Assembly: GCA_034520945.1 (NCBI GenBank)
Contig: JAXHNB010000009.1
Coordinates: forward strand, 128,001 to 192,000
Direction of reading: 5' to 3'
Origin: Trueperaceae bacterium
GTDB lineage: Bacteria > Deinococcota > Deinococci > Deinococcales > Trueperaceae
Length of the DNA stretch: 64,000 nt
The notes below the pieces were generated by a model, which had not been told where the DNA came from, searched no databases, and saw nothing but the letters and a program-made list of their open reading frames with translations. The translations under genes were made by a program, and so were the position numbers. This document shows, piece by piece, positions 1-64,000 of the stretch (position 1 is the first letter of the stretch; each line of letters starts with the position of its first letter).

Positions 1-59
1 CATGAATCCTCCACGAAATGTGCGGCGGGGCGGGCGCGCCGCCCCGCCGTGGCCTCGTC

Positions 60-1463
60 TCAGGCAGGGGTCGAGGCGCTCCGGTGGGCCAGCCAGGCGT
101 CGAAGCCGCCCTGGAGCTCGGTCGCGTCGCTGCGTCCCTGACGGCGCAGCAGCGAGGCGATGACGGCGCTGCGGCCGCCTCCCTGGCAGTGCGCCATCAG
201 CGTGCCGTCCCGGGGCAGCTCGTCCAGGTGCCAACGGACGCGACCGGCGTGCAGTTGGGTCGCGCCGTCGATGTGGTCGGCGGCGTGTTCGCTGGCGGTA
301 CGCACGTCGAGGACGCGCACGTCGTCGCGTCGTTCGACCTCGGCGGGGGGCATCAGCGGAATCTCGGCGCGCGGGAACGGCGCCAGCGTCGTGACGTAGC
401 CGGCGAAGCGGTCGATGCCGGTCCAGCTCAACTTGTCGCGCATGACGTCGGCCTGCGACGCGTCCGCGGCCAGCACCACGATCTCCTGCTCGTCGCGCTC
501 GGGGTCGATGGCGTAGCTGGCGTAGGTCGCGAAGTTGCTGCCGAAGGGCAGGAACAGGGCGTTGTTCACGGCGTCCTGGTGCCACTGGGCCATGGTGCGG
601 GTGTCGAGGAAGAGGATTTCGTTCCGCGCGAGGCGCTCAGCGACGTCAGCGGCATCCAGTTCGCGCGGCGCGTCCCGGTGGCCCAGCACGGCGGGGCCCT
701 GCTTGTTCCAGCGCTTCATGCGGCCGAAGTACGAGGGGGCGTCGGGCTGCCCCTCCAGCAGCGCGCCCGTGAAGCCGGCCGCGTCGTCTGCGGCGAGGAA
801 GTCCGCCCACCAGGCGGTGCGGCGCTCGTAGCCGACGGTGGTGCCGGGGACCGCGCCCAGCGACTTGCCGCAGGCGGAGCCGGCGCCGTGGCCGGGCCAG
901 ACCTGGACGTGGTCGGGAAGGGCGAGGAAACGGTCGCGCAGGCTGGCGAACAGGTCCTTTGCGCCCTGGTAGCGCGTGTCGACACCGCCGGCGGCCTCGT
1001 CCAGCAGATCGGGGCGCCCGACGTCGCCGACGAACACGAAGTCGCCGGTGAGGATCATCATCGGCTCGTCGCTGGTGGCGCCGTCGATCACCAGGAACGA
1101 CAGGTGTTCGGGGGTGTGGCCAGGGGTGTGCACGGCGCGCAGCACGACGTTTCCGACGGCGATCTCGCTGCCGTCGCGCAACGGGCTTCCCTCGAAGGCG
1201 TACTTCCAGTCGGCGTCGCCCATGTCGCTGAGCCAGACGCGGGCGCCGGTGCGGGCGGCCAGTTCGCGGGTGCCGGACAGGTAGTCGGCGTGAATGTGCG
1301 TCTCGGTGACGCCTACGATGGTCAGGCCGTTGGCCTCGGCGATGCGGAGGTAGGTGTCGACGTCACGGCGTGGGTCGACCACCACGGCGTGGCCGTTCTG
1401 CTGACAACCGATCACGAAACCGCCTTGGGCGAGGTCCGGATCGTAGACGTGCTGGAAGAACAT
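60..1463 (-). CDS. MBL-fold persulfide dioxygenase fused to rhodanese domains (CstB/Blh-like)
   Basis: ETHIHADY, HTPGHTPEH, TGDFVFVGDVGRPDL and PGHGAGSACGK motifs; C-terminal rhodanese with HCQGGGRS; AAAGGAG RBS before ATG 1463. Confidence 0.88.
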   Translation of the reverse strand: MFFQHVYDPDLAQGGFVIGCQQNGHAVVVDPRRDVDTYLRIAEANGLTIVGVTETHIHADYLSGTRELAARTGARVWLSDMGDADWKYAFEGSPLRDGSEIAVGNVVLRAVHTPGHTPEHLSFLVIDGATSDEPMMILTGDFVFVGDVGRPDLLDEAAGGVDTRYQGAKDLFASLRDRFLALPDHVQVWPGHGAGSACGKSLGAVPGTTVGYERRTAWWADFLAADDAAGFTGALLEGQPDAPSYFGRMKRWNKQGPAVLGHRDAPRELDAADVAERLARNEILFLDTRTMAQWHQDAVNNALFLPFGSNFATYASYAIDPERDEQEIVVLAADASQADVMRDKLSWTGIDRFAGYVTTLAPFPRAEIPLMPPAEVERRDDVRVLDVRTASEHAADHIDGATQLHAGRVRWHLDELPRDGTLMAHCQGGGRSAVIASLLRRQGRSDATELQGGFDAWLAHRSASTPA

Positions 1464-1503
1464 GGGGCTCCTTTCGGCGTCGGGGCCTCGAGTCACTCCA
1501 TCG

Positions 1504-1534
1504 AGCATATACCCCCAAGGGGTATATGCGTCAA
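1504..1534 (-). promoter_or_regulatory. Sigma70-type promoter overlapped by a CsoR/RcnR/CstR-type operator
   Basis: Perfect inverted repeat GCATATACCCC-CAA-GGGGTATATGC (1505-1529) between TTGACG (-35) and TATGCT (-10) on the minus strand. Confidence 0.8.
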
Positions 1535-1594
1535 GGCCTGCCGACGCGCCACGGCCCGAATCTGCTACCTTGCGCGTCGGAGGAACGATCCCGA

Positions 1595-2128
1595 ATGATT
1601 CAGCGCGCCCTGCGTAGCCTCACTGCATGCCTCGCCCTCGCCTTCGCGTGGACCGTGCCCGCCCTGGCCCAGAGCGGTCCCGACGACCTGGCCAGCGCCA
1701 TCCGTGACCACCCCGACCTGACCGTGCTGGCGGACCTTCTCGAAGACAGCGGCATGATGGACGACCTCGAAGGCGGGATGCGCCTGACCGTGTTCGCACC
1801 CAGCGACCGCGCCTTCGAACGGCTCGACCCGGAGGTGCGACGCATCCTGTTGCGCGACCGCGGCGCCCTGGACCTGATCCTGAGACACCACATCATCGCC
1901 GGCGCCGCGCCGCGGGCCGCGTTGCGACGCATGGACGCGGTCACCACCCTGGAGGCCACCCGCCTGTCCCTCCGGGTCGAAGGTGACGAGGTGCGCGTGG
2001 ACGGCACGCGCTTGCGCGAGGGGGGCACGCGCGCTGGCAGCGGCATGCTGTACGTGGTGGACCGCGTGCTGGTGCCGCAACGGGCCACCTCGCTCAAGGC
2101 CCTCCTGACCGGCCCGCGGAGCAACTGA
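1595..2128 (+). CDS. Secreted fasciclin (FAS1) domain protein
   Basis: Signal peptide ending ALA-Q; TVFAPSDRAF and LYVVDRVLVP FAS1 motifs; GGAGG RBS. Confidence 0.88.
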   Translation: MIQRALRSLTACLALAFAWTVPALAQSGPDDLASAIRDHPDLTVLADLLEDSGMMDDLEGGMRLTVFAPSDRAFERLDPEVRRILLRDRGALDLILRHHIIAGAAPRAALRRMDAVTTLEATRLSLRVEGDEVRVDGTRLREGGTRAGSGMLYVVDRVLVPQRATSLKALLTGPRSN

Positions 2129-2159
2129 GGCCTACGGCCGTGTCCCCTCGGGCCCGAAG

Positions 2160-3119
2160 GTGACGCCGCGACCGCTGGAACGGTGGGGCTGGCTGCTGTC
2201 GCCCGACGACCGAAGCCGGTGGCGGGCGCGGGCGCTGGTGCGCGCCCTCTTCTACGCGGTGCTCGGCGCGGCCGGCGCGAACGGTTGGATCGAGGTTCCC
2301 TGGGCCACCTTCGCGGTCCTGGTGGTCACCTCCGCGGTCGCCTTCGCGTGGCTGGCGGCCCTGGCCATCGAACCCGACCACTGGTTCCAGTGGGCGGCGG
2401 TCGTCCCCGACCTGGGGCTGTTGTTCCTGCTGACGCGGGTCACGCCGCACCCGGATCCCTGGGCGGGCCTCGCCTACGTCTGGGTGGCGGGCCTGTCGTT
2501 CGGCGCGGTGCGCGAACGCACGGGCCTGGTGGTGGTGCTGCTGGCGACCTGCGCGTGGGCCGCGTTGGCGCTGGGGGAACCGCGCGGCCCCGGCTGGATC
2601 GCCTGGGCGGTGGGGCACGCCATCGGGCTGGGCCTGATGACGGCGCTCGGCACGGTCATGGTGCGCGAGCGTCTGGAGCTCCGCCACGACCCGCTCACCG
2701 GCGTGCTCGATCGTCGCAGCGGCTTGGCGGCCCTGGAGCGACGCGTGCAGCGAGGCGAGGCGTTCTACCTGGCCTTCGTCGACCTTCGCGGCTTCAAGTC
2801 CGTCAACGACCGCCACGGACATGCCGTCGGCGACGAGGTGCTGGCGGCCGTCGCCGGCCGACTGGCGGGCGCCGTCCGCCGCCAGGACCCGGTGTTGCGG
2901 TTCGGCGGGGACGAGTTCCTGATCGCGAGCCACCATCCCGACCTGGACGACCGTTTGAGGAACGCCGTGCAGGGACCGGTCGCGACCTCCGTGGGACGGA
3001 TCCCGATCGAAGCGGACGTCGGCATCAGTCGATGGGCACCGGGCGACTCGCTCACGGAACTCGTGCAGGAGGCCGACGAACGGATGTACGGCCGCAAGGG
3101 GATGCTCGCCCCGCAATGA
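2160..3119 (+). CDS. Membrane-bound diguanylate cyclase (GGDEF)
   Basis: Several N-terminal TM segments; HDPLTG, FKSVNDRHGHAVGD, RFGGDEF. Confidence 0.9.
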   Translation: MTPRPLERWGWLLSPDDRSRWRARALVRALFYAVLGAAGANGWIEVPWATFAVLVVTSAVAFAWLAALAIEPDHWFQWAAVVPDLGLLFLLTRVTPHPDPWAGLAYVWVAGLSFGAVRERTGLVVVLLATCAWAALALGEPRGPGWIAWAVGHAIGLGLMTALGTVMVRERLELRHDPLTGVLDRRSGLAALERRVQRGEAFYLAFVDLRGFKSVNDRHGHAVGDEVLAAVAGRLAGAVRRQDPVLRFGGDEFLIASHHPDLDDRLRNAVQGPVATSVGRIPIEADVGISRWAPGDSLTELVQEADERMYGRKGMLAPQ

Positions 3120-3233
3120 GCGACGGATGGGGGTAAGGCCGTTCCGGTGACGCCTGACCCGGGAGCGTAGGATCGCGGCGCTACACTCGCGCCACGCTCG
3201 TCGCACGATTCTAAGCCCCTCGGAGGAGCCGCC

Positions 3234-5462
3234 ATGGCCGGCGAGTCGGACCCGACCTTGCACGCGCTGCCGTTGTTCGCGGGCGTGCCGAGCCAAGCGG
3301 TGACGGCCTTGCTCTCGACCGCCACCCGGCGCCAGCTCGCTGCCGGCGAGACGTTGTTCCGCGAAGGCGACCCCGCCGACGGGATGTACCTGCTGAACCA
3401 AGGACGCCTCGACGTCTTTTTGACGCGCGACGACCGCCGGGTGCCGGTCGACCAGCTCGAAGCCCCCGACCACGTGGGCGAGACCGCGCTGTCGGCCGGC
3501 CGGCCACGACCGGTCACGGTCGTCGCCCGCGAACCGTGCATCCTGTATCAACTCACGGGAGCCGACGTCGCCGCCTGGATCGCGCACCAGCCCGAGGTTC
3601 GCGACCGCCTGGACCGTGAGGTCGAACGGCGCCTGGGCCGCGCGCGCCTGGCCGTCATTCTCGGTGACGCCTTCGGCGCGAACGACCCGGCGTCGGTCCG
3701 CGAACTGGCCGTACGGCTGCAGTGGACCCTGCTCCGCCGCGGCGACACCCTGTTCGCCGAAGGGGACCCCGCCGATCACGCCTACGTATTGGCGTCCGGG
3801 CGCCTTCGCCTGGACCGCGCCGACGACACGCCCACCGCCGTCGGCGAGATCGCCCCGGGCGACGTGCTGGGGGAGGCCTCCATGTTGACCCGCACCCCCC
3901 GCACCGCCAGCTGCGTCGCCCTTCGCGACAGCCGGCTGGTCCGCCTGTCGCGCGAGGAGGTCGAGGCCCACCCTGCGCTGATGGCGTTCGTGGCGCGACG
4001 CGTGGCGCGACGCTCACTGCGCCGGACCCGTCGCTGGATCCGCCGACCCCGAACGATCGCGCTGGTGCCGGCCGAACCCTCGCTGCCGCTGGCGGAGGTG
4101 GGGGCGGGGTTGTGCGACGCGCTGGCGCCGCACGGGGAGGTGCGGATGGTCGAACGCAGGCGCCTGGCGCGCGTCTTCGGCCGCGCCGACGTCGCCGACC
4201 GGCTGGAGGACCTCGCCCTGCTCGATTGGTTGGAACGCGAGGAGGGGGCGTGCGAGCACCTGGTGTTCCTGGCCGATCCGCACGCCTCCCCCTGGACCGA
4301 ACGTTGCCTGCGGCAGGCCGACCGCGTCGCGGTGGTCGCTCGGGGCGACGCCACCGGCCCGCCGACCGCGATCGAGCGGCACCTCGCCACCCGGCTCGCC
4401 GGTGTGCCCGCCGACCTGGTCCTGCTGCACGCGAACGAGGCCATGGTCCAGCCCGGAACGGCGGCGTGGCTGGCGCCGCGGCACGTGCGGGCGCACCATC
4501 ACCTGCGCACCTCGCAACCCGAGGACTACGGAAGGGTGGCGCGACACCTGAGCGACCGCGCCCGCATCCTGGTCCTTTCCGGCGGCGGCGCCCGTGGCTA
4601 CGTCCACATCGGTCTGATCGCGGCACTCGAGGGGCGCCGCCTCCGCGCGGACGCGGTGGTGGGCACCAGCATGGGGGCGATCGTGGGCGGAAACTATGCC
4701 CTGAGCGGAACCTATGTCTACACGGAACGTTCGGCCCGCACCTTCGGCGACCGCAAGCGCCTGATCGACACCACCCTGCCGCTGGTCGCCCTGTCGCGCT
4801 CCAAGGGCCTCACCGACGCATGCCACGGCATGTACGGCGACGCGCACCTGGAGGACATGGTCCTGCCCTTCGCCTGCGTCTCGTCCAGCGTGGGCAGGGC
4901 CGAGGCCGTCGTGCACCAACACGGGCCGCTCTGGCGTGCCGTGCGGGCCAGCACCGCGATTCCCGGCATCTTCACGCCCATCCTCGAGGACGGCGACGTG
5001 CTGGTCGACGGCGGCGTGATGAACGCCTTTCCGGTCGATCTGGCCCGGCAACGTTTCGGGCAGGGACCGCTGATCGCCTCCAACGCCTATGGCGCCCACG
5101 GGACCGAGGAGGCGTACCGCTTCGGGGATCACGTGTCGGGCTGGTCGGCCCTCGCCCAGAAGCTGCTGCCGCGCCAGCGCCGGGCGGTGCACGCCCCTTC
5201 GATGATGAAGATCCTGATGCGCGCTTCGACCCTGCTCAGCCACGCACGATTGGCGTCGCTCGGCGCCGAAGCCGACCTCTTGGTGCGCTACCCCACCGAC
5301 GACGTCGGCAGCCTCGACTTCGACCGCGTGGACGAGTTGATCGCCCTCGGGCGCACGCACGGCGAGGAGACCCTGGCCGCCTACGACCCCTGGGGGGTCG
5401 GCACGCCCCTCAGGCCACCTCGGCCCACGCCCGATCCGACCCGGGACGAACGTCCCTACTAG
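3234..5462 (+). CDS. Cyclic-nucleotide-binding patatin-like phospholipase (NTE family)
   Basis: Two cNMP-binding domains (LFREGDPAD, LFAEGDPAD); patatin motifs LSGGGARG, GTSMG and DGG. Confidence 0.9.
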   Translation: MAGESDPTLHALPLFAGVPSQAVTALLSTATRRQLAAGETLFREGDPADGMYLLNQGRLDVFLTRDDRRVPVDQLEAPDHVGETALSAGRPRPVTVVAREPCILYQLTGADVAAWIAHQPEVRDRLDREVERRLGRARLAVILGDAFGANDPASVRELAVRLQWTLLRRGDTLFAEGDPADHAYVLASGRLRLDRADDTPTAVGEIAPGDVLGEASMLTRTPRTASCVALRDSRLVRLSREEVEAHPALMAFVARRVARRSLRRTRRWIRRPRTIALVPAEPSLPLAEVGAGLCDALAPHGEVRMVERRRLARVFGRADVADRLEDLALLDWLEREEGACEHLVFLADPHASPWTERCLRQADRVAVVARGDATGPPTAIERHLATRLAGVPADLVLLHANEAMVQPGTAAWLAPRHVRAHHHLRTSQPEDYGRVARHLSDRARILVLSGGGARGYVHIGLIAALEGRRLRADAVVGTSMGAIVGGNYALSGTYVYTERSARTFGDRKRLIDTTLPLVALSRSKGLTDACHGMYGDAHLEDMVLPFACVSSSVGRAEAVVHQHGPLWRAVRASTAIPGIFTPILEDGDVLVDGGVMNAFPVDLARQRFGQGPLIASNAYGAHGTEEAYRFGDHVSGWSALAQKLLPRQRRAVHAPSMMKILMRASTLLSHARLASLGAEADLLVRYPTDDVGSLDFDRVDELIALGRTHGEETLAAYDPWGVGTPLRPPRPTPDPTRDERPY

Positions 5463-5492
5463 GCCCCACCCGACCCCGCGTAGTCTTACCAG

Positions 5493-5588
5493 CGTAGGGA
5501 CGGGACGAACGACGAGACGGTTTCTCCCTCTCTCTCTCCGAGGCGATCGCGCCCGACGCGCCAGGACCGCGTACGGGCGCGATCGTTT
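5493..5588 (+). ncRNA. Candidate small RNA with CU-rich tract and terminal hairpin
   Basis: TAGTCT -10-like hexamer at 5481-5486; TTTCTCCCTCTCTCTCTCC tract at 5521-5539; about 17-bp stem at 5544-5585 followed by TTT. Confidence 0.35.
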
Positions 5589-5644
5589 GGGGCAGGTGCA
5601 CACGCCCGCGTTGCACCGAATCTCGCCCTGCTAGATTGGTGAAT

Positions 5645-6094
5645 GTGATCGACGCTTCGCTCCGGACCTTTCTGGGACGCGAGGAGAGCTACGCCCTCCA
5701 CGCCCTGATCTACGCCGCCGAGAACCCGGGGGCGAGTGCGGCACGCATCGCCCAGGACCTGGCCATGCCGGCGGCGTTCATGGCCAAGGTCCTGGGCAAG
5801 CTGGCGCAGGCCGGCCTGATCGAGAACCGCATGGGCCGACACGGCGGGGTGCATCCCGTGCCCGGCACGCGGCAGGCCACCCTGCTGCAGGTGATCGAGG
5901 CCATCTCCGGGCCGTTCGTGATGGACACCTGCCAGGCGCAGGCCGAGTGCATCACCACGCGCCGCAAGGGGTACTGCCGGCTCAACGTCGCCTACCACCA
6001 GGCTGGGGCCGAGATCCGCACGATCCTGATGGGCGTGCGCGTCGACGACCTGGCCGACGCGCCCCAGGGCGAGGTCCCGCGCCCGGCGTCGTGA
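5645..6094 (+). CDS. Rrf2 family transcriptional regulator (three Cys, likely Fe-S)
   Basis: YALHALIY, KVLGKLAQAGLI, GRHGG, TLLQVIEAISG; C-x5-C-x8-C; GTG 7 nt after TAGATT. Confidence 0.88.
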   Translation: MIDASLRTFLGREESYALHALIYAAENPGASAARIAQDLAMPAAFMAKVLGKLAQAGLIENRMGRHGGVHPVPGTRQATLLQVIEAISGPFVMDTCQAQAECITTRRKGYCRLNVAYHQAGAEIRTILMGVRVDDLADAPQGEVPRPAS

Positions 6095-6762
6095 CCGACC
6101 TGCAGGTCCTGGCGCGCTGCCCGCTCTTCGCCGAGCTGGCCCATGACGACCTGGCGGCCTTGGCGGACATCGCCGTGCGTCGCCAGCAGCAGGCGGGCCA
6201 GACGCTGTTCCTCGCCGGCGACCGCCCCGAGGGCCTTCACGTGGTCGTCCGGGGTCGGATCCGCATCCAGGTGGCGTCGCCCGAGACGGGCCGACCGCTG
6301 GTGCTCACGGTCGAACATCCCTACCACGCGGTCGCCGAATTGCCCTCGTTCGACGGCGGTCCCTACCCGGCCCACGGCGAGGCGGAGGTGGCCAGCGAGA
6401 CCGTGTTCCTGCCGCAGGACCGGCTCGATCGCCTGTTGGACACGCGGCCCCGCCTGTCACGCGTGCTGCTGCGAACCCTGGGCAGGCGCCTCCGTCGCCT
6501 GGTGGGCCTCATCGAGCGGCTGTCGTTCCAGGAGGTCGTCCAGCGCCTGGCCGGCCACCTGCTGGACCGGGCGCACGGCGGTCTTCCCTTCGAGCTCGAC
6601 ACCAACGCCGCCATCGCCGCGGCGCTCGGCACCGTGCCGGAGCTGGCCAGCCGCAACCTGTCGCGGCTGGCGCAGCAGGGCGCGATCACGCTGGACGGAC
6701 GCACGGTGACCGGCATCGACGCGCAGGCGCTGGCCGAGCTGGCGGGCCGCGCGAGCCGCTGA
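6091..6762 (+). CDS. Crp/Fnr family transcriptional regulator
   Basis: cNMP-like domain (CPLFAEL, LFLAGD) and C-terminal HTH (IAAALGTVPELASRNLSRL); GTG overlaps the Rrf2 stop. Confidence 0.88.
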   Translation: MTDLQVLARCPLFAELAHDDLAALADIAVRRQQQAGQTLFLAGDRPEGLHVVVRGRIRIQVASPETGRPLVLTVEHPYHAVAELPSFDGGPYPAHGEAEVASETVFLPQDRLDRLLDTRPRLSRVLLRTLGRRLRRLVGLIERLSFQEVVQRLAGHLLDRAHGGLPFELDTNAAIAAALGTVPELASRNLSRLAQQGAITLDGRTVTGIDAQALAELAGRASR

Positions 6763-6832
6763 GGCCGGCGCCCCGCCGCCGTCTCCACCCACGTCATGGC
6801 GACGACCGTGGCGGCGACGCACGATGAGGGGC

Positions 6833-7063
6833 ATGAACGGTACCGAGCCTCCCCTGGATCGACCGACCCGCATGCGCATCGACGCGGCGCGCTGTCAGCG
6901 GGGGCGCCTGTGCCAGCTGCTGGCCCCCGAGATCGAACGTGAGCGACCCATCGCCGTCACCTCCGCGACGTTGGAGGCGATGGCCGCCTGCCCGACCGGC
7001 GCGCTGGGCTGGGACGAAACCGAGCCGTCCGCCGACGCCGCGGACGGCGATGCCGACGGCTGA
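6833..7063 (+). CDS. Small ferredoxin-like protein
   Basis: IDAARCQRGRLCQLLAPE...AMAACPTGAL, a three-Cys single-cluster ferredoxin pattern. Confidence 0.75.
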   Translation: MNGTEPPLDRPTRMRIDAARCQRGRLCQLLAPEIERERPIAVTSATLEAMAACPTGALGWDETEPSADAADGDADG

Positions 7064-7075
7064 GGCGAGCACGGC

Positions 7076-7501
7076 GTGAGCCGCGTTCAGGCCGCGTTCG
7101 TGCGCACCGCCGCTGCGTACCTCGTGGCCACCGGCGCACTGGGGGTGGCGTTTTTGTTCGAGCCGCCCTGGACGTGGGCGTTCCGCGTGGTGCACGTGCA
7201 CGCAGGCATTTTGGGCTTCTTCTTGTCGCTGGTGATGGGCGTGGCGTTCTGGCTGCTGCCGCGGCCCGGCGGTCGGCGCTTGCCGCGCCGGGAAGCATGG
7301 GCGTACGCGGCGTTTCACGGCGGCCTGCTGCTGCGTCTGGCATTGGAGCCGTGGTGGCGGTTGGGGGGCCCGCCAGCGCTGCACGGGCTGGTGATCGTGG
7401 GCAGCGTCGCCACGCTGGTGGGCATGGCGATCTTCGCCGCCGAGGCGTGGCGCCGGGCCACCACCCCCGAGGCGCTGCGGCGGGCCCGCGAGGGCGCCTG
7501 A
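7076..7501 (+). CDS. Four-TM membrane protein with conserved His (NnrS/heme-copper-oxidase-fragment-like)
   Basis: HVHAGILGFFLSLVMGVAFWLLPR motif; four hydrophobic segments. Confidence 0.6.
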   Translation: MSRVQAAFVRTAAAYLVATGALGVAFLFEPPWTWAFRVVHVHAGILGFFLSLVMGVAFWLLPRPGGRRLPRREAWAYAAFHGGLLLRLALEPWWRLGGPPALHGLVIVGSVATLVGMAIFAAEAWRRATTPEALRRAREGA

Positions 7502-7605
7502 GCCGCGCCGGACGCAACGCGCCCGGCCACACGAAACGTCGTCACCCGCGGACGTGGTAGCGTCAGGCACGATCGCCCCGGCCGCCCGGGGCCTAGGAGG
7601 TCGAC

Positions 7606-9072
7606 ATGCCGTCCCCCAACCCCGAGACCGCCGACATCGGCCTCATCGGCCTGGCCGTGATGGGCCAGAACCTCGTCTTGAACATGACCGACCACGACGT
7701 CTCCGTCGCCGTGTACAACCGCACCGAGTCGGTCACCCGCGAGTTCGTGGAGGGCCGTGCCGCGGACGTGCCGGTCATCCCCGCCGTGTCGCTGGAGGAC
7801 CTCGTCGACACATTGGCCCGCCCGCGCAAGATCATGCTGATGGTCAAGGCCGGGCAGGTGGTCGACATGGTCCTCGACGAGCTGGTCCCGCTGCTGGACG
7901 AAGGCGACATCGTGCTGGACGGCGGCAACAGCCACTACCCGGACACGCGCCGCCGGGCCGAGGCGTTGAATGCGCGCGGCATCCGCTTCCTCGGCGTCGG
8001 CGTGTCCGGCGGGGAGGAAGGGGCGCGCAACGGGCCCAGCATCATGCCCGGCGGCGACCGCGACGCCTACGAGCAGGTCGCGCCCATCCTGCGCGCCATC
8101 GCCGCCAAGGCGCCCGACGGCGAGCCGTGCGTGGACTGGCTGGGCGAGGACGGCGCCGGCCACTTCGTGAAGATGGTGCACAACGGCATCGAGTACGGCG
8201 ACATGCAGCTCATCGCCGAGGCGTACCACCTGATGCGCGAGGGGCTGGGCATGACGCCGGAGGCGATGCAGCGGGTGTTCTCTACCTGGAACGACGGGGT
8301 GCTGGACAGCTACCTGATCGAGATCACCGCCGACATCCTGAACACGCACGACGAGGACGGTGCCCTGGTGCTGGACACCGTCCTCGACACCGCCGGCCAG
8401 AAGGGCACCGGCCGTTGGACCGCGATCGACGCCCTGGAGCAGGGGGTTCCCCTCACCCTGATCGACGAGGCGGTGGCGGCCCGCTCGCTGTCGGCGGCCA
8501 AGGAGGAGCGGGTGCGCGCCTCGTCGGTGCTGCACGGCACCGAGCACGAGCACGACGGCGATGACGAAGCGTTCCTGAACGACCTGCACGACGCCCTCTA
8601 CGCCAGCAAGATCGTGGGCTACGCCCAGGGCATCGCCCTCATGCGCGAGGCGTCGCGCACGCACGAATGGACGCTCGATCCCGGCAAGGCCGCCGCGCTG
8701 TGGCGCGCCGGTTGCATCATTCGCAGCCGCTTCCTGAACGACATCACGCAGGCCTTCCGCAGCGACCAGGGGCTCGACAACCTGCTGCTGGCCCCGTTCT
8801 TCACGGACGCGGTCCACCAGGCGCAGGAAGGCTGGCGCCGCACCGTGGCGCGGGCCGTCACCTTCGGCGTGCCGGTGCCCGCCATGTCCGCCGCGTTGAC
8901 GTTCTTCGACGGCTACCGCACGGCCAACGGCCCGGCCAACCTCATTCAGGCGCAGCGCGACTACTTCGGCGCGCACACCTACGAGCGCGTCGACCGGCCA
9001 CGCGGCCAACGCTTCCATTTCGACTGGATCGGTTCCGGCGGCGGCGTCACCTCGGGCGGGTACGACGCCTGA
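7606..9072 (+). CDS. gndA: NADP-dependent 6-phosphogluconate dehydrogenase
   Basis: GLIGLAVMGQNL, KMVHNGIEYGDMQ, QKGTGRW, QAQRDYFGAHTYER; AGGAGG RBS. Confidence 0.97.
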   Translation: MPSPNPETADIGLIGLAVMGQNLVLNMTDHDVSVAVYNRTESVTREFVEGRAADVPVIPAVSLEDLVDTLARPRKIMLMVKAGQVVDMVLDELVPLLDEGDIVLDGGNSHYPDTRRRAEALNARGIRFLGVGVSGGEEGARNGPSIMPGGDRDAYEQVAPILRAIAAKAPDGEPCVDWLGEDGAGHFVKMVHNGIEYGDMQLIAEAYHLMREGLGMTPEAMQRVFSTWNDGVLDSYLIEITADILNTHDEDGALVLDTVLDTAGQKGTGRWTAIDALEQGVPLTLIDEAVAARSLSAAKEERVRASSVLHGTEHEHDGDDEAFLNDLHDALYASKIVGYAQGIALMREASRTHEWTLDPGKAAALWRAGCIIRSRFLNDITQAFRSDQGLDNLLLAPFFTDAVHQAQEGWRRTVARAVTFGVPVPAMSAALTFFDGYRTANGPANLIQAQRDYFGAHTYERVDRPRGQRFHFDWIGSGGGVTSGGYDA

Positions 9073-9090
9073 TGCCGGGACGCTGATCGG

Positions 9091-9825
9091 GTGGACGCGC
9101 TCTGCCTCGCTGCCGGCCAGGGCACGCGCTTCGGGTCGCTGGGCCGCTATCTGCAGAAGTGCATGTACCCGGTCGGGCTGACGCCGTTCGTCGCCTACTC
9201 GGTCCACAACCTGTTGCGCAGCGGCGCGGTGCGGCCCGGTCGCGACCGCCTGACCCTGGTCATTGGCCATCACGGCGATCAGGTCCGCCGCTACTTCGGG
9301 GACGCCTACCACGGGCTCGCGGTCGCCTACCTCGACCAGGCCCGACCGGAGGGGACGGGGCACGCGCTGGCGCTGGCGCAGGAGGCGCTGCGCCCCGCCT
9401 CGTCGCTGTTGTGCTGGTTGGCGGACGCCTACGTCCCGGCCACGTCGTTCGCGCAGCTGGCAGCGCACCGCGCCGACACCGTCCTCACGCTTGCCCCCGA
9501 CCCCGCCGGGGAGAACCCGCGCGTCCGCACCGACGTACGCGACGGCCGCGTCGTGCGGGCCCTGCAGGGTCGCGGCCCGGGCGCCGACATGGGCGTCTGG
9601 AAGATGGCGCCGGACGTGATGCGCGACATGCGCGACCGCGGGGCCGACGGCGAAATCCGCATGTTGCCCAACCTGCAACGCATGATCGACGCCGGCCGCG
9701 AAGTCGGCTACGTCGAGGCGCGGGAGTGGCTCCATCTGGGCGGCACGGCGCCGACGCCCGAAGCCAACGTGCTGCGCGTGGTGGACCGCGTGCGCGCGTT
9801 GGAGGGGCTGGAGGGGCCGGCGTGA
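9091..9825 (+). CDS. Sugar-phosphate nucleotidyltransferase (HddC/RmlA-like)
   Basis: LAAGQGTRF, QKCMYPV and PEGTGHAL motifs. Confidence 0.8.
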   Translation: MDALCLAAGQGTRFGSLGRYLQKCMYPVGLTPFVAYSVHNLLRSGAVRPGRDRLTLVIGHHGDQVRRYFGDAYHGLAVAYLDQARPEGTGHALALAQEALRPASSLLCWLADAYVPATSFAQLAAHRADTVLTLAPDPAGENPRVRTDVRDGRVVRALQGRGPGADMGVWKMAPDVMRDMRDRGADGEIRMLPNLQRMIDAGREVGYVEAREWLHLGGTAPTPEANVLRVVDRVRALEGLEGPA

Positions 9826-10852
9826 TCGTCTCGCGTACGCCGCTGCGCGTTCCCCTCGCCGGCGGGCTGACGGACCTGGCGGCGTACGCGCAGCGGTTCG
9901 GCGGGGCGACGCTGAGCGCGACCATCGACAAGTACGTCTACGTCACCGTCAAGGACGACCTGGACGGAACGTTCGACGTGCGGTACCAGGACGCGCACGA
10001 GCGCGCGGCCCGCGCGGGTGCGCTGCGGCACGACCTGTTGCGCGAGGCGCTGCGGCTCACGGGCATGGACGAGCCCGGCCGCTGGACGTGGACTTCCGGG
10101 TGGACCTGGCCGGCGAGAGCGGCCTGGGTACCAGCGGCGCACTCAGCGTGGGCATCCTGCACGCGCTGGCGCGGTTGCGGGGCGCGACGGTGGATCCCTG
10201 GACGTTGCTGGCCGACGCGGCCCGGGTGGAGGTCGACATGCTGCAAGGCGCCAGCGGGTATCACGACCCGGCGATCTGCGCGCTGGGCGGTCTTCGGCAC
10301 CTCGCGTACGACGGCCGGGGCGGCGTGCGCGAGGTCCCGTTGCAGCTGGCGGAGGGCATGGGGGCGCGGCTGGACGAGGCGTTGCTGCTGTTCTACTCCG
10401 GCCATCACGCCCGCAGCAAACCGTCCCTCGACCTGCTCGGCAGCCACATGGACGAGGCCTTGCCCGTCCTGCACGAAATCCGCGCCTTGACGGACGAGCT
10501 GGCCACCGCCCTGGCGGACGGCGACCTGCCGCGCGTCGCCGGGGCCATCGGGACGCAGCAGCGCCTCAAGCAGCGCCTGCCCGGCCGCTTCGTGGACGAC
10601 TCCGTCGAAGACGTCGTCGCCCGGGTGCGCGCCACCGGCGCCGAAGCGCAACTGCCGGGCGGCAAGATCAGCGCGTTCGTGCTGGCGTGCTGTCCCGACG
10701 GACAACAGGACGCCGTGCGTGCCGCGCTGGCCGACCTGCGCGAGGTGCCGTTCTCGTTTCAGTCCGAAGGGACGCGCGCGATCGGGTTCGGAGGCGACGC
10801 GAAGCCCGCGGCACCGTTCACAGACCGGCCCGCTGCGGGCCCTCTAGACTGA
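9822..10852 (+). pseudogene. GHMP sugar kinase (HddA-like), split by a frameshift near 10070-10085 (possible sequencing error)
   Basis: VIVSRTPLRVPLAGGLTD...SATIDKYVYV in one frame continues as DLAGESGLGTSG...GYHDPAICALGG in another frame. Confidence 0.8.
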
Positions 10853-10856
10853 CGGC

Positions 10857-12743
10857 GTGGGCGACCGGGAGGGGTACGCGACAGCGCGCGACAGGGACGC
10901 GCGCAGCCTGTTCGAGGACCATCCCCTGCCGATGTGGGTCTTCGACCCGGCCGACCTGCGCATCCTGGACGTGAACCGGACGGCGCAGGACCTCTACGGC
11001 TACGACCGCGACACCTTCCTGACCCTGACGCTGCTGGACCTGCGGCCCCAGGAGGACCGCGCGTCGTTCGCCGCCTCCATGCAAGCGGGCCGCAGCGGCA
11101 GCGTGCGGCGTGAGCAGGTGCGCCACCTGACCCGCGACGGCCGGGTGCTGGAGGTGGAGGTCGACGGTCAGGACACCACGTTCGACGGCCGTCCGGCCCG
11201 GTTGGTGGTCGTCCAGGACGTGAGCGACCGACGCGCCGCCGAGCGGGCGCGCGACCGGGAGGTCGCCCGCGTCCAGGCGCTGCTCGAGAACGCCCACGAG
11301 GTCGCCACCGTGATCGACGCCGACTGGCGGGTCACCTACGTGACGCCAGGCGCGCGGCGCATCCTGGGGTACGACGCGTCGGCGTGGCTGGGGCGCAACC
11401 GCGACGACCTGCTGCCCGAAGAGAGCCTTCGTGTCGTGCACGACACCCTGCGACGACTGAAAGACAGACCCGGCGCGTCGGAGACGATCCGCTACCGCCA
11501 CCACCGCGCCGACGGCACCGAGCTGTGGCTCGAGAACACCGTCACCAACCTGCTTCACCACCCCTCGGTCGAGGGCTACGTCTTCAACTGGCGCGACGTG
11601 AGCCGCGACGTGGCGGCCGACGAGGAAGAGGCCCGCACGCGGGCACGGATCGAATCGCTGAACCGCACGCTCTCGCGTTCGGTGGAGGCGTACCGCCTGC
11701 TGGCGTCGTTCGGCGCCGAAATCGAGTCGCTGCACGACGTGGACACGCTGCTATCGACCGGCCTGGCGCGCCTCACGGAACTGCTGGGCACGGACATGGC
11801 CGGCTTCTACGAGGTCCACGACGACCAGGTCCAGTTGGCCCGGACGCACGGCGACATCCCGGAGCGGTTGCAGGCCCGGATCTTCGAACCGCAATCCCCG
11901 GACGTCGGGCTGATCGGCGAGGTCGTCACGAGCGGTCGCACCGCCTTCGTACGGGGCTACGACGATGCGCCCCACGGCCTTCCCGAGATCCGCGGCCTGG
12001 GGGTCGGCACCCACCTGGCGGTACCGGTGCTGGTGGACGACGTCGTGCGCTACGTGGTGAGCCTCTCCACCTTGCACCGCGAGGTGGAGCTGCGCGACGA
12101 GTCGATCCAGGTGGCGGAGTCGTTCGTGCGGCGCCTGGAGAACGCGCTGCACCGCGTGCGCTACCTGGACGAGGTCGCCGCCACCCGCGAAGCGACCTTT
12201 CGCGCCTTCGGTCTGGCGTTGGAGGCGCGCGACTTCGAGACCGGCGGGCATACCGACCGCGTGGTCGCGCTGGCGGAACGGTTCGCCCGGCGCATGGGCC
12301 TGGGCGATGCGGAGGTTCGCGGGGTGCGGTGGGGCGCCTACCTCCACGACGTCGGCAAAGTGGCCATGCCGGACGCCATCCTGCTGAAGCCCGGCCCCCT
12401 GAGCGAACGGGAGTTCGAGGTGATCCGCACGCACGCCGTGCTCGGGTGGGAGATGATCCGCGACGTACCGTTCCTCCCGCCTTCGGCGCGGGCGCTGGTG
12501 CGTCACCACCATGAACGTTGGGACGGCGCGGGCTACCCGGACGGCCTGGCGGGTGAAGCGATCCCGTTGGCGGCCCGCATGTTCGCGCTGGTCGACGTGT
12601 TCGACGCGCTGACGCACGCACGGCCGTACAAGGGCGCCTGGCCGCCCGAGCGGGCCGCCCGGCACCTGTCCGCCTCCGCCGGTCGGCATTTCGATCCGAC
12701 CCTGGTGCCGGTGTTCCTCGACCTGGTGGGGTTGGAGGGTTGA
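10857..12743 (+). CDS. PAS-PAS-GAF-HD-GYP cyclic-dinucleotide phosphodiesterase
   Basis: Two PAS folds and a GAF domain; ETGGHTDRV, LHDVGK, HHERWDGAGYPDGL. Confidence 0.92.
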   Translation: MGDREGYATARDRDARSLFEDHPLPMWVFDPADLRILDVNRTAQDLYGYDRDTFLTLTLLDLRPQEDRASFAASMQAGRSGSVRREQVRHLTRDGRVLEVEVDGQDTTFDGRPARLVVVQDVSDRRAAERARDREVARVQALLENAHEVATVIDADWRVTYVTPGARRILGYDASAWLGRNRDDLLPEESLRVVHDTLRRLKDRPGASETIRYRHHRADGTELWLENTVTNLLHHPSVEGYVFNWRDVSRDVAADEEEARTRARIESLNRTLSRSVEAYRLLASFGAEIESLHDVDTLLSTGLARLTELLGTDMAGFYEVHDDQVQLARTHGDIPERLQARIFEPQSPDVGLIGEVVTSGRTAFVRGYDDAPHGLPEIRGLGVGTHLAVPVLVDDVVRYVVSLSTLHREVELRDESIQVAESFVRRLENALHRVRYLDEVAATREATFRAFGLALEARDFETGGHTDRVVALAERFARRMGLGDAEVRGVRWGAYLHDVGKVAMPDAILLKPGPLSEREFEVIRTHAVLGWEMIRDVPFLPPSARALVRHHHERWDGAGYPDGLAGEAIPLAARMFALVDVFDALTHARPYKGAWPPERAARHLSASAGRHFDPTLVPVFLDLVGLEG

Positions 12744-12759
12744 GCGCGCCGACGCGGCT

Positions 12760-14382
12760 TCAGTCGCCCGCGACGGTGCGGTCGCGTCCGCCGCTCTTGG
12801 CGCGGTAGAGGCGGCGGTCCGCCACCCGAAGCAGATCGGCGGGATCGTCGACCTCGCCCGATGCGACCGCGCCGACGCTGGCGCTGACATTCAGTCCGGG
12901 CGCCAGGTCCGACCAGGGCGCGCCGCTCAGGGCGCGCCGAACCCGCGCCAGCGAATGCGTCGCGTCCGCCAGTGAGGCGTCCGGCAGCAACAGGGCGAAC
13001 TCCTCGCCCCCCCACCGCGCCGCCACGTCCGAGGCGCGCAGGTTGCCAACCAGGAGGGCGGCCACCCTCGCCAGCACCCGGTCCCCGACCTCGTGACTGT
13101 GGACGTCGTTGACCTCCTTGAACCGGTCCAGGTCCAGCAAGGCCAGCACGAACGGACGGCCGTGCCGCTGGGCGTTGGCGACCTCCTGACGCAGGCGCTG
13201 GTCCAACGCCCGCCGGTTGGCCAGGCCTGTGAGTTGGTCGGTGACGCTGAGCTCCTCCAGGCGGCGGGCCTGCAGTCGGAGGTCGGCGTTGGCGCGCTCC
13301 AACTCCACCGAGCGCATGCGCGCCACCTCGTGATCGCCGTGCAAGCCCAGCTCCAGCTCCAGCAGACGCACCCGCACCGCCGCGTCGGCCGCGCGACCGC
13401 GCAGGCGACGGTCGAGCGCCACGTGGCGGCGCAACGTCGTCAGGGCGTCGGTGGTGCGCCCCACCGCCTCGTACGCCCGAGAAAGCGGCTCCAGCGCGTC
13501 GAAACGCTCGAACGCGTCGTTGGCCGCGTCCTCGCCCGCGAGCACCTCGAGGTGGGTCAGCGCCTCGTCCAACGTGCCGTGCTCCAGGGCCCATACGCCG
13601 TACCAGAACCGCGTGTCGCGGGCGTAGTGCGTTCCGTGACCCGCCTCGTGAAGCGCCATGGCACGCTCGAACGCCTGCTTGGCCCGTTCGTCGGCGCCCG
13701 CCATGCCGTGCGCGCGCCCCAGCTTGGCCCAGGTCGCGGCCACGTGATCCAAGCGGTCCAGGCGCTCGAACGCCTCCAAGGCACCATCCAACGCCGGAAT
13801 CGCCAAGGCGGGGCGATTCGCGAGGCCGTGCGCGCGACCGACGTTGGCCCGCGCCAGCGTGGCGTTGGCCTCGTCCCCCACCTCTTCGAAGCGGTGAGTC
13901 GCCCGGTCGAACATGGCGACCGCCTCGTCGTACCGCTCCAACTGCAGGTAGACGTTGCCGAGGTTGTTGAGCGGCCCGCCCTCGGCCGGAAGCCCGGCAC
14001 GTTCGCTCTCCTGCAACGCCTGCCACAGGTGCTCCAAGGCGTACTCGTGCAGGCCGTCCACACCGAAGGTGACGGCCAGGTCGTTGTGCGCGCTGGCGCG
14101 CGCTTCGGACCCGAGCTCGTCCGTGGCGATGCGTAACGCCTCGTAGCCGTGCCGGCGCGCCTCGTCCAGGCGGCCGAGGTAGAACGCCGCCTGCAGCGCC
14201 AGCCGGTGCGCCTCGCGTTGCTGGGTCGGATCATCGAGGGACGTCGCCACGACAGCGGCGCGCTCCAGGGCAGCCTCGTACGCGTGGGCGTCGAAGTCTT
14301 CGCGCGCCTGCAGCAACGGGTCACCTGCGTGCGTGGACGCGGGGGTGGCGTCCGCATATGTCACGTAGAGAGGATACGCCAT
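12760..14382 (-). CDS. TPR-repeat diguanylate cyclase (GGEEF); start uncertain
   Basis: TPR-like repeats (LNNLGNVYLQLERYDEA); TDQLTGLANRR, FKEVNDVHSHEVGD, RWGGEEF. Confidence 0.88.
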   Translation of the reverse strand: MAYPLYVTYADATPASTHAGDPLLQAREDFDAHAYEAALERAAVVATSLDDPTQQREAHRLALQAAFYLGRLDEARRHGYEALRIATDELGSEARASAHNDLAVTFGVDGLHEYALEHLWQALQESERAGLPAEGGPLNNLGNVYLQLERYDEAVAMFDRATHRFEEVGDEANATLARANVGRAHGLANRPALAIPALDGALEAFERLDRLDHVAATWAKLGRAHGMAGADERAKQAFERAMALHEAGHGTHYARDTRFWYGVWALEHGTLDEALTHLEVLAGEDAANDAFERFDALEPLSRAYEAVGRTTDALTTLRRHVALDRRLRGRAADAAVRVRLLELELGLHGDHEVARMRSVELERANADLRLQARRLEELSVTDQLTGLANRRALDQRLRQEVANAQRHGRPFVLALLDLDRFKEVNDVHSHEVGDRVLARVAALLVGNLRASDVAARWGGEEFALLLPDASLADATHSLARVRRALSGAPWSDLAPGLNVSASVGAVASGEVDDPADLLRVADRRLYRAKSGGRDRTVAGD

Positions 14383-14426
14383 ACAGCGTCGACTGCGCGT
14401 CGCGGACGCCATCCCCACGCGCCGCG

Positions 14427-14819
14427 TCAAGATCCTCCGGTCAGGCGGAGCGCCAACGCGCGCCCCAACAGGATGGCGCCGTACCCGAGCATCAGGTTGC
14501 CTGCGACCGACAGGGCCGCCATGCCCCCGAAGCCGTCGCGAAGCAACAGATCGCTTTCCAGCTCGAAGGTGGAGAACGTCGTCAGCGCCCCCAGGAACCC
14601 CGTTCCCAAGGCCAAGCGTGCCGTGGGGGACAGTGTGCCGTGGAGGCCGAACCAGGCCAGAAACGAGAGCAGGAACGATCCCGCCACGTTGACGAGCAGC
14701 GTCGCCAGGGGGAACCGTGCCCATGCCGTTCCGGCCAGCGCCCCCTGCGCGCCCAGGGCCACCAGGTACCGGGCCAGCGAGCCGAGCGCGCCCCCGACCA
14801 TTACGAGAAGTACGGCCAT
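14427..14819 (-). CDS. crcB: Fluoride efflux channel CrcB/Fluc
   Basis: GGALGSLARY, FPLATLLVNVAGSF, GFLGALTTFSTF; AGGAGG RBS. Confidence 0.95.
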   Translation of the reverse strand: MAVLLVMVGGALGSLARYLVALGAQGALAGTAWARFPLATLLVNVAGSFLLSFLAWFGLHGTLSPTARLALGTGFLGALTTFSTFELESDLLLRDGFGGMAALSVAGNLMLGYGAILLGRALALRLTGGS

Positions 14820-14847
14820 ACGACCTCCTGGTGCTCGAAGGTTCGTG

Positions 14848-14898
14848 GTAGGCGTCATCAGCCGAGCACGGGCGGTCCAGAGGCGAACGCCATCGCCC
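14848..14898 (-). ncRNA. Fluoride riboswitch (crcB motif)
   Basis: Minus strand reads GGCGATGGCGTTCGCC...ACCGC...GCTGATGACGCCTAC, matching the fluoride aptamer consensus, directly upstream of crcB. Confidence 0.93.
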
Positions 14899-15037
14899 TT
14901 CGCGCTGGAACCGTAGCATGCGCGTTCATCATCCGCGCGGGTCCTCGCCCGCCCCGCGCCGGTCCGGTATGTTCGTGGGGCGATCGTGGGCGCCCTTCGC
15001 CCCTGGACCCTGAACATCCCTCGCGTTTGGAGGCGTC

Positions 15038-16504
15038 ATGACCACCCCCCAAGCCGGTTCCGGACCCGTGCGCATCGCCGTCGCGCACGGCGACGGCATC
15101 GGACCCGAGATCGCGCACGCCACCCTGCAGATCCTGGAGGCGGCCGGCGCGGCGTTGGACGTGGCCGAGGTCCGCATCGGCAAGGCCGTGTACGAAGAAG
15201 GCGTGCCCGGTGGGGTCGATCCCGCCGCCTGGGAGGTGCTGCACGATCGCGGCGTCCTCCTCAAGGGGCCCATCACCACCCCCCGCGGCGGCGGGTACAA
15301 GAGCGTGAACGTGATGCTCCGCGGCAGTCTCGGGCTATTCGCCAACGTCCGGCCGGCCGTGGCCTACCACCCCTTCATCGCCACCCGGCACCCCGCGATG
15401 GACGTCCTGGTGGTCCGCGAGAACGAAGAGGACCTCTACACCGGCATCGAGCACCGCCAGAGCAGCGAGGTGGTGCAGACGCTCAAGCTGGTGTCGCGGC
15501 CCGGGTCCGAGCGGCTGATCCGCTACGCCTTCGAGATCGCCCGCGCGCAGGGCCGCACGCACGTGACCGCCATGATCAAAGACAACATCATGAAGATGAC
15601 CGACGGCCTGTTCGCGCGCGTGTTCGACGAGGTCGCCCCCGAGTACGAGGAGATCGAAGCCGACCAGATGATCATCGACATCGGCGCGGCACGCCTGGCG
15701 CACACGCCGGAGGCGTTCGACGTCGTCGTCACGCCGAACCTGTACGGCGACATCCTCAGCGACATGACCGCCCAGCTCACCGGTTCCGTGGGGCTGGCCC
15801 CCTCGGCCAACGTGGGCGAGCACGCCGCCATGTTCGAGGCGATTCACGGCTCTGCGCCCGACATCGCCGGCCGTGGCATCGCCAACCCCAGCGGCATGCT
15901 GTTGGCGGGCGTGATGATGCTGCAGCACCTCGGCCTGAGCGAGGTGGCGGAACGCGTGCACAATGCCTGGCTCACCACCATCGAGGACGGCGTGCACACC
16001 GGCGACGTGTACCAGAGCGACCTCAGCACGGACCGCGTCAACACGGTCGGGTTCACCGAGGCCGTCATCGACCGCCTGGGCCGGGAGCCGCGCCGGCTGG
16101 CCCCCGCCCGCTACGCCGGCCGGCCGACCCCCGTCATGCCGCACGCCACCCCCAGGCCGGCGGCGAACAAATCGCTGCAGGGGGTCGACGCGTTCGTCGA
16201 CTGGCGCGCGTCCGACCGCGATCCCGAGGTCCTCGCGGACCTCCTGCGCAGCCACGCGGGCCCGTTCACGCTTCGCGCCGTGACCAACCGGGGCCTCAAG
16301 GTCTGGCCCGACGCGCCGCCCCACGCCTTCGTGACCGACCACTGGCGCGCCCGTTTCGTCACCCCCGACGGCAGCTCCGTGCCGGCGGGCGAGGTCACGG
16401 CGTTGCTGACGCGACTGGTGGATGCCGGGCTGGACGTGATCAAAACGGAAAACCTGTACGCGTTCGACGGCGCGCCGGGCTACTCGGAGATCCCCGGCAT
16501 GTAG
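15038..16504 (+). CDS. icd: Isocitrate dehydrogenase (NADP), Thermus/Rickettsia-type with C-terminal extension
   Basis: GDGIGPEI, LKGPITTP, VRENEEDLY, KDNIMK, NLYGDILSD, FEAIHGSAPDIAG. Confidence 0.93.
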   Translation: MTTPQAGSGPVRIAVAHGDGIGPEIAHATLQILEAAGAALDVAEVRIGKAVYEEGVPGGVDPAAWEVLHDRGVLLKGPITTPRGGGYKSVNVMLRGSLGLFANVRPAVAYHPFIATRHPAMDVLVVRENEEDLYTGIEHRQSSEVVQTLKLVSRPGSERLIRYAFEIARAQGRTHVTAMIKDNIMKMTDGLFARVFDEVAPEYEEIEADQMIIDIGAARLAHTPEAFDVVVTPNLYGDILSDMTAQLTGSVGLAPSANVGEHAAMFEAIHGSAPDIAGRGIANPSGMLLAGVMMLQHLGLSEVAERVHNAWLTTIEDGVHTGDVYQSDLSTDRVNTVGFTEAVIDRLGREPRRLAPARYAGRPTPVMPHATPRPAANKSLQGVDAFVDWRASDRDPEVLADLLRSHAGPFTLRAVTNRGLKVWPDAPPHAFVTDHWRARFVTPDGSSVPAGEVTALLTRLVDAGLDVIKTENLYAFDGAPGYSEIPGM

Positions 16505-16536
16505 GGCGCGGGGGCACGGCGCGTCGCCGCACCCGT

Positions 16537-16584
16537 TTGACGCGTCCTCGCCCTCGCCCGTACATTGGTTTAGGCATGACGAAA
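16537..16584 (+). promoter_or_regulatory. Promoter with candidate MntR/DtxR operator over the start codon
   Basis: TTGACG-18nt-TACATT; imperfect palindrome TTTAGGCATGACGAAA (16569-16584). Confidence 0.55.
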
Positions 16585-17253
16585 CGCGACCCCGCACCCC
16601 CCGTCAGCGACGCGGCAGGCGACTACCTCAAAGCCGTCCTCCGGCTGAGCCGCGACGGGCCCGCCAGCACCAACGCCATCGCCCAGCACCTCGGCTTCAC
16701 GCCTGCCTCGGTGTCCGGGATGCTGGCCCGGCTGGCCGCCGCCGACCTGATCGACCACCGCCCCTACCGCGGCGCGACCCTGACCGAGCGAGGCCGCCGT
16801 GAAGCACTGCGGCTGATGCGCCGCCACCGCCTGGTCGAAACGTTCATGATCCAGCACCTCGGCTACGGCTGGGAGGAGGTTCACCACGAGGCCGAAGCGA
16901 TCGAGCACGCCATCAGCGACCGCTTCGCGGAGCGCCTAGACGCGCTGCTGGGGCATCCCAGCCACGATCCGCACGGCGACCCCATCCCCCGCCCGGACGG
17001 CACCGTGCCCGACACGCCCGACGTTCCCCTCCACGACGTCGAGGAGGGCCGCGAACTCCATGTCGCGCGCCTCCTCAGCCAGGACCGCGAACTCCTCGCC
17101 CACCTGGCCGAACTGGGGATCGCCCCCGGCGCACGGGTCCGCGTCGTGGCCCGCGAACCGCGGGGCGGCATGCTTCGCGTTCAGGTGGGCGGACTCGATC
17201 ACGCCCTGTCCCGGGACCTGGCGGCCATGGTCCGCGGGGCGGATGGTCCGTGA
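16576..17253 (+). CDS. mntR: DtxR/MntR family metal-dependent repressor with FeoA domain
   Basis: DYLKAVLRL, RRHRLVETF, VHHEAEAIEHAIS, DPHGDPIP; FeoA-like LGIAPGARV. Confidence 0.9.
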   Translation: MTKRDPAPPVSDAAGDYLKAVLRLSRDGPASTNAIAQHLGFTPASVSGMLARLAAADLIDHRPYRGATLTERGRREALRLMRRHRLVETFMIQHLGYGWEEVHHEAEAIEHAISDRFAERLDALLGHPSHDPHGDPIPRPDGTVPDTPDVPLHDVEEGRELHVARLLSQDRELLAHLAELGIAPGARVRVVAREPRGGMLRVQVGGLDHALSRDLAAMVRGADGP

Positions 17254-18056
17254 CCGGCCTGGAGGCGTGGGTCGTCGCGACCTTCGGCGAGCATCCGGTC
17301 CTGCTGGGGCTTCTGGCCGGCATCGTGATCGCGACCATGAACCTGGTGGGGGCGTTGGCGATCGTTCCCTGGCGCGACCCCAGCGCCCGTCAGCTGGACG
17401 GAGCGCTCGGCTTCGCCGCGGGCGTCATGATCTCGGCCAGCTTCACCAGCCTGATCCTGCCCGGCATCGAAACCGGTGGGCTGTGGCCGGTGGTGGGCGG
17501 CCTGGCGTTGGGGGTCCTGGCGCTGGACCGGGCCGACGCCTGGGTGCCGCACGTGCACGTGCTGGTGACCGGTCGGCGCCGCGCCGACGCCGCCGAGGGG
17601 GGCAGCGGCGCGGTCACCTCCGTGATCCTGTTCATCGTTGCGATCACGCTGCACAACATGCCCGAGGGCCTGGCCGTCGGCGTCGGCTTCGGCTCGGGAC
17701 ACGTCCGCGACGGCCTGACGCTGATGACCGCCATCGGGCTGCAGAACGTTCCCGAGGGACTCGCCGTGGCGGTCGCGGCCCGCAACGCCGGCATGGGCGG
17801 CTTGTGGTACGCCGCCTTCGTCGGGGCTCGCGCCGGGGCGGTCGAGATTCCCCTGGCCGTGTTGGGCGCCTGGGCCGTGACCTTCGCCGCGCCTTTGCTT
17901 CCCTGGGCGATGGGCTTCGCGGCGGGCGGCATGCTGTACGTGATCAGCGACGAGATCATCCCCGAAACGCACGGGCGCGGGCACGAACGCGTGGCCACGC
18001 TGGGAACGATGCTGGGGCTCGTGGTGATGCTGGTGCTGGACGTGACGTTGGCGTGA
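17250..18056 (+). CDS. ZIP family metal transporter (GufA/ZupT-like)
   Basis: GFAAGVM, ITLHNMPEGLAVG, QNVPEG, EIIPETH. Confidence 0.92.
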   Translation: MTGLEAWVVATFGEHPVLLGLLAGIVIATMNLVGALAIVPWRDPSARQLDGALGFAAGVMISASFTSLILPGIETGGLWPVVGGLALGVLALDRADAWVPHVHVLVTGRRRADAAEGGSGAVTSVILFIVAITLHNMPEGLAVGVGFGSGHVRDGLTLMTAIGLQNVPEGLAVAVAARNAGMGGLWYAAFVGARAGAVEIPLAVLGAWAVTFAAPLLPWAMGFAAGGMLYVISDEIIPETHGRGHERVATLGTMLGLVVMLVLDVTLA

Positions 18057-18129
18057 GGGGCGACGCGCCTTGCCGCCCACCGTCGCGTATCCGACCGACA
18101 CGGGGGCACCGACCCGTCACCATCGAGGC

Positions 18130-18990
18130 ATGATCGTTTTGCACGAGCCATCTCCCGCGCCACGACGCACCGCGCGTGTGGCGCGCCGTCCCCGACGCGT
18201 CCCCGCGCTGCTCTTCGCCACGATGTCGACCGTCGCCCTCTGGGCCGCCGGCTGGGCCACCGCCCAAGACATGCCCGAGGTACATGCCTTGGAGCCCTTC
18301 GTGGAGGGCGAGATCGAGATCGGCACCCTGCAGTCCACCCACGCCGTGCTGCCGTTCACGACCACCCTCGACCTGGCCTGCGTGCTGGTGTTCGGAACCG
18401 ACGATTCGTTCGGGCGGCTCGCCTTGGATCAAAACATGGGCGGCGCCGCGCACCGCGACCACCGCATCGTTCTAAGCGACCTGGAGCCGGACACCCGCTA
18501 CCGCTTCCGGTTGCAGGGCAGCGCGCCGGACGGGCGCCTGTTCGCCTCGCGAACCTATTCGTTCCGCACCCCCGTCGCGGAGACGTCGGACCGTTTCGGG
18601 CCTCGCCTCGAGGATCTCCGCGTGGAAGGCGTCAGCAGCCAGTACTCGGACGCCTTCGCGGCCGCTAACGCCGTCGACGGCGACGGCGCCAGCGAGTGGT
18701 CCTCCGCCGGCGACGGCAATGAAGCCTGGATCGAACTGGCGCTTCCCGGCGCCACCGAACTGTCGGGCGTAGGGGTGTGGACCCGGACCATGAGCGCCAG
18801 CGCCCGCATCGAGCGATTCGAGATCCGCACGGACGACGGACGGCGCTTCGGTCCCTTCGAGCTTCCGAACGCCGACGGTCTGCACCGCTTCGAGGTGCCG
18901 GCCACCGCGTCGTCGCTGCGTTTGGAAGTCCTGTCCTCCACCGGCGGCAACACCGGCTTGGTGGAGTTCGAGGCGTACGCCGCGCCATAG
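18130..18990 (+). CDS. Secreted FN3-like plus discoidin (F5/8 type C) domain protein
   Basis: Signal peptide; LSDLEPDTRYRFRL (FN3-like); AANAVDGDGASEWSS...AWIEL (discoidin). Confidence 0.7.
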   Translation: MIVLHEPSPAPRRTARVARRPRRVPALLFATMSTVALWAAGWATAQDMPEVHALEPFVEGEIEIGTLQSTHAVLPFTTTLDLACVLVFGTDDSFGRLALDQNMGGAAHRDHRIVLSDLEPDTRYRFRLQGSAPDGRLFASRTYSFRTPVAETSDRFGPRLEDLRVEGVSSQYSDAFAAANAVDGDGASEWSSAGDGNEAWIELALPGATELSGVGVWTRTMSASARIERFEIRTDDGRRFGPFELPNADGLHRFEVPATASSLRLEVLSSTGGNTGLVEFEAYAAP

Positions 18991-19071
18991 GCCGCCGACG
19001 CCCGCCTGCCGCAGGCACGACGCGTGGCCGGTGACGCCCTTCGGCGGAGCGGCCGGGCGTACGCTCTCCCC

Positions 19072-19950
19072 ATGGCTTCCTCGCGCCGCGGACCCCAAGG
19101 GCTGGCCGCCCTCGCCACCTTGTTGCGCAGCCACAAGACGCTGGTCCTGTCGGGGGCGGGCATCAGCACCGATTCGGGAATCCCCGACTATCGCGGCTCG
19201 ACGCGGCGACCGCGGCAGCCCATGCGGTATCAGACGTTCGTCCGCGACGCGCGCGCCCGCCAGCGCTACTGGGCACGCAGCGTCGTCGGGTGGCCGCTGA
19301 CCGCCCGGGCGCGCCCCAACCCCGCGCACGATGCCCTGGCACGCCTGGAGCGTCGCGCCAACGTACGGGGCGTGCTGACGCAGAACGTCGACGGCCTCCA
19401 CCAGCGGTCCGGCAGCCGCCACGTGCTGGAGCTTCACGGCAGCCTGGCCACCGTCGTGTGCCTGTCCTGCGGCGCAAGGAGCGGTCGTGACCGGCTCCAA
19501 GAACGCCTGCACGCCCTCAACCCCCACTTCGCCGCCCAGGCACCCGGCATCGCACCCGACGGCGACGTCGACATCGCCGAGGCATGGACGCAGCGCTTCG
19601 CGGTGCCCGCCTGCCGGAGGTGCGGCGGGATCCTGAAGCCGGACGTGGTGTTCTTCGGCGAGAACGTGCCCAAGGACCGCGTCGCGCGGGGCTGGGCCAT
19701 GGTCGACGCCGCCGAGGCGCTCCTGGTCGTCGGTTCGTCGTTGACGGTGTTCAGCGGCTACCGCTTCGTGCGGCGCGCCCGCCAGCGCGGCGTGCCCATC
19801 GCGATCGTCAACGACGGCCCCACCCGGGGCGACGATGACGCGACCCTACGATTGCACGCGCGCCTGGGCGAGGTGCTGCCACGCCTGGCCGACGCCCGCG
19901 AGGCCACGAGACACGCCGTGCATATGGCCGCCTGGACGGGTGCCTCGTGA
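19072..19950 (+). CDS. cobB: NAD-dependent protein deacylase, sirtuin (class II / SIRT4-like)
   Basis: SGAGISTDSGIPDYRG, RQRYWARS, TQNVDGLHQ, HGS, two CxxC, LKPDVVFFGE. Confidence 0.92.
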   Translation: MASSRRGPQGLAALATLLRSHKTLVLSGAGISTDSGIPDYRGSTRRPRQPMRYQTFVRDARARQRYWARSVVGWPLTARARPNPAHDALARLERRANVRGVLTQNVDGLHQRSGSRHVLELHGSLATVVCLSCGARSGRDRLQERLHALNPHFAAQAPGIAPDGDVDIAEAWTQRFAVPACRRCGGILKPDVVFFGENVPKDRVARGWAMVDAAEALLVVGSSLTVFSGYRFVRRARQRGVPIAIVNDGPTRGDDDATLRLHARLGEVLPRLADAREATRHAVHMAAWTGAS

Positions 19951-20684
19951 AGGACGCCGCGGCGTCCCAAGCTAGCACGCGCGTGCCGGGCGTGCCCGTC
20001 CGCGCGTTGCTGTTCGACCTGGACGGCACCCTGGTGCACACCGACCCGGTGCACTTCCACGCCTGGCGCGAGATGCTGGCAGCGCACGGCGTACCCATCG
20101 ACGAAGCAGGCTACGCCCGCCGCGTGTCCGGGCGGCACAATCCCGAGATCATTGCCGACCTGCTCCCGCACCTGGGCACCGAGGACGCCCTGGCCTTCGC
20201 CGACGCCAAGGAGGCGCGCTTCCGCGCCCTCGCGACGGGGCTCACCCCCCTGCCCGGAACGAGGGCGTTGCTGCGGGCGGCGCGCGCCGCGGGCCTGCGC
20301 ACGGCCGTGGTCACCAATGCGCCCCGCGTCAATGCCGTGTTCATGCTCGAAGCGTTGGGCCTGGCGGAGGCGTTCGACGCGGTCGGAGCCGCCGAGGACG
20401 CCAGCGCCGCCAAGCCGGATGCGGCCCCCTATCGCGAGATGCTGGCGCGGTTGGAGGTGGCGCCAGACGCGGCCTGGGCGTTCGAGGACTCGCCCAGCGG
20501 CGTCCGTTCGGCACGGGGCGCAGGCGTACGGGTGGTCGGCCTCGCCACGACCCAGAGCGCCGACGAGCTGACCCGTCACGGCGCCGCACTCGTCGTGAAC
20601 GACTTCACGGATACGGGCTTGTGGGAGGGTCCGCTGCGGTTCCTGGCGGCCGGGCGCCGCGGAGCGAACCCCGTAGGGGATTGA
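19947..20684 (+). CDS. HAD-superfamily hydrolase (subfamily IA)
   Basis: FDLDGTL, VTN, KPD, FEDSPSG. Confidence 0.92.
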   Translation: MKDAAASQASTRVPGVPVRALLFDLDGTLVHTDPVHFHAWREMLAAHGVPIDEAGYARRVSGRHNPEIIADLLPHLGTEDALAFADAKEARFRALATGLTPLPGTRALLRAARAAGLRTAVVTNAPRVNAVFMLEALGLAEAFDAVGAAEDASAAKPDAAPYREMLARLEVAPDAAWAFEDSPSGVRSARGAGVRVVGLATTQSADELTRHGAALVVNDFTDTGLWEGPLRFLAAGRRGANPVGD

Positions 20685-20733
20685 GCCGCGGGTCGCGTAC
20701 CGCGTGCCCTACGCGCCTTCCGTCAAACCGGCG

Positions 20734-21462
20734 TCACGGTTCGATCAGGTCGTCCTCGGCGTCCCGGTCCTCCACCGTGAACGCCTCGAGCGCCGGCATG
20801 TGAAGCCGGTACCGCCCTCGCGTACCCGTCAGCAGACCGTGATGCCGCAGCTCGGCGACGGCGGTCGAGACGGACACCCGCGTGGCGCTCACCAGCGAAG
20901 CGATCTCCTCGTGGCGGAGCTCCGTCTCGAGGTCGGTCCAGTCCGGGTCGCCGTCGACGCGCCCGCCGAAGCGGCGGGCTTGGTCCAGCAGGACCTCCGC
21001 CACACGGACCTTGATGGGGGCGTAGCTGCCGGCCAGCTGGTCGCGACAGCGGAACAGGCCGTCCGCCAACGTCTCGGCGAACGCGAGGGTGAAGCCGGGC
21101 GACTGCAGGTTGAGTTGCTTGAACTGCGCGCGCGACATGGGACAGGTGACGACCTTTCCCAACGCCACCGCGTCGGCACGGTAGTACGCTTCGTCGTGGA
21201 GGAACGCTTCGCCGACGATGTCGTCGGGGCCCAGGATGGCCAGGATGCGTTCGCGGCCGTCGGGGGTGAGGCGGACCAGCTTGACGCGGCCCTCGGCGAT
21301 CACGTGAAGCTCCTCGGCAGAGTCGCCTTCGTGGAACAGCGTGTCGTCCTTCGAGAACGTCTTGGCGGGGCACACCTTCAGGAAGGTGCGCCGCTCCTGG
21401 TCGCTGAGCCGGGCGGTGAGGTTGCTCTGCGGAATGAACCACGGGCGTGCGTCCGAAGCCAT
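20734..21462 (-). CDS. Crp/Fnr family transcriptional regulator
   Basis: LFHEGD, GRVKL, GEAF; HTH HEEIASLVSATRVSVS; ATG 6 nt after TACCAT. Confidence 0.9.
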   Translation of the reverse strand: MASDARPWFIPQSNLTARLSDQERRTFLKVCPAKTFSKDDTLFHEGDSAEELHVIAEGRVKLVRLTPDGRERILAILGPDDIVGEAFLHDEAYYRADAVALGKVVTCPMSRAQFKQLNLQSPGFTLAFAETLADGLFRCRDQLAGSYAPIKVRVAEVLLDQARRFGGRVDGDPDWTDLETELRHEEIASLVSATRVSVSTAVAELRHHGLLTGTRGRYRLHMPALEAFTVEDRDAEDDLIEP

Positions 21463-21562
21463 GCCCCCATGGTACGCGCTGGCGAAGCGCCCGGGCGTGC
21501 GGACGATTGCGACACCGGCACGCCGGGACGCGCCGGTGTCCGCAGGTGGGCGGTGCGTGCGC

Positions 21563-21616
21563 TTGACACGGGGGCCCGCCCCGAATACCATTCCCTCATG
21601 TTTAGCCGCGCCACAA
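21563..21616 (+). promoter_or_regulatory. Near-consensus promoter (leaderless) with candidate MntR box
   Basis: TTGACA-17nt-TACCAT-6nt-ATG; TTTAGCCGCGCCACAA (21601-21616) resembles the box at mntR. Confidence 0.65.
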
Positions 21617-22635
21617 AATTCTCCGAGGGAGTCCGCAACCGCGCGGCGCGTCGCGCCCCGGCCGGGATCCTGGCCGCAGCGATCGCCGCCGTGGCCCTCC
21701 TGCCAGGGGCCGCGTCCGCCCAGAAGGCTCCGGTTCGGGTCCTGGCCACCGTCGGCATGATCGCCGATGTCGCCGAGAACGTCGGCGGCGCGTGCGTGGA
21801 GGTCACGCAGCTGATGGGCCCGGGCGTGGACCCGCACCTCTACCAGGCCAGCGCCCGGGACGTGCGGGCGTTCCGTGACGCCGAACTGATCCTGTACGCC
21901 GGCTACTCCCTGGAAGGACAGCTCGGCGCCGTGCTGGAGCGGTTCTCGGACCAGAAGCCGACGCTGGCGGTCGCGCCCGCCTCGATCACCCCCGACGAGC
22001 TGATCACCACGCAGGACGTCTACGGCATCGACCCGCACCTGTGGATGGACGCGTCGCTATGGTCGCGCATCGCGCCGAGCATCGCCGGCGCCGTGGCCGA
22101 GCTGGCCCCCGACTGCGCCGACGCCATGCACGCGAACGCCGACGCCTACGTAGCGCGGCTGCAGGCGCTCCACGACTGGGCGGGCGACGCGCTGGCCACG
22201 ATCCCCGAGGGGCAACGCCTGATGGTCACCGCCCACGACGCCTTCGCGTACTTCGGCCGCGCCTACGCCCTCGAGGTGGCGGGCATTCAAGGCATCAGCA
22301 CCGAATCGGAGGCCGGGGTGGCCGACATCCGCGAGATGGCCCGTCTGGTGGCCGAACGCGACGTCCCCGCCATCTTCATCGAGACCACCATCAACCCGCG
22401 CACCATCCAGGCGGTCATCGACGCCGCCCGGGACCGCGGCCACCAGATCCAGATCGGCGCCGAGTTGTACTCCGACGCCATGGGCGAGCCCGGCACCGCC
22501 GCCGGCACCTACATCGGGATGATCTACGAGAACACTGTGAACGTCACCCGCGAGCTGGGGGGCGACCCGCCGCCGCTTCCGCCCGAGCTGCAGGCGTGGG
22601 CCGAGCGCTGGAACGTCGCCTCCGAGGGCGAATGA
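21598..22635 (+). CDS. troA: Mn/Zn/Fe ABC transporter substrate-binding protein (TroA/MntA family)
   Basis: [34 protein letters not shown]. Confidence 0.92.
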
Positions 22636-23432
22636 GCGAGAATCTTCACGAACCCCGCCTGGCGGTGCACGTCGAGGATCTCACCGTCAGCTACCACCAC
22701 ACGCCGGTGCTGTGGGACATCGACCTCGACGTCCCCCCCGGCGTGCTGGCCGCGATCGTCGGACCCAACGGCGCCGGCAAGAGCACCCTGATCAAGACCA
22801 TCCTGGGCCTCGTCCGCCCGACCGCGGGGCACGTCTACATTCACGGCAAGTCGTACCGCGAGCAGCGCACCCGCGTCGGCTATGTCCCCCAACGCTCCTC
22901 GGTCGACTGGGACTTCCCCACCACCGCCCTCGACGTGGTCACCATGGGCCTCTACGGCCGCCTGGGGTGGTTCCGCCGCCCCGGCCGCACCGACATCGCG
23001 CGGGCCCGCCACGCCCTGGCACAGGTGGGGATCGAGGACTACGCCGACCGTCAGATCAGCCAGCTGTCGGGCGGACAGCAGCAGCGCGTCTTCCTGGCCC
23101 GCGCCCTGGTGCAGGAGGCGGACGTGTACTTCCTCGACGAGCCGATGGCCGGCGTCGACGCCACCACCGAACGCGCCATCGTCGACATCCTGGGCGACCT
23201 GCGCGATGAGGGGAAGACGGTCATCGTCGTCCACCACGACTTGCAGACCGTGACCAGCTACTTCGATTGGCTGTTGTTGCTCAACGTGCGCACCATCGCG
23301 CAGGGGCCCGTCCGGGAGGTGTACACCGCCGACAACCTGCGGGCCGCCTACGGCGGCCAGATCGCGCTTCTCCAGAACGGCGCCCCGGCGGAGGCCCCGC
23401 CGGCCGCGCCCACCACGCCGGGGCGGGATTGA
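22632..23432 (+). CDS. troB: Metal ABC transporter ATP-binding protein
   Basis: [33 protein letters not shown]. Confidence 0.93.
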
Positions 23433-24586
23433 TGGACGGGCTCTTCGCGCTGCTGGGCGACTACACCGTCCAGAACGTCGTCATCGGCGCCGCCCTGCTG
23501 GGCGTCAGCAGCGGCGTGCTGGGCACGTACGCCGTCCTGCGCGAGCAGAGCCTGCTGGGCGACACCCTGTCGCACGCCGCCCTCCCCGGCGTCTGCCTCG
23601 GGTTCATCGTGGCCGGCGGGCGCCACCTGGGCAGCATCCTCGCCGGCGCGCTGGTGACCGGCGCCGCGGCAGCGCTGCTGATGCTGCTGCTGACGCGGCG
23701 CAGCCGGCTCAAGACCGACGCGGCGCTGGGGATCTCGCTGAGCGTGTTCTTCGCGCTGGGCGTGGTCCTGCTGACCTACATCCAGGGCACGCGCGACGCG
23801 TCGCAGGGCGGCCTCGACGCCTTCTTGTTCGGTCAGGCCGCCGCCACCCTGCGCAGCGACCTGTGGGTGATGGGCACGCTGACGCTCCTCGCGCTGGCGC
23901 TGGTCGCGGCGCTGTGGAAGGAGTTCGAGCTGGTCACCTTCGACCCCGTGTTCGCCGGCTCGCTGGGGCTCCCCGTCCGGGCCCTAGAGACCGTGCTGAC
24001 GCTGATGATCGCGCTGGCCATCGTCATCGGGCTACAGATGGTGGGCGTGGTGCTGATGGCGTCGATGGTGATCGCGCCGGCCGTGGCGGCCCGGCAGTGG
24101 AGCCGGCGCCTGGGGCAGATGGTGGTCCTGGCGGCCGTCTTCGGGGCCGCGGGCGGCGTGGCGGGCGCCCTGGCCAGCGCCAGCGGGCGCAACCTGGCGA
24201 CGGGTCCGTTGGTGGTGCTGGCCATCTCGGTCCTGGTGGCGGTGTCGCTGCTGGTGGCCCCACGACGGGGCCTGCTCTGGGAGGCGGTTCGGCGGCGGCG
24301 GAACCGCCTGCAGCTGCGCGGCCAGCGGGTCCTCGCCACCCTCTACCGCCTGTCCGGACACCACGACGACCCGCGCTACCCCGTCGAGCAGGGGATGGTG
24401 AACGCCTACTTCGGGCTGGCCACCGACGGCATCCTGGCCCGCCTGGAGGCCCACGGCCTGGTCCGCCGCGTGCCGCACCTGCCCGAAGAGGGGATTCACT
24501 GGGAACTGACCGAAGCCGGCCGGCGCGAGGCCGAACGCATGCAGGACGGCCTTGGACGCGAGGACGACGGGCGGCCGGCACATTGA
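23432..24586 (+). CDS. troC: Metal ABC transporter permease with C-terminal wHTH-like extension
   Basis: GDTLSHAALPG, FLFGQAA, KEFELVTFDP; tail LARLEAHGLV...WELTEAGRREA. Confidence 0.9.
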   Translation: MDGLFALLGDYTVQNVVIGAALLGVSSGVLGTYAVLREQSLLGDTLSHAALPGVCLGFIVAGGRHLGSILAGALVTGAAAALLMLLLTRRSRLKTDAALGISLSVFFALGVVLLTYIQGTRDASQGGLDAFLFGQAAATLRSDLWVMGTLTLLALALVAALWKEFELVTFDPVFAGSLGLPVRALETVLTLMIALAIVIGLQMVGVVLMASMVIAPAVAARQWSRRLGQMVVLAAVFGAAGGVAGALASASGRNLATGPLVVLAISVLVAVSLLVAPRRGLLWEAVRRRRNRLQLRGQRVLATLYRLSGHHDDPRYPVEQGMVNAYFGLATDGILARLEAHGLVRRVPHLPEEGIHWELTEAGRREAERMQDGLGREDDGRPAH

Positions 24587-24597
24587 TCGCCGCCGCG

Positions 24598-25740
24598 ATG
24601 AACAGCGTCCCGTTCACCATCATCGCGACCGGCGCACTGGTGGGCATCGCCGCGTCGCTGCTGGGCACCTTCCTGGTGCTGCGCAAGAACGCCATGCTCA
24701 CCGACGCGATCAGCCACTCGATCGTGTTCGGCATCGTGATCGTTTGGCTCCTCACCCGACAACAGAGCGGACCCGTGCAACTCGTCGGCGCCGCCCTGTC
24801 GGGGGTGCTCACCGTGTTCCTGACCGAACTGTTGACCCGCACGCGCCGGGTCAAGAGCGACGCCGCCATCGGGCTGGTGTTCCCGGTGCTGTTCTCGGTC
24901 GGGGTGCTGCTCCTCAACCTGTACGCCCGCGACGTGCACATCGACACGCACACCGTGCTGCTGGGCGAGATCGGCTTCGTGTGGCTGAACACCACGCCGA
25001 TCGGCGGCGTCGAGGTGCCCGTGGCGCTGGCATGGATGAGCGTGGTCACCGTCGTGAACTTGGCGTTCGTGACGGGGTTCTACAAGGAGCTCAAGATCTC
25101 GACCTTCGATCCCGCCCTCGCCACTTCGCTCGGGTTCCTGCCCGGGGCGCTGTTCTACGCCCTGCTGACGCTGACCAGCGTCACCGCCGTGGCGGCGTTC
25201 GACGCCGTCGGTGCGGTGCTGTTCATCGCGTTCGCCATCGTGCCGCCCGCGACGGGCTACCTGCTGACCGACCGCCTATGGCGCATGATCGCCTATGGCG
25301 CGCTGGCATCGATCCTCGCCAGCGTGATCGGCTACCTGCTGGCGAACGCCTGGAACGTGTCGATCGGCGGCATGATGGCGGTCGTGGCCGGTGCGTTGCT
25401 GATGCTGGCCTTCCTGTTCGGGCCGCGCTACGGCCTCATCGCGCAGGAGGTCGCGCGCCGCACGCAGCGCCTCGCCAACCAGACCCGCGCGCTGAGTGTC
25501 CACCTCTACAACCATGAACACGAAGGACCGAGCGAAGAAAACGTGGTCGGCGCCCTGCAGCGTCACCTGCGCTGGACGCCGGAAGGGGCGCAGCGCGTGC
25601 TGCTCCGCGCTCTCGACCGGGGCATGGTCGAGCGGGACGGCCAGCAGCTCCGCCTCACGCCCAAGGGCCGCATCGCCGCGCGCGAGGTGCTGGAACCGTG
25701 GGGGGCGAGGTCCGCCTCCGGGAGCGGGGAGGACGCGTGA
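24598..25740 (+). CDS. troD: Metal ABC transporter permease with C-terminal wHTH-like extension
   Basis: DAISHSIVFG, VHIDTHTVLLGEI, KELKISTFDP; tail HLYNHEHE...LRLTPKGR. Confidence 0.9.
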   Translation: MNSVPFTIIATGALVGIAASLLGTFLVLRKNAMLTDAISHSIVFGIVIVWLLTRQQSGPVQLVGAALSGVLTVFLTELLTRTRRVKSDAAIGLVFPVLFSVGVLLLNLYARDVHIDTHTVLLGEIGFVWLNTTPIGGVEVPVALAWMSVVTVVNLAFVTGFYKELKISTFDPALATSLGFLPGALFYALLTLTSVTAVAAFDAVGAVLFIAFAIVPPATGYLLTDRLWRMIAYGALASILASVIGYLLANAWNVSIGGMMAVVAGALLMLAFLFGPRYGLIAQEVARRTQRLANQTRALSVHLYNHEHEGPSEENVVGALQRHLRWTPEGAQRVLLRALDRGMVERDGQQLRLTPKGRIAAREVLEPWGARSASGSGEDA

Positions 25741-25764
25741 AGCGGGTCGTTTCGCTGCGCCCCG

Positions 25765-26409
25765 CTAGAGCGCCGACCCCAGCCCGTTCAGCACCATCTG
25801 CACCGCGATCATGATCAGGAGCATCCCCATCAGACGGGCGATGGCCTGCAGGCCCCGTTCCCGCAACAGGCGGTACAGCGCGGGGGAGGCCAGCAGCACG
25901 CCCGCCGTGATCCCCCAGGCCAGACCGATGGCCGCCACCCACCGCCCCATCTCGTCGGGCGCGTTGCGGGACATCAGGATCACCGTCGCCATGGCGGACG
26001 GGCCCGCGATCAATGGGATGGCCAAGGGGACCAGGAACGGCTCGCCTTCGGGCTGGTGACCCATGATGCCCTCCGGGCGCGGAAAGATCAGCCGCAGCCC
26101 GATGATGCCGAGCACGATGCCGCCCGCAATGGTGACCGACTCGCGTTGCAGGCCCAGGAAGTCGAGGATCGCCTGGCCGGTGAACAGGAACGCCAGCAGC
26201 ACGCCCAGCGCGATCAGCAGCTCCCGCGCGATGACGCGCCTGCGCCGGGCCGGATCGACCTGCTCCAACAGCTTCAGCACCAACGGCACGTTGCCGAACG
26301 GGTCCATCACGAACAGCAGCACCGTCGCCGCGGACCAGACGTTGCCTCCGAACTCCATGCCCTCGCCTCCCGCTCCATGGCGGCCGACCGCCTGCCCCGC
26401 CGCCGACAT
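25765..26409 (-). CDS. MarC family (YhgN-like) membrane protein
   Basis: LFVMDPFGNVP, VPLAIPLIAGP, RLMGMLL. Confidence 0.93.
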   Translation of the reverse strand: MSAAGQAVGRHGAGGEGMEFGGNVWSAATVLLFVMDPFGNVPLVLKLLEQVDPARRRRVIARELLIALGVLLAFLFTGQAILDFLGLQRESVTIAGGIVLGIIGLRLIFPRPEGIMGHQPEGEPFLVPLAIPLIAGPSAMATVILMSRNAPDEMGRWVAAIGLAWGITAGVLLASPALYRLLRERGLQAIARLMGMLLIMIAVQMVLNGLGSAL

Positions 26410-26522
26410 GCCACGCAGCCTACCCCCGGGGCGACGTCGGGGACGAGGTACCGAGGCAGGAGGGAGGGCTGCGTCGCCGCGACCCGTGCGCCGGGCGGCC
26501 GCGAGGCCGTAGCATGGCAGGG

Positions 26523-27290
26523 ATGGCGTTCTCGACCGAGGAAACCCTGGCCCTGCGTGCGTTGCGCGACGGCGTACTCCGCCTCGAGGAAGGGGCGTGG
26601 TGGATCGTGGCGTCCGACCACGCCCGCGAGGTTTCGGCGCGGTTGGTGCAGGGCCTGCGGGGCGAGGGGTTGCTGGAGCCGACCGCCGCGCACCGCCGCG
26701 CCGAGGCGGAACTGCGGCTGACCGATCGCGGGCGGCGCGTGGCGGAGCAGGCCGCCGCCGGTCTCGCCGCGCGCGGCGCGGCCGACGAGCGCGGCGCCCG
26801 CACGTTGTTGGCCGGTGGACCGTTGGCGCTGCTGCGTCCCGCCGCGGACTCCGAAGAGGTCGACTACCTACTGGCGATCCGCCTGGGCGTCGCCGAGATC
26901 GGACAGCACCGCCAGCGCCTGGAACGGGCGCACGACGCCTACCGCAACGAGCCCGCCTCGTTCGGCTTCGTGCAGTACCGCACCGAGGTGGCGGCGGTCC
27001 TGATCGGCCCCGCCGCCAAGCGGCGCGGCCTGCTCCCGACAGAGGGTACGCCGTACCTGGTGGCCCGCGGCGGGCTGGGGCGCGACGACACCGACGCGTT
27101 GGGCGCCCGCGGCTGTCCCGACCGGGGCGTGAACTACGGTCCGGACGCGGTGCAGTGGTTCGGCGGGTTCGGCGAGGCCGACCCGTTGATCACCACGCCC
27201 CGCCTGGCGCGCGGCACGTTCGAGGCGATGCTCCGGGAGGCGGAGGCGCTCGCGAGCGTCCGCGGCGGGCGCGAGGAGGAGGCCTCATGA
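26523..27290 (+). CDS. Hypothetical protein, possible N-terminal winged helix
   Basis: ATG 7 nt after TAGCAT; stop overlaps the racemase start (ATGA); LRGEGLL...LRLTDRGRR pattern. Confidence 0.6.
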   Translation: MAFSTEETLALRALRDGVLRLEEGAWWIVASDHAREVSARLVQGLRGEGLLEPTAAHRRAEAELRLTDRGRRVAEQAAAGLAARGAADERGARTLLAGGPLALLRPAADSEEVDYLLAIRLGVAEIGQHRQRLERAHDAYRNEPASFGFVQYRTEVAAVLIGPAAKRRGLLPTEGTPYLVARGGLGRDDTDALGARGCPDRGVNYGPDAVQWFGGFGEADPLITTPRLARGTFEAMLREAEALASVRGGREEEAS

Positions 27291-28060
27291 AGACCCTCGG
27301 CCTGTTGGGCGGCATGAGTTGGGAGAGCACCGCCCTGTACTACCGGCGCATCAACGAGGCGGTCCGGGCACGACTCGGGGGGCTGCACTCGGCCCGCATC
27401 GTGATGGTGAGCGTGGACTTCGCGCCGATCGAAGCCCTTCAGGCGGCCGGCGATTGGGACGAGGCCGGGCGGGTCCTTGCCGGGGAGGCCCGGCGCCTCG
27501 AAGCGGCCGGCGCCGAGGCGACCTTGTTGTGCACCAACACCATGCACCGGGTCGCCGGCGCGATCGAGACCGCTACGCAGGTACCCCTGCTGCACATCGC
27601 CGACGCCACCGCCGCCCGCATCCGCGCGGCCGGCGCCCGCCGCGTGGGATTGCTCGGGACCCGCTTCACCATGGAGCAGGACTTCTACCGGGGACGCCTG
27701 CAAGACCGGCACGACCTCGAAGTCCTCGTCCCCGACGCGCACGACCGTGCCCTGCTGCACGACATCATCTTCGGCGAGCTCTGCCTGGGCCAGGTGCGCG
27801 ACGCCTCCCGGCGCGAGGTGGCGCGCATGGTGGACGACCTGGCGGCGCGCGGCGCGGAGGGGGTGATCGAGGGGTGCACCGAGATCACCATGCTGGAGCT
27901 GGGCCAGCTCAGCGACGTACCCCGCTTCGACACCACCGCCCTGCACGCCGAGGCAGCGGTGGCGTGGGCGCTGGACGGGTCGCTGGAGGGTCCGGTGGGC
28001 GGTGCGGTCGACAGCGCGGCGGGCGGCGCGGAGGACGCGGGCTCGGCGCCGGCGAGGTAG
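27287..28060 (+). CDS. Aspartate/glutamate racemase family protein (YgeA/RacX-like)
   Basis: GLLGGMSWEST, CTNTMH, GLLGTRFTM, GCTEI. Confidence 0.93.
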   Translation: MKTLGLLGGMSWESTALYYRRINEAVRARLGGLHSARIVMVSVDFAPIEALQAAGDWDEAGRVLAGEARRLEAAGAEATLLCTNTMHRVAGAIETATQVPLLHIADATAARIRAAGARRVGLLGTRFTMEQDFYRGRLQDRHDLEVLVPDAHDRALLHDIIFGELCLGQVRDASRREVARMVDDLAARGAEGVIEGCTEITMLELGQLSDVPRFDTTALHAEAAVAWALDGSLEGPVGGAVDSAAGGAEDAGSAPAR

Positions 28061-28069
28061 GCCCCCGCG

Positions 28070-28867
28070 ATGGCGTCCCACGACGAGCCACCGCACGACC
28101 CCTCCGCCCACCTCCGGGAAAACCGGCGCCACTGGGACGCCCAGGCGCCGAACTGGGTCGCCGGCGGCGAACGCGGCTGGGCGCAGGCGAGCCCGACGTG
28201 GGGCATCTGGAACGTCCCGGACGAGGAGCTGACCATGCTTCCGGCCGACATGACCGGGCTCCGGGCGGTCGAGTTGGGGTGCGGCACCGCCTACGTCTCG
28301 GCCTGGATGGCCCGGCGCGGTGCCGAGGTGACGGGCATCGACGCCTCGGAACGGCAACTGGCCACCGCCCGGCGTCTTGCGCGCCAATACGAGCTCTCGC
28401 TGACCTTGGTGCACGGCGACGCCGAGGCCACGCCGTTCACGGATCAGGCGTTCGACTTCGCCATCAGCGAGTACGGCGCGGCCATCTGGTGTGACCCGTA
28501 CGTGTGGATCCCCGAGGCGTGGCGGATCCTCTCGCCCGGCGGTCGGCTGGTGTTCCTTGGGCACCACCCCCTGGCGACGGTGTGCAGCCCCTGGAACGGC
28601 GACGTGGTGGAGCCACGCCTGATCCGCCCCTACTTCGGCCTGCACCGCACCGACTGGACGGGCGCCGAAATCGATCCGGGCGGCATCGAGTTCACACTGC
28701 CGCTGTCCGACTGGATGGCGTTGTTCCGTCGCACCGGGTTCACAGTGGAGGATCTCCGCGAACCGCGCCCTGCGGCCGCGGGCCCGGAGACGCAGTTCTT
28801 CGTGACGGCCGACTGGGCGCGCGACTGGCCCAGCGAGCTGGCGTGGACGCTGCGGAAGCCCGCCTGA
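28070..28867 (+). CDS. Class I SAM-dependent methyltransferase
   Basis: VELGCGTA, GIDAS, HGDAE, FDFAISEYGA. Confidence 0.9.
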   Translation: MASHDEPPHDPSAHLRENRRHWDAQAPNWVAGGERGWAQASPTWGIWNVPDEELTMLPADMTGLRAVELGCGTAYVSAWMARRGAEVTGIDASERQLATARRLARQYELSLTLVHGDAEATPFTDQAFDFAISEYGAAIWCDPYVWIPEAWRILSPGGRLVFLGHHPLATVCSPWNGDVVEPRLIRPYFGLHRTDWTGAEIDPGGIEFTLPLSDWMALFRRTGFTVEDLREPRPAAAGPETQFFVTADWARDWPSELAWTLRKPA

Positions 28868-28980
28868 GCAAGCGCGACGGCCTACGCGTCGCATCGCGTT
28901 CTGTCGATGAATGTGCATGGCCGGGTCGCCTCCGCCCGTCGGGGACGGACGTCCCTGGGCAGGACCCTGGCCCGGCGGCG

Positions 28981-29001
28981 TAAAGTTCAATCATGATTGA
29001 A
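28981..29001 (+). promoter_or_regulatory. -10 element plus perfect palindromic ArsR-type operator over the start codon
   Basis: TAAAGT-6nt-ATG; 16-bp perfect palindrome TTCAATCATGATTGAA (28986-29001). Confidence 0.75.
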
Positions 29002-29331
29002 TCAACGCTCGCTGAACCATCCGCCCGCGCGGTGCAACGCTTCAAGGCGCTCGGCGACCCCACGCGGCTCCACATCCTGCACGTGCTCGCGGCCGGGACC
29101 CGCTGCGCCTGCGAAGTCCAAGGGCAGGTGGACGTCGCCGCGAACCTGTTGTCGCATCACCTCAAGGTGCTGCGCGAAGCGGGGTTGATCCGGGGCGCGC
29201 GGCGCGGCCGCTGGATCGACTACGAACTCGATCCAGACGGTCTCGCCGCCGTGTGCGCGGCGCTGCCGAAGCCCGCCGCGGGGCGCATCGAGGCGTCGTG
29301 CGCCTGCGACCGTCGGGAGGTGGACGCATGA
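28993..29331 (+). CDS. arsR: ArsR/SmtB family repressor
   Basis: FKALGDPTRLHIL, RCACEV metal site, LSHHLKVLREAGLI, C-terminal CAC. Confidence 0.9.
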   Translation: MIESTLAEPSARAVQRFKALGDPTRLHILHVLAAGTRCACEVQGQVDVAANLLSHHLKVLREAGLIRGARRGRWIDYELDPDGLAAVCAALPKPAAGRIEASCACDRREVDA

Positions 29332-30395
29332 ACCGGGTGGCCGGGCGCGCCCAGCCGCGGTTGCCCGCGGGCGCCATCGTGGCGACCGCCGCCGCCGTGT
29401 GGCTGGTGGCGTGGCTCGGCAACGAACCGTTCTTCGACTGGTTGGTGTTTGGCGCCGTCGGCCTCGTCGCAGGTACGCGCCTCGGCGACGCCGTCCACTT
29501 TTTCCTCTACGACAGCGTCAAGATCATGCTTCTTCTCAGCGGCGTGATCTTCGCGATCGGGGTGCTGCGCAGCTTCGTCAGCGTGGAGCGTACCCGTGCC
29601 CTTCTCGGTGGACGCCGCCAGGGCGCCGGCAACGTGCTGGCGGCGCTGCTGGGCGTGGCCACGCCGTTCTGCTCGTGCAGCGCGGTGCCGGTGTTCATCG
29701 GTTTCGTGTCGGCCGGTGTTCCGCTGGGCGTGACCCTGTCCTTCCTGATCGCGAGCCCCCTCGTCGACGTGGTCACCATCACCTTGCTGCTGGGGCTGTT
29801 CGGCTGGAAGGTCGCGGCGATCTATGTCGCCGCCGGGCTGACCCTGGCCATCTCCGTGGGCATGCTTCTCGGCCGCATGAACCTGGAGCGCTGGGTCGAA
29901 CCGTTCGTGTTCGAGACCCGCGTCGGCACCGCGGCCGATCCCGCGGGCGGGCTCGCCTGGCGCGACCGCTTCGTGTTCGCCAAGGACGAGGTGGTCGACA
30001 TCCTGCGCCGTATCTGGCCGTTCCTGCTGGTCGGCATCGGACTGGGCGCCGCCATCCACGGTTGGGTGCCCGAGGCGGCGTTCGCCAGCTGGGCCGGACC
30101 CGATCAACCGCTCGCGGTGCCGATTGCGGTGCTGTTGGGCATCCCCCTCTACGCCAACGTGGCGGGCGTGCTCCCGCTGATCGAGGCGTTGCACGCCAAG
30201 GGCCTGGCGCTCGGCACGCTGCTCGCCTTCATGATGGCGGTCGTCGCGCTGTCGCTGCCCGAAACGGTCCTGCTGCGGCGCGTGCTCAAGCCGCGCCTGA
30301 TCGCGCTGTTCATCGTCGTCGTCGGCAGCGGCGTCCTGCTGCTCGGCCTCGGCCTCAACCTTCTCGCCCCCACGCTCCTAGGAGGCACCGCATGA
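29328..30395 (+). CDS. arsP: ArsP / DUF318 family permease
   Basis: HFFLYDSVKI, TPFCSCSAVP, SFLIASP, IHGWVP, LSLPE. Confidence 0.85.
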   Translation: MNRVAGRAQPRLPAGAIVATAAAVWLVAWLGNEPFFDWLVFGAVGLVAGTRLGDAVHFFLYDSVKIMLLLSGVIFAIGVLRSFVSVERTRALLGGRRQGAGNVLAALLGVATPFCSCSAVPVFIGFVSAGVPLGVTLSFLIASPLVDVVTITLLLGLFGWKVAAIYVAAGLTLAISVGMLLGRMNLERWVEPFVFETRVGTAADPAGGLAWRDRFVFAKDEVVDILRRIWPFLLVGIGLGAAIHGWVPEAAFASWAGPDQPLAVPIAVLLGIPLYANVAGVLPLIEALHAKGLALGTLLAFMMAVVALSLPETVLLRRVLKPRLIALFIVVVGSGVLLLGLGLNLLAPTLLGGTA

Positions 30396-30628
30396 AGTTG
30401 ATCGTGCTCGGACCCGGATGCGCCAACTGCCAACGCCTCGAAACGAACCTCCGCAAGGCGGTCGACCAGTTGGGCCTCGACGCCACCATCGAGAAGGTGG
30501 AGGACTTCTCCGCGATCCTCGCCTACGGCGTGCAGAGCACCCCCGCGCTGGTGCGCGACGAGAAGCTGGTCATGGCCGGACGCGTGCCCTCGCCGCGCCA
30601 GCTGGCCGACCTCCTCGCCGCCGGCTGA
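30392..30628 (+). CDS. Small redox-active disulfide protein (MTH895/Thioredoxin_3 family)
   Basis: LGPGCANC...YGVQSTPALV...GRVPS; AGGAGG RBS. Confidence 0.9.
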   Translation: MKLIVLGPGCANCQRLETNLRKAVDQLGLDATIEKVEDFSAILAYGVQSTPALVRDEKLVMAGRVPSPRQLADLLAAG

Positions 30629-30646
30629 CGCGCCCGCGGCGCCACG

Positions 30647-30772
30647 CACGGCAGCGCCGCCGGATCCTACCGGCGGCGCTGCCGTGTTCTCGACCTGGTG
30701 GTGTGACCTCGCGTGCGGGGCCGAAACGTGCCGGCGAGCGCCCGGTGAAGTCCGGGGCGCTCGCCGGCACGT
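30647..30772. terminator. Two perfect GC hairpins between the convergent ars and arr operons
   Basis: 17-bp stem at 30647-30686 and 18-bp stem at 30726-30772. Confidence 0.6.
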
Positions 30773-30796
30773 ACGTTCCGTCTCGGACGCGTGCGC

Positions 30797-33379
30797 TCAG
30801 GCGGCGGAGACTTTACGGATCGCCACGCGCGTGGGCCCGCCGTGCCGTGCCGTCGATCCGCTCAAGCGATCGTACTCGGCGGGGAGGATCTGATTGTTGT
30901 TCCCGCCGCGCGGGATCCGATTGGCGAAGTCCTTCGCGGCGACGCGGCCGTAGGCCCAGTGGCCCTGGCCGAAGCACTTGGCGACCGTTCCGGGGCGGAC
31001 GCCTTCCCAGAGCTTGACGTGGGCGGTGAGCGTGCCGGTCGGCGATTCGACCGAGACCGTGTCGCCATTCGCCAGCCCCAGATCTTGCGCGTCGACCGGG
31101 TTGATCTTCAGGACGTCGTCCCAGATCTCGTCGCCCGGGTCGGCGTTCTTGTGCGCCTGGTACCAGGTGCAGTTGGCCGAGCGCCCTTCGCGGTTCAGGC
31201 GGCTACGGTGCTCGAAGAAGACGTAGGGATAGTCCGCCGCATCGCCTTCCCGGTAGGCCGGCTCGTAGTGCGGGAGGAAGGCATGCTCTCCGCGGGCCTC
31301 GTACTTCGTGGCCTCGAGCACCCGGTCGACGTCGACGTCGTGGCGTTCGGCGTGGGCAGTCAAGGCGTCCTTGAGGGTTTCGGAGTAGAACTCGAACTTG
31401 CCGGTCTTCGTGGCGAAGTTGTCGATCTTCTCGCCGGGCTCGAAGCGGTGGCTGTTCCAGACGCCCTTGTCGACGAAGTCGTCCCAGCCTTGGAGCCGGT
31501 CGCCGTACTGGCCGTAGTCGGGATGCGTGGCGTCCCAGGCGGGCCGCGTCAGCAGCTTCAGGGCGTTGAGCGTGAAGCTGGCGCCGTCGGTCGGTGCCGC
31601 GCCGGTCTCGGGGTCGGCGAACTCCTCCTTGAAGTAGCGATGCATGTCGTCGAAGCCGCGATCCGCCAGCGCCTCGGCCAGCATCCAGGGGATCTCCGTC
31701 TCGTCCTGGCGGACGTCCCACATCGGCTCGATCATGCGCTGCGTCAGGCTGGCGTAGCCGTAGAGGTTCTGCTTGCTCTTGAGGAAGCCCCACTTCTCGA
31801 ACATCTGCTGCGCGGCCGGCAGCACGATATCGGCGAAGTGGCTCATCTCGGAGGCGTTCGTGGTGATGTGCGCGAAGAACGGCAGCTTGGAAAGCGCCCG
31901 CTCCCAGCGGCCGGCGCCGGAGGCCGAATACGCGAAGTTGCACCAGTAGCCGATCAGCACCTGGATCGGGTAGGGATCCTCGTCGAGGATGCCGTCGGCG
32001 GCACGGTTGGTGACGACGCCCCCGCCGCTCTTGCCGCCCTTGAGCGAGGGGAACTCCAGGGTGCCCCGCTGGTCGATCTTCGGCCGGGAGGCGTTCTCCT
32101 GCGCCAACGCGTCCTGGTAGGCGCTGAAGTCGGGGATGCCGTCCGCCACGACCTTGGCCTTCTGCACCACGCCGCCGCGGGCGTCGGCGGCGCCCACCAG
32201 GCCGTTGAGGGCGTGGGCCGCCATGGCGGTGTAGCCGCCGCGAACCTGCATCGCGGCGCCGGGCGACACCCAGCTGATGGCCTGGGGGGCGGCGCGCGCG
32301 AAGCCGATGGCGACGCGGCGGATCTGCTCCGCGGGGATCCCGCAGAGGGGCGCGGCCCACTCCGGGGTGCGGTCCTTGAGCTCCAGGTTCCACCAGCGCA
32401 CCACGCCGTTGGTGTGGACCTCCTCGAAGCTCTCCTCGTCGACGGTCCGCCCGCTCCTGAAGGCGCCCTCGCCACCCACGAAGTCGCCGACGAACGAGCG
32501 GCTCCAGAGCCCTTCGGTGAGGATCACGTGGGCCATGGCCACCGCCAGGGCACTGTCCTCGCCCGGGATCACGGGCAGCCACTCGTTGGCCTTGGCGGCC
32601 GTGGCGGACAGGCGCGGATCGACCACCGCGATGGTGGCACGGTCGCGCACATCGCCCCAGACGTTGATGGCGTGGGGCACCTGGCGGTTGGTGGACACCG
32701 GATCCGCACCCCAACAGAGCACGTAGCGCGTCTCGGTCAGATCGTAATCGCGGTAGTCCCAGAACCCTTCCGTGTAGTAGGAGCCGAACTTCTCGCCTTC
32801 GGCGCAGATCGCGGAGTGGCTGATGCCGTTGGGCGAGCCGAAGATCTTCGGAACCGCGCTGTAGATGATGTCGCGCAGGTAGCTGTAGCGACCGCGGAAC
32901 ACCGCGAACTGATGGGTGTCGCCCGTGTCGCGCAGCTCGATCATCTTGTCGGCGATCGTTCCGATCGCCTCGTCCCAACTGATCGGTACGAAGCCCGGGT
33001 CCTCGTCGCGCCCCTTGTTCGGGTTGGTGCGCTTCATGGGCACCTTGAGCCGGTCGGGATCGTACAGCTGCTGAAGCGCCATGTGGGGGCGCGGGCAGAT
33101 CTTGCCGTGATTGGCCTTGCTGTAGGGGTTGCCCCGCACGCTGACCGCACGACCGTCGACCACCTTCACCTGCACGGGGCACCAGCTGGTGCAGCCCTGG
33201 CAGGTCGAGGCCATCCAGGCGCCGGTAGCGGAAGCAGTCCCCTGCGCCGGGCTTTGGCTGAACGCGCTCAGCAGCGGGCCGCCGCCCGCAGCGGCCAGGA
33301 AGCCGGCGCCCGTGAACTGCAGGAACCGCCGGCGGTCGATGCCGGGGGGTGTGGCTGGTTTTTGTTCGTCTCTACGCAT
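30797..33379 (-). CDS. arrA: Respiratory arsenate reductase catalytic Mo-bisPGD subunit
   Basis: Tat leader DRRRFLQ; CQGCTSWC...C Fe-S motif; ArrA-diagnostic RGRY; catalytic loop ISHSAICAEGEKFG; HRSRLNREGRSAN. Confidence 0.9.
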   Translation of the reverse strand: MRRDEQKPATPPGIDRRRFLQFTGAGFLAAAGGGPLLSAFSQSPAQGTASATGAWMASTCQGCTSWCPVQVKVVDGRAVSVRGNPYSKANHGKICPRPHMALQQLYDPDRLKVPMKRTNPNKGRDEDPGFVPISWDEAIGTIADKMIELRDTGDTHQFAVFRGRYSYLRDIIYSAVPKIFGSPNGISHSAICAEGEKFGSYYTEGFWDYRDYDLTETRYVLCWGADPVSTNRQVPHAINVWGDVRDRATIAVVDPRLSATAAKANEWLPVIPGEDSALAVAMAHVILTEGLWSRSFVGDFVGGEGAFRSGRTVDEESFEEVHTNGVVRWWNLELKDRTPEWAAPLCGIPAEQIRRVAIGFARAAPQAISWVSPGAAMQVRGGYTAMAAHALNGLVGAADARGGVVQKAKVVADGIPDFSAYQDALAQENASRPKIDQRGTLEFPSLKGGKSGGGVVTNRAADGILDEDPYPIQVLIGYWCNFAYSASGAGRWERALSKLPFFAHITTNASEMSHFADIVLPAAQQMFEKWGFLKSKQNLYGYASLTQRMIEPMWDVRQDETEIPWMLAEALADRGFDDMHRYFKEEFADPETGAAPTDGASFTLNALKLLTRPAWDATHPDYGQYGDRLQGWDDFVDKGVWNSHRFEPGEKIDNFATKTGKFEFYSETLKDALTAHAERHDVDVDRVLEATKYEARGEHAFLPHYEPAYREGDAADYPYVFFEHRSRLNREGRSANCTWYQAHKNADPGDEIWDDVLKINPVDAQDLGLANGDTVSVESPTGTLTAHVKLWEGVRPGTVAKCFGQGHWAYGRVAAKDFANRIPRGGNNNQILPAEYDRLSGSTARHGGPTRVAIRKVSAA

Positions 33380-33390
33380 GACGTCCCCCT

Positions 33391-34344
33391 TCAGAAGAAC
33401 AGGTTCACGGGCAGGTCGGCCTGCCCGCCCAGGACCAGCGCCAAACGGAAGAAGTACCCGCCGACAAGGATCATGCCGCTGGTGAGAGCGATCGTCGCGA
33501 CCTGGGCGCCGCGACGGCGTCGGGCCTCGCCGAGGAACAGCTCGGTGCCGCCCAGGAGCAGGGGTAGGACCAGCCCCAGGACGATGCCGCCGTACCAGAA
33601 CATGGGGCCGTACGCCTCGTTGGCGGCCGCGAGCGCTTGTTGCTGGTCGAGGCTTCCGAGTCGGAGGCCCAACCACCACACGAAGGCGGTGCCGAGCTGC
33701 ATGACCAGCAAGGTGAGCAAGGTGTTGCGCACGACGCGAAGGTCGTCGAGGAAGCGCCCGAGGTGATCACGATCGGACAGCCTGCCGCCGATCCACATGC
33801 GCACCAGGTGGGCCAACAGCACGACGGCGACACCGGTCGTCGCGAAGGCCAGCAGGGCGGCGATGACGGTGGGCCCGGTGTTCCACAGGGGCCGGCTGTT
33901 CAGCACCGACAGCAGCAAGCCGTGATACGCCCCGACGATGACGGTGAGGGGAACGAGCGCGATGCCCAACGCATTGCGCCAGCGCACGTTCGCCTCGGCG
34001 TCACGCCAGGACCAGGCGTACAGAAGGCCGACGCCCACGAGCAGCGGTTGGAAGATTCCGCCCCACCACAACGGCGACAGGGGACTGACATTGACGTAGT
34101 TCTGCCACGCGTTGAAGGGCCTGCCCATCTTGGCCATGATCAACACGAGGCCGATCGCGACGAGGACCGGGCCGATCCAGGCCGCCGTACGGGTCAGCCG
34201 GCGGTACCGCCCCGCGAACGCATAATTGACGAGGACCGCGAACAGGATGGCGCCGACGCCGGCACCGCCCAGGTACAGGTCCATGGCGACGCGCCAGTCC
34301 CACGCGGGGCCGGATTGGATGTTGAAGACGATCTCAGGATCCAT
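33391..34344 (-). CDS. arrC: NrfD/PsrC-family membrane anchor (ArrC)
   Basis: WDWRVAMDLYLGG, GRP, SPLWWG, YHGLLL...RPLWN; about 8 TM segments. Confidence 0.85.
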   Translation of the reverse strand: MDPEIVFNIQSGPAWDWRVAMDLYLGGAGVGAILFAVLVNYAFAGRYRRLTRTAAWIGPVLVAIGLVLIMAKMGRPFNAWQNYVNVSPLSPLWWGGIFQPLLVGVGLLYAWSWRDAEANVRWRNALGIALVPLTVIVGAYHGLLLSVLNSRPLWNTGPTVIAALLAFATTGVAVVLLAHLVRMWIGGRLSDRDHLGRFLDDLRVVRNTLLTLLVMQLGTAFVWWLGLRLGSLDQQQALAAANEAYGPMFWYGGIVLGLVLPLLLGGTELFLGEARRRRGAQVATIALTSGMILVGGYFFRLALVLGGQADLPVNLFF

Positions 34345-34966
34345 GGCGTGCTCCCTCCATCGCGAGGCCGGAGGCCTTCGCGGGTCCGTGCTCGATGAGG
34401 GTACGAAGCGTCTCCGCAGCAGCGGCGAAGGCGGGATGGTCGGCGTGTTCGGCCACCGCGGCCGCGAACGCCGGCAACCACGGCATCATCTGGTCGCGCC
34501 AGAAGCCATCGAGCTGCGCCAGCGCTTCACCGTCGCCTTCCTCGAGGCCTCGGTAGCCGAGCAGGTAACAGAACTCCAGTTCGACGGCGACGTGGTCGGG
34601 CAACTCGCGTGGACCGTCGGCGGGGCCGAGACCGGCGGCGGCGTAGGCTTTGGCAGCTGCCTGCGCGACCGGCCCCATCATCCCCTGGTCGGTCTCCAGG
34701 AACCACGACGCGTACGGCGGAACGCGCACCTCGAAGGGGCCGAGGAACAAACGCGCGTAGCTCCGGGCGAACGCCTCGCGTTCGCTGGACGCCAGTCGAT
34801 CGGCGAGCCGCCGCATGCGGACCGCGAGCGCGTCGGTGTCGTCTCCGGCCGCCTGCCGGCAGAGCGCGGCCCGCTCGTCCAGATCGTCGCCAGGAAGGGC
34901 GAAGACGCGGGCGAGAGCGCGCGCGGCGTTGCAGAAGCGCACGGTCGTCGCGAGATCAGAAGTCAC
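34334..34966 (-). CDS. arrD: TorD/DmsD-family maturation chaperone (ArrD)
   Basis: YARLFLGP, PPYASWF, ELPDHVAVELEF. Confidence 0.88.
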   Translation of the reverse strand: MTSDLATTVRFCNAARALARVFALPGDDLDERAALCRQAAGDDTDALAVRMRRLADRLASSEREAFARSYARLFLGPFEVRVPPYASWFLETDQGMMGPVAQAAAKAYAAAGLGPADGPRELPDHVAVELEFCYLLGYRGLEEGDGEALAQLDGFWRDQMMPWLPAFAAAVAEHADHPAFAAAAETLRTLIEHGPAKASGLAMEGARHGS

Positions 34967-35894
34967 GGATGTAGAACACATTGGGACGGGTTCCCTTTTC
35001 CGGGTTCAGCACCCGATGGCTGTGCGTGGCGAGCGCCTGCGATACGGCACTGTCTGGATCGTTGAGATCGCCGAAGATCCTGGCGTCGGCGGGGCACGCC
35101 TCGACGCACGCCGGAACGTCACCCTGGACGAGCCGGTGGTCGCACATGGTGCACTTCTCCACGATGCCCTTGGGGCGAACGCCGGGCAGCGTGGCTTCGC
35201 GCCCCGGATTGTAGACGGGAAGCGGCACGCCGGCCGCTTCGGCGACCTCCTCGCCCGTGCTGGTCACGCCGGCGATCGCTGCGCGGCCTTGGTACAGCAC
35301 GTCGGCGTGCGGTTCGCCCTTGTTGTAGTAAATGGCGCCGTAGGGGCAGGCGACCTGGCAGGCGCGGCAGCCGATGCACTTGTCGGCGTCGTGCATGGTG
35401 AGCCCATCCTCGGTCTTGTGCATCGCCGTGGTCGGGCAGTTGGCCACGCAGGGCGCGTCGGCGCAGTGGTTGCACATGGTCGGGACGTAGCGCCACTGCG
35501 TGTCGGGGAACGTGCCGCGGGTCTCGAGCATGTGGTTGGACCATGCGAACGAGTGGGGGACGTTGTTCTCGCGCTTGCAGGCGATGTCGCAGCCGGAACA
35601 GCCGACGCAGCGGTGGAGATCGATCACCATCCCCCAGCGACGCTCACGCTTCGGCTTGTCCAGCGAGCGTTGCACGTCGCGACGCATGCGCGTGACCATG
35701 TCGTCGTCGCCGACCTCCATCGCGGGGTCGAAGGTCGCCCCGGCCTCGTCCTGCGCCTGGGCGTGGGTCCCTGCCACCACCGCGCCGGCCACCGCAGCCG
35801 TCGCGGCGTTCGCGAAGAACGCCCTGCGGTCGACCTTGGCCTCTGGCCCCGAACGGTCGCCGGTCGTGTCGTTGCGTTCGTGTTCTGCCGCCAT
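34956..35894 (-). CDS. arrB: 4x[4Fe-4S] electron-transfer subunit (ArrB-like) with its own Tat leader
   Basis: DRRAFF...AQA leader; WGMVIDLHRCVGCSGCDIAC, CNHCADAPCVANCP, CIGCRACQVACP, EKCTMCDHR...PACVEACP; AAAGGA RBS. Confidence 0.88.
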   Translation of the reverse strand: MAAEHERNDTTGDRSGPEAKVDRRAFFANAATAAVAGAVVAGTHAQAQDEAGATFDPAMEVGDDDMVTRMRRDVQRSLDKPKRERRWGMVIDLHRCVGCSGCDIACKRENNVPHSFAWSNHMLETRGTFPDTQWRYVPTMCNHCADAPCVANCPTTAMHKTEDGLTMHDADKCIGCRACQVACPYGAIYYNKGEPHADVLYQGRAAIAGVTSTGEEVAEAAGVPLPVYNPGREATLPGVRPKGIVEKCTMCDHRLVQGDVPACVEACPADARIFGDLNDPDSAVSQALATHSHRVLNPEKGTRPNVFYIRDF

Positions 35895-35910
35895 AGCATG
35901 GTCCTTTCCA

Positions 35911-35932
35911 CTCGACGAGATATCTCCTCGAG
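35911..35932. promoter_or_regulatory. Palindromic operator candidate upstream of arrB
   Basis: CTCGACGAGATATCTCCTCGAG, a 22-bp palindrome with one mismatched pair. Confidence 0.55.
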
Positions 35933-35935
35933 CAT

Positions 35936-36249
35936 GTGCCAGGGCTCACGAGGTTGCTAGGGACGCTCGTCCCCGCGCACACGCTCGGTCGTGGGCCACG
36001 TCATGGGGCGGCGCGGAGGTCGAGGGTACGCTGTACCCGATGCTCCACGGGCTCGAGCGCGAGGGGTTGCTGCGCGGCGACGTGCGCGTCGTGGGCGGTC
36101 ATCAGCGCAAGGAGTACCGGCTCACGCCCGAGGGGGCCCGCACGCTCGACGCCGCCCGCGCACACCTTCACGATCTCGCCGGCGAGGTGCTGCACGGCGA
36201 GGGACCGGCGACGATCCGCGACGAACAACGAACGGACGATGATGGCTGA
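35936..36249 (+). pseudogene. PadR-family regulator remnant (frameshift/deletion)
   Basis: GPRHG in one frame; GTLYPMLHGLEREGLL...RKEYRLTPEG in another; N-terminal part shortened. Confidence 0.7.
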
Positions 36250-37546
36250 GGACAGCGAGGCAACGGGCCGGCTGCGGCGCGAGGTGGGGACCTTCGGCGC
36301 GGTGATGATGGGGCTGGGCAGCATCGTCGGCACCGGCGTGTTCGTCTCGATCGGCGTCGCCGCCGGCATCGCCGGCCCCTCCGTGGTGCTGGCGATCGCG
36401 ATCGGCGCGATGGTCGCGACCTTCAACGGCCTCTCCAGCGCCCAGCTGGCCGCCGCCCATCCCGTCTCGGGCGGCACCTACGAGTACGGCTACCGCTTCC
36501 TGACCCCCCGCTTCGGCTTCACCGCCGGCTGGACGTTCCTGCTGGCCAAGAGCGCCTCCGCCGCGACCGCCGCGCTCGGCTTCGCCGGCTACGTGTTGGG
36601 CGCCTTCGGGGTCGCAGCCCGCGCCCCGCTGGTGCCCCTAGCCGTGGTGCTGATCGCCGCCCTGACCGCCGTCGTGCTGGCCGGGATCCGCCGCTCCAAC
36701 GCCACCAACATCGCCATCGTCACCATCACGCTCGCCAGCCTGGCGTTCTTCGTGCTGGCCGGATTGCCGAGCCTGGTCGAACGCGGCGGCGCCGCCTTCG
36801 TGCCGTTCTTCGATCCGGAGCCGGGCCGCGGCGGGCTGCCTGCGCTGCTGTACGCCTCGGCGCTGATGTTCGTCGCCTACACCGGCTACGGACGCATCGC
36901 CACCCTCGGGGAGGAGGTACGCGACCCGGCCCGCACCATCCCGCGCGCCGTGGTGGCGGCCCTGCTGGTGGTGATGGCGCTGTACGCCGCCGTGGCGTTG
37001 GTCGGGGTCGGCACCGCCGGCACCGACGCGCTCTCCGCGGTGGAGGCGCGCACCGCGCCGCTCGAGACGGCGGCACGGGGGTTCGGCGTGCCCTTCGCGC
37101 CGCAGGTGCTGGCGATCGGGGCGGTCACCGCCATGGTGGGCGTGCTGCTCAACCTGATCCTCGGCCTGTCGCGTGTGCTGCTGGCAATGGGACGACGCCG
37201 GGACGTGCCGGCCATGTTCGGGCGCGTGAACGAGGCCGGCACCACCCCCGTCCCCGCCGTCGTCGCGGTCGGCCTCTTGATCGCAGGGCTGGCCCTGCTG
37301 GGCGACGTGCGCGTCACCTGGTCGTTCAGCGCCTTCACCGTGCTGGTGTACTACGCGATCACCAACCTGGCGGCGCTTCGGCTACCGCCCGAGATGCGCC
37401 GCTTCCCGCGCTGGGTGTCGATCGCCGGACTCGCCTCCTGCCTGACCCTGGCGTTCTTCGTCGATCCCCCGGTGCTGATCGTGGGCACGGGGCTGCTGGC
37501 CGCCGGGTTGGTCTGGCACGAGGCGGCACGGCGCGTACGTGGCTGA
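36239..37546 (+). CDS. APC family amino-acid permease
   Basis: GLGSIVGTGVF, HPVSGGTYEYG, FVAYTGYGRIATLGEEVRDP; about 12 TM segments. Confidence 0.92.
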   Translation: MMAEDSEATGRLRREVGTFGAVMMGLGSIVGTGVFVSIGVAAGIAGPSVVLAIAIGAMVATFNGLSSAQLAAAHPVSGGTYEYGYRFLTPRFGFTAGWTFLLAKSASAATAALGFAGYVLGAFGVAARAPLVPLAVVLIAALTAVVLAGIRRSNATNIAIVTITLASLAFFVLAGLPSLVERGGAAFVPFFDPEPGRGGLPALLYASALMFVAYTGYGRIATLGEEVRDPARTIPRAVVAALLVVMALYAAVALVGVGTAGTDALSAVEARTAPLETAARGFGVPFAPQVLAIGAVTAMVGVLLNLILGLSRVLLAMGRRRDVPAMFGRVNEAGTTPVPAVVAVGLLIAGLALLGDVRVTWSFSAFTVLVYYAITNLAALRLPPEMRRFPRWVSIAGLASCLTLAFFVDPPVLIVGTGLLAAGLVWHEAARRVRG

Positions 37547-37567
37547 ACGCAGGCAGCGGGTCCGGGC

Positions 37568-38818
37568 TCAACTCCGCTCGAACACGGTGGCGTTGGCCAT
37601 CCCGCCGCCCTCGCACATCACCTGCACCCCCAGCGCGCCGCCGCGGTCGCTCAACGCGTGCAGCAGCGTGGTACTGAGCTTCGCGCCCGACGCGCCGAGC
37701 GGGTGCCCGTTGGCGATGGCGCCGCCCCGCACGTTCACACGCGCGGGGTCGGCCCCGGTCTCCGCCAGCCAGGCCAGCACCACCGGCGCGAACGCCTCGT
37801 TCACCTCGAACAGGTCGACGTCATGGACGTCCAGCCCGGCACGGGCCAGCACGCGGCGGGTGGCCGGGATCACGCCGGTCAGGTTCAGAATCGGATCGCT
37901 GCCGACCGCCACGGAGGCGCGCACGCGGGCCAGCGGCGTGCGGCCTTCGGCCTGCGCGCGCTCGCGCGACATGACGAGCAGGGCCGCCGCGCCGTCGGCC
38001 AGTTGCGAGGCGTTGCCGGCGTGCACGCGCCACTGCGCCTCGGGGAAGCGCCGTTCCCAGTGCGCCTCTCGGAAGGCGGGTTCCAGGGAGGCCAGCGCCT
38101 CGGGGGTGGTCTCGGGGCGGACGCCCTCGTCGCCCCTCAGCATGTCGCCGGTCGGCCCGTCGCCCCGGTCCACCGCCAGGGGGAGAAGCTCTGCCTCGAC
38201 GGCGCCCGACGCGGCCGCGGCCGCCGCCCGCCGGTGCGAGCCGGCGGCCCAGGCGTCCAGCTCCGCGCGCCCCAAATCCCAGCGGGCGGCGATCAGCTCG
38301 GCCGAGACGCCCTGCGGCACCAGGCCACCCGGGTAGCGTTCCGCGATGCGTGGGCCGTAGGGGTCGGCCCCGGCCGCGGCGGAGCCCATCGGCACGCGGG
38401 ACATCGACTCGACGCCGCCGACCAGCACCGCGTCCTGGTCGCCGGCCCGGATCGCCTGCGCGGCGAACGCCAACGCCTGTTGCGAGGACCCGCACTGGCG
38501 GTCGAGGGTGGCGGCCGGCACCGCTTCGGGCAGCCCCGCCGCAAGCGCCGCGTTGCGCGCCAGGTTGAACGACTGCTCGCCCGCCTGCCCCACGCACCCG
38601 ACCAGCACGTCGTCCAGGGCGGCGTCCCGGCCGTCCGGGGCGTAGCCGGCCCGCGCAAGCGCGGCGCGCAGCGCCTCGGCGGCGAGGTCGACGGGGTGCC
38701 AGCCGTGCAGCGCGCCGCCGGGCTTGTCGCGCCGGGCGGGACGGCCCTTGGCGGTGGGGGTCCGCACGGCGGAGACCAGCACGGCGTCGCGCGACCCGGG
38801 GGGAGGAACGGCGCTCAT
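37568..38818 (-). CDS. Thiolase (acetyl-CoA C-acyltransferase)
   Basis: AVRTP, DRQCGSSQQA, NEAFA, GHPLGASG, MCEGGG. Confidence 0.95.
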   Translation of the reverse strand: MSAVPPPGSRDAVLVSAVRTPTAKGRPARRDKPGGALHGWHPVDLAAEALRAALARAGYAPDGRDAALDDVLVGCVGQAGEQSFNLARNAALAAGLPEAVPAATLDRQCGSSQQALAFAAQAIRAGDQDAVLVGGVESMSRVPMGSAAAGADPYGPRIAERYPGGLVPQGVSAELIAARWDLGRAELDAWAAGSHRRAAAAAASGAVEAELLPLAVDRGDGPTGDMLRGDEGVRPETTPEALASLEPAFREAHWERRFPEAQWRVHAGNASQLADGAAALLVMSRERAQAEGRTPLARVRASVAVGSDPILNLTGVIPATRRVLARAGLDVHDVDLFEVNEAFAPVVLAWLAETGADPARVNVRGGAIANGHPLGASGAKLSTTLLHALSDRGGALGVQVMCEGGGMANATVFERS

Positions 38819-40125
38819 GGTGCCGCCCCGCCGTCCACGCGCCGCAGGCCACACCAGCCGGCCATGAAGCGGGCCAGCACCCGGGTCACCTGGTGCACGC
38901 TCTCCAGGTCGACCGACTCGTCGAGCCCGTGGATGGCGCGGGCCTCCGGGCCGTAGCAGGTGGTGGGAATGCCGTGATGGCCCAGGATCCGCGCGTCGGT
39001 GGTGGCGGTGCTGGCCAGCGCCTCGGGCGTGCCGCCCACGGTCCGGCGGTGCGCCTCCGCCAGCGCCGGCAGCGGCGGCGCGTCCCAGGCGATGGTGTAG
39101 GGCTCGGCGTGGAACCCGACCCACGCCAGGGTGGGCGGCTGGTGGCGCAGCACCGGGTGGTCGGCCGCGAACGCGGCGATCCGCTCGGTGACGGTGCGCT
39201 TCATCTCGTCCGCGGAGGTGCCCGGGTAGAGCCCGACCCGCATTTCGAAGGTGCAGGAGGCCGGCACGGAGGAGGGCCACTCACCCCCCTCGATGCGTCC
39301 GACGTTGAAGTTGATGGGGTGCACCGCGTCGCGGTACGCCTCGGGCCGCGCCTCGGGCCGGTTCATGTCGGCCTCGAGGGTGCGCAGGTCGTCGATGACC
39401 GCCCAGGCCAGTTGGATGGCGTCCGCGCCGGCGGTCGCCTCCAGCACGTGCGTCGGCCGGCCCTGCACGGTGACGCGAAGCCACAGCACGCCCAGTTGCG
39501 CAATCAGAAGCGTGTGGTCGAACGGCTCGGGAATCACGGCGGCGTCGGCGCGGTAGCCGCGCTGGACCGTGGCCAACGCCCCGTTGCCGCTGCATTCCTC
39601 CTCGATCACGCTTTGCAGCGTGACGTCGGCGGCGGGTGCGAAGCCGGCGTGGCGCAGCGCGCGGTAGGCGAACAGGTTGGCGGCCAACCCGGCCTTCATG
39701 TCGCCCGCGCCGCGACCGTACATGCGGCCCTCACGCACGACCGGCTCGAACGGCGGCGTGCGCCACGCCGCCTCGGGCCCGGCCGGCACCACGTCCACGT
39801 GCCCGTTCAGGATCAGTGAGCGCCCCGCGGGCGAAGGGGCACGGTGCACGCCCACCACCAGCGGGCGTTCCTCACTGGCCCAGTCCACCGGCGAGTAGCC
39901 CGCCATGTCGCGCAGGTCGTCCCAGCGGGCGTCCCAGGCGTCCACCTCCAGGCCGGCGCCTTCGAACGCGTCGGCCATGCGGCGCTGAATGCCGGCCTCC
40001 TGCCCCAGCACGCTGGGGAAGCGCACCAGCTCGGTCAGGAAGGCGGTGCGCTCCTCGCGCAGCTCCTCCACCGCCTGGTCCACGTCGGCGAGGGCCGCCT
40101 CGTCGACCCGTGTCGCGTCAGCCAT
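38815..40125 (-). CDS. ArgE/DapE-family (M20) deacylase, YodQ-like
   Basis: LNGHVDVVP, YGRGAGDMKAG, IEEECSG, IHGLDE. Confidence 0.9.
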   Translation of the reverse strand: MADATRVDEAALADVDQAVEELREERTAFLTELVRFPSVLGQEAGIQRRMADAFEGAGLEVDAWDARWDDLRDMAGYSPVDWASEERPLVVGVHRAPSPAGRSLILNGHVDVVPAGPEAAWRTPPFEPVVREGRMYGRGAGDMKAGLAANLFAYRALRHAGFAPAADVTLQSVIEEECSGNGALATVQRGYRADAAVIPEPFDHTLLIAQLGVLWLRVTVQGRPTHVLEATAGADAIQLAWAVIDDLRTLEADMNRPEARPEAYRDAVHPINFNVGRIEGGEWPSSVPASCTFEMRVGLYPGTSADEMKRTVTERIAAFAADHPVLRHQPPTLAWVGFHAEPYTIAWDAPPLPALAEAHRRTVGGTPEALASTATTDARILGHHGIPTTCYGPEARAIHGLDESVDLESVHQVTRVLARFMAGWCGLRRVDGGAAP

Positions 40126-40828
40126 CGTGCGCTCCTTCCTCTGAAGATTCGGCGCGCGCGCCGCGCCAGGGGCACACCTCCGAGGCGTCGACCTCGGCGC
40201 CGGTGGCGGCCCGGAGCTCCTCCAACGTGATCCCGGGCGCGAGCTCGAGAAGCCGGAAGCGGTCGCCGGCGGGCGCCAGCACCGCCCGCTCCGTGACGAT
40301 GCGCGTCACCGCGGCCCGGGCGGTGCGCGGCAGCGTGCAGCGCTCGACCAGCTTGGGCGCGCCGTTCCGGTCGGTGTGTAGGGTGGTGATGATCACGCGC
40401 GGCACCTTCTGCGCCAGCTCCATCGCCCCGCCGACGCCGGGCGCGGCGCGGCCGGGCACGCGCCAGTTGGCCAGGTCGCCCCGGACGTCCACCTCGAACG
40501 CGCCGAGGATGCACACCCCGACCCGCCCGCCGCGCACCAGCGCGAACGAGGTGACGCTGTCCAGGTAGGCCGCGCCCGGAAGGACCGTGACGTACCGGCC
40601 GCCGGCGTCGATCAGGTCGGGGTCCTCGGCGCCGGGCGCGGCGGCCGGGCCCATGCCCAGGATGCCGTTCTCGGCGTGGACACGGACCGTACCGTCCTGC
40701 GGCAGGTGCGCGCCGACCTCGGTCGGCAGCCCGATGCCGAGGTTCACCACATTGCCGGACGCGACCTCCAACGCGGCGCGGGCGGCGATGCGCGCGCGGG
40801 CGGCGGCGCGCGAATCGGGCGGGGTCAC
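40118..40828 (-). CDS. 3-oxoacid CoA-transferase subunit B (YodR-like)
   Basis: VNLGIGLPT, AENGILG (catalytic Glu), GDLANW, GVGGAMEL. Confidence 0.92.
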   Translation of the reverse strand: MTPPDSRAAARARIAARAALEVASGNVVNLGIGLPTEVGAHLPQDGTVRVHAENGILGMGPAAAPGAEDPDLIDAGGRYVTVLPGAAYLDSVTSFALVRGGRVGVCILGAFEVDVRGDLANWRVPGRAAPGVGGAMELAQKVPRVIITTLHTDRNGAPKLVERCTLPRTARAAVTRIVTERAVLAPAGDRFRLLELAPGITLEELRAATGAEVDASEVCPWRGARAESSEEGAHDG

Positions 40829-41550
40829 GGCCGCTCCCCGCGCCGGATGCGGGCGGCCTTGGTGCCGGGGTCGAAGCCCTCCGGCACCGCAATCACCGCG
40901 TCCACGAACGCGCCGGGGGTTACCACGTGATCGGGATCCAACGGCTCGTCGGACAACGCGTCCACCTCGACCCACACCCGCTCGGCGGCCGTCGCCATCA
41001 GCGGCGCGAAGTTGCGAGCCGTGGCGCGGTAGCTCAGGTTGCCGGCGCGATCGCCGCGGTGCGCGTGGACCAGGGCCACGTCGGCCCGCATCGCCGGCTC
41101 GATCGTGAACGTGCGGCCGCGCCAGGTCACGACCTCGCGCGGCTCCGGCGTGTCCGGCAGCAACTCCGGATCCAGGTCGCCGAGGAAGGCCGGTAGACCC
41201 GCCCCGCCGCAACGGATGCGTTCGGCCAGCACCCCCTGCGGGTGGATCTCCACCTCGATGCGTCCTTCGTTCCAGGCGGCCACCGCCTCGCGGTTGAGGC
41301 CGATGTGCGACGCGATCAGGCGACGAATGCGCCCCTCGGCCAGCAGGCGCCCCACCCCCATGCCGGGCTCGTTGGCGTCGTTCTTGATGACGGTGAGATC
41401 CCCCCCGCCGAAGCGCGCCAGGGCGTCCAGGAGCAGGAACGGCGTGCCCGGCTCGCCGAACCCGGAGACCATGACCCGAGCGCCATCGGGGACCTCGCGG
41501 GCCAGCGCCTCCGCCTGCGCCTGCGCCTGCTCGGCCGCCGCCGTGATCAC
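40825..41550 (-). CDS. 3-oxoacid CoA-transferase subunit A (YodS-like)
   Basis: DGARVMVSGFG...GTP, PQGVLAERIRCGGAG, ARNFAPLMA. Confidence 0.92.
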   Translation of the reverse strand: MITAAAEQAQAQAEALAREVPDGARVMVSGFGEPGTPFLLLDALARFGGGDLTVIKNDANEPGMGVGRLLAEGRIRRLIASHIGLNREAVAAWNEGRIEVEIHPQGVLAERIRCGGAGLPAFLGDLDPELLPDTPEPREVVTWRGRTFTIEPAMRADVALVHAHRGDRAGNLSYRATARNFAPLMATAAERVWVEVDALSDEPLDPDHVVTPGAFVDAVIAVPEGFDPGTKAARIRRGERP

Positions 41551-42890
41551 GCGGCAACCCCGAGGTCGGCCTCGGCCCGCGCCAGGGTGCGGTCCAAGCG
41601 CGCCAACAGCTCCTCCACCTCGTGCTCCGCGATGGTGAGGGGGGGCGCCACCAGCACGTGGTCGCCCGACAGCCCGCCGCCACCCCGGCGCGGGTACAAC
41701 AACAGGCCCTCCTCCGCCGCCGCCAGCGTGACGCGTTGCGCCACGTTCTGAGAGAACGGAAACGGGGCGCGCCCTGTGCGGTCGGCGACGAACTCCAGGC
41801 CCCACAGCATCCCCTTGCCGCGCACGTCGCCGATCATGGGATGCCGGTCGGCCAGGTGGCGCAGGGACCGCCCCAATTCCTCGCCCACCGTGGCGGCGCG
41901 AATGATCAGCCCCTCCTGCTCGATCACCTCGAAGACGGCCAGCCCCACGGCGCACGACAGCGGGTTGCCGGCGTAGGAGAAGCCGTGCGGGAAACTGCCG
42001 GCGTCCAGCACCGTCTCCGCCATCTCGTCACGGCACACCACCGCCCCCAGCGGGGTGTAGCCCGCACCCAGCCCCTTCGACAACGCCAGGATGTCGGGCT
42101 GCGCATCCGGCTCCCAGTGCTGGTAGGCGCAATACGCGCCGGTGCGGGCCGAGCCGGTCATGACCTCGTCGTAGATCAGCAGAATGCCGTGCCGGCGCGC
42201 GATCTCGGTGATCTTCGCGAAGTAGTCATCGGGCGGCACGGTCGCGCCGGTGGCGGCGCCGCCGATCGGTTCCAGCACGAAGGCGGCGACGGTGGACGGG
42301 TCCAGCGATTGCAGGACGCGCTCCAGGTCCTCGGCGCAGGCGAGCCCGCACGACGGCCATTCGAGCCCGAACGGGCAGTGATAGCAGGTCGGCGCGGTGA
42401 CGTAGTTCGGCTCGACCATCATCGGGGCGTAGCCGTCGGTCAGCGGCCGATAGCCGGTCGCCGCCAGCGCGCCGAGGGTAGCGCCGTGATAGCTGGGGAA
42501 ACGGCTCACGATGCGGTAGCGGCGATCGTCGCCGCGGGCGGCGTGGTAGCTGCGGGCCAGCTTGATCGCCGTCTCGACCGCCTCGGAGCCGCCGGAGACG
42601 AAGAACACGCGGTCCAGGCCTTGGGAGAGCTGCGCGCCCAGGCGTGCGGCGAAGGTGCGGGCCGGCTCGTTCTCGAACTGGGTGCGGTACGCGAAGGTGA
42701 CCTTCTCGGCCTGGCGTCGCATCGCGTCCAACACATGGGGGTGGGCGTGCCCTACGGTGGCGACCACCGCCCCGGAGCAGCCGTCGAGGTAGCGACGACC
42801 GTCCTGGTCGATCAGCCACACGCCCTCGCCGCGATCGACGGTGGGGAGGGCGGCACGCGTCTGATAGAAGAGGGGGTTCCGTGCGGACAT
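41547..42890 (-). CDS. Class III PLP aminotransferase (YodT-like)
   Basis: YLDGCSGA, SGGSEAVETA, SYHGATLGAL, EPIGGAATG, DEVMTG, LSKGLGAGYTPL. Confidence 0.92.
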   Translation of the reverse strand: MSARNPLFYQTRAALPTVDRGEGVWLIDQDGRRYLDGCSGAVVATVGHAHPHVLDAMRRQAEKVTFAYRTQFENEPARTFAARLGAQLSQGLDRVFFVSGGSEAVETAIKLARSYHAARGDDRRYRIVSRFPSYHGATLGALAATGYRPLTDGYAPMMVEPNYVTAPTCYHCPFGLEWPSCGLACAEDLERVLQSLDPSTVAAFVLEPIGGAATGATVPPDDYFAKITEIARRHGILLIYDEVMTGSARTGAYCAYQHWEPDAQPDILALSKGLGAGYTPLGAVVCRDEMAETVLDAGSFPHGFSYAGNPLSCAVGLAVFEVIEQEGLIIRAATVGEELGRSLRHLADRHPMIGDVRGKGMLWGLEFVADRTGRAPFPFSQNVAQRVTLAAAEEGLLLYPRRGGGGLSGDHVLVAPPLTIAEHEVEELLARLDRTLARAEADLGVAA

Positions 42891-43081
42891 GCCCGCACTC
42901 TACGGCCTCGTACGGTCGGCGGGGCAAGGGGCGTCGGCGCGGCGTCCGTTCGCGACCCGGCCGGCGTATGCGCCCGCGTACGCTCGGCCGGGGAGGTAGG
43001 GGCGCCCGACCGGAACTTCGGGGTCTACAGCGCGTTCGTGTCGGGCGACCAGTGGGTGGGGCCGGTGGTCGCCGGCGCACG

Positions 43082-43112
43082 AAAAACAGGCGCCCGGTCG
43101 GAACCGGACGCC
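43082..43112 (-). terminator. Intrinsic terminator after the cold-shock gene
   Basis: GGCGTCCGGT-TCCG-ACCGGGCGCC followed by TGTTTTT on the minus strand. Confidence 0.75.
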
Positions 43113-43136
43113 CGCAGATTCAGCTGGCGCTTTCGT

Positions 43137-43376
43137 TCAGAAACGAGAGCTGCCGCCGCCAGCGGGGGCTTGGCGCGTCACGGAGACGTTCGACGCTTGC
43201 AGGCCCTTCTGGCCCTGCTCGACGTCGAATTCGACCTCGTCGCCTTCGTTGAGGTTGCGGTACCCGGATCCCTCGATCGCTGAGAAATGGACGAATACGT
43301 CCGAGGATCCGTCAGCCTGCTCGATGAAGCCGTAGCCCTTCTCGCTGCTGAACCACTTGACTTTGCCTGTTGCCAT
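43137..43376 (-). CDS. cspA: Cold-shock protein
   Basis: [18 protein letters not shown]...DVFVHFSAI. Confidence 0.95.
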
Positions 43377-43499
43377 GTTCAGTATCCTTACCTGCTTGCC
43401 ACGCGGAGCGTGGCGACGCTCACGTGCCGGGCGAAGACCCGGCGTCTTGCTCCGAAGATGTTCCGGAACATGGATAGGATACGCCACCAGCGGCCCCGT

Positions 43500-44852
43500 T
43501 GTCACGTGGGCGCATTGACTCAAATAGAATCGTACCGAAGGGGTCTTGGATGACTCATAAGTAATTCCGACCGTGGAGGTTGTGTCGTGAAAAAAAACGG
43601 GTGGGTTGTCCGTGACCAGCAGACGTGAGTACGTGAAGACCATGCGGAAGCGGTATGGGGCGGCGGTCGGCCGCAGGGAGCGCAGCGACCTGCTCGACGA
43701 GCTGGTGAACGTGGCGGGCTACACCCGGAAGCACGCGATCAGCCTGATGAACCAGCGCGAGCCGAGGAAGGCCACGAGTCGGGGAAGCGGACGGGTCGGC
43801 CGCGCGCGTACCGGCACTGCCTGGCGGCCGTGGAGGTCCTCTGGGAGACGCTGGACTACTGCTGCGCACAACGCTTGCACCCGCAGCTCGTGCCGCTCGC
43901 TGAGACCCTCGCGCGGCACGGCGAGCTCGAACTGCCGCGCGAGGTGCGCGAGGAACTCGCCCTGATCAGCCGCGCGACGCTGGCGCGCCGGTTGCGGGAG
44001 TTGCCTCGCCGGAAGCCGAAACCGCTGCTGTCCGGGCAGCACCCGAGTCGGCTTTTGAAGTCGCAGGTGCCGGTCGATCGCTACCGCTGGAACGAACACC
44101 GGCCCGGCGCGCTCGAGGTGGACCTGGTGGAGCACAGCGGGGGTCGTGCGGGCGGTCACCACGCCTACACGCTGTCCGTCGTCGATGTCGTCAGCGCCTG
44201 GAGTCACCGCCGCGCGGTGATGGGCAAGAGCCAAGCCGCCGTGCAGGAGGCCCTCACGGCCGTCCTGAGGGCCTGGCCGACGCGCGTGTGGGCGTTGCAC
44301 AGCGACAACGGCAGCGAGTTCCTCAGTGCTCACCTGATCCGTCACTGCGAGGCGACAGGCATCGCGTACCACCGCAGCCGGCCCTACCGGAAGAACGACA
44401 ACGCGCACGTGGAACAGAAGAACCGGCAACTCGTCCGCGAGATCGTCGGGTACGAACGGATCGACACGCCCACAGGCTTGCAGTGGCTGAACCGCATCTA
44501 CGACGTGCTCGACCCCTACGCCAACCTGTTCCTCCCCAGCCTCAAGGTCACCGAGAAAACCCGGCAGGGAAGCAAGGTCACCAAGCGCTACGACACCGCC
44601 CGCACGCCCCTGCAAAGGCTCCAAGAGAAGGACGCCCTCCTGCCGCACGCAACCGCGGAGCTCGCCCAGCAGCAACGAGAAACCAACCCCCTCCACCTCC
44701 GCCGCACCCTGGACAATCTCCAAGGCGAAGACCCCAACCACATGCCCCTCGCCGAAGCCGCCGACTGACCCCCCAGGGTACGAACCACATCTGAGTCACC
44801 CACCCCGCCCCCGGTACGATCTACTTCTGAGTTGACACGGTGGGGCCGTACA
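43500..44852 (+). mobile_element. Insertion sequence, rve/DDE type (ISNCY/IS481-like); exact ends uncertain
   Basis: Two TGACTCA-N-ACCG repeats at left (43516-43537, 43551-43573) and two inverted copies at right (44776-44798, 44812-44834); TGT/ACA candidates at 43500 and 44837 or 44852; no target duplication found. Confidence 0.8.
43587..44768 (+). pseudogene. DDE transposase/integrase with two homopolymer frameshifts
   Basis: [49 protein letters not shown]; frame breaks at A8 (43590-43597) and G4 (43781-43784). Confidence 0.85.
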
Positions 44853-44915
44853 TGAGCCCGCGTCCCCTCGGCACGCGCCGAGGCGCGGACCACGCCCACC
44901 CCATCAGGAGCCCCC

Positions 44916-46736
44916 ATGCACGACACCACCCCGCCCGCCCGCAGCGACGTGCCCACCTCCGAACGCTGGAACGACGCCGCCCTGTTCGCCGAACCCGCCG
45001 ATTGGGACGCGGCCGCCGACGCGCTGGAAGCACGCCTGGACGAGTTGCGCGCGTTCCAGGGCACCTTGGGCCGCGGGCCCGACCGGCTGGCCGACTGGCT
45101 GGCGCTGCTCGAAACCCTCGACGCCGAGCTGGGCCGCCTACGGGTGTATGCCACCATGGCGTCGAACGTCGACGCGTACGACGAGGAGGCGCGGGCCCGC
45201 GCCGAACGGGTCAAGGCGTTGGACGCCGAGCTGCGCGAAGCGAGCGCCTTCGCAGAGCCGGAACTGGTGGCGTTGGGCCTCGACCGGGTGCGCGGCTGGA
45301 TCCAAGCCGACCCTCGCCTGCAGGACCGCGAGCGGTGGTTGCAACGCCTGGAGCGAGACGCGCCCTACCTGCGCAGCCCCGAGATCGAGGCCCTGCTGGG
45401 CGCACTGCGTGCACCGTTCTCGGGCGCGCCCACCAGTCACGGCCTCCTGGCCAACGCCGAACTGGACGTCCCGCCCGCCCGGGACGCGGAGGGACGGACG
45501 CACGAGGTCACGCAGTCCACGGTCGACGCGTTGAAGGCAAGCCAGGACCGTGCGCTCCGCCGGGACGCCTGGTCGAACTACGCCGACGCACACCTGGCCC
45601 GCAAACGCACCATGGCCAGCCTGCTGGTCACCGGCGCACGGCAGAACAACCTGCTGGCGCGCACCCGCGGCCACGGCGACGCCCTCGACCACGCCCTCAC
45701 CCCGCTGGAGGTGCCGCGCAGCGTGGTCGACGCGCTTCTGGACACCTTTCAGCGCCAGCTGCCGGTCTGGCATCGCTACTTCGACGTCAAGCGCCGGCAC
45801 CTCGGCCTGGAGACGTTGCGGCCGTGGGACATCGATGCGCCCGCGACGCCCGCGACACCGCACGTGCCCTATGAGACTGGCGTGGCGTGGATCGCCGAGG
45901 CGCTGGCGCCGCTGGGCCCGGCGTACGTGCAGGCGTTGCGCCGCGGGGCGCTGGAGGAGCGCTGGGTGGACCGCGCCCCGAACGCCGGCAAGCGCATGGG
46001 CGCGTTCAGCACGGGTTGGGCGGGCACGCCGCCCTACGTGATGATGAGCTACACCCATGATCTGCACTCGACCAGCACCCTGGCGCACGAACTGGGTCAC
46101 GCCATGCACTCCTACCTGTCCTGGCGGGCGCAACCCTACCCGTACGCCCGCTACACGCTGTTCGCGGCCGAGGTGGCCAGCAATTTCATGCAGGCGATGC
46201 TGCGGGACCACCTGTTCCGTGCGCACGCCGGCGACCGTGACTTCGAGCTGGCGTTGATCGACGAGACCATGGCCAACTTCGGGCGGTACTTCCTGATCAT
46301 GCCGACGCTGATGCGGTTCGAGCTCGAGCTGCACCGGCGCGCCGCCCGCGAGGAGGGGACGTCGGCCGACGACCTCTCCAACCTGTTAGCCGACCTGTTC
46401 GCAGCGGCCTACGGCCCGTCCGTGGACATGGACCGCGAGCGGGTCGGGATCACCTGGGCGCAGTTCCACACCCACCTGTACGCCCGCTTCTACGTGTTCC
46501 AGTACGCGACCGGCATCGCGGGTGCGCACGCCTTCGCGCGCCGCATCCTGGACGGCGAAGCGGGCGCGGCGGAGGCCTACCTGGACTTCCTGAAGGAGGG
46601 CGGACGCAGCGACCCGCTGACGGCGATGCGCCGCGCCGGTGTCGACCTGGCGTCGCCCGAGCCGGTCGAGGCGGCGTTCGGGGTTCTGGAACGCCACGTG
46701 GACAGGTTCGAGGCGCTGGTGGACCAGGAGGGCTAG
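44916..46736 (+). CDS. pepF: Oligoendopeptidase F (M3B)
   Basis: GKRMGAFS, TLAHELGHAMHS, AEVASNF, FYVFQYATG. Confidence 0.93.
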   Translation: MHDTTPPARSDVPTSERWNDAALFAEPADWDAAADALEARLDELRAFQGTLGRGPDRLADWLALLETLDAELGRLRVYATMASNVDAYDEEARARAERVKALDAELREASAFAEPELVALGLDRVRGWIQADPRLQDRERWLQRLERDAPYLRSPEIEALLGALRAPFSGAPTSHGLLANAELDVPPARDAEGRTHEVTQSTVDALKASQDRALRRDAWSNYADAHLARKRTMASLLVTGARQNNLLARTRGHGDALDHALTPLEVPRSVVDALLDTFQRQLPVWHRYFDVKRRHLGLETLRPWDIDAPATPATPHVPYETGVAWIAEALAPLGPAYVQALRRGALEERWVDRAPNAGKRMGAFSTGWAGTPPYVMMSYTHDLHSTSTLAHELGHAMHSYLSWRAQPYPYARYTLFAAEVASNFMQAMLRDHLFRAHAGDRDFELALIDETMANFGRYFLIMPTLMRFELELHRRAAREEGTSADDLSNLLADLFAAAYGPSVDMDRERVGITWAQFHTHLYARFYVFQYATGIAGAHAFARRILDGEAGAAEAYLDFLKEGGRSDPLTAMRRAGVDLASPEPVEAAFGVLERHVDRFEALVDQEG

Positions 46737-46832
46737 TTCGCCCGAAACCCGGGCACCGGCCCGCTCACCGGCCGGTACGACCGGGTCGAAACGCCATGGA
46801 CAGCCTGGCCCGCGGCGGCGTAGGCTACCGGC

Positions 46833-47582
46833 ATGGCCGATCTGCCCCCGGTGCTGATCGTCTTCCTGTACGCGCTCCTGACCGCGGTGGCGACCGGCCT
46901 CGGGGCGCTGCCCCTGCTGGCGCTCCGCAAGGTGCCTCCCCACTGGTTGGGGCTGGCCAACGGCGCGGCGGCGGGATTGATGCTGGCCGCGAGCTTCCAG
47001 CTGGTTCGCGAGGGGCTCGGCATCTCCATGCCCCGCACGGCGGTCGGCATGCTGCTCGGCCTGTTCGCGATCGTGGTCAGCCAGCGCCTCCTGACGCGCC
47101 GCGAGGGCGAGATGAGCGTGGCGGAGCTGGACGGCGCCCCCGCCCGCAAGGCGCTGCTGATCCTGGGCGTGATGACGGCGCACTCGTTCGCGGAGGGGAT
47201 CGGCGTCGGTGTCTCGTTCGGCACCACGGTGTCGTTCGGCGTGTTCATCAGCCTGGCGATCGCGGTGCACAACGTCCCCGAAGGCCTCGCGATCAGCCTC
47301 ACCATGGTGCCGCGCGGCGTACCGGTGTGGCGCGCGGCGTGGTGGAGCATCTTCTCCAGCCTGCCCCAGCCTCTGATGGCGGTGCCGGCGTTCCTGTTCG
47401 TGCAGACGTTCGAGCCGGTGCTGCCCGTTGGCCTGGGCCTGGCGGCCGGCGCCATGATCTGGATGGCGCAGTCCGAGCTGGTGCCCGATGCGATCGAGGT
47501 CGCCCCCAAGGAGCAGGTCGCGACCGCGCTCACGCTGGCGGGCATCGCGATGGTCGTGTTCCAGGTTCTGATCGGCGGCTGA
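46833..47582 (+). CDS. ZIP family metal transporter
   Basis: ATGLGALP, AHSFAEGIGVG, VHNVPEGLAI. Confidence 0.9.
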   Translation: MADLPPVLIVFLYALLTAVATGLGALPLLALRKVPPHWLGLANGAAAGLMLAASFQLVREGLGISMPRTAVGMLLGLFAIVVSQRLLTRREGEMSVAELDGAPARKALLILGVMTAHSFAEGIGVGVSFGTTVSFGVFISLAIAVHNVPEGLAISLTMVPRGVPVWRAAWWSIFSSLPQPLMAVPAFLFVQTFEPVLPVGLGLAAGAMIWMAQSELVPDAIEVAPKEQVATALTLAGIAMVVFQVLIGG

Positions 47583-47621
47583 GGGGCGCGCGCCCCGCGC
47601 CGCGGCGTGGTATTCCGAGGC

Positions 47622-48683
47622 ATGTTCTGGCGTACGCATCCGTTGCACGTTCGCGCCGTCGTCGCCGCGGGTCTTCTCCTGGCGGTATCGGGGCTCACCT
47701 TCGCCGGCGGTGCCTGGTACCTGGCGCGCCCCGAGGTGCCGGGCGGCGCGATGTTGGCACTGCACGTCGACCCGGCGACGCAGGAGGCGCGTGGCGCGTG
47801 GCGCGACGCGCCCCACCGCCCCGGGGACACGGCGGGCCTCGACCTGGTGCTGATCGGTCGCGCGGAGGAGGACGGCGAGCATCTGGCGGTTCGGCTGGAC
47901 GCGTTCGCAGCCGAGGGCGTCACGGCCGCGGATCCGCGGGACGCGTCGGGCGACCCCGTCGGCACGGTCGTGGTTCGGGCCGACCGGCGACACGGCGCAA
48001 CGGACCTGGACCCGTTCGGCGCGGCGGAGGCGTCGTTCCGCCCCGCGGGCGAGTGCGCGCCCCGCACGCTGTCGCTGTCGGCCGTCGCCACCCGGTACGA
48101 TTTCGCGGCCCGCCTGACGGACGGCTCGTTCGAGGTCACGCGCGAGGTGCCGTTCTTCTACGCCGAGCCGTGGGGCACCCTCTCGCTTCGTGCCCGGGCG
48201 TCGCCCGATCCAGGCCCGAGCGTGACCGACGGCCTGACGGAGCGGGCGGGACGGCCCATGGGTGTCGCCGCTCAGTGGTTCGACGAGGCCGTGACCGAGA
48301 TCACGGCCTTGACCCGGACCCTCGTCAGCACCCGCACCACCGTGCACGCCTACGCCGGCGGGGCGCACCCGAACACCTGGTTCACCTTCGCGACGTTCGT
48401 ACGAGACGGCGAGGCGTGGCGCGACGTCGGCCTGTGCGAGGCGCTCGCGCACCTGGATCGTGCCTGCCCCGAGACGGCGCTGCGCCGGTCCGTGCACCAG
48501 GCGCTGCTGGCGCAGAAGGCGGCATGGGTGGTGCAGGGCGAGGTGACGGCCGACACCCCGTGGCTGCTGGAGCCGTTCACGCTGACGCCGTCCGGCGTGC
48601 GGTTCGACTACGCACCCTACGAGGTGGGGCCGTACGTGGATGGGCCGTTCTCGGTGACCGTGCCCTATTCCGCGCCTCGCTGA
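47622..48683 (+). CDS. Exported protein with C-terminal RsiV/DUF3298-like segment
   Basis: N-terminal TM segment; YAGGAHPN and FTLTPSGVRFDYAPYEVGPY motifs. Confidence 0.65.
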   Translation: MFWRTHPLHVRAVVAAGLLLAVSGLTFAGGAWYLARPEVPGGAMLALHVDPATQEARGAWRDAPHRPGDTAGLDLVLIGRAEEDGEHLAVRLDAFAAEGVTAADPRDASGDPVGTVVVRADRRHGATDLDPFGAAEASFRPAGECAPRTLSLSAVATRYDFAARLTDGSFEVTREVPFFYAEPWGTLSLRARASPDPGPSVTDGLTERAGRPMGVAAQWFDEAVTEITALTRTLVSTRTTVHAYAGGAHPNTWFTFATFVRDGEAWRDVGLCEALAHLDRACPETALRRSVHQALLAQKAAWVVQGEVTADTPWLLEPFTLTPSGVRFDYAPYEVGPYVDGPFSVTVPYSAPR

Positions 48684-48739
48684 CGCGCGTCGGGCGTCGC
48701 ACGGCGTCGGCCCCCAGGCGCCGGGCGCGGCGTGGTTCG

Positions 48740-49795
48740 TCAGGGTTCGGGCGGGTCCTCGCGCGGGCCGTGGCTGGGCACGGGCGCCGGCGTGGCGCGC
48801 CACGGCCGGTAGCGAACGCCGTCGGTGACCGCGTCGCCGCCGCCAGGCCCGACGCCGCCCGGGCCGTCTTCGGCGCCCCACCAGTTGTGGCGCGCGTCGA
48901 CCTCCGTGCCTGCGCCGTCGACGCCGAACGTCGCGTTGTCGGTGACGGCGTTGCCGTGCATGCGCACATTGCGCTCACCCGCGAACACGCCGACGTCGTT
49001 GCGGCGGATCTCATTGGCGAGAAGGCGCACGTCGCGCACGCCCAGGCTGACGCCGACCCCCCAATCCACGTTGTCGATCAGGGCATTGCCGATCACCATG
49101 CACCCCAGGGACACGTTGCCCATCAGGATCCCGATGCCGGGGTAGCGATCATTGTCGAGGTGGGGCACGCGGCCGCCGTGGTTGTGGCGGAACACGTTGC
49201 GCTGAATGGTGATGTCGACCGAGTTTCCTTGGTAGATCCCTACGGCGCTGGTGCTGCCCTCGCACCGTTCCACGATGCAGTCCTGGGACGCCCACAGGTA
49301 GTAGCCGGAGGAGTCGTGCTCGCACGACATGCAGTCGCGGATCCGCACGTTTCTCGACGCGGAGATCCACACACCTTCCAGCGCGTCTCGGAGCGTGAAG
49401 CCCACGATGTTCACGTCCCGCGTGTCGCGCACATTGAGGGCACCCACAACGTAGCGTTCCCGGGGCAGCCCGGACCAGCGGAAAACGCCCCGGTCGGCCG
49501 ACAGCACCGTACGGCCGTAGCCGGCACCCAGCAGCGTCAGCGGCTTCTCGATCACGACCGTCTCGGTGAACGTGCCGGCACCGACCCGAATCACCTCGCC
49601 GGGCTCGGCACGGTCGATCGCGGCCTGCAGCGACGCACCTTCGGGCACGTCGACGGCCGGGGCGGCCGCGTCACGCGCCAAGCTCGTGGCGCCCAGTCCG
49701 GTCAGGCCCATGGCAATGGCGCCGCGCACACCGCGCGTAAGAAGGCGCCGGCGCGCGCGTCGCCAGGCGTCCAGGTCGCCCGTGCGCTCCGACAC
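48740..49795 (-). CDS. Tat-exported right-handed beta-helix (NosD-like) protein
   Basis: RRRLL leader; SLQAAIDRAEPGEVIRVGAGTF; repeated N/G-x-I beta-helix units; DARHNWWG. Confidence 0.75.
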   Translation of the reverse strand: MSERTGDLDAWRRARRRLLTRGVRGAIAMGLTGLGATSLARDAAAPAVDVPEGASLQAAIDRAEPGEVIRVGAGTFTETVVIEKPLTLLGAGYGRTVLSADRGVFRWSGLPRERYVVGALNVRDTRDVNIVGFTLRDALEGVWISASRNVRIRDCMSCEHDSSGYYLWASQDCIVERCEGSTSAVGIYQGNSVDITIQRNVFRHNHGGRVPHLDNDRYPGIGILMGNVSLGCMVIGNALIDNVDWGVGVSLGVRDVRLLANEIRRNDVGVFAGERNVRMHGNAVTDNATFGVDGAGTEVDARHNWWGAEDGPGGVGPGGGDAVTDGVRYRPWRATPAPVPSHGPREDPPEP

Positions 49796-49905
49796 GCCCG
49801 AAGCCTCCCCCTCATGCACGAACGACTCGGGCGTGCGTACGGCACGCCCGAGTCGGCGGACGGAGCAGTGCGGGGCACCGCTCCGTTCACGATGGTGTCG
49901 TTGGC

Positions 49906-50937
49906 TCACATGCTGGCGCCGGCGCCACGGGCCTGATCCAGCCACTCGTCCACCTGGGCGCGGTTGTTCTCGATCCACTCCTGGGCCATCGCCGCGACCT
50001 CATCATCGCTGCTTTCGCCCTCGCTGATGCGCGCCGTCATCTCGGAGATGTCGGCAAGCGGAATCTCGACGGCGTCGAGCAGCTCGTGCGCGGCCGGGTT
50101 GGCCTCCAGGAAGTCGCGGTTCGCGACGGTGCGGATGTCGTTGGCGACGTACCCGAACCGCAGCGTGTCGCTGACGGCGGTGTCGCCCATGCCCTCGGCG
50201 ACCATGGCGTCCTCGAGGCCTTCCTGGCCTTCGGAGGGGATGATCTCGGGCACGTTGATCCAGCGCACGTCTTCGCCCGGCACCAGCTGGACGGTGGTGA
50301 AGTTCGGCGTCCAGGTGTAGTACAGCACCGGCTCGTCGTTGCGGTAGCGGGCCAGCGCGTCGGCGAAGGACGCGGCGTAGGACGCGGTGATCACGTTCAC
50401 GTGATCATGCAGGTCGTAGGCGTCCATGTGGTGGCTGATGACCTGTTCGCAGCCCCAGCCGGGCGGGCAGCCGACCAGGTCGGCCTTGCCGTCGCCGTTG
50501 GCGTCGAACGCTTCCTTGACTTCCTCGCGCTTGAAGTCCTCGAGCGAGGTGATGTCGTACTCCTCGATGGATGCGGCGTCCACCAGGTAGCCCTGCAGGG
50601 CGCCCCGCTCGACGATGGTGCCGACGACGGCGGCGTTTTCCTCGAAGTTCTCGGGCAGCTGGGCGTTGTGCAGGGGGAACCAGCCGTTGGCCCAGTAGTC
50701 CACGTCGCCCTGCGTCACGGACTGGTAGAAGATCGGGTTCGACACGGACTGGGCGTCCTGCACATCGTAGCCGAGCTCACCGAGGAGCTGGGCGAAGATG
50801 GCCTCGATCGGCAGGGCGGACTGCCAGGTCGCGATGCCCGGCTGGATGCTGACGCCCTCACCGGGCTGGTCCTGCGCGACCGCGCCGCCAAGGGCGAGGC
50901 CGAACGTAACGGTCAATGCGATTGCGAGTTTACGCAT
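49906..50937 (-). CDS. proX: Glycine betaine/proline ABC transporter substrate-binding protein
   Basis: WFPLH, QGYLVD, GDGKADLVGCPPGWGC, YYTWTP. Confidence 0.93.
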   Translation of the reverse strand: MRKLAIALTVTFGLALGGAVAQDQPGEGVSIQPGIATWQSALPIEAIFAQLLGELGYDVQDAQSVSNPIFYQSVTQGDVDYWANGWFPLHNAQLPENFEENAAVVGTIVERGALQGYLVDAASIEEYDITSLEDFKREEVKEAFDANGDGKADLVGCPPGWGCEQVISHHMDAYDLHDHVNVITASYAASFADALARYRNDEPVLYYTWTPNFTTVQLVPGEDVRWINVPEIIPSEGQEGLEDAMVAEGMGDTAVSDTLRFGYVANDIRTVANRDFLEANPAAHELLDAVEIPLADISEMTARISEGESSDDEVAAMAQEWIENNRAQVDEWLDQARGAGASM

Positions 50938-51204
50938 CTATGCGTACCTCCTTCTATACATGAGACGTTTCGGAAAGACCGCTCTCATATGACCGCCTCG
51001 GAAGGCGGTGCGCACGGATCGACACGAGGATCGAACCTAGCGTCGGGCTGCGCGACGAGCATGCGGCTTCCAGAAGGTGAGCGTACCGTACGCACGCTTC
51101 CTACGTGCCCAATGCTAAAGGGTCGCGTGCCGCTCCAAGGTAGCCTGAGGTCTTGACAAGCATTTAGGAGGGGAAAGGGCGCCGGCACGCCGGCGCCGCC
51201 CCCG

Positions 51205-52050
51205 TCAAGACCGCTCGCCGAAGCCCTGGGTGATGCGGTCCAGAATGATCGCCAACAGCACGATGCCGAGGCCGCCGATCGCCGCCTGGCCGACGTTGAG
51301 CGAGTTCAGGCCGCGGAACACCGGCGTGCCCAGCCCGCCCGCACCGATCAGCGCCGCGATCACGACCATCGACAGCGACAGCATGATCGTCTGGTTCAGG
51401 CCCGCCATGATGGTCGGCATGGCCAGGGGCATCTGGATCTTGAACAGGATCTCCCGCGGGCTGGAGCCGAAGGCGACACCTGCCTCCACCGCGTCCTCCT
51501 GCACCCCCCGGATGCCGAGGTTGGTGAGTCGGATGATGGGGGGCAGCGCAAAGATGATGGTGGCCAGCACGCCCGCGACCGTCCCGATCCCGAACAGCAT
51601 CACCACGGGCACCAGGTACACGAAGGCCGGCGTGGTCTGCATCACGTCCAGAACGGGCCTCAGCCCCGACGCGAAGCGGTCGCTGCGCGCCGCGGCGATC
51701 CCCAACGGGATCCCCACGATGACGCAGAAGACCACCGCCGCCAACACCATGGCGAGCGTGGTCATGGTCAGGTCCCACATGCCGGTGAAGCCCACAACGG
51801 ACAGCGCGACGAACGTGAACGCCGCGACCTTCCAGTCCACCGCCTTCCAAGCCAGCAGCACGATCAGGATCACCATGATCGTCGGTGGGATGAACAGCAG
51901 GGTGATCTCGATGTTCTCCAATACCTGCTCGACCGGCCACTTGATCGCCTGGAAGAATCCTCGGGCGTTGGTGGACAGCCAATCGACGGCGGCTTGGATC
52001 CAGTTGTCCAGGGGGAGGCTGTAACTGTCGAACACGTTCAGGATGCTCAT
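51205..52050 (-). CDS. proW: Glycine betaine/proline ABC transporter permease
   Basis: LDVMQTTPAFVYLVP, PPIIRLTNLGI, NQTIMLSLSMVV. Confidence 0.95.
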   Translation of the reverse strand: MSILNVFDSYSLPLDNWIQAAVDWLSTNARGFFQAIKWPVEQVLENIEITLLFIPPTIMVILIVLLAWKAVDWKVAAFTFVALSVVGFTGMWDLTMTTLAMVLAAVVFCVIVGIPLGIAAARSDRFASGLRPVLDVMQTTPAFVYLVPVVMLFGIGTVAGVLATIIFALPPIIRLTNLGIRGVQEDAVEAGVAFGSSPREILFKIQMPLAMPTIMAGLNQTIMLSLSMVVIAALIGAGGLGTPVFRGLNSLNVGQAAIGGLGIVLLAIILDRITQGFGERS

Positions 52051-53297
52051 GCCGCGCCCTCCTGTACCTTCTCGTCCGAGGTCGATTCCTCGTTGGCCCG
52101 CTTGTACAGCAGGCCGTGGATCAATTCGTTCTCGCTGATCACGCCGAGCAGTTCACCGTCCTCGGCAACGACGACCACCGGCAACACCGAGTAGGTGCGG
52201 CCCTGCAGCACGTCCCGCAACGTGTGATCCGGACGCGCCTGAAGCAAGACGTCCCCGTGGCGAATGTCGGGAAGCTCCTCGGCCAACGCCTCGTCCAGCG
52301 GCTTCGTGGGCAAGGCCTTGCCGTCCAAGCGCACCTCACGGAACTTATGGTCGCCGTCCACCCCGTACGCGACGTTCCGGTAGCCCTCACGCGTGTAAAA
52401 GCGCACCTCGCCGTCCCGCTCGGACTCGCTGAAGCGCCGGCCCGGCACCGGCAACGCGATGGTGCGGGCCGTCATCACGCCGGTCGGATCGGCGTGCTTG
52501 ACGAAGTCGGCGACGTACTCGGTGCGGGGATTGACGATGATGTCTTCGGGGGTGCCCAGCTGCACGATCTCGCCCGCCTCCATCAGCGCGATGCGCGTGC
52601 CGATCCGAAGCGCTTCGTCGAGATCGTGCGTGATGAACAGGATGGTGCGCCGCAGCTCGTTCTGGATCCGCAGCAGCTCGTTCTGCATCTCCACCTTGAT
52701 CAGGGGGTCCAAGGCGCTGAACGGCTCGTCCATCAACATCACTTCCGCCTCGGTCGCCAGGGCACGGGCGAGGCCGACGCGCTGCTGCATCCCGCCCGAC
52801 AGCTCGGAGGGGAACGCGTTGCCCCACCCACCGAGACCGACGATCTCGAGCACCTCTTCGGCCCGCTGGCGGCGTTTCTCGACGCCCACGCCCTGAATCT
52901 CGAGCCCGTAGGCGACGTTGTCGACCACGCGGCGGTGCGGCAACAGCCCGAAGCGCTGGAACACCATGCTCATCCGCTCGCGGCGCAGGCGGCGCAGCTC
53001 GGCATCGGACACGCTGCTGACCTCGATCTCGCCCTCCTTCGTCCGGAGGTAGACCTCGCCGGCGGTCGGCTCGATCAGCCGGTTGATGCAACGCAACAGC
53101 GTGGACTTGCCGCTACCCGACAGGCCCATGATCACGAACACTTCGCCCTCGTCGAGCTCGAAACTGACGTCCCTCACCCCGACGATGAGGCCGGTGTCCG
53201 CCCGTATGTCCTCGCTGCTCACCCCTTGACGGATGAGCTCGAGCGCACGTTCGGGTTCATCCCCGAACGCCTTGACCAGATTCTCGACACGTATCAC
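52047..53297 (-). CDS. proV: Glycine betaine/proline ABC transporter ATP-binding protein
   Basis: MGLSGSGKST, LSGGMQQRVGLARAL, DEPFSALDPL, FITHDLDEA; C-terminal CBS-like segment. Confidence 0.95.
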   Translation of the reverse strand: MIRVENLVKAFGDEPERALELIRQGVSSEDIRADTGLIVGVRDVSFELDEGEVFVIMGLSGSGKSTLLRCINRLIEPTAGEVYLRTKEGEIEVSSVSDAELRRLRRERMSMVFQRFGLLPHRRVVDNVAYGLEIQGVGVEKRRQRAEEVLEIVGLGGWGNAFPSELSGGMQQRVGLARALATEAEVMLMDEPFSALDPLIKVEMQNELLRIQNELRRTILFITHDLDEALRIGTRIALMEAGEIVQLGTPEDIIVNPRTEYVADFVKHADPTGVMTARTIALPVPGRRFSESERDGEVRFYTREGYRNVAYGVDGDHKFREVRLDGKALPTKPLDEALAEELPDIRHGDVLLQARPDHTLRDVLQGRTYSVLPVVVVAEDGELLGVISENELIHGLLYKRANEESTSDEKVQEGAA

Positions 53298-53671
53298 GTG
53301 CGCCTCCTATCACTGCGAAACGGCCGACCGAGGCGGGTCGCCAGCAGCGACCAAGTCGACCATGCGACGTCGGCCCCCCGCGAGGCCCACCATCGGCGCG
53401 GACGCGCCGACCCCCCCGATCTACCGTCCGTCGCACGAACGGTCGTGGAGGGGCGCTGCGCGTACACGCACGTATGCAGCACAGTGTACAGGTTCGCGCC
53501 CCTCCCGGTACGGCCTTTCACGGATCAAGGCGGCGTTCGGACCGTGTGCGACGGATCCGTCGGCGCCGCCCATACGCCGCACGGCGGCGAATCGTTCGAA
53601 GGGGCCGAAGGCGACGTCGCGCAAGGCGCCGGCCCACCGACCGCCGGGGCACCGGGTAGGCTGGCGCGGTC

Positions 53672-54931
53672 ATGATGCGGCGCGCACGACGATCCTGGAC
53701 GGGCGCGCCCCGCGGCTGGAGGATCGCGTGGGCGTTGGCCGTCACCCAGACGGTCGGCTTCGGGGTGCTGTTCTACGCCTACGCCGTGTTCACCCTTCCC
53801 ATGGAGGCCGAGCTGGGCTGGACGCGCGCCCAGACGTCGGGGGCGTTCTCGTTGGCGCTGCTGGTCTCGGGCCTGGCGGCGCTGCCGGTCGGCCGTCTGG
53901 TGGACGCGCGCGGGGCCCGTGGGCTGATGAGCGTCGCCTCGCTGGCCGGAGCCCTGCTGTTGCTCGCGTGGTCGTTCGTCACCTCGGCCTGGACGCTGTA
54001 CCTGATCCAGGCCGCCATTGGCCTGGTGATGGCGTGCGTGCTGTACGACGTCGCATTCACGGTGATCGCGACCTGGTTCCGGCAGCAGCGCATTCGCGCC
54101 ATGCTGCTGGTGACCACCTTCGCGGGCCTCGCCAGCACCATCTTCGTGCCGTTGGCGACCGCCTTGGTGGAGGGTCTGGGCTGGCGTGCGGCGTTGCGGG
54201 TGTTGGCGCTGCTGCTGGTGGGCATCACCGTGCCGTTGCACGCCCTGGTGGTGCGTCGCGCCCCGACGGCGCGCGACGGGGAGGCGTTCGAAGGCGCCGC
54301 CACGAATGATGCGGAGCACACGGCACCCGAGCCCAGCGTCGGCACCCGGGAGGCCCTGCGGAGCGGCACGTTCTGGTGGTTGTCGGGCGCCTTCGGCCTC
54401 GACCGCATCGCGATCGTGGCGGTGGCGGCCCACGCCGTGCCGCTGCTCCTGGAGCGCGGCTACGCCCCGGGCGTGGTCGCCACCGCGGCGGGCTCGATCG
54501 GGCTGCTGCAGGTCGTGGGGCGCATCGCGTTCGCGCCCGCCACGGCCCACCTGCCGCTGGCGCACCTCACGTCGATCACCTTCTCGGTGCGGGCGGCAGC
54601 CCTCCTCTGCCTGTGGCTGGTCCCGGGCGGGGTTGGCCTGTGGGCGTTCGTGACCGGGTTCGGCCTCGCCAACGGCGCCAGCACCCTGGCGCGCGCCGGG
54701 CTGGTCGCCGCCCGCTTCGGACCCGCCCACTACGGCGCCATCAATGGGGGGATCAGCACCGTGGTGGCGGTGGCGCAGACCGTGGCGCCGCTGGGCGTCG
54801 GCGCGTTGCGCGACGGGACGGGCGGGTACGAGCTCGCCCTCGCCGCTCTGGTCACGGCGTCGTTGGCGGCCGCTGCCCTGGTTCTCCGGGCCGGCACCTC
54901 CACGGCGGTCGGCGCCACCACGCTCCGCTGA
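53672..54931 (+). CDS. MFS transporter
   Basis: About 12 TM segments; GRLVDARGAR motif A; GLASTIF. Confidence 0.88.
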   Translation: MMRRARRSWTGAPRGWRIAWALAVTQTVGFGVLFYAYAVFTLPMEAELGWTRAQTSGAFSLALLVSGLAALPVGRLVDARGARGLMSVASLAGALLLLAWSFVTSAWTLYLIQAAIGLVMACVLYDVAFTVIATWFRQQRIRAMLLVTTFAGLASTIFVPLATALVEGLGWRAALRVLALLLVGITVPLHALVVRRAPTARDGEAFEGAATNDAEHTAPEPSVGTREALRSGTFWWLSGAFGLDRIAIVAVAAHAVPLLLERGYAPGVVATAAGSIGLLQVVGRIAFAPATAHLPLAHLTSITFSVRAAALLCLWLVPGGVGLWAFVTGFGLANGASTLARAGLVAARFGPAHYGAINGGISTVVAVAQTVAPLGVGALRDGTGGYELALAALVTASLAAAALVLRAGTSTAVGATTLR

Positions 54932-54941
54932 CGACCGCGCC

Positions 54942-55922
54942 TCAGGCCGCCCGCCCGCGGGCGAGGAGCTCCATGAACCGGCCCTCGCCGATGTTGCTGC
55001 CGCACAGCACCGCCACCACCCGCCGGCCCTCGAGATCCGACCGCAGCGGGCCGGCCGCCGCCGCCAGGGTCGCCGCACCCGCGGGCTCCAGCGCGAACTT
55101 CCAGGCGTCGTACGCACCCGCCATGGCCCGGCACAGCTGGTCGTCGCTGACCAGCACCATCCGGTCGACGACGACGCGGCACGCCTCGAACGTGTCGGCC
55201 GTGTGCATCGGCGCGCCCATGCTGTCGGCGACGGTATCGACGTCGACGCGCGCCAGCGGCGCGCCCTGGGCCAGGCTGTGCGTCAGGCCCGGCGCTCCCT
55301 CGGGTTCGACGCCGATGACCTCGCAGCTGGGATGAAGCGCGCGGATCGCTGCGCCGATGCCGGCCAGCAGACCGCCCCCGCCGACCGCGACCAGCACCAC
55401 GTCCGGGGCGTCGATCTGCTCGGCGATCTCGAGGCCGACCGTGCCCGTGCCCTCGCGGGTGCGCTCCCCGTCGAACGGGTGCACGAAGGTCCGGCCCTCC
55501 TGCTGCCGGATCTCGTCCACGCGCGCGAACGCCTCCCCGATGTCGTCGGCCAGGATCACCTCGGCGCCGTGACGTTCGCAGGCCGCCACCCGCACCGGAT
55601 CGGCGGCGCGGTGCATCACCACCTTCGCCGAGATGCCGGTGACCGCGGCCGCGTACGCGACGGCGATGGCATGGTTGCCGGCACTCACCGCCGTCACCCC
55701 GCGCGCCCGGGCCTCCTCCGGCAGCGTGAGCAGGGTGTTCAGGGCGCCCCGCGCCTTGAAGGTCCCCGTTCGTTGCAGGAACTCGAGCTTCAGGAACAGC
55801 GTGCCGTCACCGACCGCTGGCACCTCGGCCGGAGACGGGACCGCGTGCACGGGCGTGCGCAGGAGGTACGGCGCCAGGCGCGTTTGCGCCTCGCGAATGG
55901 CCTCTAGAGTGGGAACGCTCAT
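54942..55922 (-). CDS. PLP-dependent threonine/serine dehydratase family protein
   Basis: KLEFLQRTGTFKARGA, SAGNHA, VGGGGL, CGSN. Confidence 0.9.
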   Translation of the reverse strand: MSVPTLEAIREAQTRLAPYLLRTPVHAVPSPAEVPAVGDGTLFLKLEFLQRTGTFKARGALNTLLTLPEEARARGVTAVSAGNHAIAVAYAAAVTGISAKVVMHRAADPVRVAACERHGAEVILADDIGEAFARVDEIRQQEGRTFVHPFDGERTREGTGTVGLEIAEQIDAPDVVLVAVGGGGLLAGIGAAIRALHPSCEVIGVEPEGAPGLTHSLAQGAPLARVDVDTVADSMGAPMHTADTFEACRVVVDRMVLVSDDQLCRAMAGAYDAWKFALEPAGAATLAAAAGPLRSDLEGRRVVAVLCGSNIGEGRFMELLARGRAA

Positions 55923-56920
55923 GCGCCGAGCGACACCCAGCCGCCCCGCGCGGCGCTCTCACGGATGGCGTCCAGCACCCGCATGTTGTTCACGCCGTCC
56001 AGGAGGGGCGTCGGCACCGGCGTGTCCTCCAGCACCGCCTTCGAGAAGGCCTCGCCCTGCAGCGTGTACTGATCGACGTTGTCGTACGTGGTCTGGACGG
56101 TCTCGGCGCCCCGCCCGAGCCACAGGCGGTGCGGGCCCTGGGGCGGGGCGTTGAACGGGATCTCGAGCTCGATGCGCCCGTCCGTCCCGAACGCCTGGGC
56201 ACGTTGGTACGGCTCGTGCTGCGTGCCGCAGGTGAACGTCGCCGTGTCGCCGTCGCCGAAGTCCAGCAGCGCGCTGGCCAAGCGGTCCACCCCGAACGTC
56301 GGATCGACCTCCACGCTGGCGACGACCCGCACGGGCTCCCGCCCGAACAGGAAGCGCGACAGCGAGACGTCGTAGCACCCGATGTCCATCAGGCCGCCCC
56401 CGCCGGTCTCGGGCTTGTTGCGGATGTTGTCCGGGTCGTGCTTGCGGTATGAGAAGTGCGAGTGCACCACGCGGAGCCGCCCGATCGCGCCCTCGTCCAC
56501 CCAGCGTTTGGCCTGCTGCCACTGCGGGTGGAAGCGGTACATGAACCCTTCCATCACCTTCAGGTGCGGGTGCTTTTCCGACGCGTCCAGCAGCTCCGCC
56601 GCCTCGTCGGCGCTCATGCCGAGCGGCTTCTCGCACAGCACGTGCTTGCCGGCCTCGAGCGCCCGCTTGGACCAGGAGACGTGCAACTGGTTGGGCAGCG
56701 GGTTGTAGACGGCGTCGACCTCGTCCGACGCCAGCAGCGCCTCGTAGTCGCCGAACGCGTGCGGCACGTGCAGCGCGTCGGCCGCCCGGCGCGCCTTCGC
56801 CTCGTCGCGGGAGGCGATGGCCACCACGTCGACGTTGTCGGCCTTCTGCATGGCGGGGACGACCTTGCTCACCGCGATCTTGGCGGTGCTGAGCACCCCC
56901 CAGCGAACCTTGTCCTGCAT
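55919..56920 (-). CDS. Gfo/Idh/MocA family oxidoreductase
   Basis: WGVLSTAKIA, HVLCEKP, GGGLMDIGCY. Confidence 0.92.
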   Translation of the reverse strand: MQDKVRWGVLSTAKIAVSKVVPAMQKADNVDVVAIASRDEAKARRAADALHVPHAFGDYEALLASDEVDAVYNPLPNQLHVSWSKRALEAGKHVLCEKPLGMSADEAAELLDASEKHPHLKVMEGFMYRFHPQWQQAKRWVDEGAIGRLRVVHSHFSYRKHDPDNIRNKPETGGGGLMDIGCYDVSLSRFLFGREPVRVVASVEVDPTFGVDRLASALLDFGDGDTATFTCGTQHEPYQRAQAFGTDGRIELEIPFNAPPQGPHRLWLGRGAETVQTTYDNVDQYTLQGEAFSKAVLEDTPVPTPLLDGVNNMRVLDAIRESAARGGWVSLGA

Positions 56921-57061
56921 GTCGTACCTCCAGGTCTTCAGGTCTCGGGCCACCGTACCCCGCCGCTGGGCGTGCCCCCTGCGCCTGGGACGCACGGACG
57001 CGGGGCGGGACGCTCTGCGTCCCGCCCCGTGGCGGTCGTGGCTCGGCGCTCGACTCGCGTC

Positions 57062-57889
57062 CTACCAGCGCCAGCCCATCATCGGGCTGAATCGGGGCCC
57101 GTCGCGAACGGCCACAGCCTGCACGGACAGGTCGACCGTGCGCTCGGTGGCCGGCAACGTCACCTCCAGGTGGTCGGCCTCGGCGGCGGCCTGACGCAGC
57201 TCCTCGGCGAACGCGATCGCACTGTCCACGCCCTGCGTGAAGGAGAGCGTGCGCGACGCCTCGCCGTCCTCGGCCTCGTAGACCTCCACCGTGACGGTCT
57301 GGCCGTCCTCGAGGCAGGCGAGGCAGGGAACGGCGCGCGCGCCGAAGTCGCCGCGGCCCGGCGTGACGGCGTCATCGCCACCCTCGAGGGTCACGACGCG
57401 TTCGGAGGTTTCGATGCGCGCGAACGCGGCGTCCTCCAGCGCAGCCGCCAGCTGACCCAGGAAGGTGGACTCGGAGTCGGAACCGACGCGAAGCGAGAGG
57501 GTGGCGACGGGTTCCGCGCCGTCGGCGGGATCCGCCTCGAACAGCGACACGCGCACGTCGGTGCCCAGCGGCAGCGCGCGCAGTCCGAAGGGGTTCGCCG
57601 AGAACGCCCCCTCGACCCGGTCGCGCAGCGCCATGGTGCCGGCGCCGTCGTCACGCAGCTGCTGCCGAGTCGTCTGACGCATCTCCATGCGCCCGGTCGA
57701 CGCTTCGGGGGCGTGCATGCGGAGCGCGTGGGCGCTTCGTGCCTGCATCCGCGGCACGTCGGGCTGCGCACCTCTTGGGGGCTGCGCCCAGGCCGTGGCG
57801 CCGGCGAGCAGGCCGAGGATGGCCACGGCGACCGCGAGTCGTCGCGGTGCCCGCGTGGGGGTGGGGTGAGAACGTAGGGATTCGCACAT
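57062..57889 (-). CDS. Secreted hypothetical protein with tandem duplicated domain
   Basis: AAAGGA RBS; signal peptide ending AWA-Q; two similar units of about 65 aa joined by CLAC. Confidence 0.7.
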   Translation of the reverse strand: MCESLRSHPTPTRAPRRLAVAVAILGLLAGATAWAQPPRGAQPDVPRMQARSAHALRMHAPEASTGRMEMRQTTRQQLRDDGAGTMALRDRVEGAFSANPFGLRALPLGTDVRVSLFEADPADGAEPVATLSLRVGSDSESTFLGQLAAALEDAAFARIETSERVVTLEGGDDAVTPGRGDFGARAVPCLACLEDGQTVTVEVYEAEDGEASRTLSFTQGVDSAIAFAEELRQAAAEADHLEVTLPATERTVDLSVQAVAVRDGPRFSPMMGWRW

Positions 57890-58084
57890 GATGGGTGTCC
57901 TTTCTGGCCCTCGGGAGCCTCGCGTCCACGATGCCGACCGCGTGTTGCGAACTCGTGTGCGCCCGCGCTGCGGGCGGGGCGGTCCGACCGGCCCCGCCTT
58001 CGCGAAACGCACATGATCGGGCCGTACACTCGGGGTACGAACGTGGCGGTCCAGGTACCGTCGCCGTTCCGATAGGGAGGGACC

Positions 58085-58813
58085 ATGCCGGCCGCCGAAC
58101 CCGCACCTTCGTCCCCGTCGACGCGGGGTGCGCTGGTGCTGGTGGTCGAGGACGAGTCCGTCCTGGCCGCCACCCTCGAACTGGTGCTCCGCCACGACGG
58201 GTTCAGGACCGAGCACGCCTCCGACGGGCACCGTGCCGTGGCGTTGTGGCGGGCCGCCGATCCCGACCTCGTGCTGTTGGACCTCGGCCTGCCGGGCCTG
58301 GACGGAACCGAGGTGTTGAAGGTCATGCGCCGGGACGCCACCGTGCCGGTCGTGGTCCTCACCGCCCGCGCCGAAGAGGCGGACGAACTGCACGGCCTCG
58401 GGCTCGGCGCGGACGACTACCTGGTCAAGCCCGTCAGCGCCCGCAAGCTCCTCGCCCACGTTCATGCGGTCCTGCGGCGCGCGACGCCCGCCCCGAAGGC
58501 GAGCGCGTCCGAGGTGCTGCGCGTCGGCCCCCTCCACGTCGATCCGTACCGCGTGGAGGCGCGCGTCGCCGGGACCGCCGTGCCGTTGACCCCCAGCGAA
58601 TTCCGGCTCCTGGCGCACATGGCGCGCGCGCCCGGACGCGCCCACACCCGCGACGAGCTCTACGAGGCGGCCCTCCCCGAAGGCGACGGGCTTGAGCGCG
58701 CCGTGGACGTGCACGTCGCCCACCTGCGCCGCAAGCTGCGCCGGGCCGGCACCGACGGCATGATCGAAACGGTCCGCGGCGTGGGCTATCGCCTCGGCGA
58801 GAGCCCACCGTGA
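58085..58813 (+). CDS. OmpR-family response regulator (BaeR-like)
   Basis: VVEDE, LLDLGLP, GADDYLVKP, IETVRGVGY. Confidence 0.95.
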   Translation: MPAAEPAPSSPSTRGALVLVVEDESVLAATLELVLRHDGFRTEHASDGHRAVALWRAADPDLVLLDLGLPGLDGTEVLKVMRRDATVPVVVLTARAEEADELHGLGLGADDYLVKPVSARKLLAHVHAVLRRATPAPKASASEVLRVGPLHVDPYRVEARVAGTAVPLTPSEFRLLAHMARAPGRAHTRDELYEAALPEGDGLERAVDVHVAHLRRKLRRAGTDGMIETVRGVGYRLGESPP

Positions 58814-59988
58814 AGCGGATCTGGGTGCAGCTGCTCGGCGCGATGCTGCTGGTCGCGCTGGTGTCGATGCTGGTCGTGCCGACCGCACTGACGCTGGCCG
58901 ACCGGGCCGCCTACGCCCGGCTGCCGGACGGACTGCGCGCGCGAGTGGAAGCGTTCAGCCGTCCGGCCCCGCTGATTCCACGCGGCGGTGGTCCGCGCGC
59001 CGGGATGGGCGGAGCGGCCTTTCAGGACGACGCTACGCATCTCGCCCTCCTCCTGCGCGACCAGCGCGCACTCCGGCGGAACGCCGTCGTCATCGGTGCC
59101 TTGATGGCCGTGACGATCTCCGCAGCGTTGGCGATCCTGCTGTCACGCGGGCTGGCCCGGCCGATCGAGGCGGTGTCGCGCGCCGCCGCCCGGCTGGCCG
59201 AAGGACGGTTGGACGCCCGGGCGACCCTGCCGCACCCAGGGCGCGCGCCGCACGAGGTGCGCGCCCTCGCCCGGGACTTCGACGCCATGGCGACCGCGCT
59301 GGAACGCCTCGAGCACGAACGCGAGGCCATGATCGCCGACGTCGCGCACGAACTCCGCAACCCCTTGGCGACGTTGTCCATGCGGCTGGAGGCCGCCGCC
59401 GATGGACTGGTCGCGCTGGACGACGCGGAAGTTACGACCCTGCGCGGGCAGGTGGACCTGTTGACGCGGTTGGTGAACGACCTGCGCACCCTGTCGCAGG
59501 CCGACGCCGGCCGGTTGAGCCTGACGCCCGAGGCGCTGGACCTGCGCGAACCCGTGCGCGAGGCGGCCGCCGCCTACCGGCCGTCCTCAGCTCGCGCCGG
59601 TCTGCACATGGTACTGGAGTTGCCCGATTCGCCCCTGCCTGCCGACGCCGACCGGGACCGGATCCGGCAGGTGCTTCACAACCTGCTGGAGAACGCGTTC
59701 CGCCACACGCCCGAAGGGGGCACGGTCACGCTGCGGGCGGCAGCACGAGCGGACGGCGTCGTCCGCATCTCGGTTCGAAACACCGGCAGCGGCATCCACG
59801 TCGAGCCGCCCGAGGCGATCTTCGAGCGGTTCGTGCACGAACGCCCGCGCGACCTGCAGCGGGAGGGCGGAAGCGGACTCGGGTTGGCGATCGTGCGGAC
59901 GCTGGTCACCCTGCACGGGGGGCGTGTCTTCGCCCGTGATCACGGGGATGGTGCCGAGGTCGGCTTCGAGTTGCCGGGTGGGGGGTGA
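58810..59988 (+). CDS. HAMP-HisKA sensor histidine kinase (BaeS-like)
   Basis: Two TM segments, HAMP, DVAHELRNPL, NLLENA, GSGLGL. Confidence 0.95.
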   Translation: MKRIWVQLLGAMLLVALVSMLVVPTALTLADRAAYARLPDGLRARVEAFSRPAPLIPRGGGPRAGMGGAAFQDDATHLALLLRDQRALRRNAVVIGALMAVTISAALAILLSRGLARPIEAVSRAAARLAEGRLDARATLPHPGRAPHEVRALARDFDAMATALERLEHEREAMIADVAHELRNPLATLSMRLEAAADGLVALDDAEVTTLRGQVDLLTRLVNDLRTLSQADAGRLSLTPEALDLREPVREAAAAYRPSSARAGLHMVLELPDSPLPADADRDRIRQVLHNLLENAFRHTPEGGTVTLRAAARADGVVRISVRNTGSGIHVEPPEAIFERFVHERPRDLQREGGSGLGLAIVRTLVTLHGGRVFARDHGDGAEVGFELPGGG

Positions 59989-60186
59989 GGGGCGCGTCAC
60001 GCCCATTCGGGCCGAGCAACCACCGGCACCGAGCACGTGGGATGAACGCGTGAGCCGAGGCCCCCGCGCGCAGCACACGTGTCGCCCAGCCTTGAAGCCG
60101 GCCGCGAGCGGTCCCTAGGGTGAGGTCGTTCCGTCGAACGTGAGGCATACGGCCGTGCAGTTCGGCTCCAGAGGGAGGGTTCGCCG

Positions 60187-62977
60187 ATGTGCGACCGCAC
60201 GCGTGCGACCGACCGCCGACCGACGACGCACCGAACCCGAGGCGTTATCCCGCGGCACGCTGGACCGAACGCCTCGACACGGGGCCGCCAACCGCTCACG
60301 GCCCTCGTGGCCGGGGCACTGGCCGCGACCGTGCTGGCCGCGTGCGGGACGGAGCCCACGGGCGGAGCCCCTGGGGGCGGGGACGACACCGTGCCGCTAG
60401 GTTCCGAGGAGATCGTGGAGGGCGAGGACGGCGCCACGCTCGGCGCAACCACCAACGCGGTGGACGAGCGCATCGACGTCTCGATCCGAAGCGCCGACCC
60501 TGACGCCGCCACCGACGCGCCGCTGCGGGTCGAACGGGTGGGCGACGCCTACCGGTTCTCCAGCGACGAGGCCGTGGTGACGGACACCGAGCACCCCTTC
60601 GTGGTCGGCCTGCCCTTCGAGGCCGACGCGCCACCGGAGGACCTGGCCCTCGCCATGCTGCTTCCCGGCGAGGAGGGGCACGGCGATCCCGTCCCGGACC
60701 TCGAAGATCACGGCGAGGGGGTCAGCGACGACCGCTGGGCCTTCCGGCGCGCCTTCTACGACGAAGAGCGGGGCTTGCTGTTGACCACCCTGCACTCGCT
60801 GAACGAGGAGGGACGCGTGTTTCAGGTGGTGCGGGACGAGACGTTCGAGACGCGGGAGAGCACCGTCCCCAGCAAAGCCGAGGCGTTGAACCCGAGCCAG
60901 TCCGATCCGACGTTCGAGATGCGCTGCCATCCGAGCGACTTCGACAACGTCAGTTTCTCCTGCGGCCAGTTGGACCGTGACGCTGGCGCCGCGCTCTTCG
61001 AGAAGGCCTACGACGACTTCACCTCGGTCGGGTTCACGGACAGCCCCAACCTGTACCAAGTGCCCGAGTCGGTCGCGATCGACAAGGACGCGCCGTGGGC
61101 GCAGGAAGGGGCGTACGTGATGACGCTTCGCGCCTGCAGCCAGGCGATCCAGGACGTCGGCGACCCCGGGCACTACTGGGGCTCGAACGGGCCGGGCTCC
61201 GCCTACGTGTGCTACGGATCTAACGTCAACTGGAAGAAGACGCCCGATCCGCCGCCGTCGCTGTGGGTGGAGGACATCATCCGTCACGAGACGTTCCACG
61301 GCGTGCAGAGCGAGTACCATGAACGGCCTCGGCCGCGCCTGGGTGGCAGAGGGCACCGCCAAGGCCGCCCAGGAGTCGGTGAACCTCATGCTGGTCTCCA
61401 AGCGCGGCAACGACCCGCACGACGCCGGCGCGCGCCACGCCGTCGACGAGGCCCTGACCAGCACCAACAACAACGAGCACTACAAGGCCGAGGACTTCTG
61501 GGTGTGGCTGGGCAGGCGCCTGAACCAGGCCCGGCCGGTCGGCGAGGAGAAGGGCCTCGGGTACCTGATCCCGTTCTTCGAGGAGGGCGGCGACGTCAGC
61601 GACGTGGACGCCGAGCTGAAGGAGACCTCGACCTACGGCGGCCCGGGGCTCTCGGGGCTCAGCGCCGCCTACCTCGACTGGGTCCGCAACCAGGCGTTCG
61701 AGAAGGCGATCCAACTGGGGCCCGACACGCTGGGGCAGGCGTGTGCGTACGAGGGGACCTTCGTCGACCAGTTGGTCACCTTGGACTACGATGCGGAGGA
61801 AGCACCGCCGGTCGACCACCGCTTCACCCTGGACCCGCTGAACTCCCGCGTGGTGCGGTTCGACTTCGGGTCGTTCGTGCTCGGCCCGTACGAGGCGCTG
61901 GCGAGCGTCGACGCCGACGACACCGCCGTCAAGATCAAGTTCTTCGACGATGCGGACGCCGGCACGCGGGACTGCCGCGACGGCGGCGGCACCTCCGAAG
62001 TGGGCAACCAACTGGTGCAGCACCAGGCGCGTGACGGCGAACACCGACACTACGCGCTGGTGAGCAATACCGACCTGTCGCAGAGTCACGACGCCACAGC
62101 TTCCGCGGAGGGCCTTCAGCAAGGCGTCCACGTGATCGCGCCCGGCGACGACGCCTCGTACGACGAAGGCGACCAGGTGTTCCTGGAAGCCGCGGCGACC
62201 GGCTTCAGTTCGTATGGCGACGACTTCTCGATCGAATGGAGCTACGAGAACGACGACGAAGAACGGGAGATCGTCGCCACCACGGGGCAGCGCGAAGGCG
62301 AGCGGGTCCAACTCCCTGCTTCGACGGCCCGCTCACCGTCGACGGCCACCAACGACACGCAGTCGGCCTCGACGATCGTAAGCCCCTCCTGCACGCCCAG
62401 CGAGGAGACCTTCACCTTCCACATGGACGAGACCAACAGCGGCGAGGTGTGGAGTGACGGTGAGACCCAAGACGTCAAGGTGAACCCGCTCGAGGACGGC
62501 AGTGGCATGGTTCTGGTCGGTGACACGGAGGGGGGCTTCGGCGTGCGCGGCTACCTCGACTTCGACCTTTCCACGCTGCCGAACGACCTGTCGTCGGTCC
62601 AGTCGGCCGAGATGACCGTCTTCTTCGAGGATTCGTTCGGCGACCCGTACAACGATCTCGGCACGCTGCAGGCGCTGCACGACGAGTACGGCACGCTGGA
62701 GGCCAGCGACTACCCGACCAGCACCCCCCGCCCCGGCCTGTACGACCTGGCCGACACGCCGGATCCCTTCGGCAACGTCACGGTGGACGTGACGACCGCC
62801 GTACGGGACGCGTGGGACAACCGCGAGACCATGGACGAGGACGTGCAGTTCATCCTCTACTTCGACATCGCCGACCAGCACGACGACAACGAGGACGACC
62901 TGCTCAAGATCAGCGCCTACGAGCCCGAACAGGGCGGGCCGGTCGTGCCGACGCTGGACGTGACGGTCGAGCACTGA
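60187..62977 (+). pseudogene. Large acidic lipoprotein with gluzincin-like HExxH motif, split by a frameshift near 61318 (likely sequencing error)
   Basis: Lipobox VLAAC; RHETFHGVQ in one frame followed by WVAEGTA in the next; acidic beta-rich C-terminal domains. Confidence 0.7.
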
Positions 62978-63052
62978 CGCCGAAACCCCTCAGGTGACGC
63001 CCCAACCCCCAAGCGAGTACGCTGACCCCGTACCCGCAGGAAGGAGCGCACC

Positions 63053-64000
63053 GTGGGCATCTTCAGCAGCCGCCCCAAACGAGCCGTCGTGCCACCGCAG
63101 GCGGGCTGGGACCCGGCGACCTGGGCGACCCGCGTTCCGCTGACGCACACCGAGAACTTCGCCGAGGTGTTCCGGGCGGCGTGGGAGAACCGCGACCGGG
63201 CCGGCTACGCCTGGCGGATCCTGAACGACGGCGTCTGCGACGGTTGCGCGCTGGGCACCAGCGGCCTGGAGGACTGGACGGTCGACGGGGTGCACCTGTG
63301 CAACGTGCGGCTGAGGCTGCTGCGCCTGAACACCATGCCGGCGCTCGATCCCGCGCGGCTGGCCGACGTGGCGCAGCTCCGCACGCTGCGCGCACGTGAC
63401 CTGCGTGCGTTGGGCCGTCTCCCCCACCCCATGATCCGCCGCCGGGGTGAAGCGGGCTTTCGTCGCATCGGTTGGGAGGAGGCGCTGGCACTGATCGCCG
63501 AGCGGCTCGGCGCGAGCGAGCCGGACCGGACCTTCCTCTACCTCACCAGCCGCGGCATCCCGAACGAGACGTACTACGTGGCCCAGAAGGCGATGCGCGC
63601 CCTCGGCACCAACAACGTCGACAACGCCGCGCGGGTGTGCCACTCGCCCAGCACGGTGGCGTTGAAGGCGGCGCTGGGGGTGGGGGCGACCACCTGCTCC
63701 TACACCGACCTGATCGGCACCGACCTGATCACCTTCCTCGGCTCCAACGTCGCCAAGAACCAACCGGTGGTGATGAAGTACCTCTACCACGCCAAGAAGG
63801 CCGGCACGAAGGTGGTCACCATCAACCCCTACCGCGAACCCGGCATGGACGCCTACTGGGTGCCGTCCGACGTCGAGAGCGCCCTGTTCGGCACCAAGAT
63901 CACCGACCGGTTCGTGCAGGTCGCACCCGGCGGCGACCGGGCATTCCTGCACGGCACCCTCAAGGCCCTCATCACCGCCGGCGGGGTCGACGAGGCGTTC
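63053..64000 (+). CDS. FdhF/YdeP-family molybdopterin oxidoreductase, 5' part (runs off the window)
   Basis: AAGGAG RBS then GTG; manual translation gives GVCDGCALG...[23 protein letters not shown]; no stop before the window end. Confidence 0.88.

Follow-up and report, generated by a model that had tools for sequence, protein, structure and literature searches.

A putative respiratory arsenate reductase cassette with the gene order arrB-arrD-arrC-arrA in a Trueperaceae genome

The window (the whole stretch of 64,000 nt analysed here) contains, on the minus strand, four co-directional genes in the order arrB-arrD-arrC-arrA. Together they probably (about 0.8) make up a full respiratory arsenate reductase module that a Trueperaceae genome acquired by horizontal transfer. 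On sequence grounds, the product appears to be a true quinol:arsenate reductase; as a variation on this well-known enzyme, it is real but modest. The gene order is a derived rearrangement of arrCABD, local to a small sub-clade. The Fe-S subunit ArrB has an N-terminal extension with its own Tat signal, which is new here.

Organization of the cassette

The four ORFs lie at the positions given by the original prediction, and their coordinates and Pfam domains agree with the B-D-C-A order proposed there. The gene arrB (34956–35894) encodes an Fe-S subunit of 312 aa whose four Cys groups accommodate four [4Fe-4S] clusters (Pfam 4Fe-4S dicluster domains). Then come arrD (34334–34981; 215 aa), a cytoplasmic chaperone of the TorD/DmsD type with roles in cofactor insertion and Tat proofreading (Pfam Nitrate_red_del, 91.5 bits), and arrC (33391–34344; 317 aa), an NrfD/PsrC-type integral membrane quinol-oxidising anchor (Pfam NrfD, 93.9 bits, residues 14–309). 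The last gene is arrA (30797–33379; 860 aa), for the catalytic Mo-bisMGD subunit with a Tat leader (Pfam Molybdop_Fe4S4, Molybdopterin, and Molydop_binding). The operon is as tightly coupled as had been supposed: arrB and arrD overlap by 26 nt, arrD and arrC overlap by 11 nt, and 11 nt separate arrC from arrA. The likely start of arrA is MRRDEQ at 33379, 11 nt past the arrC stop and preceded by AGGGGGA; an alternative longer ORF (960 aa, start at 33679) overlaps arrC.

In ArrD, the NCBIfam models for TorD, DmsD, and type II chaperones match below their cut-offs. The hydropathy scan of ArrC shows seven clear hydrophobic segments and one weaker segment. ArrC is 47%–62% identical to ArrC of arrCABD loci, and ArrD 35%–45% identical to the product of the last gene of those loci. 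In agreement with the original prediction, a scan of 24 ORFs between 18070 and 48683 shows no arrSR-like two-component pair, and no arrX adjoins the cassette. Nor was a promoter, a terminator, or a two-component system responsive to arsenic identified for the operon.

In canonical arr operons (arrAB or arrCAB), as given in the excerpt of Duval et al. (2008; PMC2500031), arrB directly follows arrA, arrC (if any) is upstream of arrA, and only ArrA has a Tat signal. The cassette departs from the canonical type in its B-D-C-A order and in the Tat signal on ArrB.

Identity of the Mo subunit

The motifs noticed originally are all present in the 860-aa ArrA: a Tat motif RRRFLQF near residue 16, CQGCTSWC at 60, RGRY at 162, and SHSAICAE at 187. 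The twin-arginine signal reads GIDRRRFLQF (residues 13–22), with R16 and R17 conserved in at least 90% of the 16 relatives in the alignment. The [4Fe-4S] motif of ArrA is C-X2-C-X3-C-X27-C (in the excerpt of PMC2500031), and C60, C63, C67, and C95 are invariant (alignment A1). In Shewanella ArrA, the active-site residues named in the accessible part of PMC13685797 are 163–166, 189, 193 (the Mo-ligand Cys), 198, and 210; the window residues RGRY 162–165, H188, C192, K197, and Y209 align gap-free to PDB 6cz7. With HMMER, the match to that Shewanella structure has an E-value of 8.8e-296 (residues 44–857, short gaps only), and the next structure is the PsrA-type 2vpw (3.8e-42).

Among NCBIfam models, the Mo subunit scores 1113 bits with ArrA and 253 bits with PhsA. 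The equivalog cut-off of the ArrA model (NF041714) is 1600 bits and is not reached. However, all six ArrA-like sequences tested, including that of a Desulfitobacterium MAG (1146 bits), score between 1037 and 1182 bits, and the cut-off is thus narrower than the ArrA clade. Two ArxA references, from loci with arxXSR-arxB2ABCD synteny, reach 438 and 431 bits.

Two trees made by quick methods (FastTree, 92 rows; IQ-TREE quick, 54 rows; SH-like or SH-aLRT support, no bootstrap, one long outgroup row) place ArxA as sister to all ArrA-like rows (support 99 and 100). In both, the window and the metagenome contig L067 group together (100) within a clade made otherwise only of arrCABD loci (44 rows, support 99; 20 rows, support 99). 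The tree check proposed with the original prediction thus groups the Mo subunit with ArrA, apart from ArxA and PhsA, in keeping with its naming as ArrA. Since the tree rows include no experimentally characterised ArrA, the connection with characterised enzymes depends on the pairwise match to 6cz7, the family model, and the motifs.

The clade of the window ArrA is very large and extends across many phyla in MAGs. Members with 70%–91% identity are labeled “molybdopterin-dependent oxidoreductase” in the sources, none with a functional name, so that surveys based on names or on strict cut-offs will miss a large ArrA clade. The lack of functional names, the unmet ArrA cut-off, and a layout like that of ttrBCA (PMC2500031, in excerpt) would fit a sub-clade that reduces another oxyanion or sulfur compound, for example selenate, antimonate, or tetrathionate, instead of arsenate. 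Such a substrate is nevertheless unlikely: every ArrA active-site residue named in the accessible part of PMC13685797 is kept, scores are low with the TtrA model (77 bits) and the DMSO/selenate model (183 bits), and the cassette is adjoined by an ArsR-permease-ArsE-like trio of a kind that also occurs beside an arx cluster.

Arsenate reduction also has to be weighed against the opposite direction, in which the enzyme would be in vivo mainly an anaerobic arsenite oxidase, with As(III) electrons passing to the quinone pool as in Arx. Arr and Arx share their architecture and are said in PMC13685797 (in part) to act both ways in vitro. But the Mo subunit falls in the ArrA clade rather than in the ArxA clade and has RGRY, not GRGWG; there is no arxB2 or arxXSR at the locus, NarG was not found in the host genome, and the host has futalosine (menaquinone) genes, a pathway with which Arr is reported to correlate (same source). 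This direction is very unlikely.

The arx systems arxB2ABCD with arxXSR (Cereibacter azotoformans pORIO3, Sulfuricella denitrificans pSCD) form a sister clade in the DMSO-reductase family. They share with the window the A, B, C, and D parts and an ArsR-permease-thioredoxin-like trio alongside. However, the window ArrA is only 32% identical to Cereibacter ArxA and has RGRY where the ArxA references have YGRGWG, which agrees with the use of RGRY as a mark of ArrA; arxB2 and arxXSR are found in the arx references only. ArxB2 of these references is upstream of A, yet without a Tat motif. The Mo subunit was rejected as an ArxA by the GRGWG motif, an upstream arxB2, arxXSR, and membership in the ArxA clade, all of which it lacks.

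ArrB and its Tat signal

The Cys groups of ArrB begin at residues 96, 141, 173, and 248. The NCBIfam ArrB model (NF041715) matches residues 86–312 with 300 bits, below its cut-off of 450, and the second-best model is DsrO (192 bits). ArrB is 64%–73% identical to ArrB of the arrCABD loci of the nearest clade. Canonical ArrB begins ∼10 residues ahead of the first Cys motif; it lacks a signal and presumably leaves the cytoplasm piggy-back on ArrA. In the window, ArrB is extended at its N terminus by ∼85 residues that include a Tat signal of its own; the extension is conserved in six sequences. The signal peptide (residues 1–48; 35751–35894, minus strand) contains V-D-R-R-A-F-F, an Ala-rich hydrophobic stretch, and AQA-Q. 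It is followed by a linker to residue 88 with the conserved pattern FDPA..G..D.VT.MR.D..RS...P.RER.W. In all six ArrB sequences, V21, R23, R24, F26, A47, and Q48 are invariant, together with residues of the linker. Between the window and L067, the codons of the extension are identical at 33 positions, synonymous at 18, and non-synonymous at 31. The extension is common to only four protein clusters in a collection of 5.8 billion proteins. With such a signal, ArrB may be exported separately. The original prediction did not mention a Tat signal on the Fe-S subunit.

Gene order in arr loci

Most arr loci fit (C)AB(D), with 53 of 55 in genomes and 68 of 80 in metagenomes (the two collections overlap). 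The metagenome loci comprise 30 CABD, 25 ABD, five AB, four CAB, and four CA; the others are A only (four), BAD (five), BA (two), and BDCA (one). The search for B-D-C-A synteny suggested originally retrieves B-D-C-A or D-C-A only in the window, in L067, and in one Trueperaceae MAG fragment. The order derives from an arrCABD ancestor by a move of the BD pair ahead of CA (a cyclic permutation).

The B-D-C-A order was not found by name in the literature searched. The novelty claimed for the operon was overstated, because ArrA belongs to a very large multi-phylum MAG clade, because the order is arrCABD rearranged locally within one small sub-clade, because other arr orders, arrABCD and arrABDC, are already published (accessible part of PMC13685797), and because Deinococcus-Thermus is among the As(V) respirers listed in the excerpt of PMC3815024.

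All four proteins are orthologous to those of ArrAB(C)(D) systems (Shewanella sp. ANA-3 ArrAB, PDB 6cz7; Desulfitobacterium/Desulfosporosinus arrCAB(D)). Shared are the Tat leader of ArrA, the FS0 cysteines, the Mo-ligand Cys, RGRY and the other active-site residues, the four Cys groups of ArrB, an NrfD-type ArrC, and a TorD-type ArrD. The window differs in its order (B-D-C-A, not C-A-B-D or A-B(-D)), in its host phylum, in the ∼85-residue ArrB extension with Tat, and in having no arrSR or arrX adjoining.

As had been remarked originally, the layout resembles Salmonella ttrBCA, with B before C before A and Tat signals on B and A (Duval et al. 2008; PMC2500031, in excerpt), but the likeness is one of layout only: the window proteins are Arr and a TorD-type gene lies between B and C. 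Because the cassette nests among arrCABD loci, the likeness is convergent; with Tat signals on both ArrA and ArrB, the layout has converged on that of tetrathionate reductase (B with Tat, C, A with Tat). The Mo and Fe-S subunits were also rejected as TtrA and TtrB (NF011567, 77 bits vs. a cut-off of 1750; NF011569, 153 vs. 416).

Metagenome loci with arrB-arrA-arrD (L109, L123/L124, L133, L135, L139, L144) also have arrB before arrA, and ArrB has a Tat motif (SRRDF[FL]K or TRRELFK) wherever the contig includes the N terminus. They differ from the window in belonging to other ArrA sub-clades (57%–60% identity), in having no arrC found by the query used, and in an ArrB extension unrelated in sequence. 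Tentatively, a position of arrB ahead of arrA may go with the gain of a Tat signal on ArrB, independently in at least two to three Arr sub-clades and mirroring Ttr. If so, gene order, and thus the order of subunit synthesis, would decide whether the Fe-S subunit hitch-hikes or needs separate export; the order of an operon would then constrain Tat assembly functionally instead of being a neutral clade marker, and the Trueperaceae cassette would provide a compact test case from nature. In the excerpt of PMC2500031, gene order and Tat-signal location are fixed per clade of the enzyme family. The cassette breaks that rule and is a natural system in which to ask why some Fe-S subunits travel through Tat as hitch-hikers and others bear their own signal.

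The insertion and its neighbors

The only stretch alike in the window and L067 is the arrBDCA cassette (30809–35918, minus strand; blastn, 82% identity, 5134 nt). The similarity stops 24 nt upstream of arrB; the rest of the 14.6-kb L067 locus has no match in the window, and its flanks encode unrelated genes. In three same-genus genomes, an 8.7-kb insertion (28871–37566) that includes the 5.1-kb cassette is absent at the same site. In G119, DNA matching window positions 28106–28870 and 37567–39124 sits 704 nt apart; in G116, DNA matching 27283–27983 and 37575–39345 sits 15 nt apart.

The insertion holds arsR, a permease gene, an arsE-like gene, arrBDCA, a padR remnant, and an amino-acid permease gene. 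The first three form a trio convergent with arrA (28993–30628, plus strand): an ArsR/SmtB regulator downstream from arrA (28993–29331; NF033788, 85 bits, above cut-off), a PF03773 ArsP_1-type permease (within 29253–30395; Pfam), and an MTH895/ArsE thioredoxin-like protein (about 30380–30628; TIGR00412, 92.8 bits, above cut-off). An equivalent trio follows the arx cluster of the Cereibacter plasmid pORIO3. Between arrB and the amino-acid permease gene is a 5′-truncated PadR remnant (36019–36249, plus strand; Pfam PadR 38.2 bits, profile positions 30–74 of 75). The GC content is 0.697 in the insertion, 0.685 in the cassette, and 0.714 in the rest of the window.

An assembly or binning chimera, with the operon foreign to the Trueperaceae genome, could be suspected from the 5.13% contamination of the MAG-like assembly, the lower GC of the cassette, a contig binned as Gemmatimonadota (L005) among the closest cassette-only relatives, and two sediment runs with much greater depth over the arr stretch than over its flanks. 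It is nevertheless highly improbable, since the cassette is at 158.8–163.9 kb of a contig that is at least 192 kb long, its two flanks are collinear with same-genus genomes (73%–79% identity), and Logan contigs of runs X1 and X2 (which may be the source sample and are not independent) span with even depth the left island edge (27871–30571) and the arrB-padR-permease joint (35415–36887).

Proposed mechanism and host

If expressed, the arsenate reductase module would work along lines known from the ArrAB structure and from the PsrABC/NrfD family. Menaquinol would be oxidised at the haem-less NrfD-type anchor ArrC, and the four [4Fe-4S] clusters of ArrB would relay the electrons to ArrA with its [4Fe-4S] cluster and Mo-bisMGD centre. 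ArrA would reduce As(V) to As(III) at the outer face of the membrane. ArrD would act in the cytoplasm as a TorD-type maturation and Tat-proofreading chaperone. Since Arr enzymes reportedly catalyse either direction in vitro (accessible part of PMC13685797), the in vivo direction is deduced from the menaquinone pathway alone.

The host is a salt-pan bacterium of the GTDB family Trueperaceae and hence a member of the Deinococcota, as had been supposed. Arr-like genes occur in five of 364 Deinococcota species genomes, every one Trueperaceae. According to PMC8552739 (in excerpt), these bacteria reach high abundance in arsenic-rich saline and high-altitude habitats and live as aerobic heterotrophs. 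A complete mobile arr cassette points to arsenate respiration, and to arsenic mobilisation, by a group uncounted among arsenate respirers; salt-pan Trueperaceae would gain anaerobic arsenate respiration. Two futalosine MqnA/D-type genes are present in the host genome, in which MenD was not found. A MobA-like gene scores below its cut-off. The host genome also contains TatC and two Acr3 arsenite pumps.

Operon layout and gene assignments

Judged from its sequence, the cassette is a real operon for respiratory arsenate reductase (Arr), carried by a Trueperaceae genome, and its gene order is rare and derived. It is a small mobile cassette and a variation on the known Arr system, not a new kind of system; newly noted here is a predicted Tat signal on ArrB. 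The interest of the Trueperaceae arr cassette is moderate.

Four co-directional ORFs occupy 30797–35894 on the minus strand of the window (G+C ~71%). All are assigned with Pfam: arrB, a 4Fe–4S dicluster protein (34956–35894); arrD, a TorD/NarJ-type chaperone (34334–34981; Nitrate_red_del, 91.5 bits); arrC, an NrfD-type membrane protein (33391–34344; 93.9 bits); and arrA, a molybdopterin oxidoreductase (30797–33379; Molybdop_Fe4S4, Molybdopterin, and Molydop_binding). ArrB has four Cys groups, and its best NCBIfam score is with the ArrB model (300 bits, short of the cut-off of 450; DsrO gives 192). The genes arrB and arrD overlap by 26 nt, arrD and arrC by 11 nt, and an 11-nt gap separates arrC from arrA; at all three junctions a purine-rich stretch precedes the start codon. 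For arrA, the most likely start is 33379 (MRRDEQ...), with AGGGGGA ahead of it and the arrC stop 11 nt before, for a protein of 860 aa. In this numbering, CQGCTSWC is at 60, RGRY at 162, and SHSAICAE at 187; the Tat motif is RRRFLQF. The original prediction of a tightly coupled four-gene operon with a Tat leader and these motifs is thus correct as stated, on the ORF scan, Pfam, and the junctions. It had also reported no adjoining arrSR; none is found nearby, nor is arrX. Each of the four parts of the predicted quinol:arsenate oxidoreductase is intact, and the genes for them are tightly coupled.

The adjoining ArsR gene is a candidate regulator of the cassette. The DNA upstream of the cassette is not common to the window and L067, a metagenome contig with the same gene order. 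No DnrT/FNR-type box (TGAC-N4-GTCA) occurs near the operon; the three matches in the window are at 2431, 9251, and 25172, and at least three matches arise in 2 of 100 shuffles. Between 30300 and 36300, the scan found no sigma-70 promoter, and the search for intrinsic terminators gave one terminator-like site (2.0 expected), inside arrA and on the wrong strand.

Identity of the molybdenum subunit

Among solved structures, the best match of the molybdenum subunit is Shewanella ArrA (6cz7, E 8.8e-296, residues 44–857), followed by the polysulfide/thiosulfate reductase 2vpw (E 3.8e-42). With NCBIfam, the ArrA model gives 1113 bits and PhsA 253. Since the curated ArrA cut-off (1600 bits) is not reached, the model was calibrated with other sequences: six ArrA-like proteins encoded in the fetched loci, one of them a Desulfitobacterium MAG sequence, score 1037–1182 bits, against 438 and 431 for two ArxA references. 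The cut-off of 1600 bits shuts out all six of the ArrA-like sequences tested. The ArxA references, from Cereibacter azotoformans pORIO3 and Sulfuricella denitrificans pSCD, were recognized as such by synteny (arxXSR and arxB2ABCD). Identity between the window protein and Cereibacter ArxA is 32%, and its RGRY corresponds to YGRGWG in both references. In PMC13685797, RGRY (Shewanella 163–166) is the ArrA motif and GRGWG the ArxA motif, and the Shewanella active-site residues are 189, 193, 198, and 210; with that numbering, the ungapped alignment with 6cz7 places H188, C192, K197, and Y209 of the window protein at these four positions.

Two trees (FastTree with 92 rows and a quick IQ-TREE with 54 rows), rooted on E. 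coli plasmid PhsA, a long branch, place the two ArxA as sisters to all ArrA-like rows (support 99 and 100, SH-like only) and the window protein deep within the latter, on rows without any experimentally characterized ArrA. The molybdenum subunit, identified earlier from RGRY, is therefore ArrA by tree (against ArxA and PhsA), motif, and model scores; the same three lines rule out ArxA, PhsA/PsrA, and TtrA.

A very large clade of ArrA proteins, 67%–91% identical to that of the window, occurs in MAGs (P0001–P0120; L007–L047) labeled Gemmatimonadota, Planctomycetota, Verrucomicrobiota, Rhodothermales, Acidobacteriota, Gammaproteobacteria, and others. In the sources, its members are named only "molybdopterin-dependent oxidoreductase" or "anaerobic selenocysteine-containing dehydrogenase."

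A rare and derived gene order

For a census of gene order, relatives of ArrA were fetched with their flanks and B, C, and D were placed by tblastn, in a genome set (55 loci, species representatives) and a metagenome set (80 loci) that overlap, several loci being identical. The genome loci comprise 36 C-A-B-D, nine A-B-D, five C-A (ended by a contig edge), two A-B, and one each of C-A-B, A only (L005), and D-C-A (L006, a Trueperaceae MAG fragment). In the metagenome loci, C-A-B-D (30) and A-B-D (25) again occur most, followed by A-B and B-A-D (five each), C-A-B, C-A, and A only (four each), B-A (two), and B-D-C-A (one, L067). The non-canonical B-D-C-A order pointed out originally is confirmed and is rare (one of 80 metagenome loci, with D-C-A in one of 55 genome loci).

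Compared with the nearest arrCABD loci, the window genes are 64%–73% (B), 47%–62% (C), and 35%–45% (D) identical; all four genes are therefore orthologs, and the present order arose by rearrangement: with B-D moved ahead of C-A, it is a cyclic permutation of C-A-B-D. The window and L067, whose ArrA are 85% identical, pair in both trees (SH-like support 100) inside a clade that is otherwise all CABD, and the successive outgroups are also CABD loci in both trees. This nesting means that the B-D-C-A order is derived. The arrangements arrABCD and arrABDC are known (PMC13685797). As named orders, arrBDCA, arrBCA, arrBA, arrBAD, and arrBAC were not found in the relevant literature searched.

A Tat signal on ArrB

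In A-first loci, the ArrB frame starts ~8–12 residues ahead of the first Cys motif (M..K.YGMVIDLHKC), so near that there is no space for a signal. The window ArrB has ~85 additional N-terminal residues, in which V-D-R-R-A-F-F is followed by an Ala-rich hydrophobic stretch, then by AQA-Q and a linker. It carries a predicted Tat signal of its own, overlooked in the original prediction. With residues 1–92 as sole query, a collection of 5.8 billion proteins yields only four clusters, 58%–80% identical over that region. When these are aligned with the window and L067, V21, R23, R24, F26, A47, and Q48 are invariant in the six sequences, as is the linker pattern FDPA..G..D.VT.MR.D..RS...P.RER.W. Between the window and L067, the codons of the extension are 33 identical, 18 synonymous, and 31 non-synonymous, against 131, 64, and 32 in the core; the extension is thus less conserved than the core, as is usual for signal peptides, yet it is coding.

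The RR motif is present on ArrB in 8/8 B-first loci with both genes (the window, L067, L109, L123, L124, L133, L135, and L139), or 7/7 distinct N-termini. In A-first loci, an RR regular expression matches 5/114. Four of these five matches are artefacts of reading back through stop codons into arrA; the fifth (L127) is real, but the start of its arrA and the contig end are 236 nt apart. The tree implies at least four changes of the B-first state and three of the Tat state. Independent pairs number four (three concordant, none discordant, one tie; sign test p = 0.25), too few for testing the association. That the B-first order goes with a Tat signal on ArrB is suggestive, not established. ArxB2 of arx is also upstream of its own A subunit, but it is without a Tat motif.

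Duval et al. (2008; PMC2500031) describe gene order and Tat-signal location as constant within each clade: Arr is CAB or AB, and Ttr is BCA, in which B bears an additional Tat signal. The window cassette is like Ttr in order and signal placement, but the TtrA and TtrB models give only 77 and 153 bits, far under their cut-offs. In both features it has converged on the Ttr arrangement, yet it is Arr by sequence.

Separately, the order arrB-arrA-arrD occurs in metagenome loci (L109, L123/L124, L133, L135, L139, and L144) that are a separate set and fall in two neighboring ArrA sub-clades far from that of the window. Their ArrB has a classical Tat signal (SRRDF[FL]K or TRRELFK), and no arrC was found in them with the window query.

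Host and distribution in Deinococcota

The assembly (3.47 Mb in 10 contigs) is 97.4% complete with 5.13% contamination, and the window is 128–192 kb of its contig. The host family, Trueperaceae, is part of Deinococcota. With the window ArrA as query (E <= 1e-100), matches occur in 5/128 genomes of the GTDB family, the window genome included, and in 5/364 genomes of the phylum, all in Trueperaceae (0/236 in the other five families; 0/10 in the same genus); many genomes are incomplete, and absence means not found with that query. Of the four family matches besides the window genome, G032 (locus L006) has a D-C-A type like that of the window (85%). Three other Trueperaceae species (G058, G039, and G038; loci L062, L063, and L064) have a different ArrA, 52%–57% identical to that of the window; in G058 and G039 the order is the canonical A-B-D. 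With two ArrA types within Trueperaceae, the family acquired Arr on at least two occasions.

The arsenate respiration listed for Deinococcus-Thermus is reportedly that of a Thermus isolate, and arr genes are not known to have been described from this phylum. The listing itself is in PMC3815024. No arrA assigned to Trueperaceae, Truepera, or Deinococcota was found in the available main text of PMC9220024, PMC6543643, PMC10673233, PMC11566909, PMC8552739, PMC9751042, and PMC3815024.

Host capacity and proposed working

The window genome contains TatC, two futalosine-pathway MqnA/D genes (as in the Thermus and Deinococcus controls), two Acr3 arsenite pumps, and a MobA-like gene under the model cut-off; neither MenD nor NarG was found in it. 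From the structure of ArrAB and from the PsrABC/NrfD family (PMC8076601), the following working can be proposed. ArrD would mature ArrA in the cytoplasm, and ArrA and ArrB would both be Tat-targeted, each by its own signal. Menaquinol would be oxidized at ArrC, with electrons passing through the four ArrB clusters to the ArrA cluster and Mo-bisMGD, and As(V) would be reduced on the outer side of the cytoplasmic membrane. Any As(III) entering the cell would be pumped out by Acr3.

Insertion and mobility

In three genomes of the same genus, the site is closed up: matches to 28106–28870 and 37567–39124 are only 704 nt apart in G119, those to 27283–27983 and 37575–39345 only 15 nt apart in G116, and the site in G112 is as in G116. 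The segment 28871–37566 is therefore an 8.7-kb insertion. It contains an ArsR/SmtB gene, a PF03773 permease, an MTH895/ArsE thioredoxin-like gene, arrBDCA, a PadR remnant, and an amino-acid permease. The PadR-family remnant (36019–36249), between the cassette edge (35918) and the amino-acid permease, lacks profile positions 1–29 and may be a trace left by the insertion. Upstream of the amino-acid permease homolog in G113 (L154), no PadR-like frame was found.

Next to the arr cassette, at 28993–30628, is the trio of ArsR/SmtB regulator, PF03773 permease, and small MTH895/ArsE thioredoxin-like protein. It is found also straight after arxD on Cereibacter azotoformans pORIO3 (L145, 11301–12883), and a second copy with 69% identity is present on another contig of the window genome (C6:429470–431003).

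The window and L067 are alike only over 30809–35918 (82% over 5134 nt); the flanking genes of L067 are unrelated, and its locus has 63.6% G+C. Since the likeness is confined to the four genes, what is transferable as a unit is the cassette of four genes. It has no flanking transposase. The nearest integrase-family ORF (43830–44768; rve integrase core domain, 36.3 bits) is ~6 kb past the insertion.

Two sequencing runs labeled salt pan metagenome (X1 and X2) contain 94%–95% of the stretch and may be the source sample; among the runs listed for it, none is of RNA. Their Logan contigs cover the whole 11 kb (27500–38500) at even depth and run across both the left edge of the island and the joint of arrB, padR, and permease; among the pieces listed, none crosses 30571–31799 or the right edge of the island at 37567. 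Two sediment runs from a different study (X3 and X4) have contigs 90%–95% like the arr stretch at summed depths of 100–500, and the Trueperaceae flanks are at ~1–90. The pattern suggests that other organisms of these sediments have close relatives of the cassette, which seem commoner there than the window host.

Outside the insertion, the methyltransferase at 28070–28867 was considered as ArsM and rejected: it is a generic class I enzyme, and the ArsM models are far under their cut-offs. In the ZnuA-type ORF at 20704–22635 (643 aa), the Pfam domain covers only residues 346–613, and the long N-terminal part may be no more than an overextended frame in GC-rich DNA.

Follow-up and report, generated by a model that had tools for sequence, protein, structure and literature searches.

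The question raised by this locus is what might be degraded by five genes that completely occupy the minus strand between positions 37568 and 42890 of the window, that is, of the whole 64,000-nucleotide stretch of Trueperaceae DNA analysed here. An earlier note on this DNA had proposed a pathway for the osmolyte N6-acetyl-beta-lysine resembling the yod operon of Bacillus subtilis; what finds support in that proposal is that the genes would act together in the catabolism of an amino compound, by way of a beta-keto acid, and neither the assignment to the Yod families nor the route as then described is supported. The reading defended below, drawn from sequence comparison, is that the five genes constitute one operon by which a beta-amino acid with an N-acyl group, N6-acetyl-beta-lysine being the likeliest, would after its import be degraded to acetyl-CoA and GABA, and we place its probability at about 0.55.

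Architecture of the locus

The coordinates agree with the earlier description of five overlapping genes, the junctions being, in the order of transcription, GTGA, GTGA, 8 nt and ATGA (Table 1). In a window whose GC content is about 72%, GC3 lies at 0.92-0.94 in each of the five frames, which matches the expectation for genuine genes and, together with the overlap at all four junctions, argues for a single translationally coupled operon. The order aminotransferase (AT), CoA-transferase A, CoA-transferase B, M20, thiolase recurs in Trueperaceae MAGs, in many Thermodesulfobacteriota and in a Ca. Eisenbacteria MAG, and its identity in other phyla argues that the arrangement is not due to chance.

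Table 1. Features of the locus, with window coordinates and candidate roles
Feature	Position	Strand	Description	Candidate role
Upstream intergenic region	42891..43085	-		presumed operon promoter/operator site
Class III aminotransferase (AT)	42890..41547	-	447 aa, ATG start	proposed N6-acetyl-beta-lysine (beta-amino acid) transaminase yielding a 3-oxo acid
3-oxoacid CoA-transferase subunit A	41550..40825	-	241 aa, GTG start, GTGA overlap with AT stop	
3-oxoacid CoA-transferase subunit B	40828..40118	-	236 aa, GTG start, GTGA overlap	
M20 ArgE/DapE-family deacylase	40125..38815	-	436 aa, ATG start, 8-nt overlap (ATGGCTGA)	proposed to deacetylate 4-acetamidobutyrate or its CoA ester
Thiolase (acetyl-CoA C-acyltransferase)	38818..37568	-	416 aa, ATG start, ATGA overlap with M20 stop	proposed thiolysis of 3-oxoacyl-CoA
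APC-family amino acid permease	36236..37546	+	PF00324, PF13520; convergent with thiolase	possible importer; operon membership uncertain

Upstream, a csp gene ends in a terminator-like hairpin (43115..43086) formed by a 13-bp stem and a T run, and no sigma-70 consensus was found in the intergenic region that follows. At the other end, 21 bp separate the end of the permease from the thiolase stop, and in L004, the nearest of the relatives whose flank is long, no match to this permease was found anywhere. Related clusters contain or adjoin ABC importers of the polar-amino-acid (SBP_bac_3) or PotD-like (SBP_bac_8) kind, whose binding proteins are 48-60% identical between the two variants described below, as well as IclR or LysR regulators; in the window, neither a regulator nor a conserved transporter of its own was found, which counts against the proposed pathway.

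Gene families

The families named in the earlier note were recovered with Pfam and NCBIfam profiles. Both CoA-transferase subunits carry PF01144 and are the sole copies in their own genome (tblastn), subunit A reaching 184.1 bits against TIGR02429 (cut-off 128.5) and subunit B 265.3 bits against TIGR02428 (cut-off 243.55); the thiolase combines the N- and C-terminal domains PF00108 and PF02803, and scores 399.2 bits with TIGR01930 (cut-off 240.55). These scores above curated cut-offs place the transferase and the thiolase in families whose substrates are 3-oxo acids and 3-oxoacyl-CoA.

The AT matches PF00202 (E 2e-97), and its best NCBIfam models are NF005375 (444.4 bits, cut-off 535) and NF005685 (424 bits, cut-off 485), both below cut-off; within its genome it is the top match to NF005375, the second-best paralogue reaching 261 bits. 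The M20 protein contains PF01546 and PF07687, scores 306.6 bits with NF005373 (cut-off 428), and belongs instead to the PRK06837 subfamily (NF005306, 553.8 bits, cut-off 376). We take NF005375 (PRK06917) and NF005373 (PRK06915) to be the equivalog models of YodT and YodQ, respectively, and on that understanding membership of the Yod equivalogs was not supported, with 444 against 535 for the AT and 307 against 428 for the M20. Each of the two models exceeds its cut-off in a single one of 14 control genomes, and NF005375 is also passed, at 581.9 bits, by the AT of L108, a more distant locus of the same bacterial family in which AT adjoins GabT. The closest solved structures are uncharacterised, 3I4J for the AT and 3PFO, a "putative acetylornithine deacetylase," for the M20.

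Exchange of modules beside orthologous aminotransferases

The comparison set comprised 80 loci encoding AT relatives of 47-83% identity. Genes were called present on tblastn matches above thresholds of our own, and since the loci come from related genomes and the counts are not independent, the figures that follow, of 23 loci with a CoA-transferase pair beside the AT, 43 with a BKACE (PF05853), 14 with neither (several of them on truncated contigs) and none with both, are to be read in that light. Among the 23, M20 is present in 20 and the thiolase slot is filled by a thiolase in 16, and tblastn found no BKACE, HDAC or rhizobial-type GNAT in any. The 43 BKACE loci contain HDAC in 40, GNAT in 32 and M20 in 7; three lack HDAC, and two of these (L021 and L037) have M20 instead. 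In the CoA-transferase loci and part of the BKACE loci the AT is accompanied by an M20 of the PRK06837 subfamily, identified in L037 by a profile check and in the other BKACE loci by tblastn. Clusters of AT, BKACE, GNAT and HDAC are found in Alphaproteobacteria and Gammaproteobacteria, including Ensifer, Brucella/Ochrobactrum, Mesorhizobium, Phyllobacterium, Thalassospira, Stappia and others.

In a quick tree of the 81 ATs and the paralogues from the window's own genome, all 81 formed one clade relative to those paralogues, the clade of the window AT being sister to the BKACE clade (support 96) and not to the CoA-transferase clade of Thermodesulfobacteriota; at least four changes of variant label are needed on this tree, and the bacterial family of the window itself contains both variants. 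That CoA-transferase plus thiolase and BKACE are swapped beside orthologous ATs argues for a beta-keto acid as the product of the AT.

This exchange also bears on a looser grouping of the genes. In it, the AT would be an omega-transaminase whose substrates are polyamines or omega-amino acids, the M20 would act as a deacylase or peptidase of general scope, and the role of CoA-transferase and thiolase would be confined to activating and splitting acetoacetate, as happens when ketone bodies are used. Putrescine, polyamine and GABA transaminases do appear, at lower scores, among the PDB relatives of the AT, PotABCD-like transporters are frequent neighbours, a ScoAB-type transferase with a thiolase is the textbook acetoacetate route, and the NCBIfam names are generic. 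We consider such a grouping improbable, given the overlap at every junction, the gene order kept across phyla, and the mutual exclusion of CoA-transferase pair and BKACE beside the AT, which is hard to square with a transferase for acetoacetate only; moreover, in the annotated loci an aldehyde dehydrogenase is not a regular partner of the AT, one being found in L009 and an aldehyde:ferredoxin oxidoreductase in L020 and L032.

Could the transferase and thiolase serve only to dispose of acetoacetate from a BKACE whose gene lies elsewhere, as in a classical route with one gene displaced? Two of the five genomes searched (G001 and G002) do carry BKACE genes at a distance from the cluster, and in lysine-fermentation clusters Kce occurs together with AtoAD and thiolase (PMC3149608). 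We regard this as very improbable, because a profile search with PF05853 gave no match in the 97%-complete genome to which the window belongs, a tblastn with a BKACE query found no match there either, and among the four other genomes with CoA-transferase clusters the family is absent from the remaining two (G003 and G004). The B. subtilis control genome likewise has no BKACE in the PF05853 search, which would require a thiolytic route there too. With a conserved thiolase slot, and no BKACE in either the own genome or that control, the suggestion of the earlier note that the thiolase supplies the step missing from the Bacillus cluster gains support.

GABA and the provenance of the substrate

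A GabT-like gene adjoins 7 of the 23 CoA-transferase loci versus none of the 57 others, and five of these seven exceed the TIGR00700 cut-off; counted by taxonomy, GabT adjoins the AT in 7 of the 29 loci of the window's bacterial family. The window's own genome encodes a GabT elsewhere (C5:411879-413138; 509.6 bits, cut-off 506.65). The linkage of the clusters to a GABA transaminase is in keeping with a C6 beta-amino acid from which a C2 unit is lost.

Profile searches of the whole 97%-complete genome gave no match to the KamA family (TIGR00238) or to AblB (TIGR03827), so that the absence of kamA and yodP noted earlier for the window extends to the genome. Beta-lysine would therefore not be synthesized by the known route, and the substrate of the operon would come from outside, in agreement with the scavenging role that had been suggested. 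AblB exceeded its cut-off in none of five other genomes with CoA-transferase clusters, and KamA did so in one of five genomes with BKACE clusters. The lack of a rhizobial-type GNAT in the CoA-transferase loci counts against the proposed pathway, in that an acetylation step would be missing if free beta-lysine were imported.

A different substrate could, nevertheless, be handled by the same chemistry, in which a beta-amino acid becomes a beta-keto acid and then a CoA ester, with thiolysis and deacylation. The candidates would be another N-acyl- or N-carbamoyl-beta-lysine, a 3,5-diamino acid in acylated form, beta-glutamate, beta-glutamine, or else 3-aminobutyrate bound in a small amide or peptide, which the M20 would have to open first. 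All the evidence for a beta-keto acid intermediate is equally compatible with these compounds. The Thermodesulfobacteriota clusters hold additional genes that the proposed model leaves unexplained (Amidohydro_3, a proline-racemase family gene, N-carbamoylase and M20D), a point against it. The accessory amidases also differ from locus to locus, with the N-carbamoylase family in L036, L048 and L060, M20D in L011 and L032, Amidohydro_3 in several loci, and a DMFA2_C-like protein in 22 of the 43 BKACE loci. Furthermore, the BKACE that adjoins the AT in L044 scores 522.6 bits (cut-off 430) with NF053538, "3,5-dioxohexanoate:acetyl-CoA acetone transferase," a name that points to another keto acid and speaks against acetyl-beta-lysine. 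Another substrate is nonetheless the less probable choice, since the link to GABA transaminase implies a C4 omega-amino acid product and hence a C6 3,6-diamino skeleton, the GNAT and deacetylase of the BKACE loci fit the shielding of a second amino group, and the enzymes match one for one those reported for the beta-lysine route.

A proposed pathway

For N6-acetyl-beta-lysine, the preferred substrate, gene families and comparative context suggest the following steps: (i) the AT would use a 2-oxo acid as acceptor of the 3-amino group, giving 6-acetamido-3-oxohexanoate; (ii) the two-subunit 3-oxoacid CoA-transferase would convert this into the 3-oxoacyl-CoA; (iii) the thiolase would cleave the latter into acetyl-CoA and 4-acetamidobutyryl-CoA; (iv) 4-acetamidobutyryl-CoA may donate its CoA to the next round, with the release of 4-acetamidobutyrate; (v) deacetylation by the M20 would yield GABA and acetate; and (vi) the GabT encoded elsewhere in the genome would direct GABA to succinate. 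In other words, CoA-transferase and thiolase would replace the single BKACE of related clusters, and the M20 their HDAC-type deacetylase.

More tentatively, and at somewhat below even odds, the comparison suggests a widespread pathway from (acetyl-)beta-lysine to GABA, existing in two interchangeable forms built on one AT clade: one with BKACE and an HDAC-type deacetylase, often with GNAT, and the other with CoA-transferase, thiolase and a PRK06837-type M20. If so, there would be gene candidates for EC 2.6.1.65 and EC 3.5.1.51, activities to which, to our knowledge, no sequence is assigned, and a function for YodQRST of B. subtilis. Trueperaceae, sulfate reducers and marine Alphaproteobacteria of saline or anoxic habitats would then be consumers of an osmolyte from methanogens and other producers, a role suggested by the lack of lysine 2,3-aminomutase in most carriers.

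Comparison with known systems

The B. subtilis operon yodT-yodS-yodR-yodQ-yodP-kamA shares with the window the order of a class III AT, CoA-transferase A and B, and an M20-type deacylase. The window differs from it in adding a thiolase, in lacking kamA and yodP/ablB both locally and genome-wide, and in having an AT and an M20 that fall under the NF005375 and NF005373 cut-offs, the M20 being of another subfamily. In the literature, YodT (BSU19740) and KamA (BSU19690) are given as SigE-dependent, and yodP-kamA as AblB- and AblA-like genes whose overexpression leads to N6-acetyl-beta-lysine.

In the lysine fermentation cluster (KamA, KamDE, Kdd, Kce, Kal/Kat, AtoAD and thiolase), a step on a beta-keto acid is accompanied by a CoA-transferase of AtoAD type and by a thiolase, a point of resemblance to the window. 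Its Kat, a class III, HemL-like enzyme that acts on a CoA ester, sets a precedent for the transamination of a beta-amino group by this class (PMC3149608). This subfamily differs from that of the window AT; these clusters have no deacylase, unlike the window, and the window's genome in turn has neither the KamA family nor a BKACE (Kce).

With the 3-oxoadipate (PcaIJ-PcaF) and acetoacetate (ScoAB/AtoDA plus thiolase) modules, the window shares a TIGR02429/TIGR02428 transferase followed by a thiolase, and IclR regulators of the PcaR/PcaU type, at 134-137 bits and below cut-off, adjoin some of the related clusters. Unlike in those modules, the pair lies here within an operon with an AT and a deacylase, and the thiolase reaches 269 bits with the PcaF model TIGR02430, for which the cut-off is 597.

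The clusters of AT, BKACE, GNAT and HDAC are closer, with orthologous ATs (47-54% identity, one clade), related binding proteins and, in 7 of 43, an M20 of the same subfamily; they differ from the window in using BKACE for CoA-transferase and thiolase, and mostly an HDAC-type deacetylase for M20. The BKACE version comprises the same kinds of enzymes as the acetyl-beta-lysine route reported for a Pseudomonas, for which no gene assignments were found in the searchable literature. In that route, said to be the work of Barker and co-workers around 1979-1981, free beta-lysine is reportedly first acetylated and N6-acetyl-beta-lysine then transaminated to 6-acetamido-3-oxohexanoate (EC 2.6.1.65), and the keto acid is said to react with acetyl-CoA in a single BKACE-like step, giving acetoacetate and 4-acetamidobutyryl-CoA. 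Its four enzymes would reportedly be a GNAT, the transaminase, the acetyl-CoA-dependent cleavage enzyme and a deacetylase-thiolesterase, with a separate GABA transaminase. The earlier note had presented CoA activation followed by cleavage to acetyl-CoA as the described route; compared with the Pseudomonas route, the window would instead encode a variant, with CoA-transferase and thiolase and without acetyltransferase or BKACE, whose predicted steps would share with it the transamination to a keto acid, the 4-acetamidobutyryl unit, the deacetylation to GABA and the separate GABA transaminase.

Anatomy of the operon

The genome that holds the window (Trueperaceae bacterium GCA_034520945.1; 3.47 Mb in 10 contigs, 97% complete) encodes proteins whose nearest named relatives, for those of the window, are in Trueperaceae MAGs, and the G+C content of the window is ~72%. 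The stretch 37568–42890 is exactly occupied by five minus-strand genes, a class III aminotransferase (AT), the A and B subunits of a 3-oxoacid CoA-transferase, an M20 deacylase and a thiolase, which overlap at the four junctions, from AT to thiolase, by GTGA, GTGA, 8 nt and ATGA, and whose frames all have a GC3 of 0.92–0.94. All five families were confirmed by Pfam and NCBIfam, and thus the operon of overlapping stops and starts proposed in the earlier note stands, by coordinates, junctions, GC3 and families alike. Curated cut-offs were exceeded by transferase A, transferase B, the M20 and the thiolase; AT lies under the cut-off of both its best models (PRK06917, 444 vs 535 bits; PRK07483, 424 vs 485 bits). 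The upstream csp gene ends in a terminator-like hairpin, which makes it probable that the operon starts from a region of its own, and no regulator was found inside the window. A reading of the genes as PcaIJF (3-oxoadipate) was rejected, the thiolase being far under the PcaF cut-off.

Positions of the operon and of other features in the window
Feature	Position	Strand	Remarks
Protein with cyclic-nucleotide-binding and patatin-like domains	3171–5462	plus	
Molybdoenzyme cluster	30797–35894	minus	three genes
Thiolase	38818..37568	minus	
M20 deacylase	40125..38815	minus	PRK06837 (NF005306) subfamily
CoA-transferase B	40828..40118	minus	
CoA-transferase A	41550..40825	minus	
Aminotransferase (AT)	42890..41547	minus	
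Terminator-like hairpin	43115..43086		end of csp gene
IS481-like transposase	43830–44768	plus	rve domain; between PepF and csp
Glycine-betaine-type ABC importer	49906–53306	minus	OpuAC binding protein, permease, ATPase; ~7 kb from operon

Conservation of the gene order

With each species represented by one genome, a scan that used aligned AT relatives as the query gave 80 loci with AT identities of 47–83%. The complete order AT, CoA-transferase A, B, M20, thiolase was found again in three groups: Trueperaceae MAGs (loci L002–L004), many Thermodesulfobacteriota, among them the isolate Desulfopila aestuarii DSM 18488 (L007), and one Ca. Eisenbacteria MAG (L014). AT and the transferase are separated by a polar-amino-acid ABC importer in L007, L012 and L015, where an IclR regulator lies upstream, a layout that is also suggested for L038, and PotABCD-like importers occur in other Thermodesulfobacteriota loci; such importers and regulators, travelling with the cluster, are the signature of an uptake-and-degradation unit. 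In a sample of 121 genomes from the family to which the window belongs, AT (74–83% identity) is followed by the transferase pair in 7 of 10 other genomes of the same genus, and adjoins a single enzyme for beta-keto acid cleavage (BKACE, PF05853) in two genomes of another genus.

Two candidate additions to the unit found no support: the APC permease as a dedicated importer, as a match to the window's convergent permease was found nowhere in L004, and an acetyltransferase as an operon member, as a GNAT (Acetyltransf_3) between csp and AT occurs in L004 only (L099 is the same place), being absent from L003, the other CoA-transferase loci and the window.

The thiolases in the fifth slot of L007, L011, L012 and other Thermodesulfobacteriota are 33–43% identical to that of the window, the AT, transferase subunits and M20 being at 39–57% in the same comparison; there may have been more than one recruitment of the thiolase. 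Four Thermodesulfobacteriota loci (L011, L032, L036, L060) carry, 5′ of AT, a PotD-like binding protein, PotA, a proline-racemase-family protein and a ~540-aa Amidohydro_3 enzyme, rearranged in L048, and an N-carbamoylase-family or M20D amidase often comes after the cluster of this phylum, which points to a broader, or another, range of N-substituted substrates there.

Two alternative modules beside the aminotransferase

In loci that lack the transferase, AT is followed by BKACE; next come an acetyltransferase (GNAT) and a deacetylase of the HDAC family (HDAC).

Gene content of the 80 loci, scored by thresholds of our own for tblastn and a simple ORF caller (loci from related genomes; counts not independent)
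Type of locus	n	M20	HDAC	GNAT	BKACE
Transferase pair	23	20	0	0	0
BKACE	43	7	40	32	43
Neither (several on truncated contigs)	14	2	5	3	0

In two of the three BKACE loci without HDAC (L021, L037) an M20 takes its place, and the PRK06837 M20 is common to both variants, as it is found in the window and L007 (CoA-transferase type) and in L037 (BKACE type). In a quick tree, all 81 ATs form one clade against the paralogues of the window's genome; the window AT clade groups with the BKACE-type L005, has the proteobacterial BKACE clade as its sister (support 96) and not the Thermodesulfobacteriota transferase clade, and the tree requires at least four changes of module type. BKACE is known to act solely on beta-keto acids, so that AT very probably converts a beta-amino acid into a beta-keto acid. 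Transferase plus thiolase on the one hand and BKACE on the other are two ways to take off the first two carbons of a beta-keto acid, a single catalytic step solved by two unrelated enzyme sets.

It could be argued that a displaced BKACE serves the cluster from elsewhere; this was rejected for the window's genome, in which no BKACE was found anywhere, and for the same reason the transferase and thiolase would not merely clear acetoacetate made elsewhere. Of 14 control genomes, Deinococcus radiodurans alone gave a BKACE match, and B. subtilis, the carrier of the yod operon, is thus also without it.

A ~550-aa protein with an N,N-dimethylformamidase beta-subunit-like C-terminal domain (PF20254) adjoins AT in 22 of the 43 BKACE-type loci, mostly rhizobial (in L018 at 8297–9946, directly upstream of AT), and may release the substrate from an amide. 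A third arrangement, GabT (GABA transaminase), AT, SBP_bac_3, with no transferase or BKACE within 1.5 kb, occurs in the window's family (L108, L109, L110, L113, L115, L116, L121).

The beta-amino acid

A GABA transaminase adjoins 7 of the 23 transferase-type loci vs none of the 57 others, and the five of these seven that were checked exceed the TIGR00700 cut-off; 7 of 29 loci of the family sample have a GabT-like gene immediately next to AT, and the one AT scanned among those seven (L108) passes the PRK06917 equivalog cut-off with 581.9 bits. A C4 omega-amino acid as end product implies a C6 skeleton with amino groups at 3 and 6, that is, beta-lysine. The acetyltransferase and deacetylase around the cleavage step would fit a temporary shielding of the 6-amino group, because unprotected 6-amino-3-oxohexanoate should cyclise; transferase-type clusters, from which a GNAT of the BKACE-locus type is absent, would fit a substrate that is already acetylated, such as N6-acetyl-beta-lysine. 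We read the cluster as the transferase/thiolase variant of a beta-lysine-type degradation ending in GABA, with N6-acetyl-beta-lysine as the best candidate substrate, at a probability of roughly 0.55. The beta-lysine catabolism proposed in the earlier note is supported in part, and made much sharper by the module swap and the linkage to GABA transaminase.

Some observations count against this substrate: (i) no member with an established substrate was found for the AT clade or the M20 subfamily; (ii) a neighbouring BKACE lies above the cut-off of the model "3,5-dioxohexanoate:acetyl-CoA acetone transferase", another keto acid, a name that we assume to come from an in-vitro screen; (iii) all eight BKACE-type loci with an SBP_bac_3 importer have a GNAT alongside and the transferase-type loci with SBP_bac_3 have none, so that the imported compound may or may not be acetylated already; (iv) the Thermodesulfobacteriota clusters hold genes beyond the needs of the model (Amidohydro_3, proline-racemase family, N-carbamoylase, M20D); (v) and finally, the window offers neither a regulator nor, in its APC permease, a transporter with a counterpart in L004. 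An order in which the transferase acts before the transaminase, on the CoA ester as with Kat, was also considered; however, Kat is HemL-like, of another subfamily, and the transferase of the window is of the 3-oxoacid type, and the free-acid order was kept as the likelier one.

Neither the family of lysine 2,3-aminomutase (KamA) nor the beta-lysine acetyltransferase AblB was found in the window's genome, which does have GabT; the absence of kamA and yodP that had been noted for the window is thus borne out and extends to the genome. AblB exceeds its cut-off in none of five other transferase-type genomes and KamA in one of five BKACE-type genomes, so that most carriers would be consumers and not producers. 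Lysine fermentation was rejected, with no KamA and no BKACE in the genome.

Methanogens and some bacteria have N6-acetyl-beta-lysine as a major compatible solute, and the searchable literature gave nothing on the consumers of this compound or their genes, B. subtilis yodQRST being still listed without function. The comparative pattern offers a concrete, testable gene assignment for every step, in two versions, which appears new in the open literature searched, although subscription papers may already treat yodQRST or the BKACE–aminotransferase context. The CoA-transferase type has D. aestuarii as a cultured carrier, and the BKACE type has Thalassospira lohafexi, Ensifer oleiphilus and Zavarzinia marina.

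Other features of the window

The glycine-betaine-type importer is a second compatible-solute uptake system nearby. PepF, csp and the AT operon are present in L003 and L004 without the IS481-like transposase, which is thus a local insertion. The molybdoenzyme cluster resembles respiratory arsenate reductase (ArrA-like, 1112 vs a 1600 cut-off; ArrB-like, 300 vs 450 bits; and an NrfD-type membrane subunit), and with all under cut-off its substrate is uncertain. The protein at 3171–5462 combines two cyclic-nucleotide-binding domains with a P-loop-like and a patatin-like phospholipase domain, a bacterial instance of the neuropathy-target-esterase type of architecture.

Comparison with known systems

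As worked out by Barker and co-workers, the beta-lysine route of Pseudomonas reportedly comprised a GNAT, a transaminase, an acetyl-CoA-dependent cleavage enzyme and a deacetylase, with a separate GABA transaminase, and the set at the BKACE loci equals this route enzyme for enzyme. This biochemistry, from ~1980, is not known to have been tied to sequences, and the searchable literature held no relevant text on its intermediates and EC numbers. The earlier note had presented CoA activation followed by an acetyl-CoA-yielding cleavage as the described route; this is what the window cluster would do, and reportedly not what was described biochemically.

The gene order of the cluster matches that of the B. 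subtilis yod operon, with partial support from locus tags, SigE control and the yodP-kamA description; the yod operon has kamA and yodP, whereas the window is without both. NCBIfam models, PRK06917 (NF005375) and PRK06915 (NF005373), which we take to be YodT-like and YodQ-like, stood in for the comparison with YodT/S/R/Q, and the window AT and M20 are under their cut-offs. It is thus by gene order, and not by membership of the Yod clades, that the cluster is likened to the yod operon, and it would work as the yod genes are thought to work.
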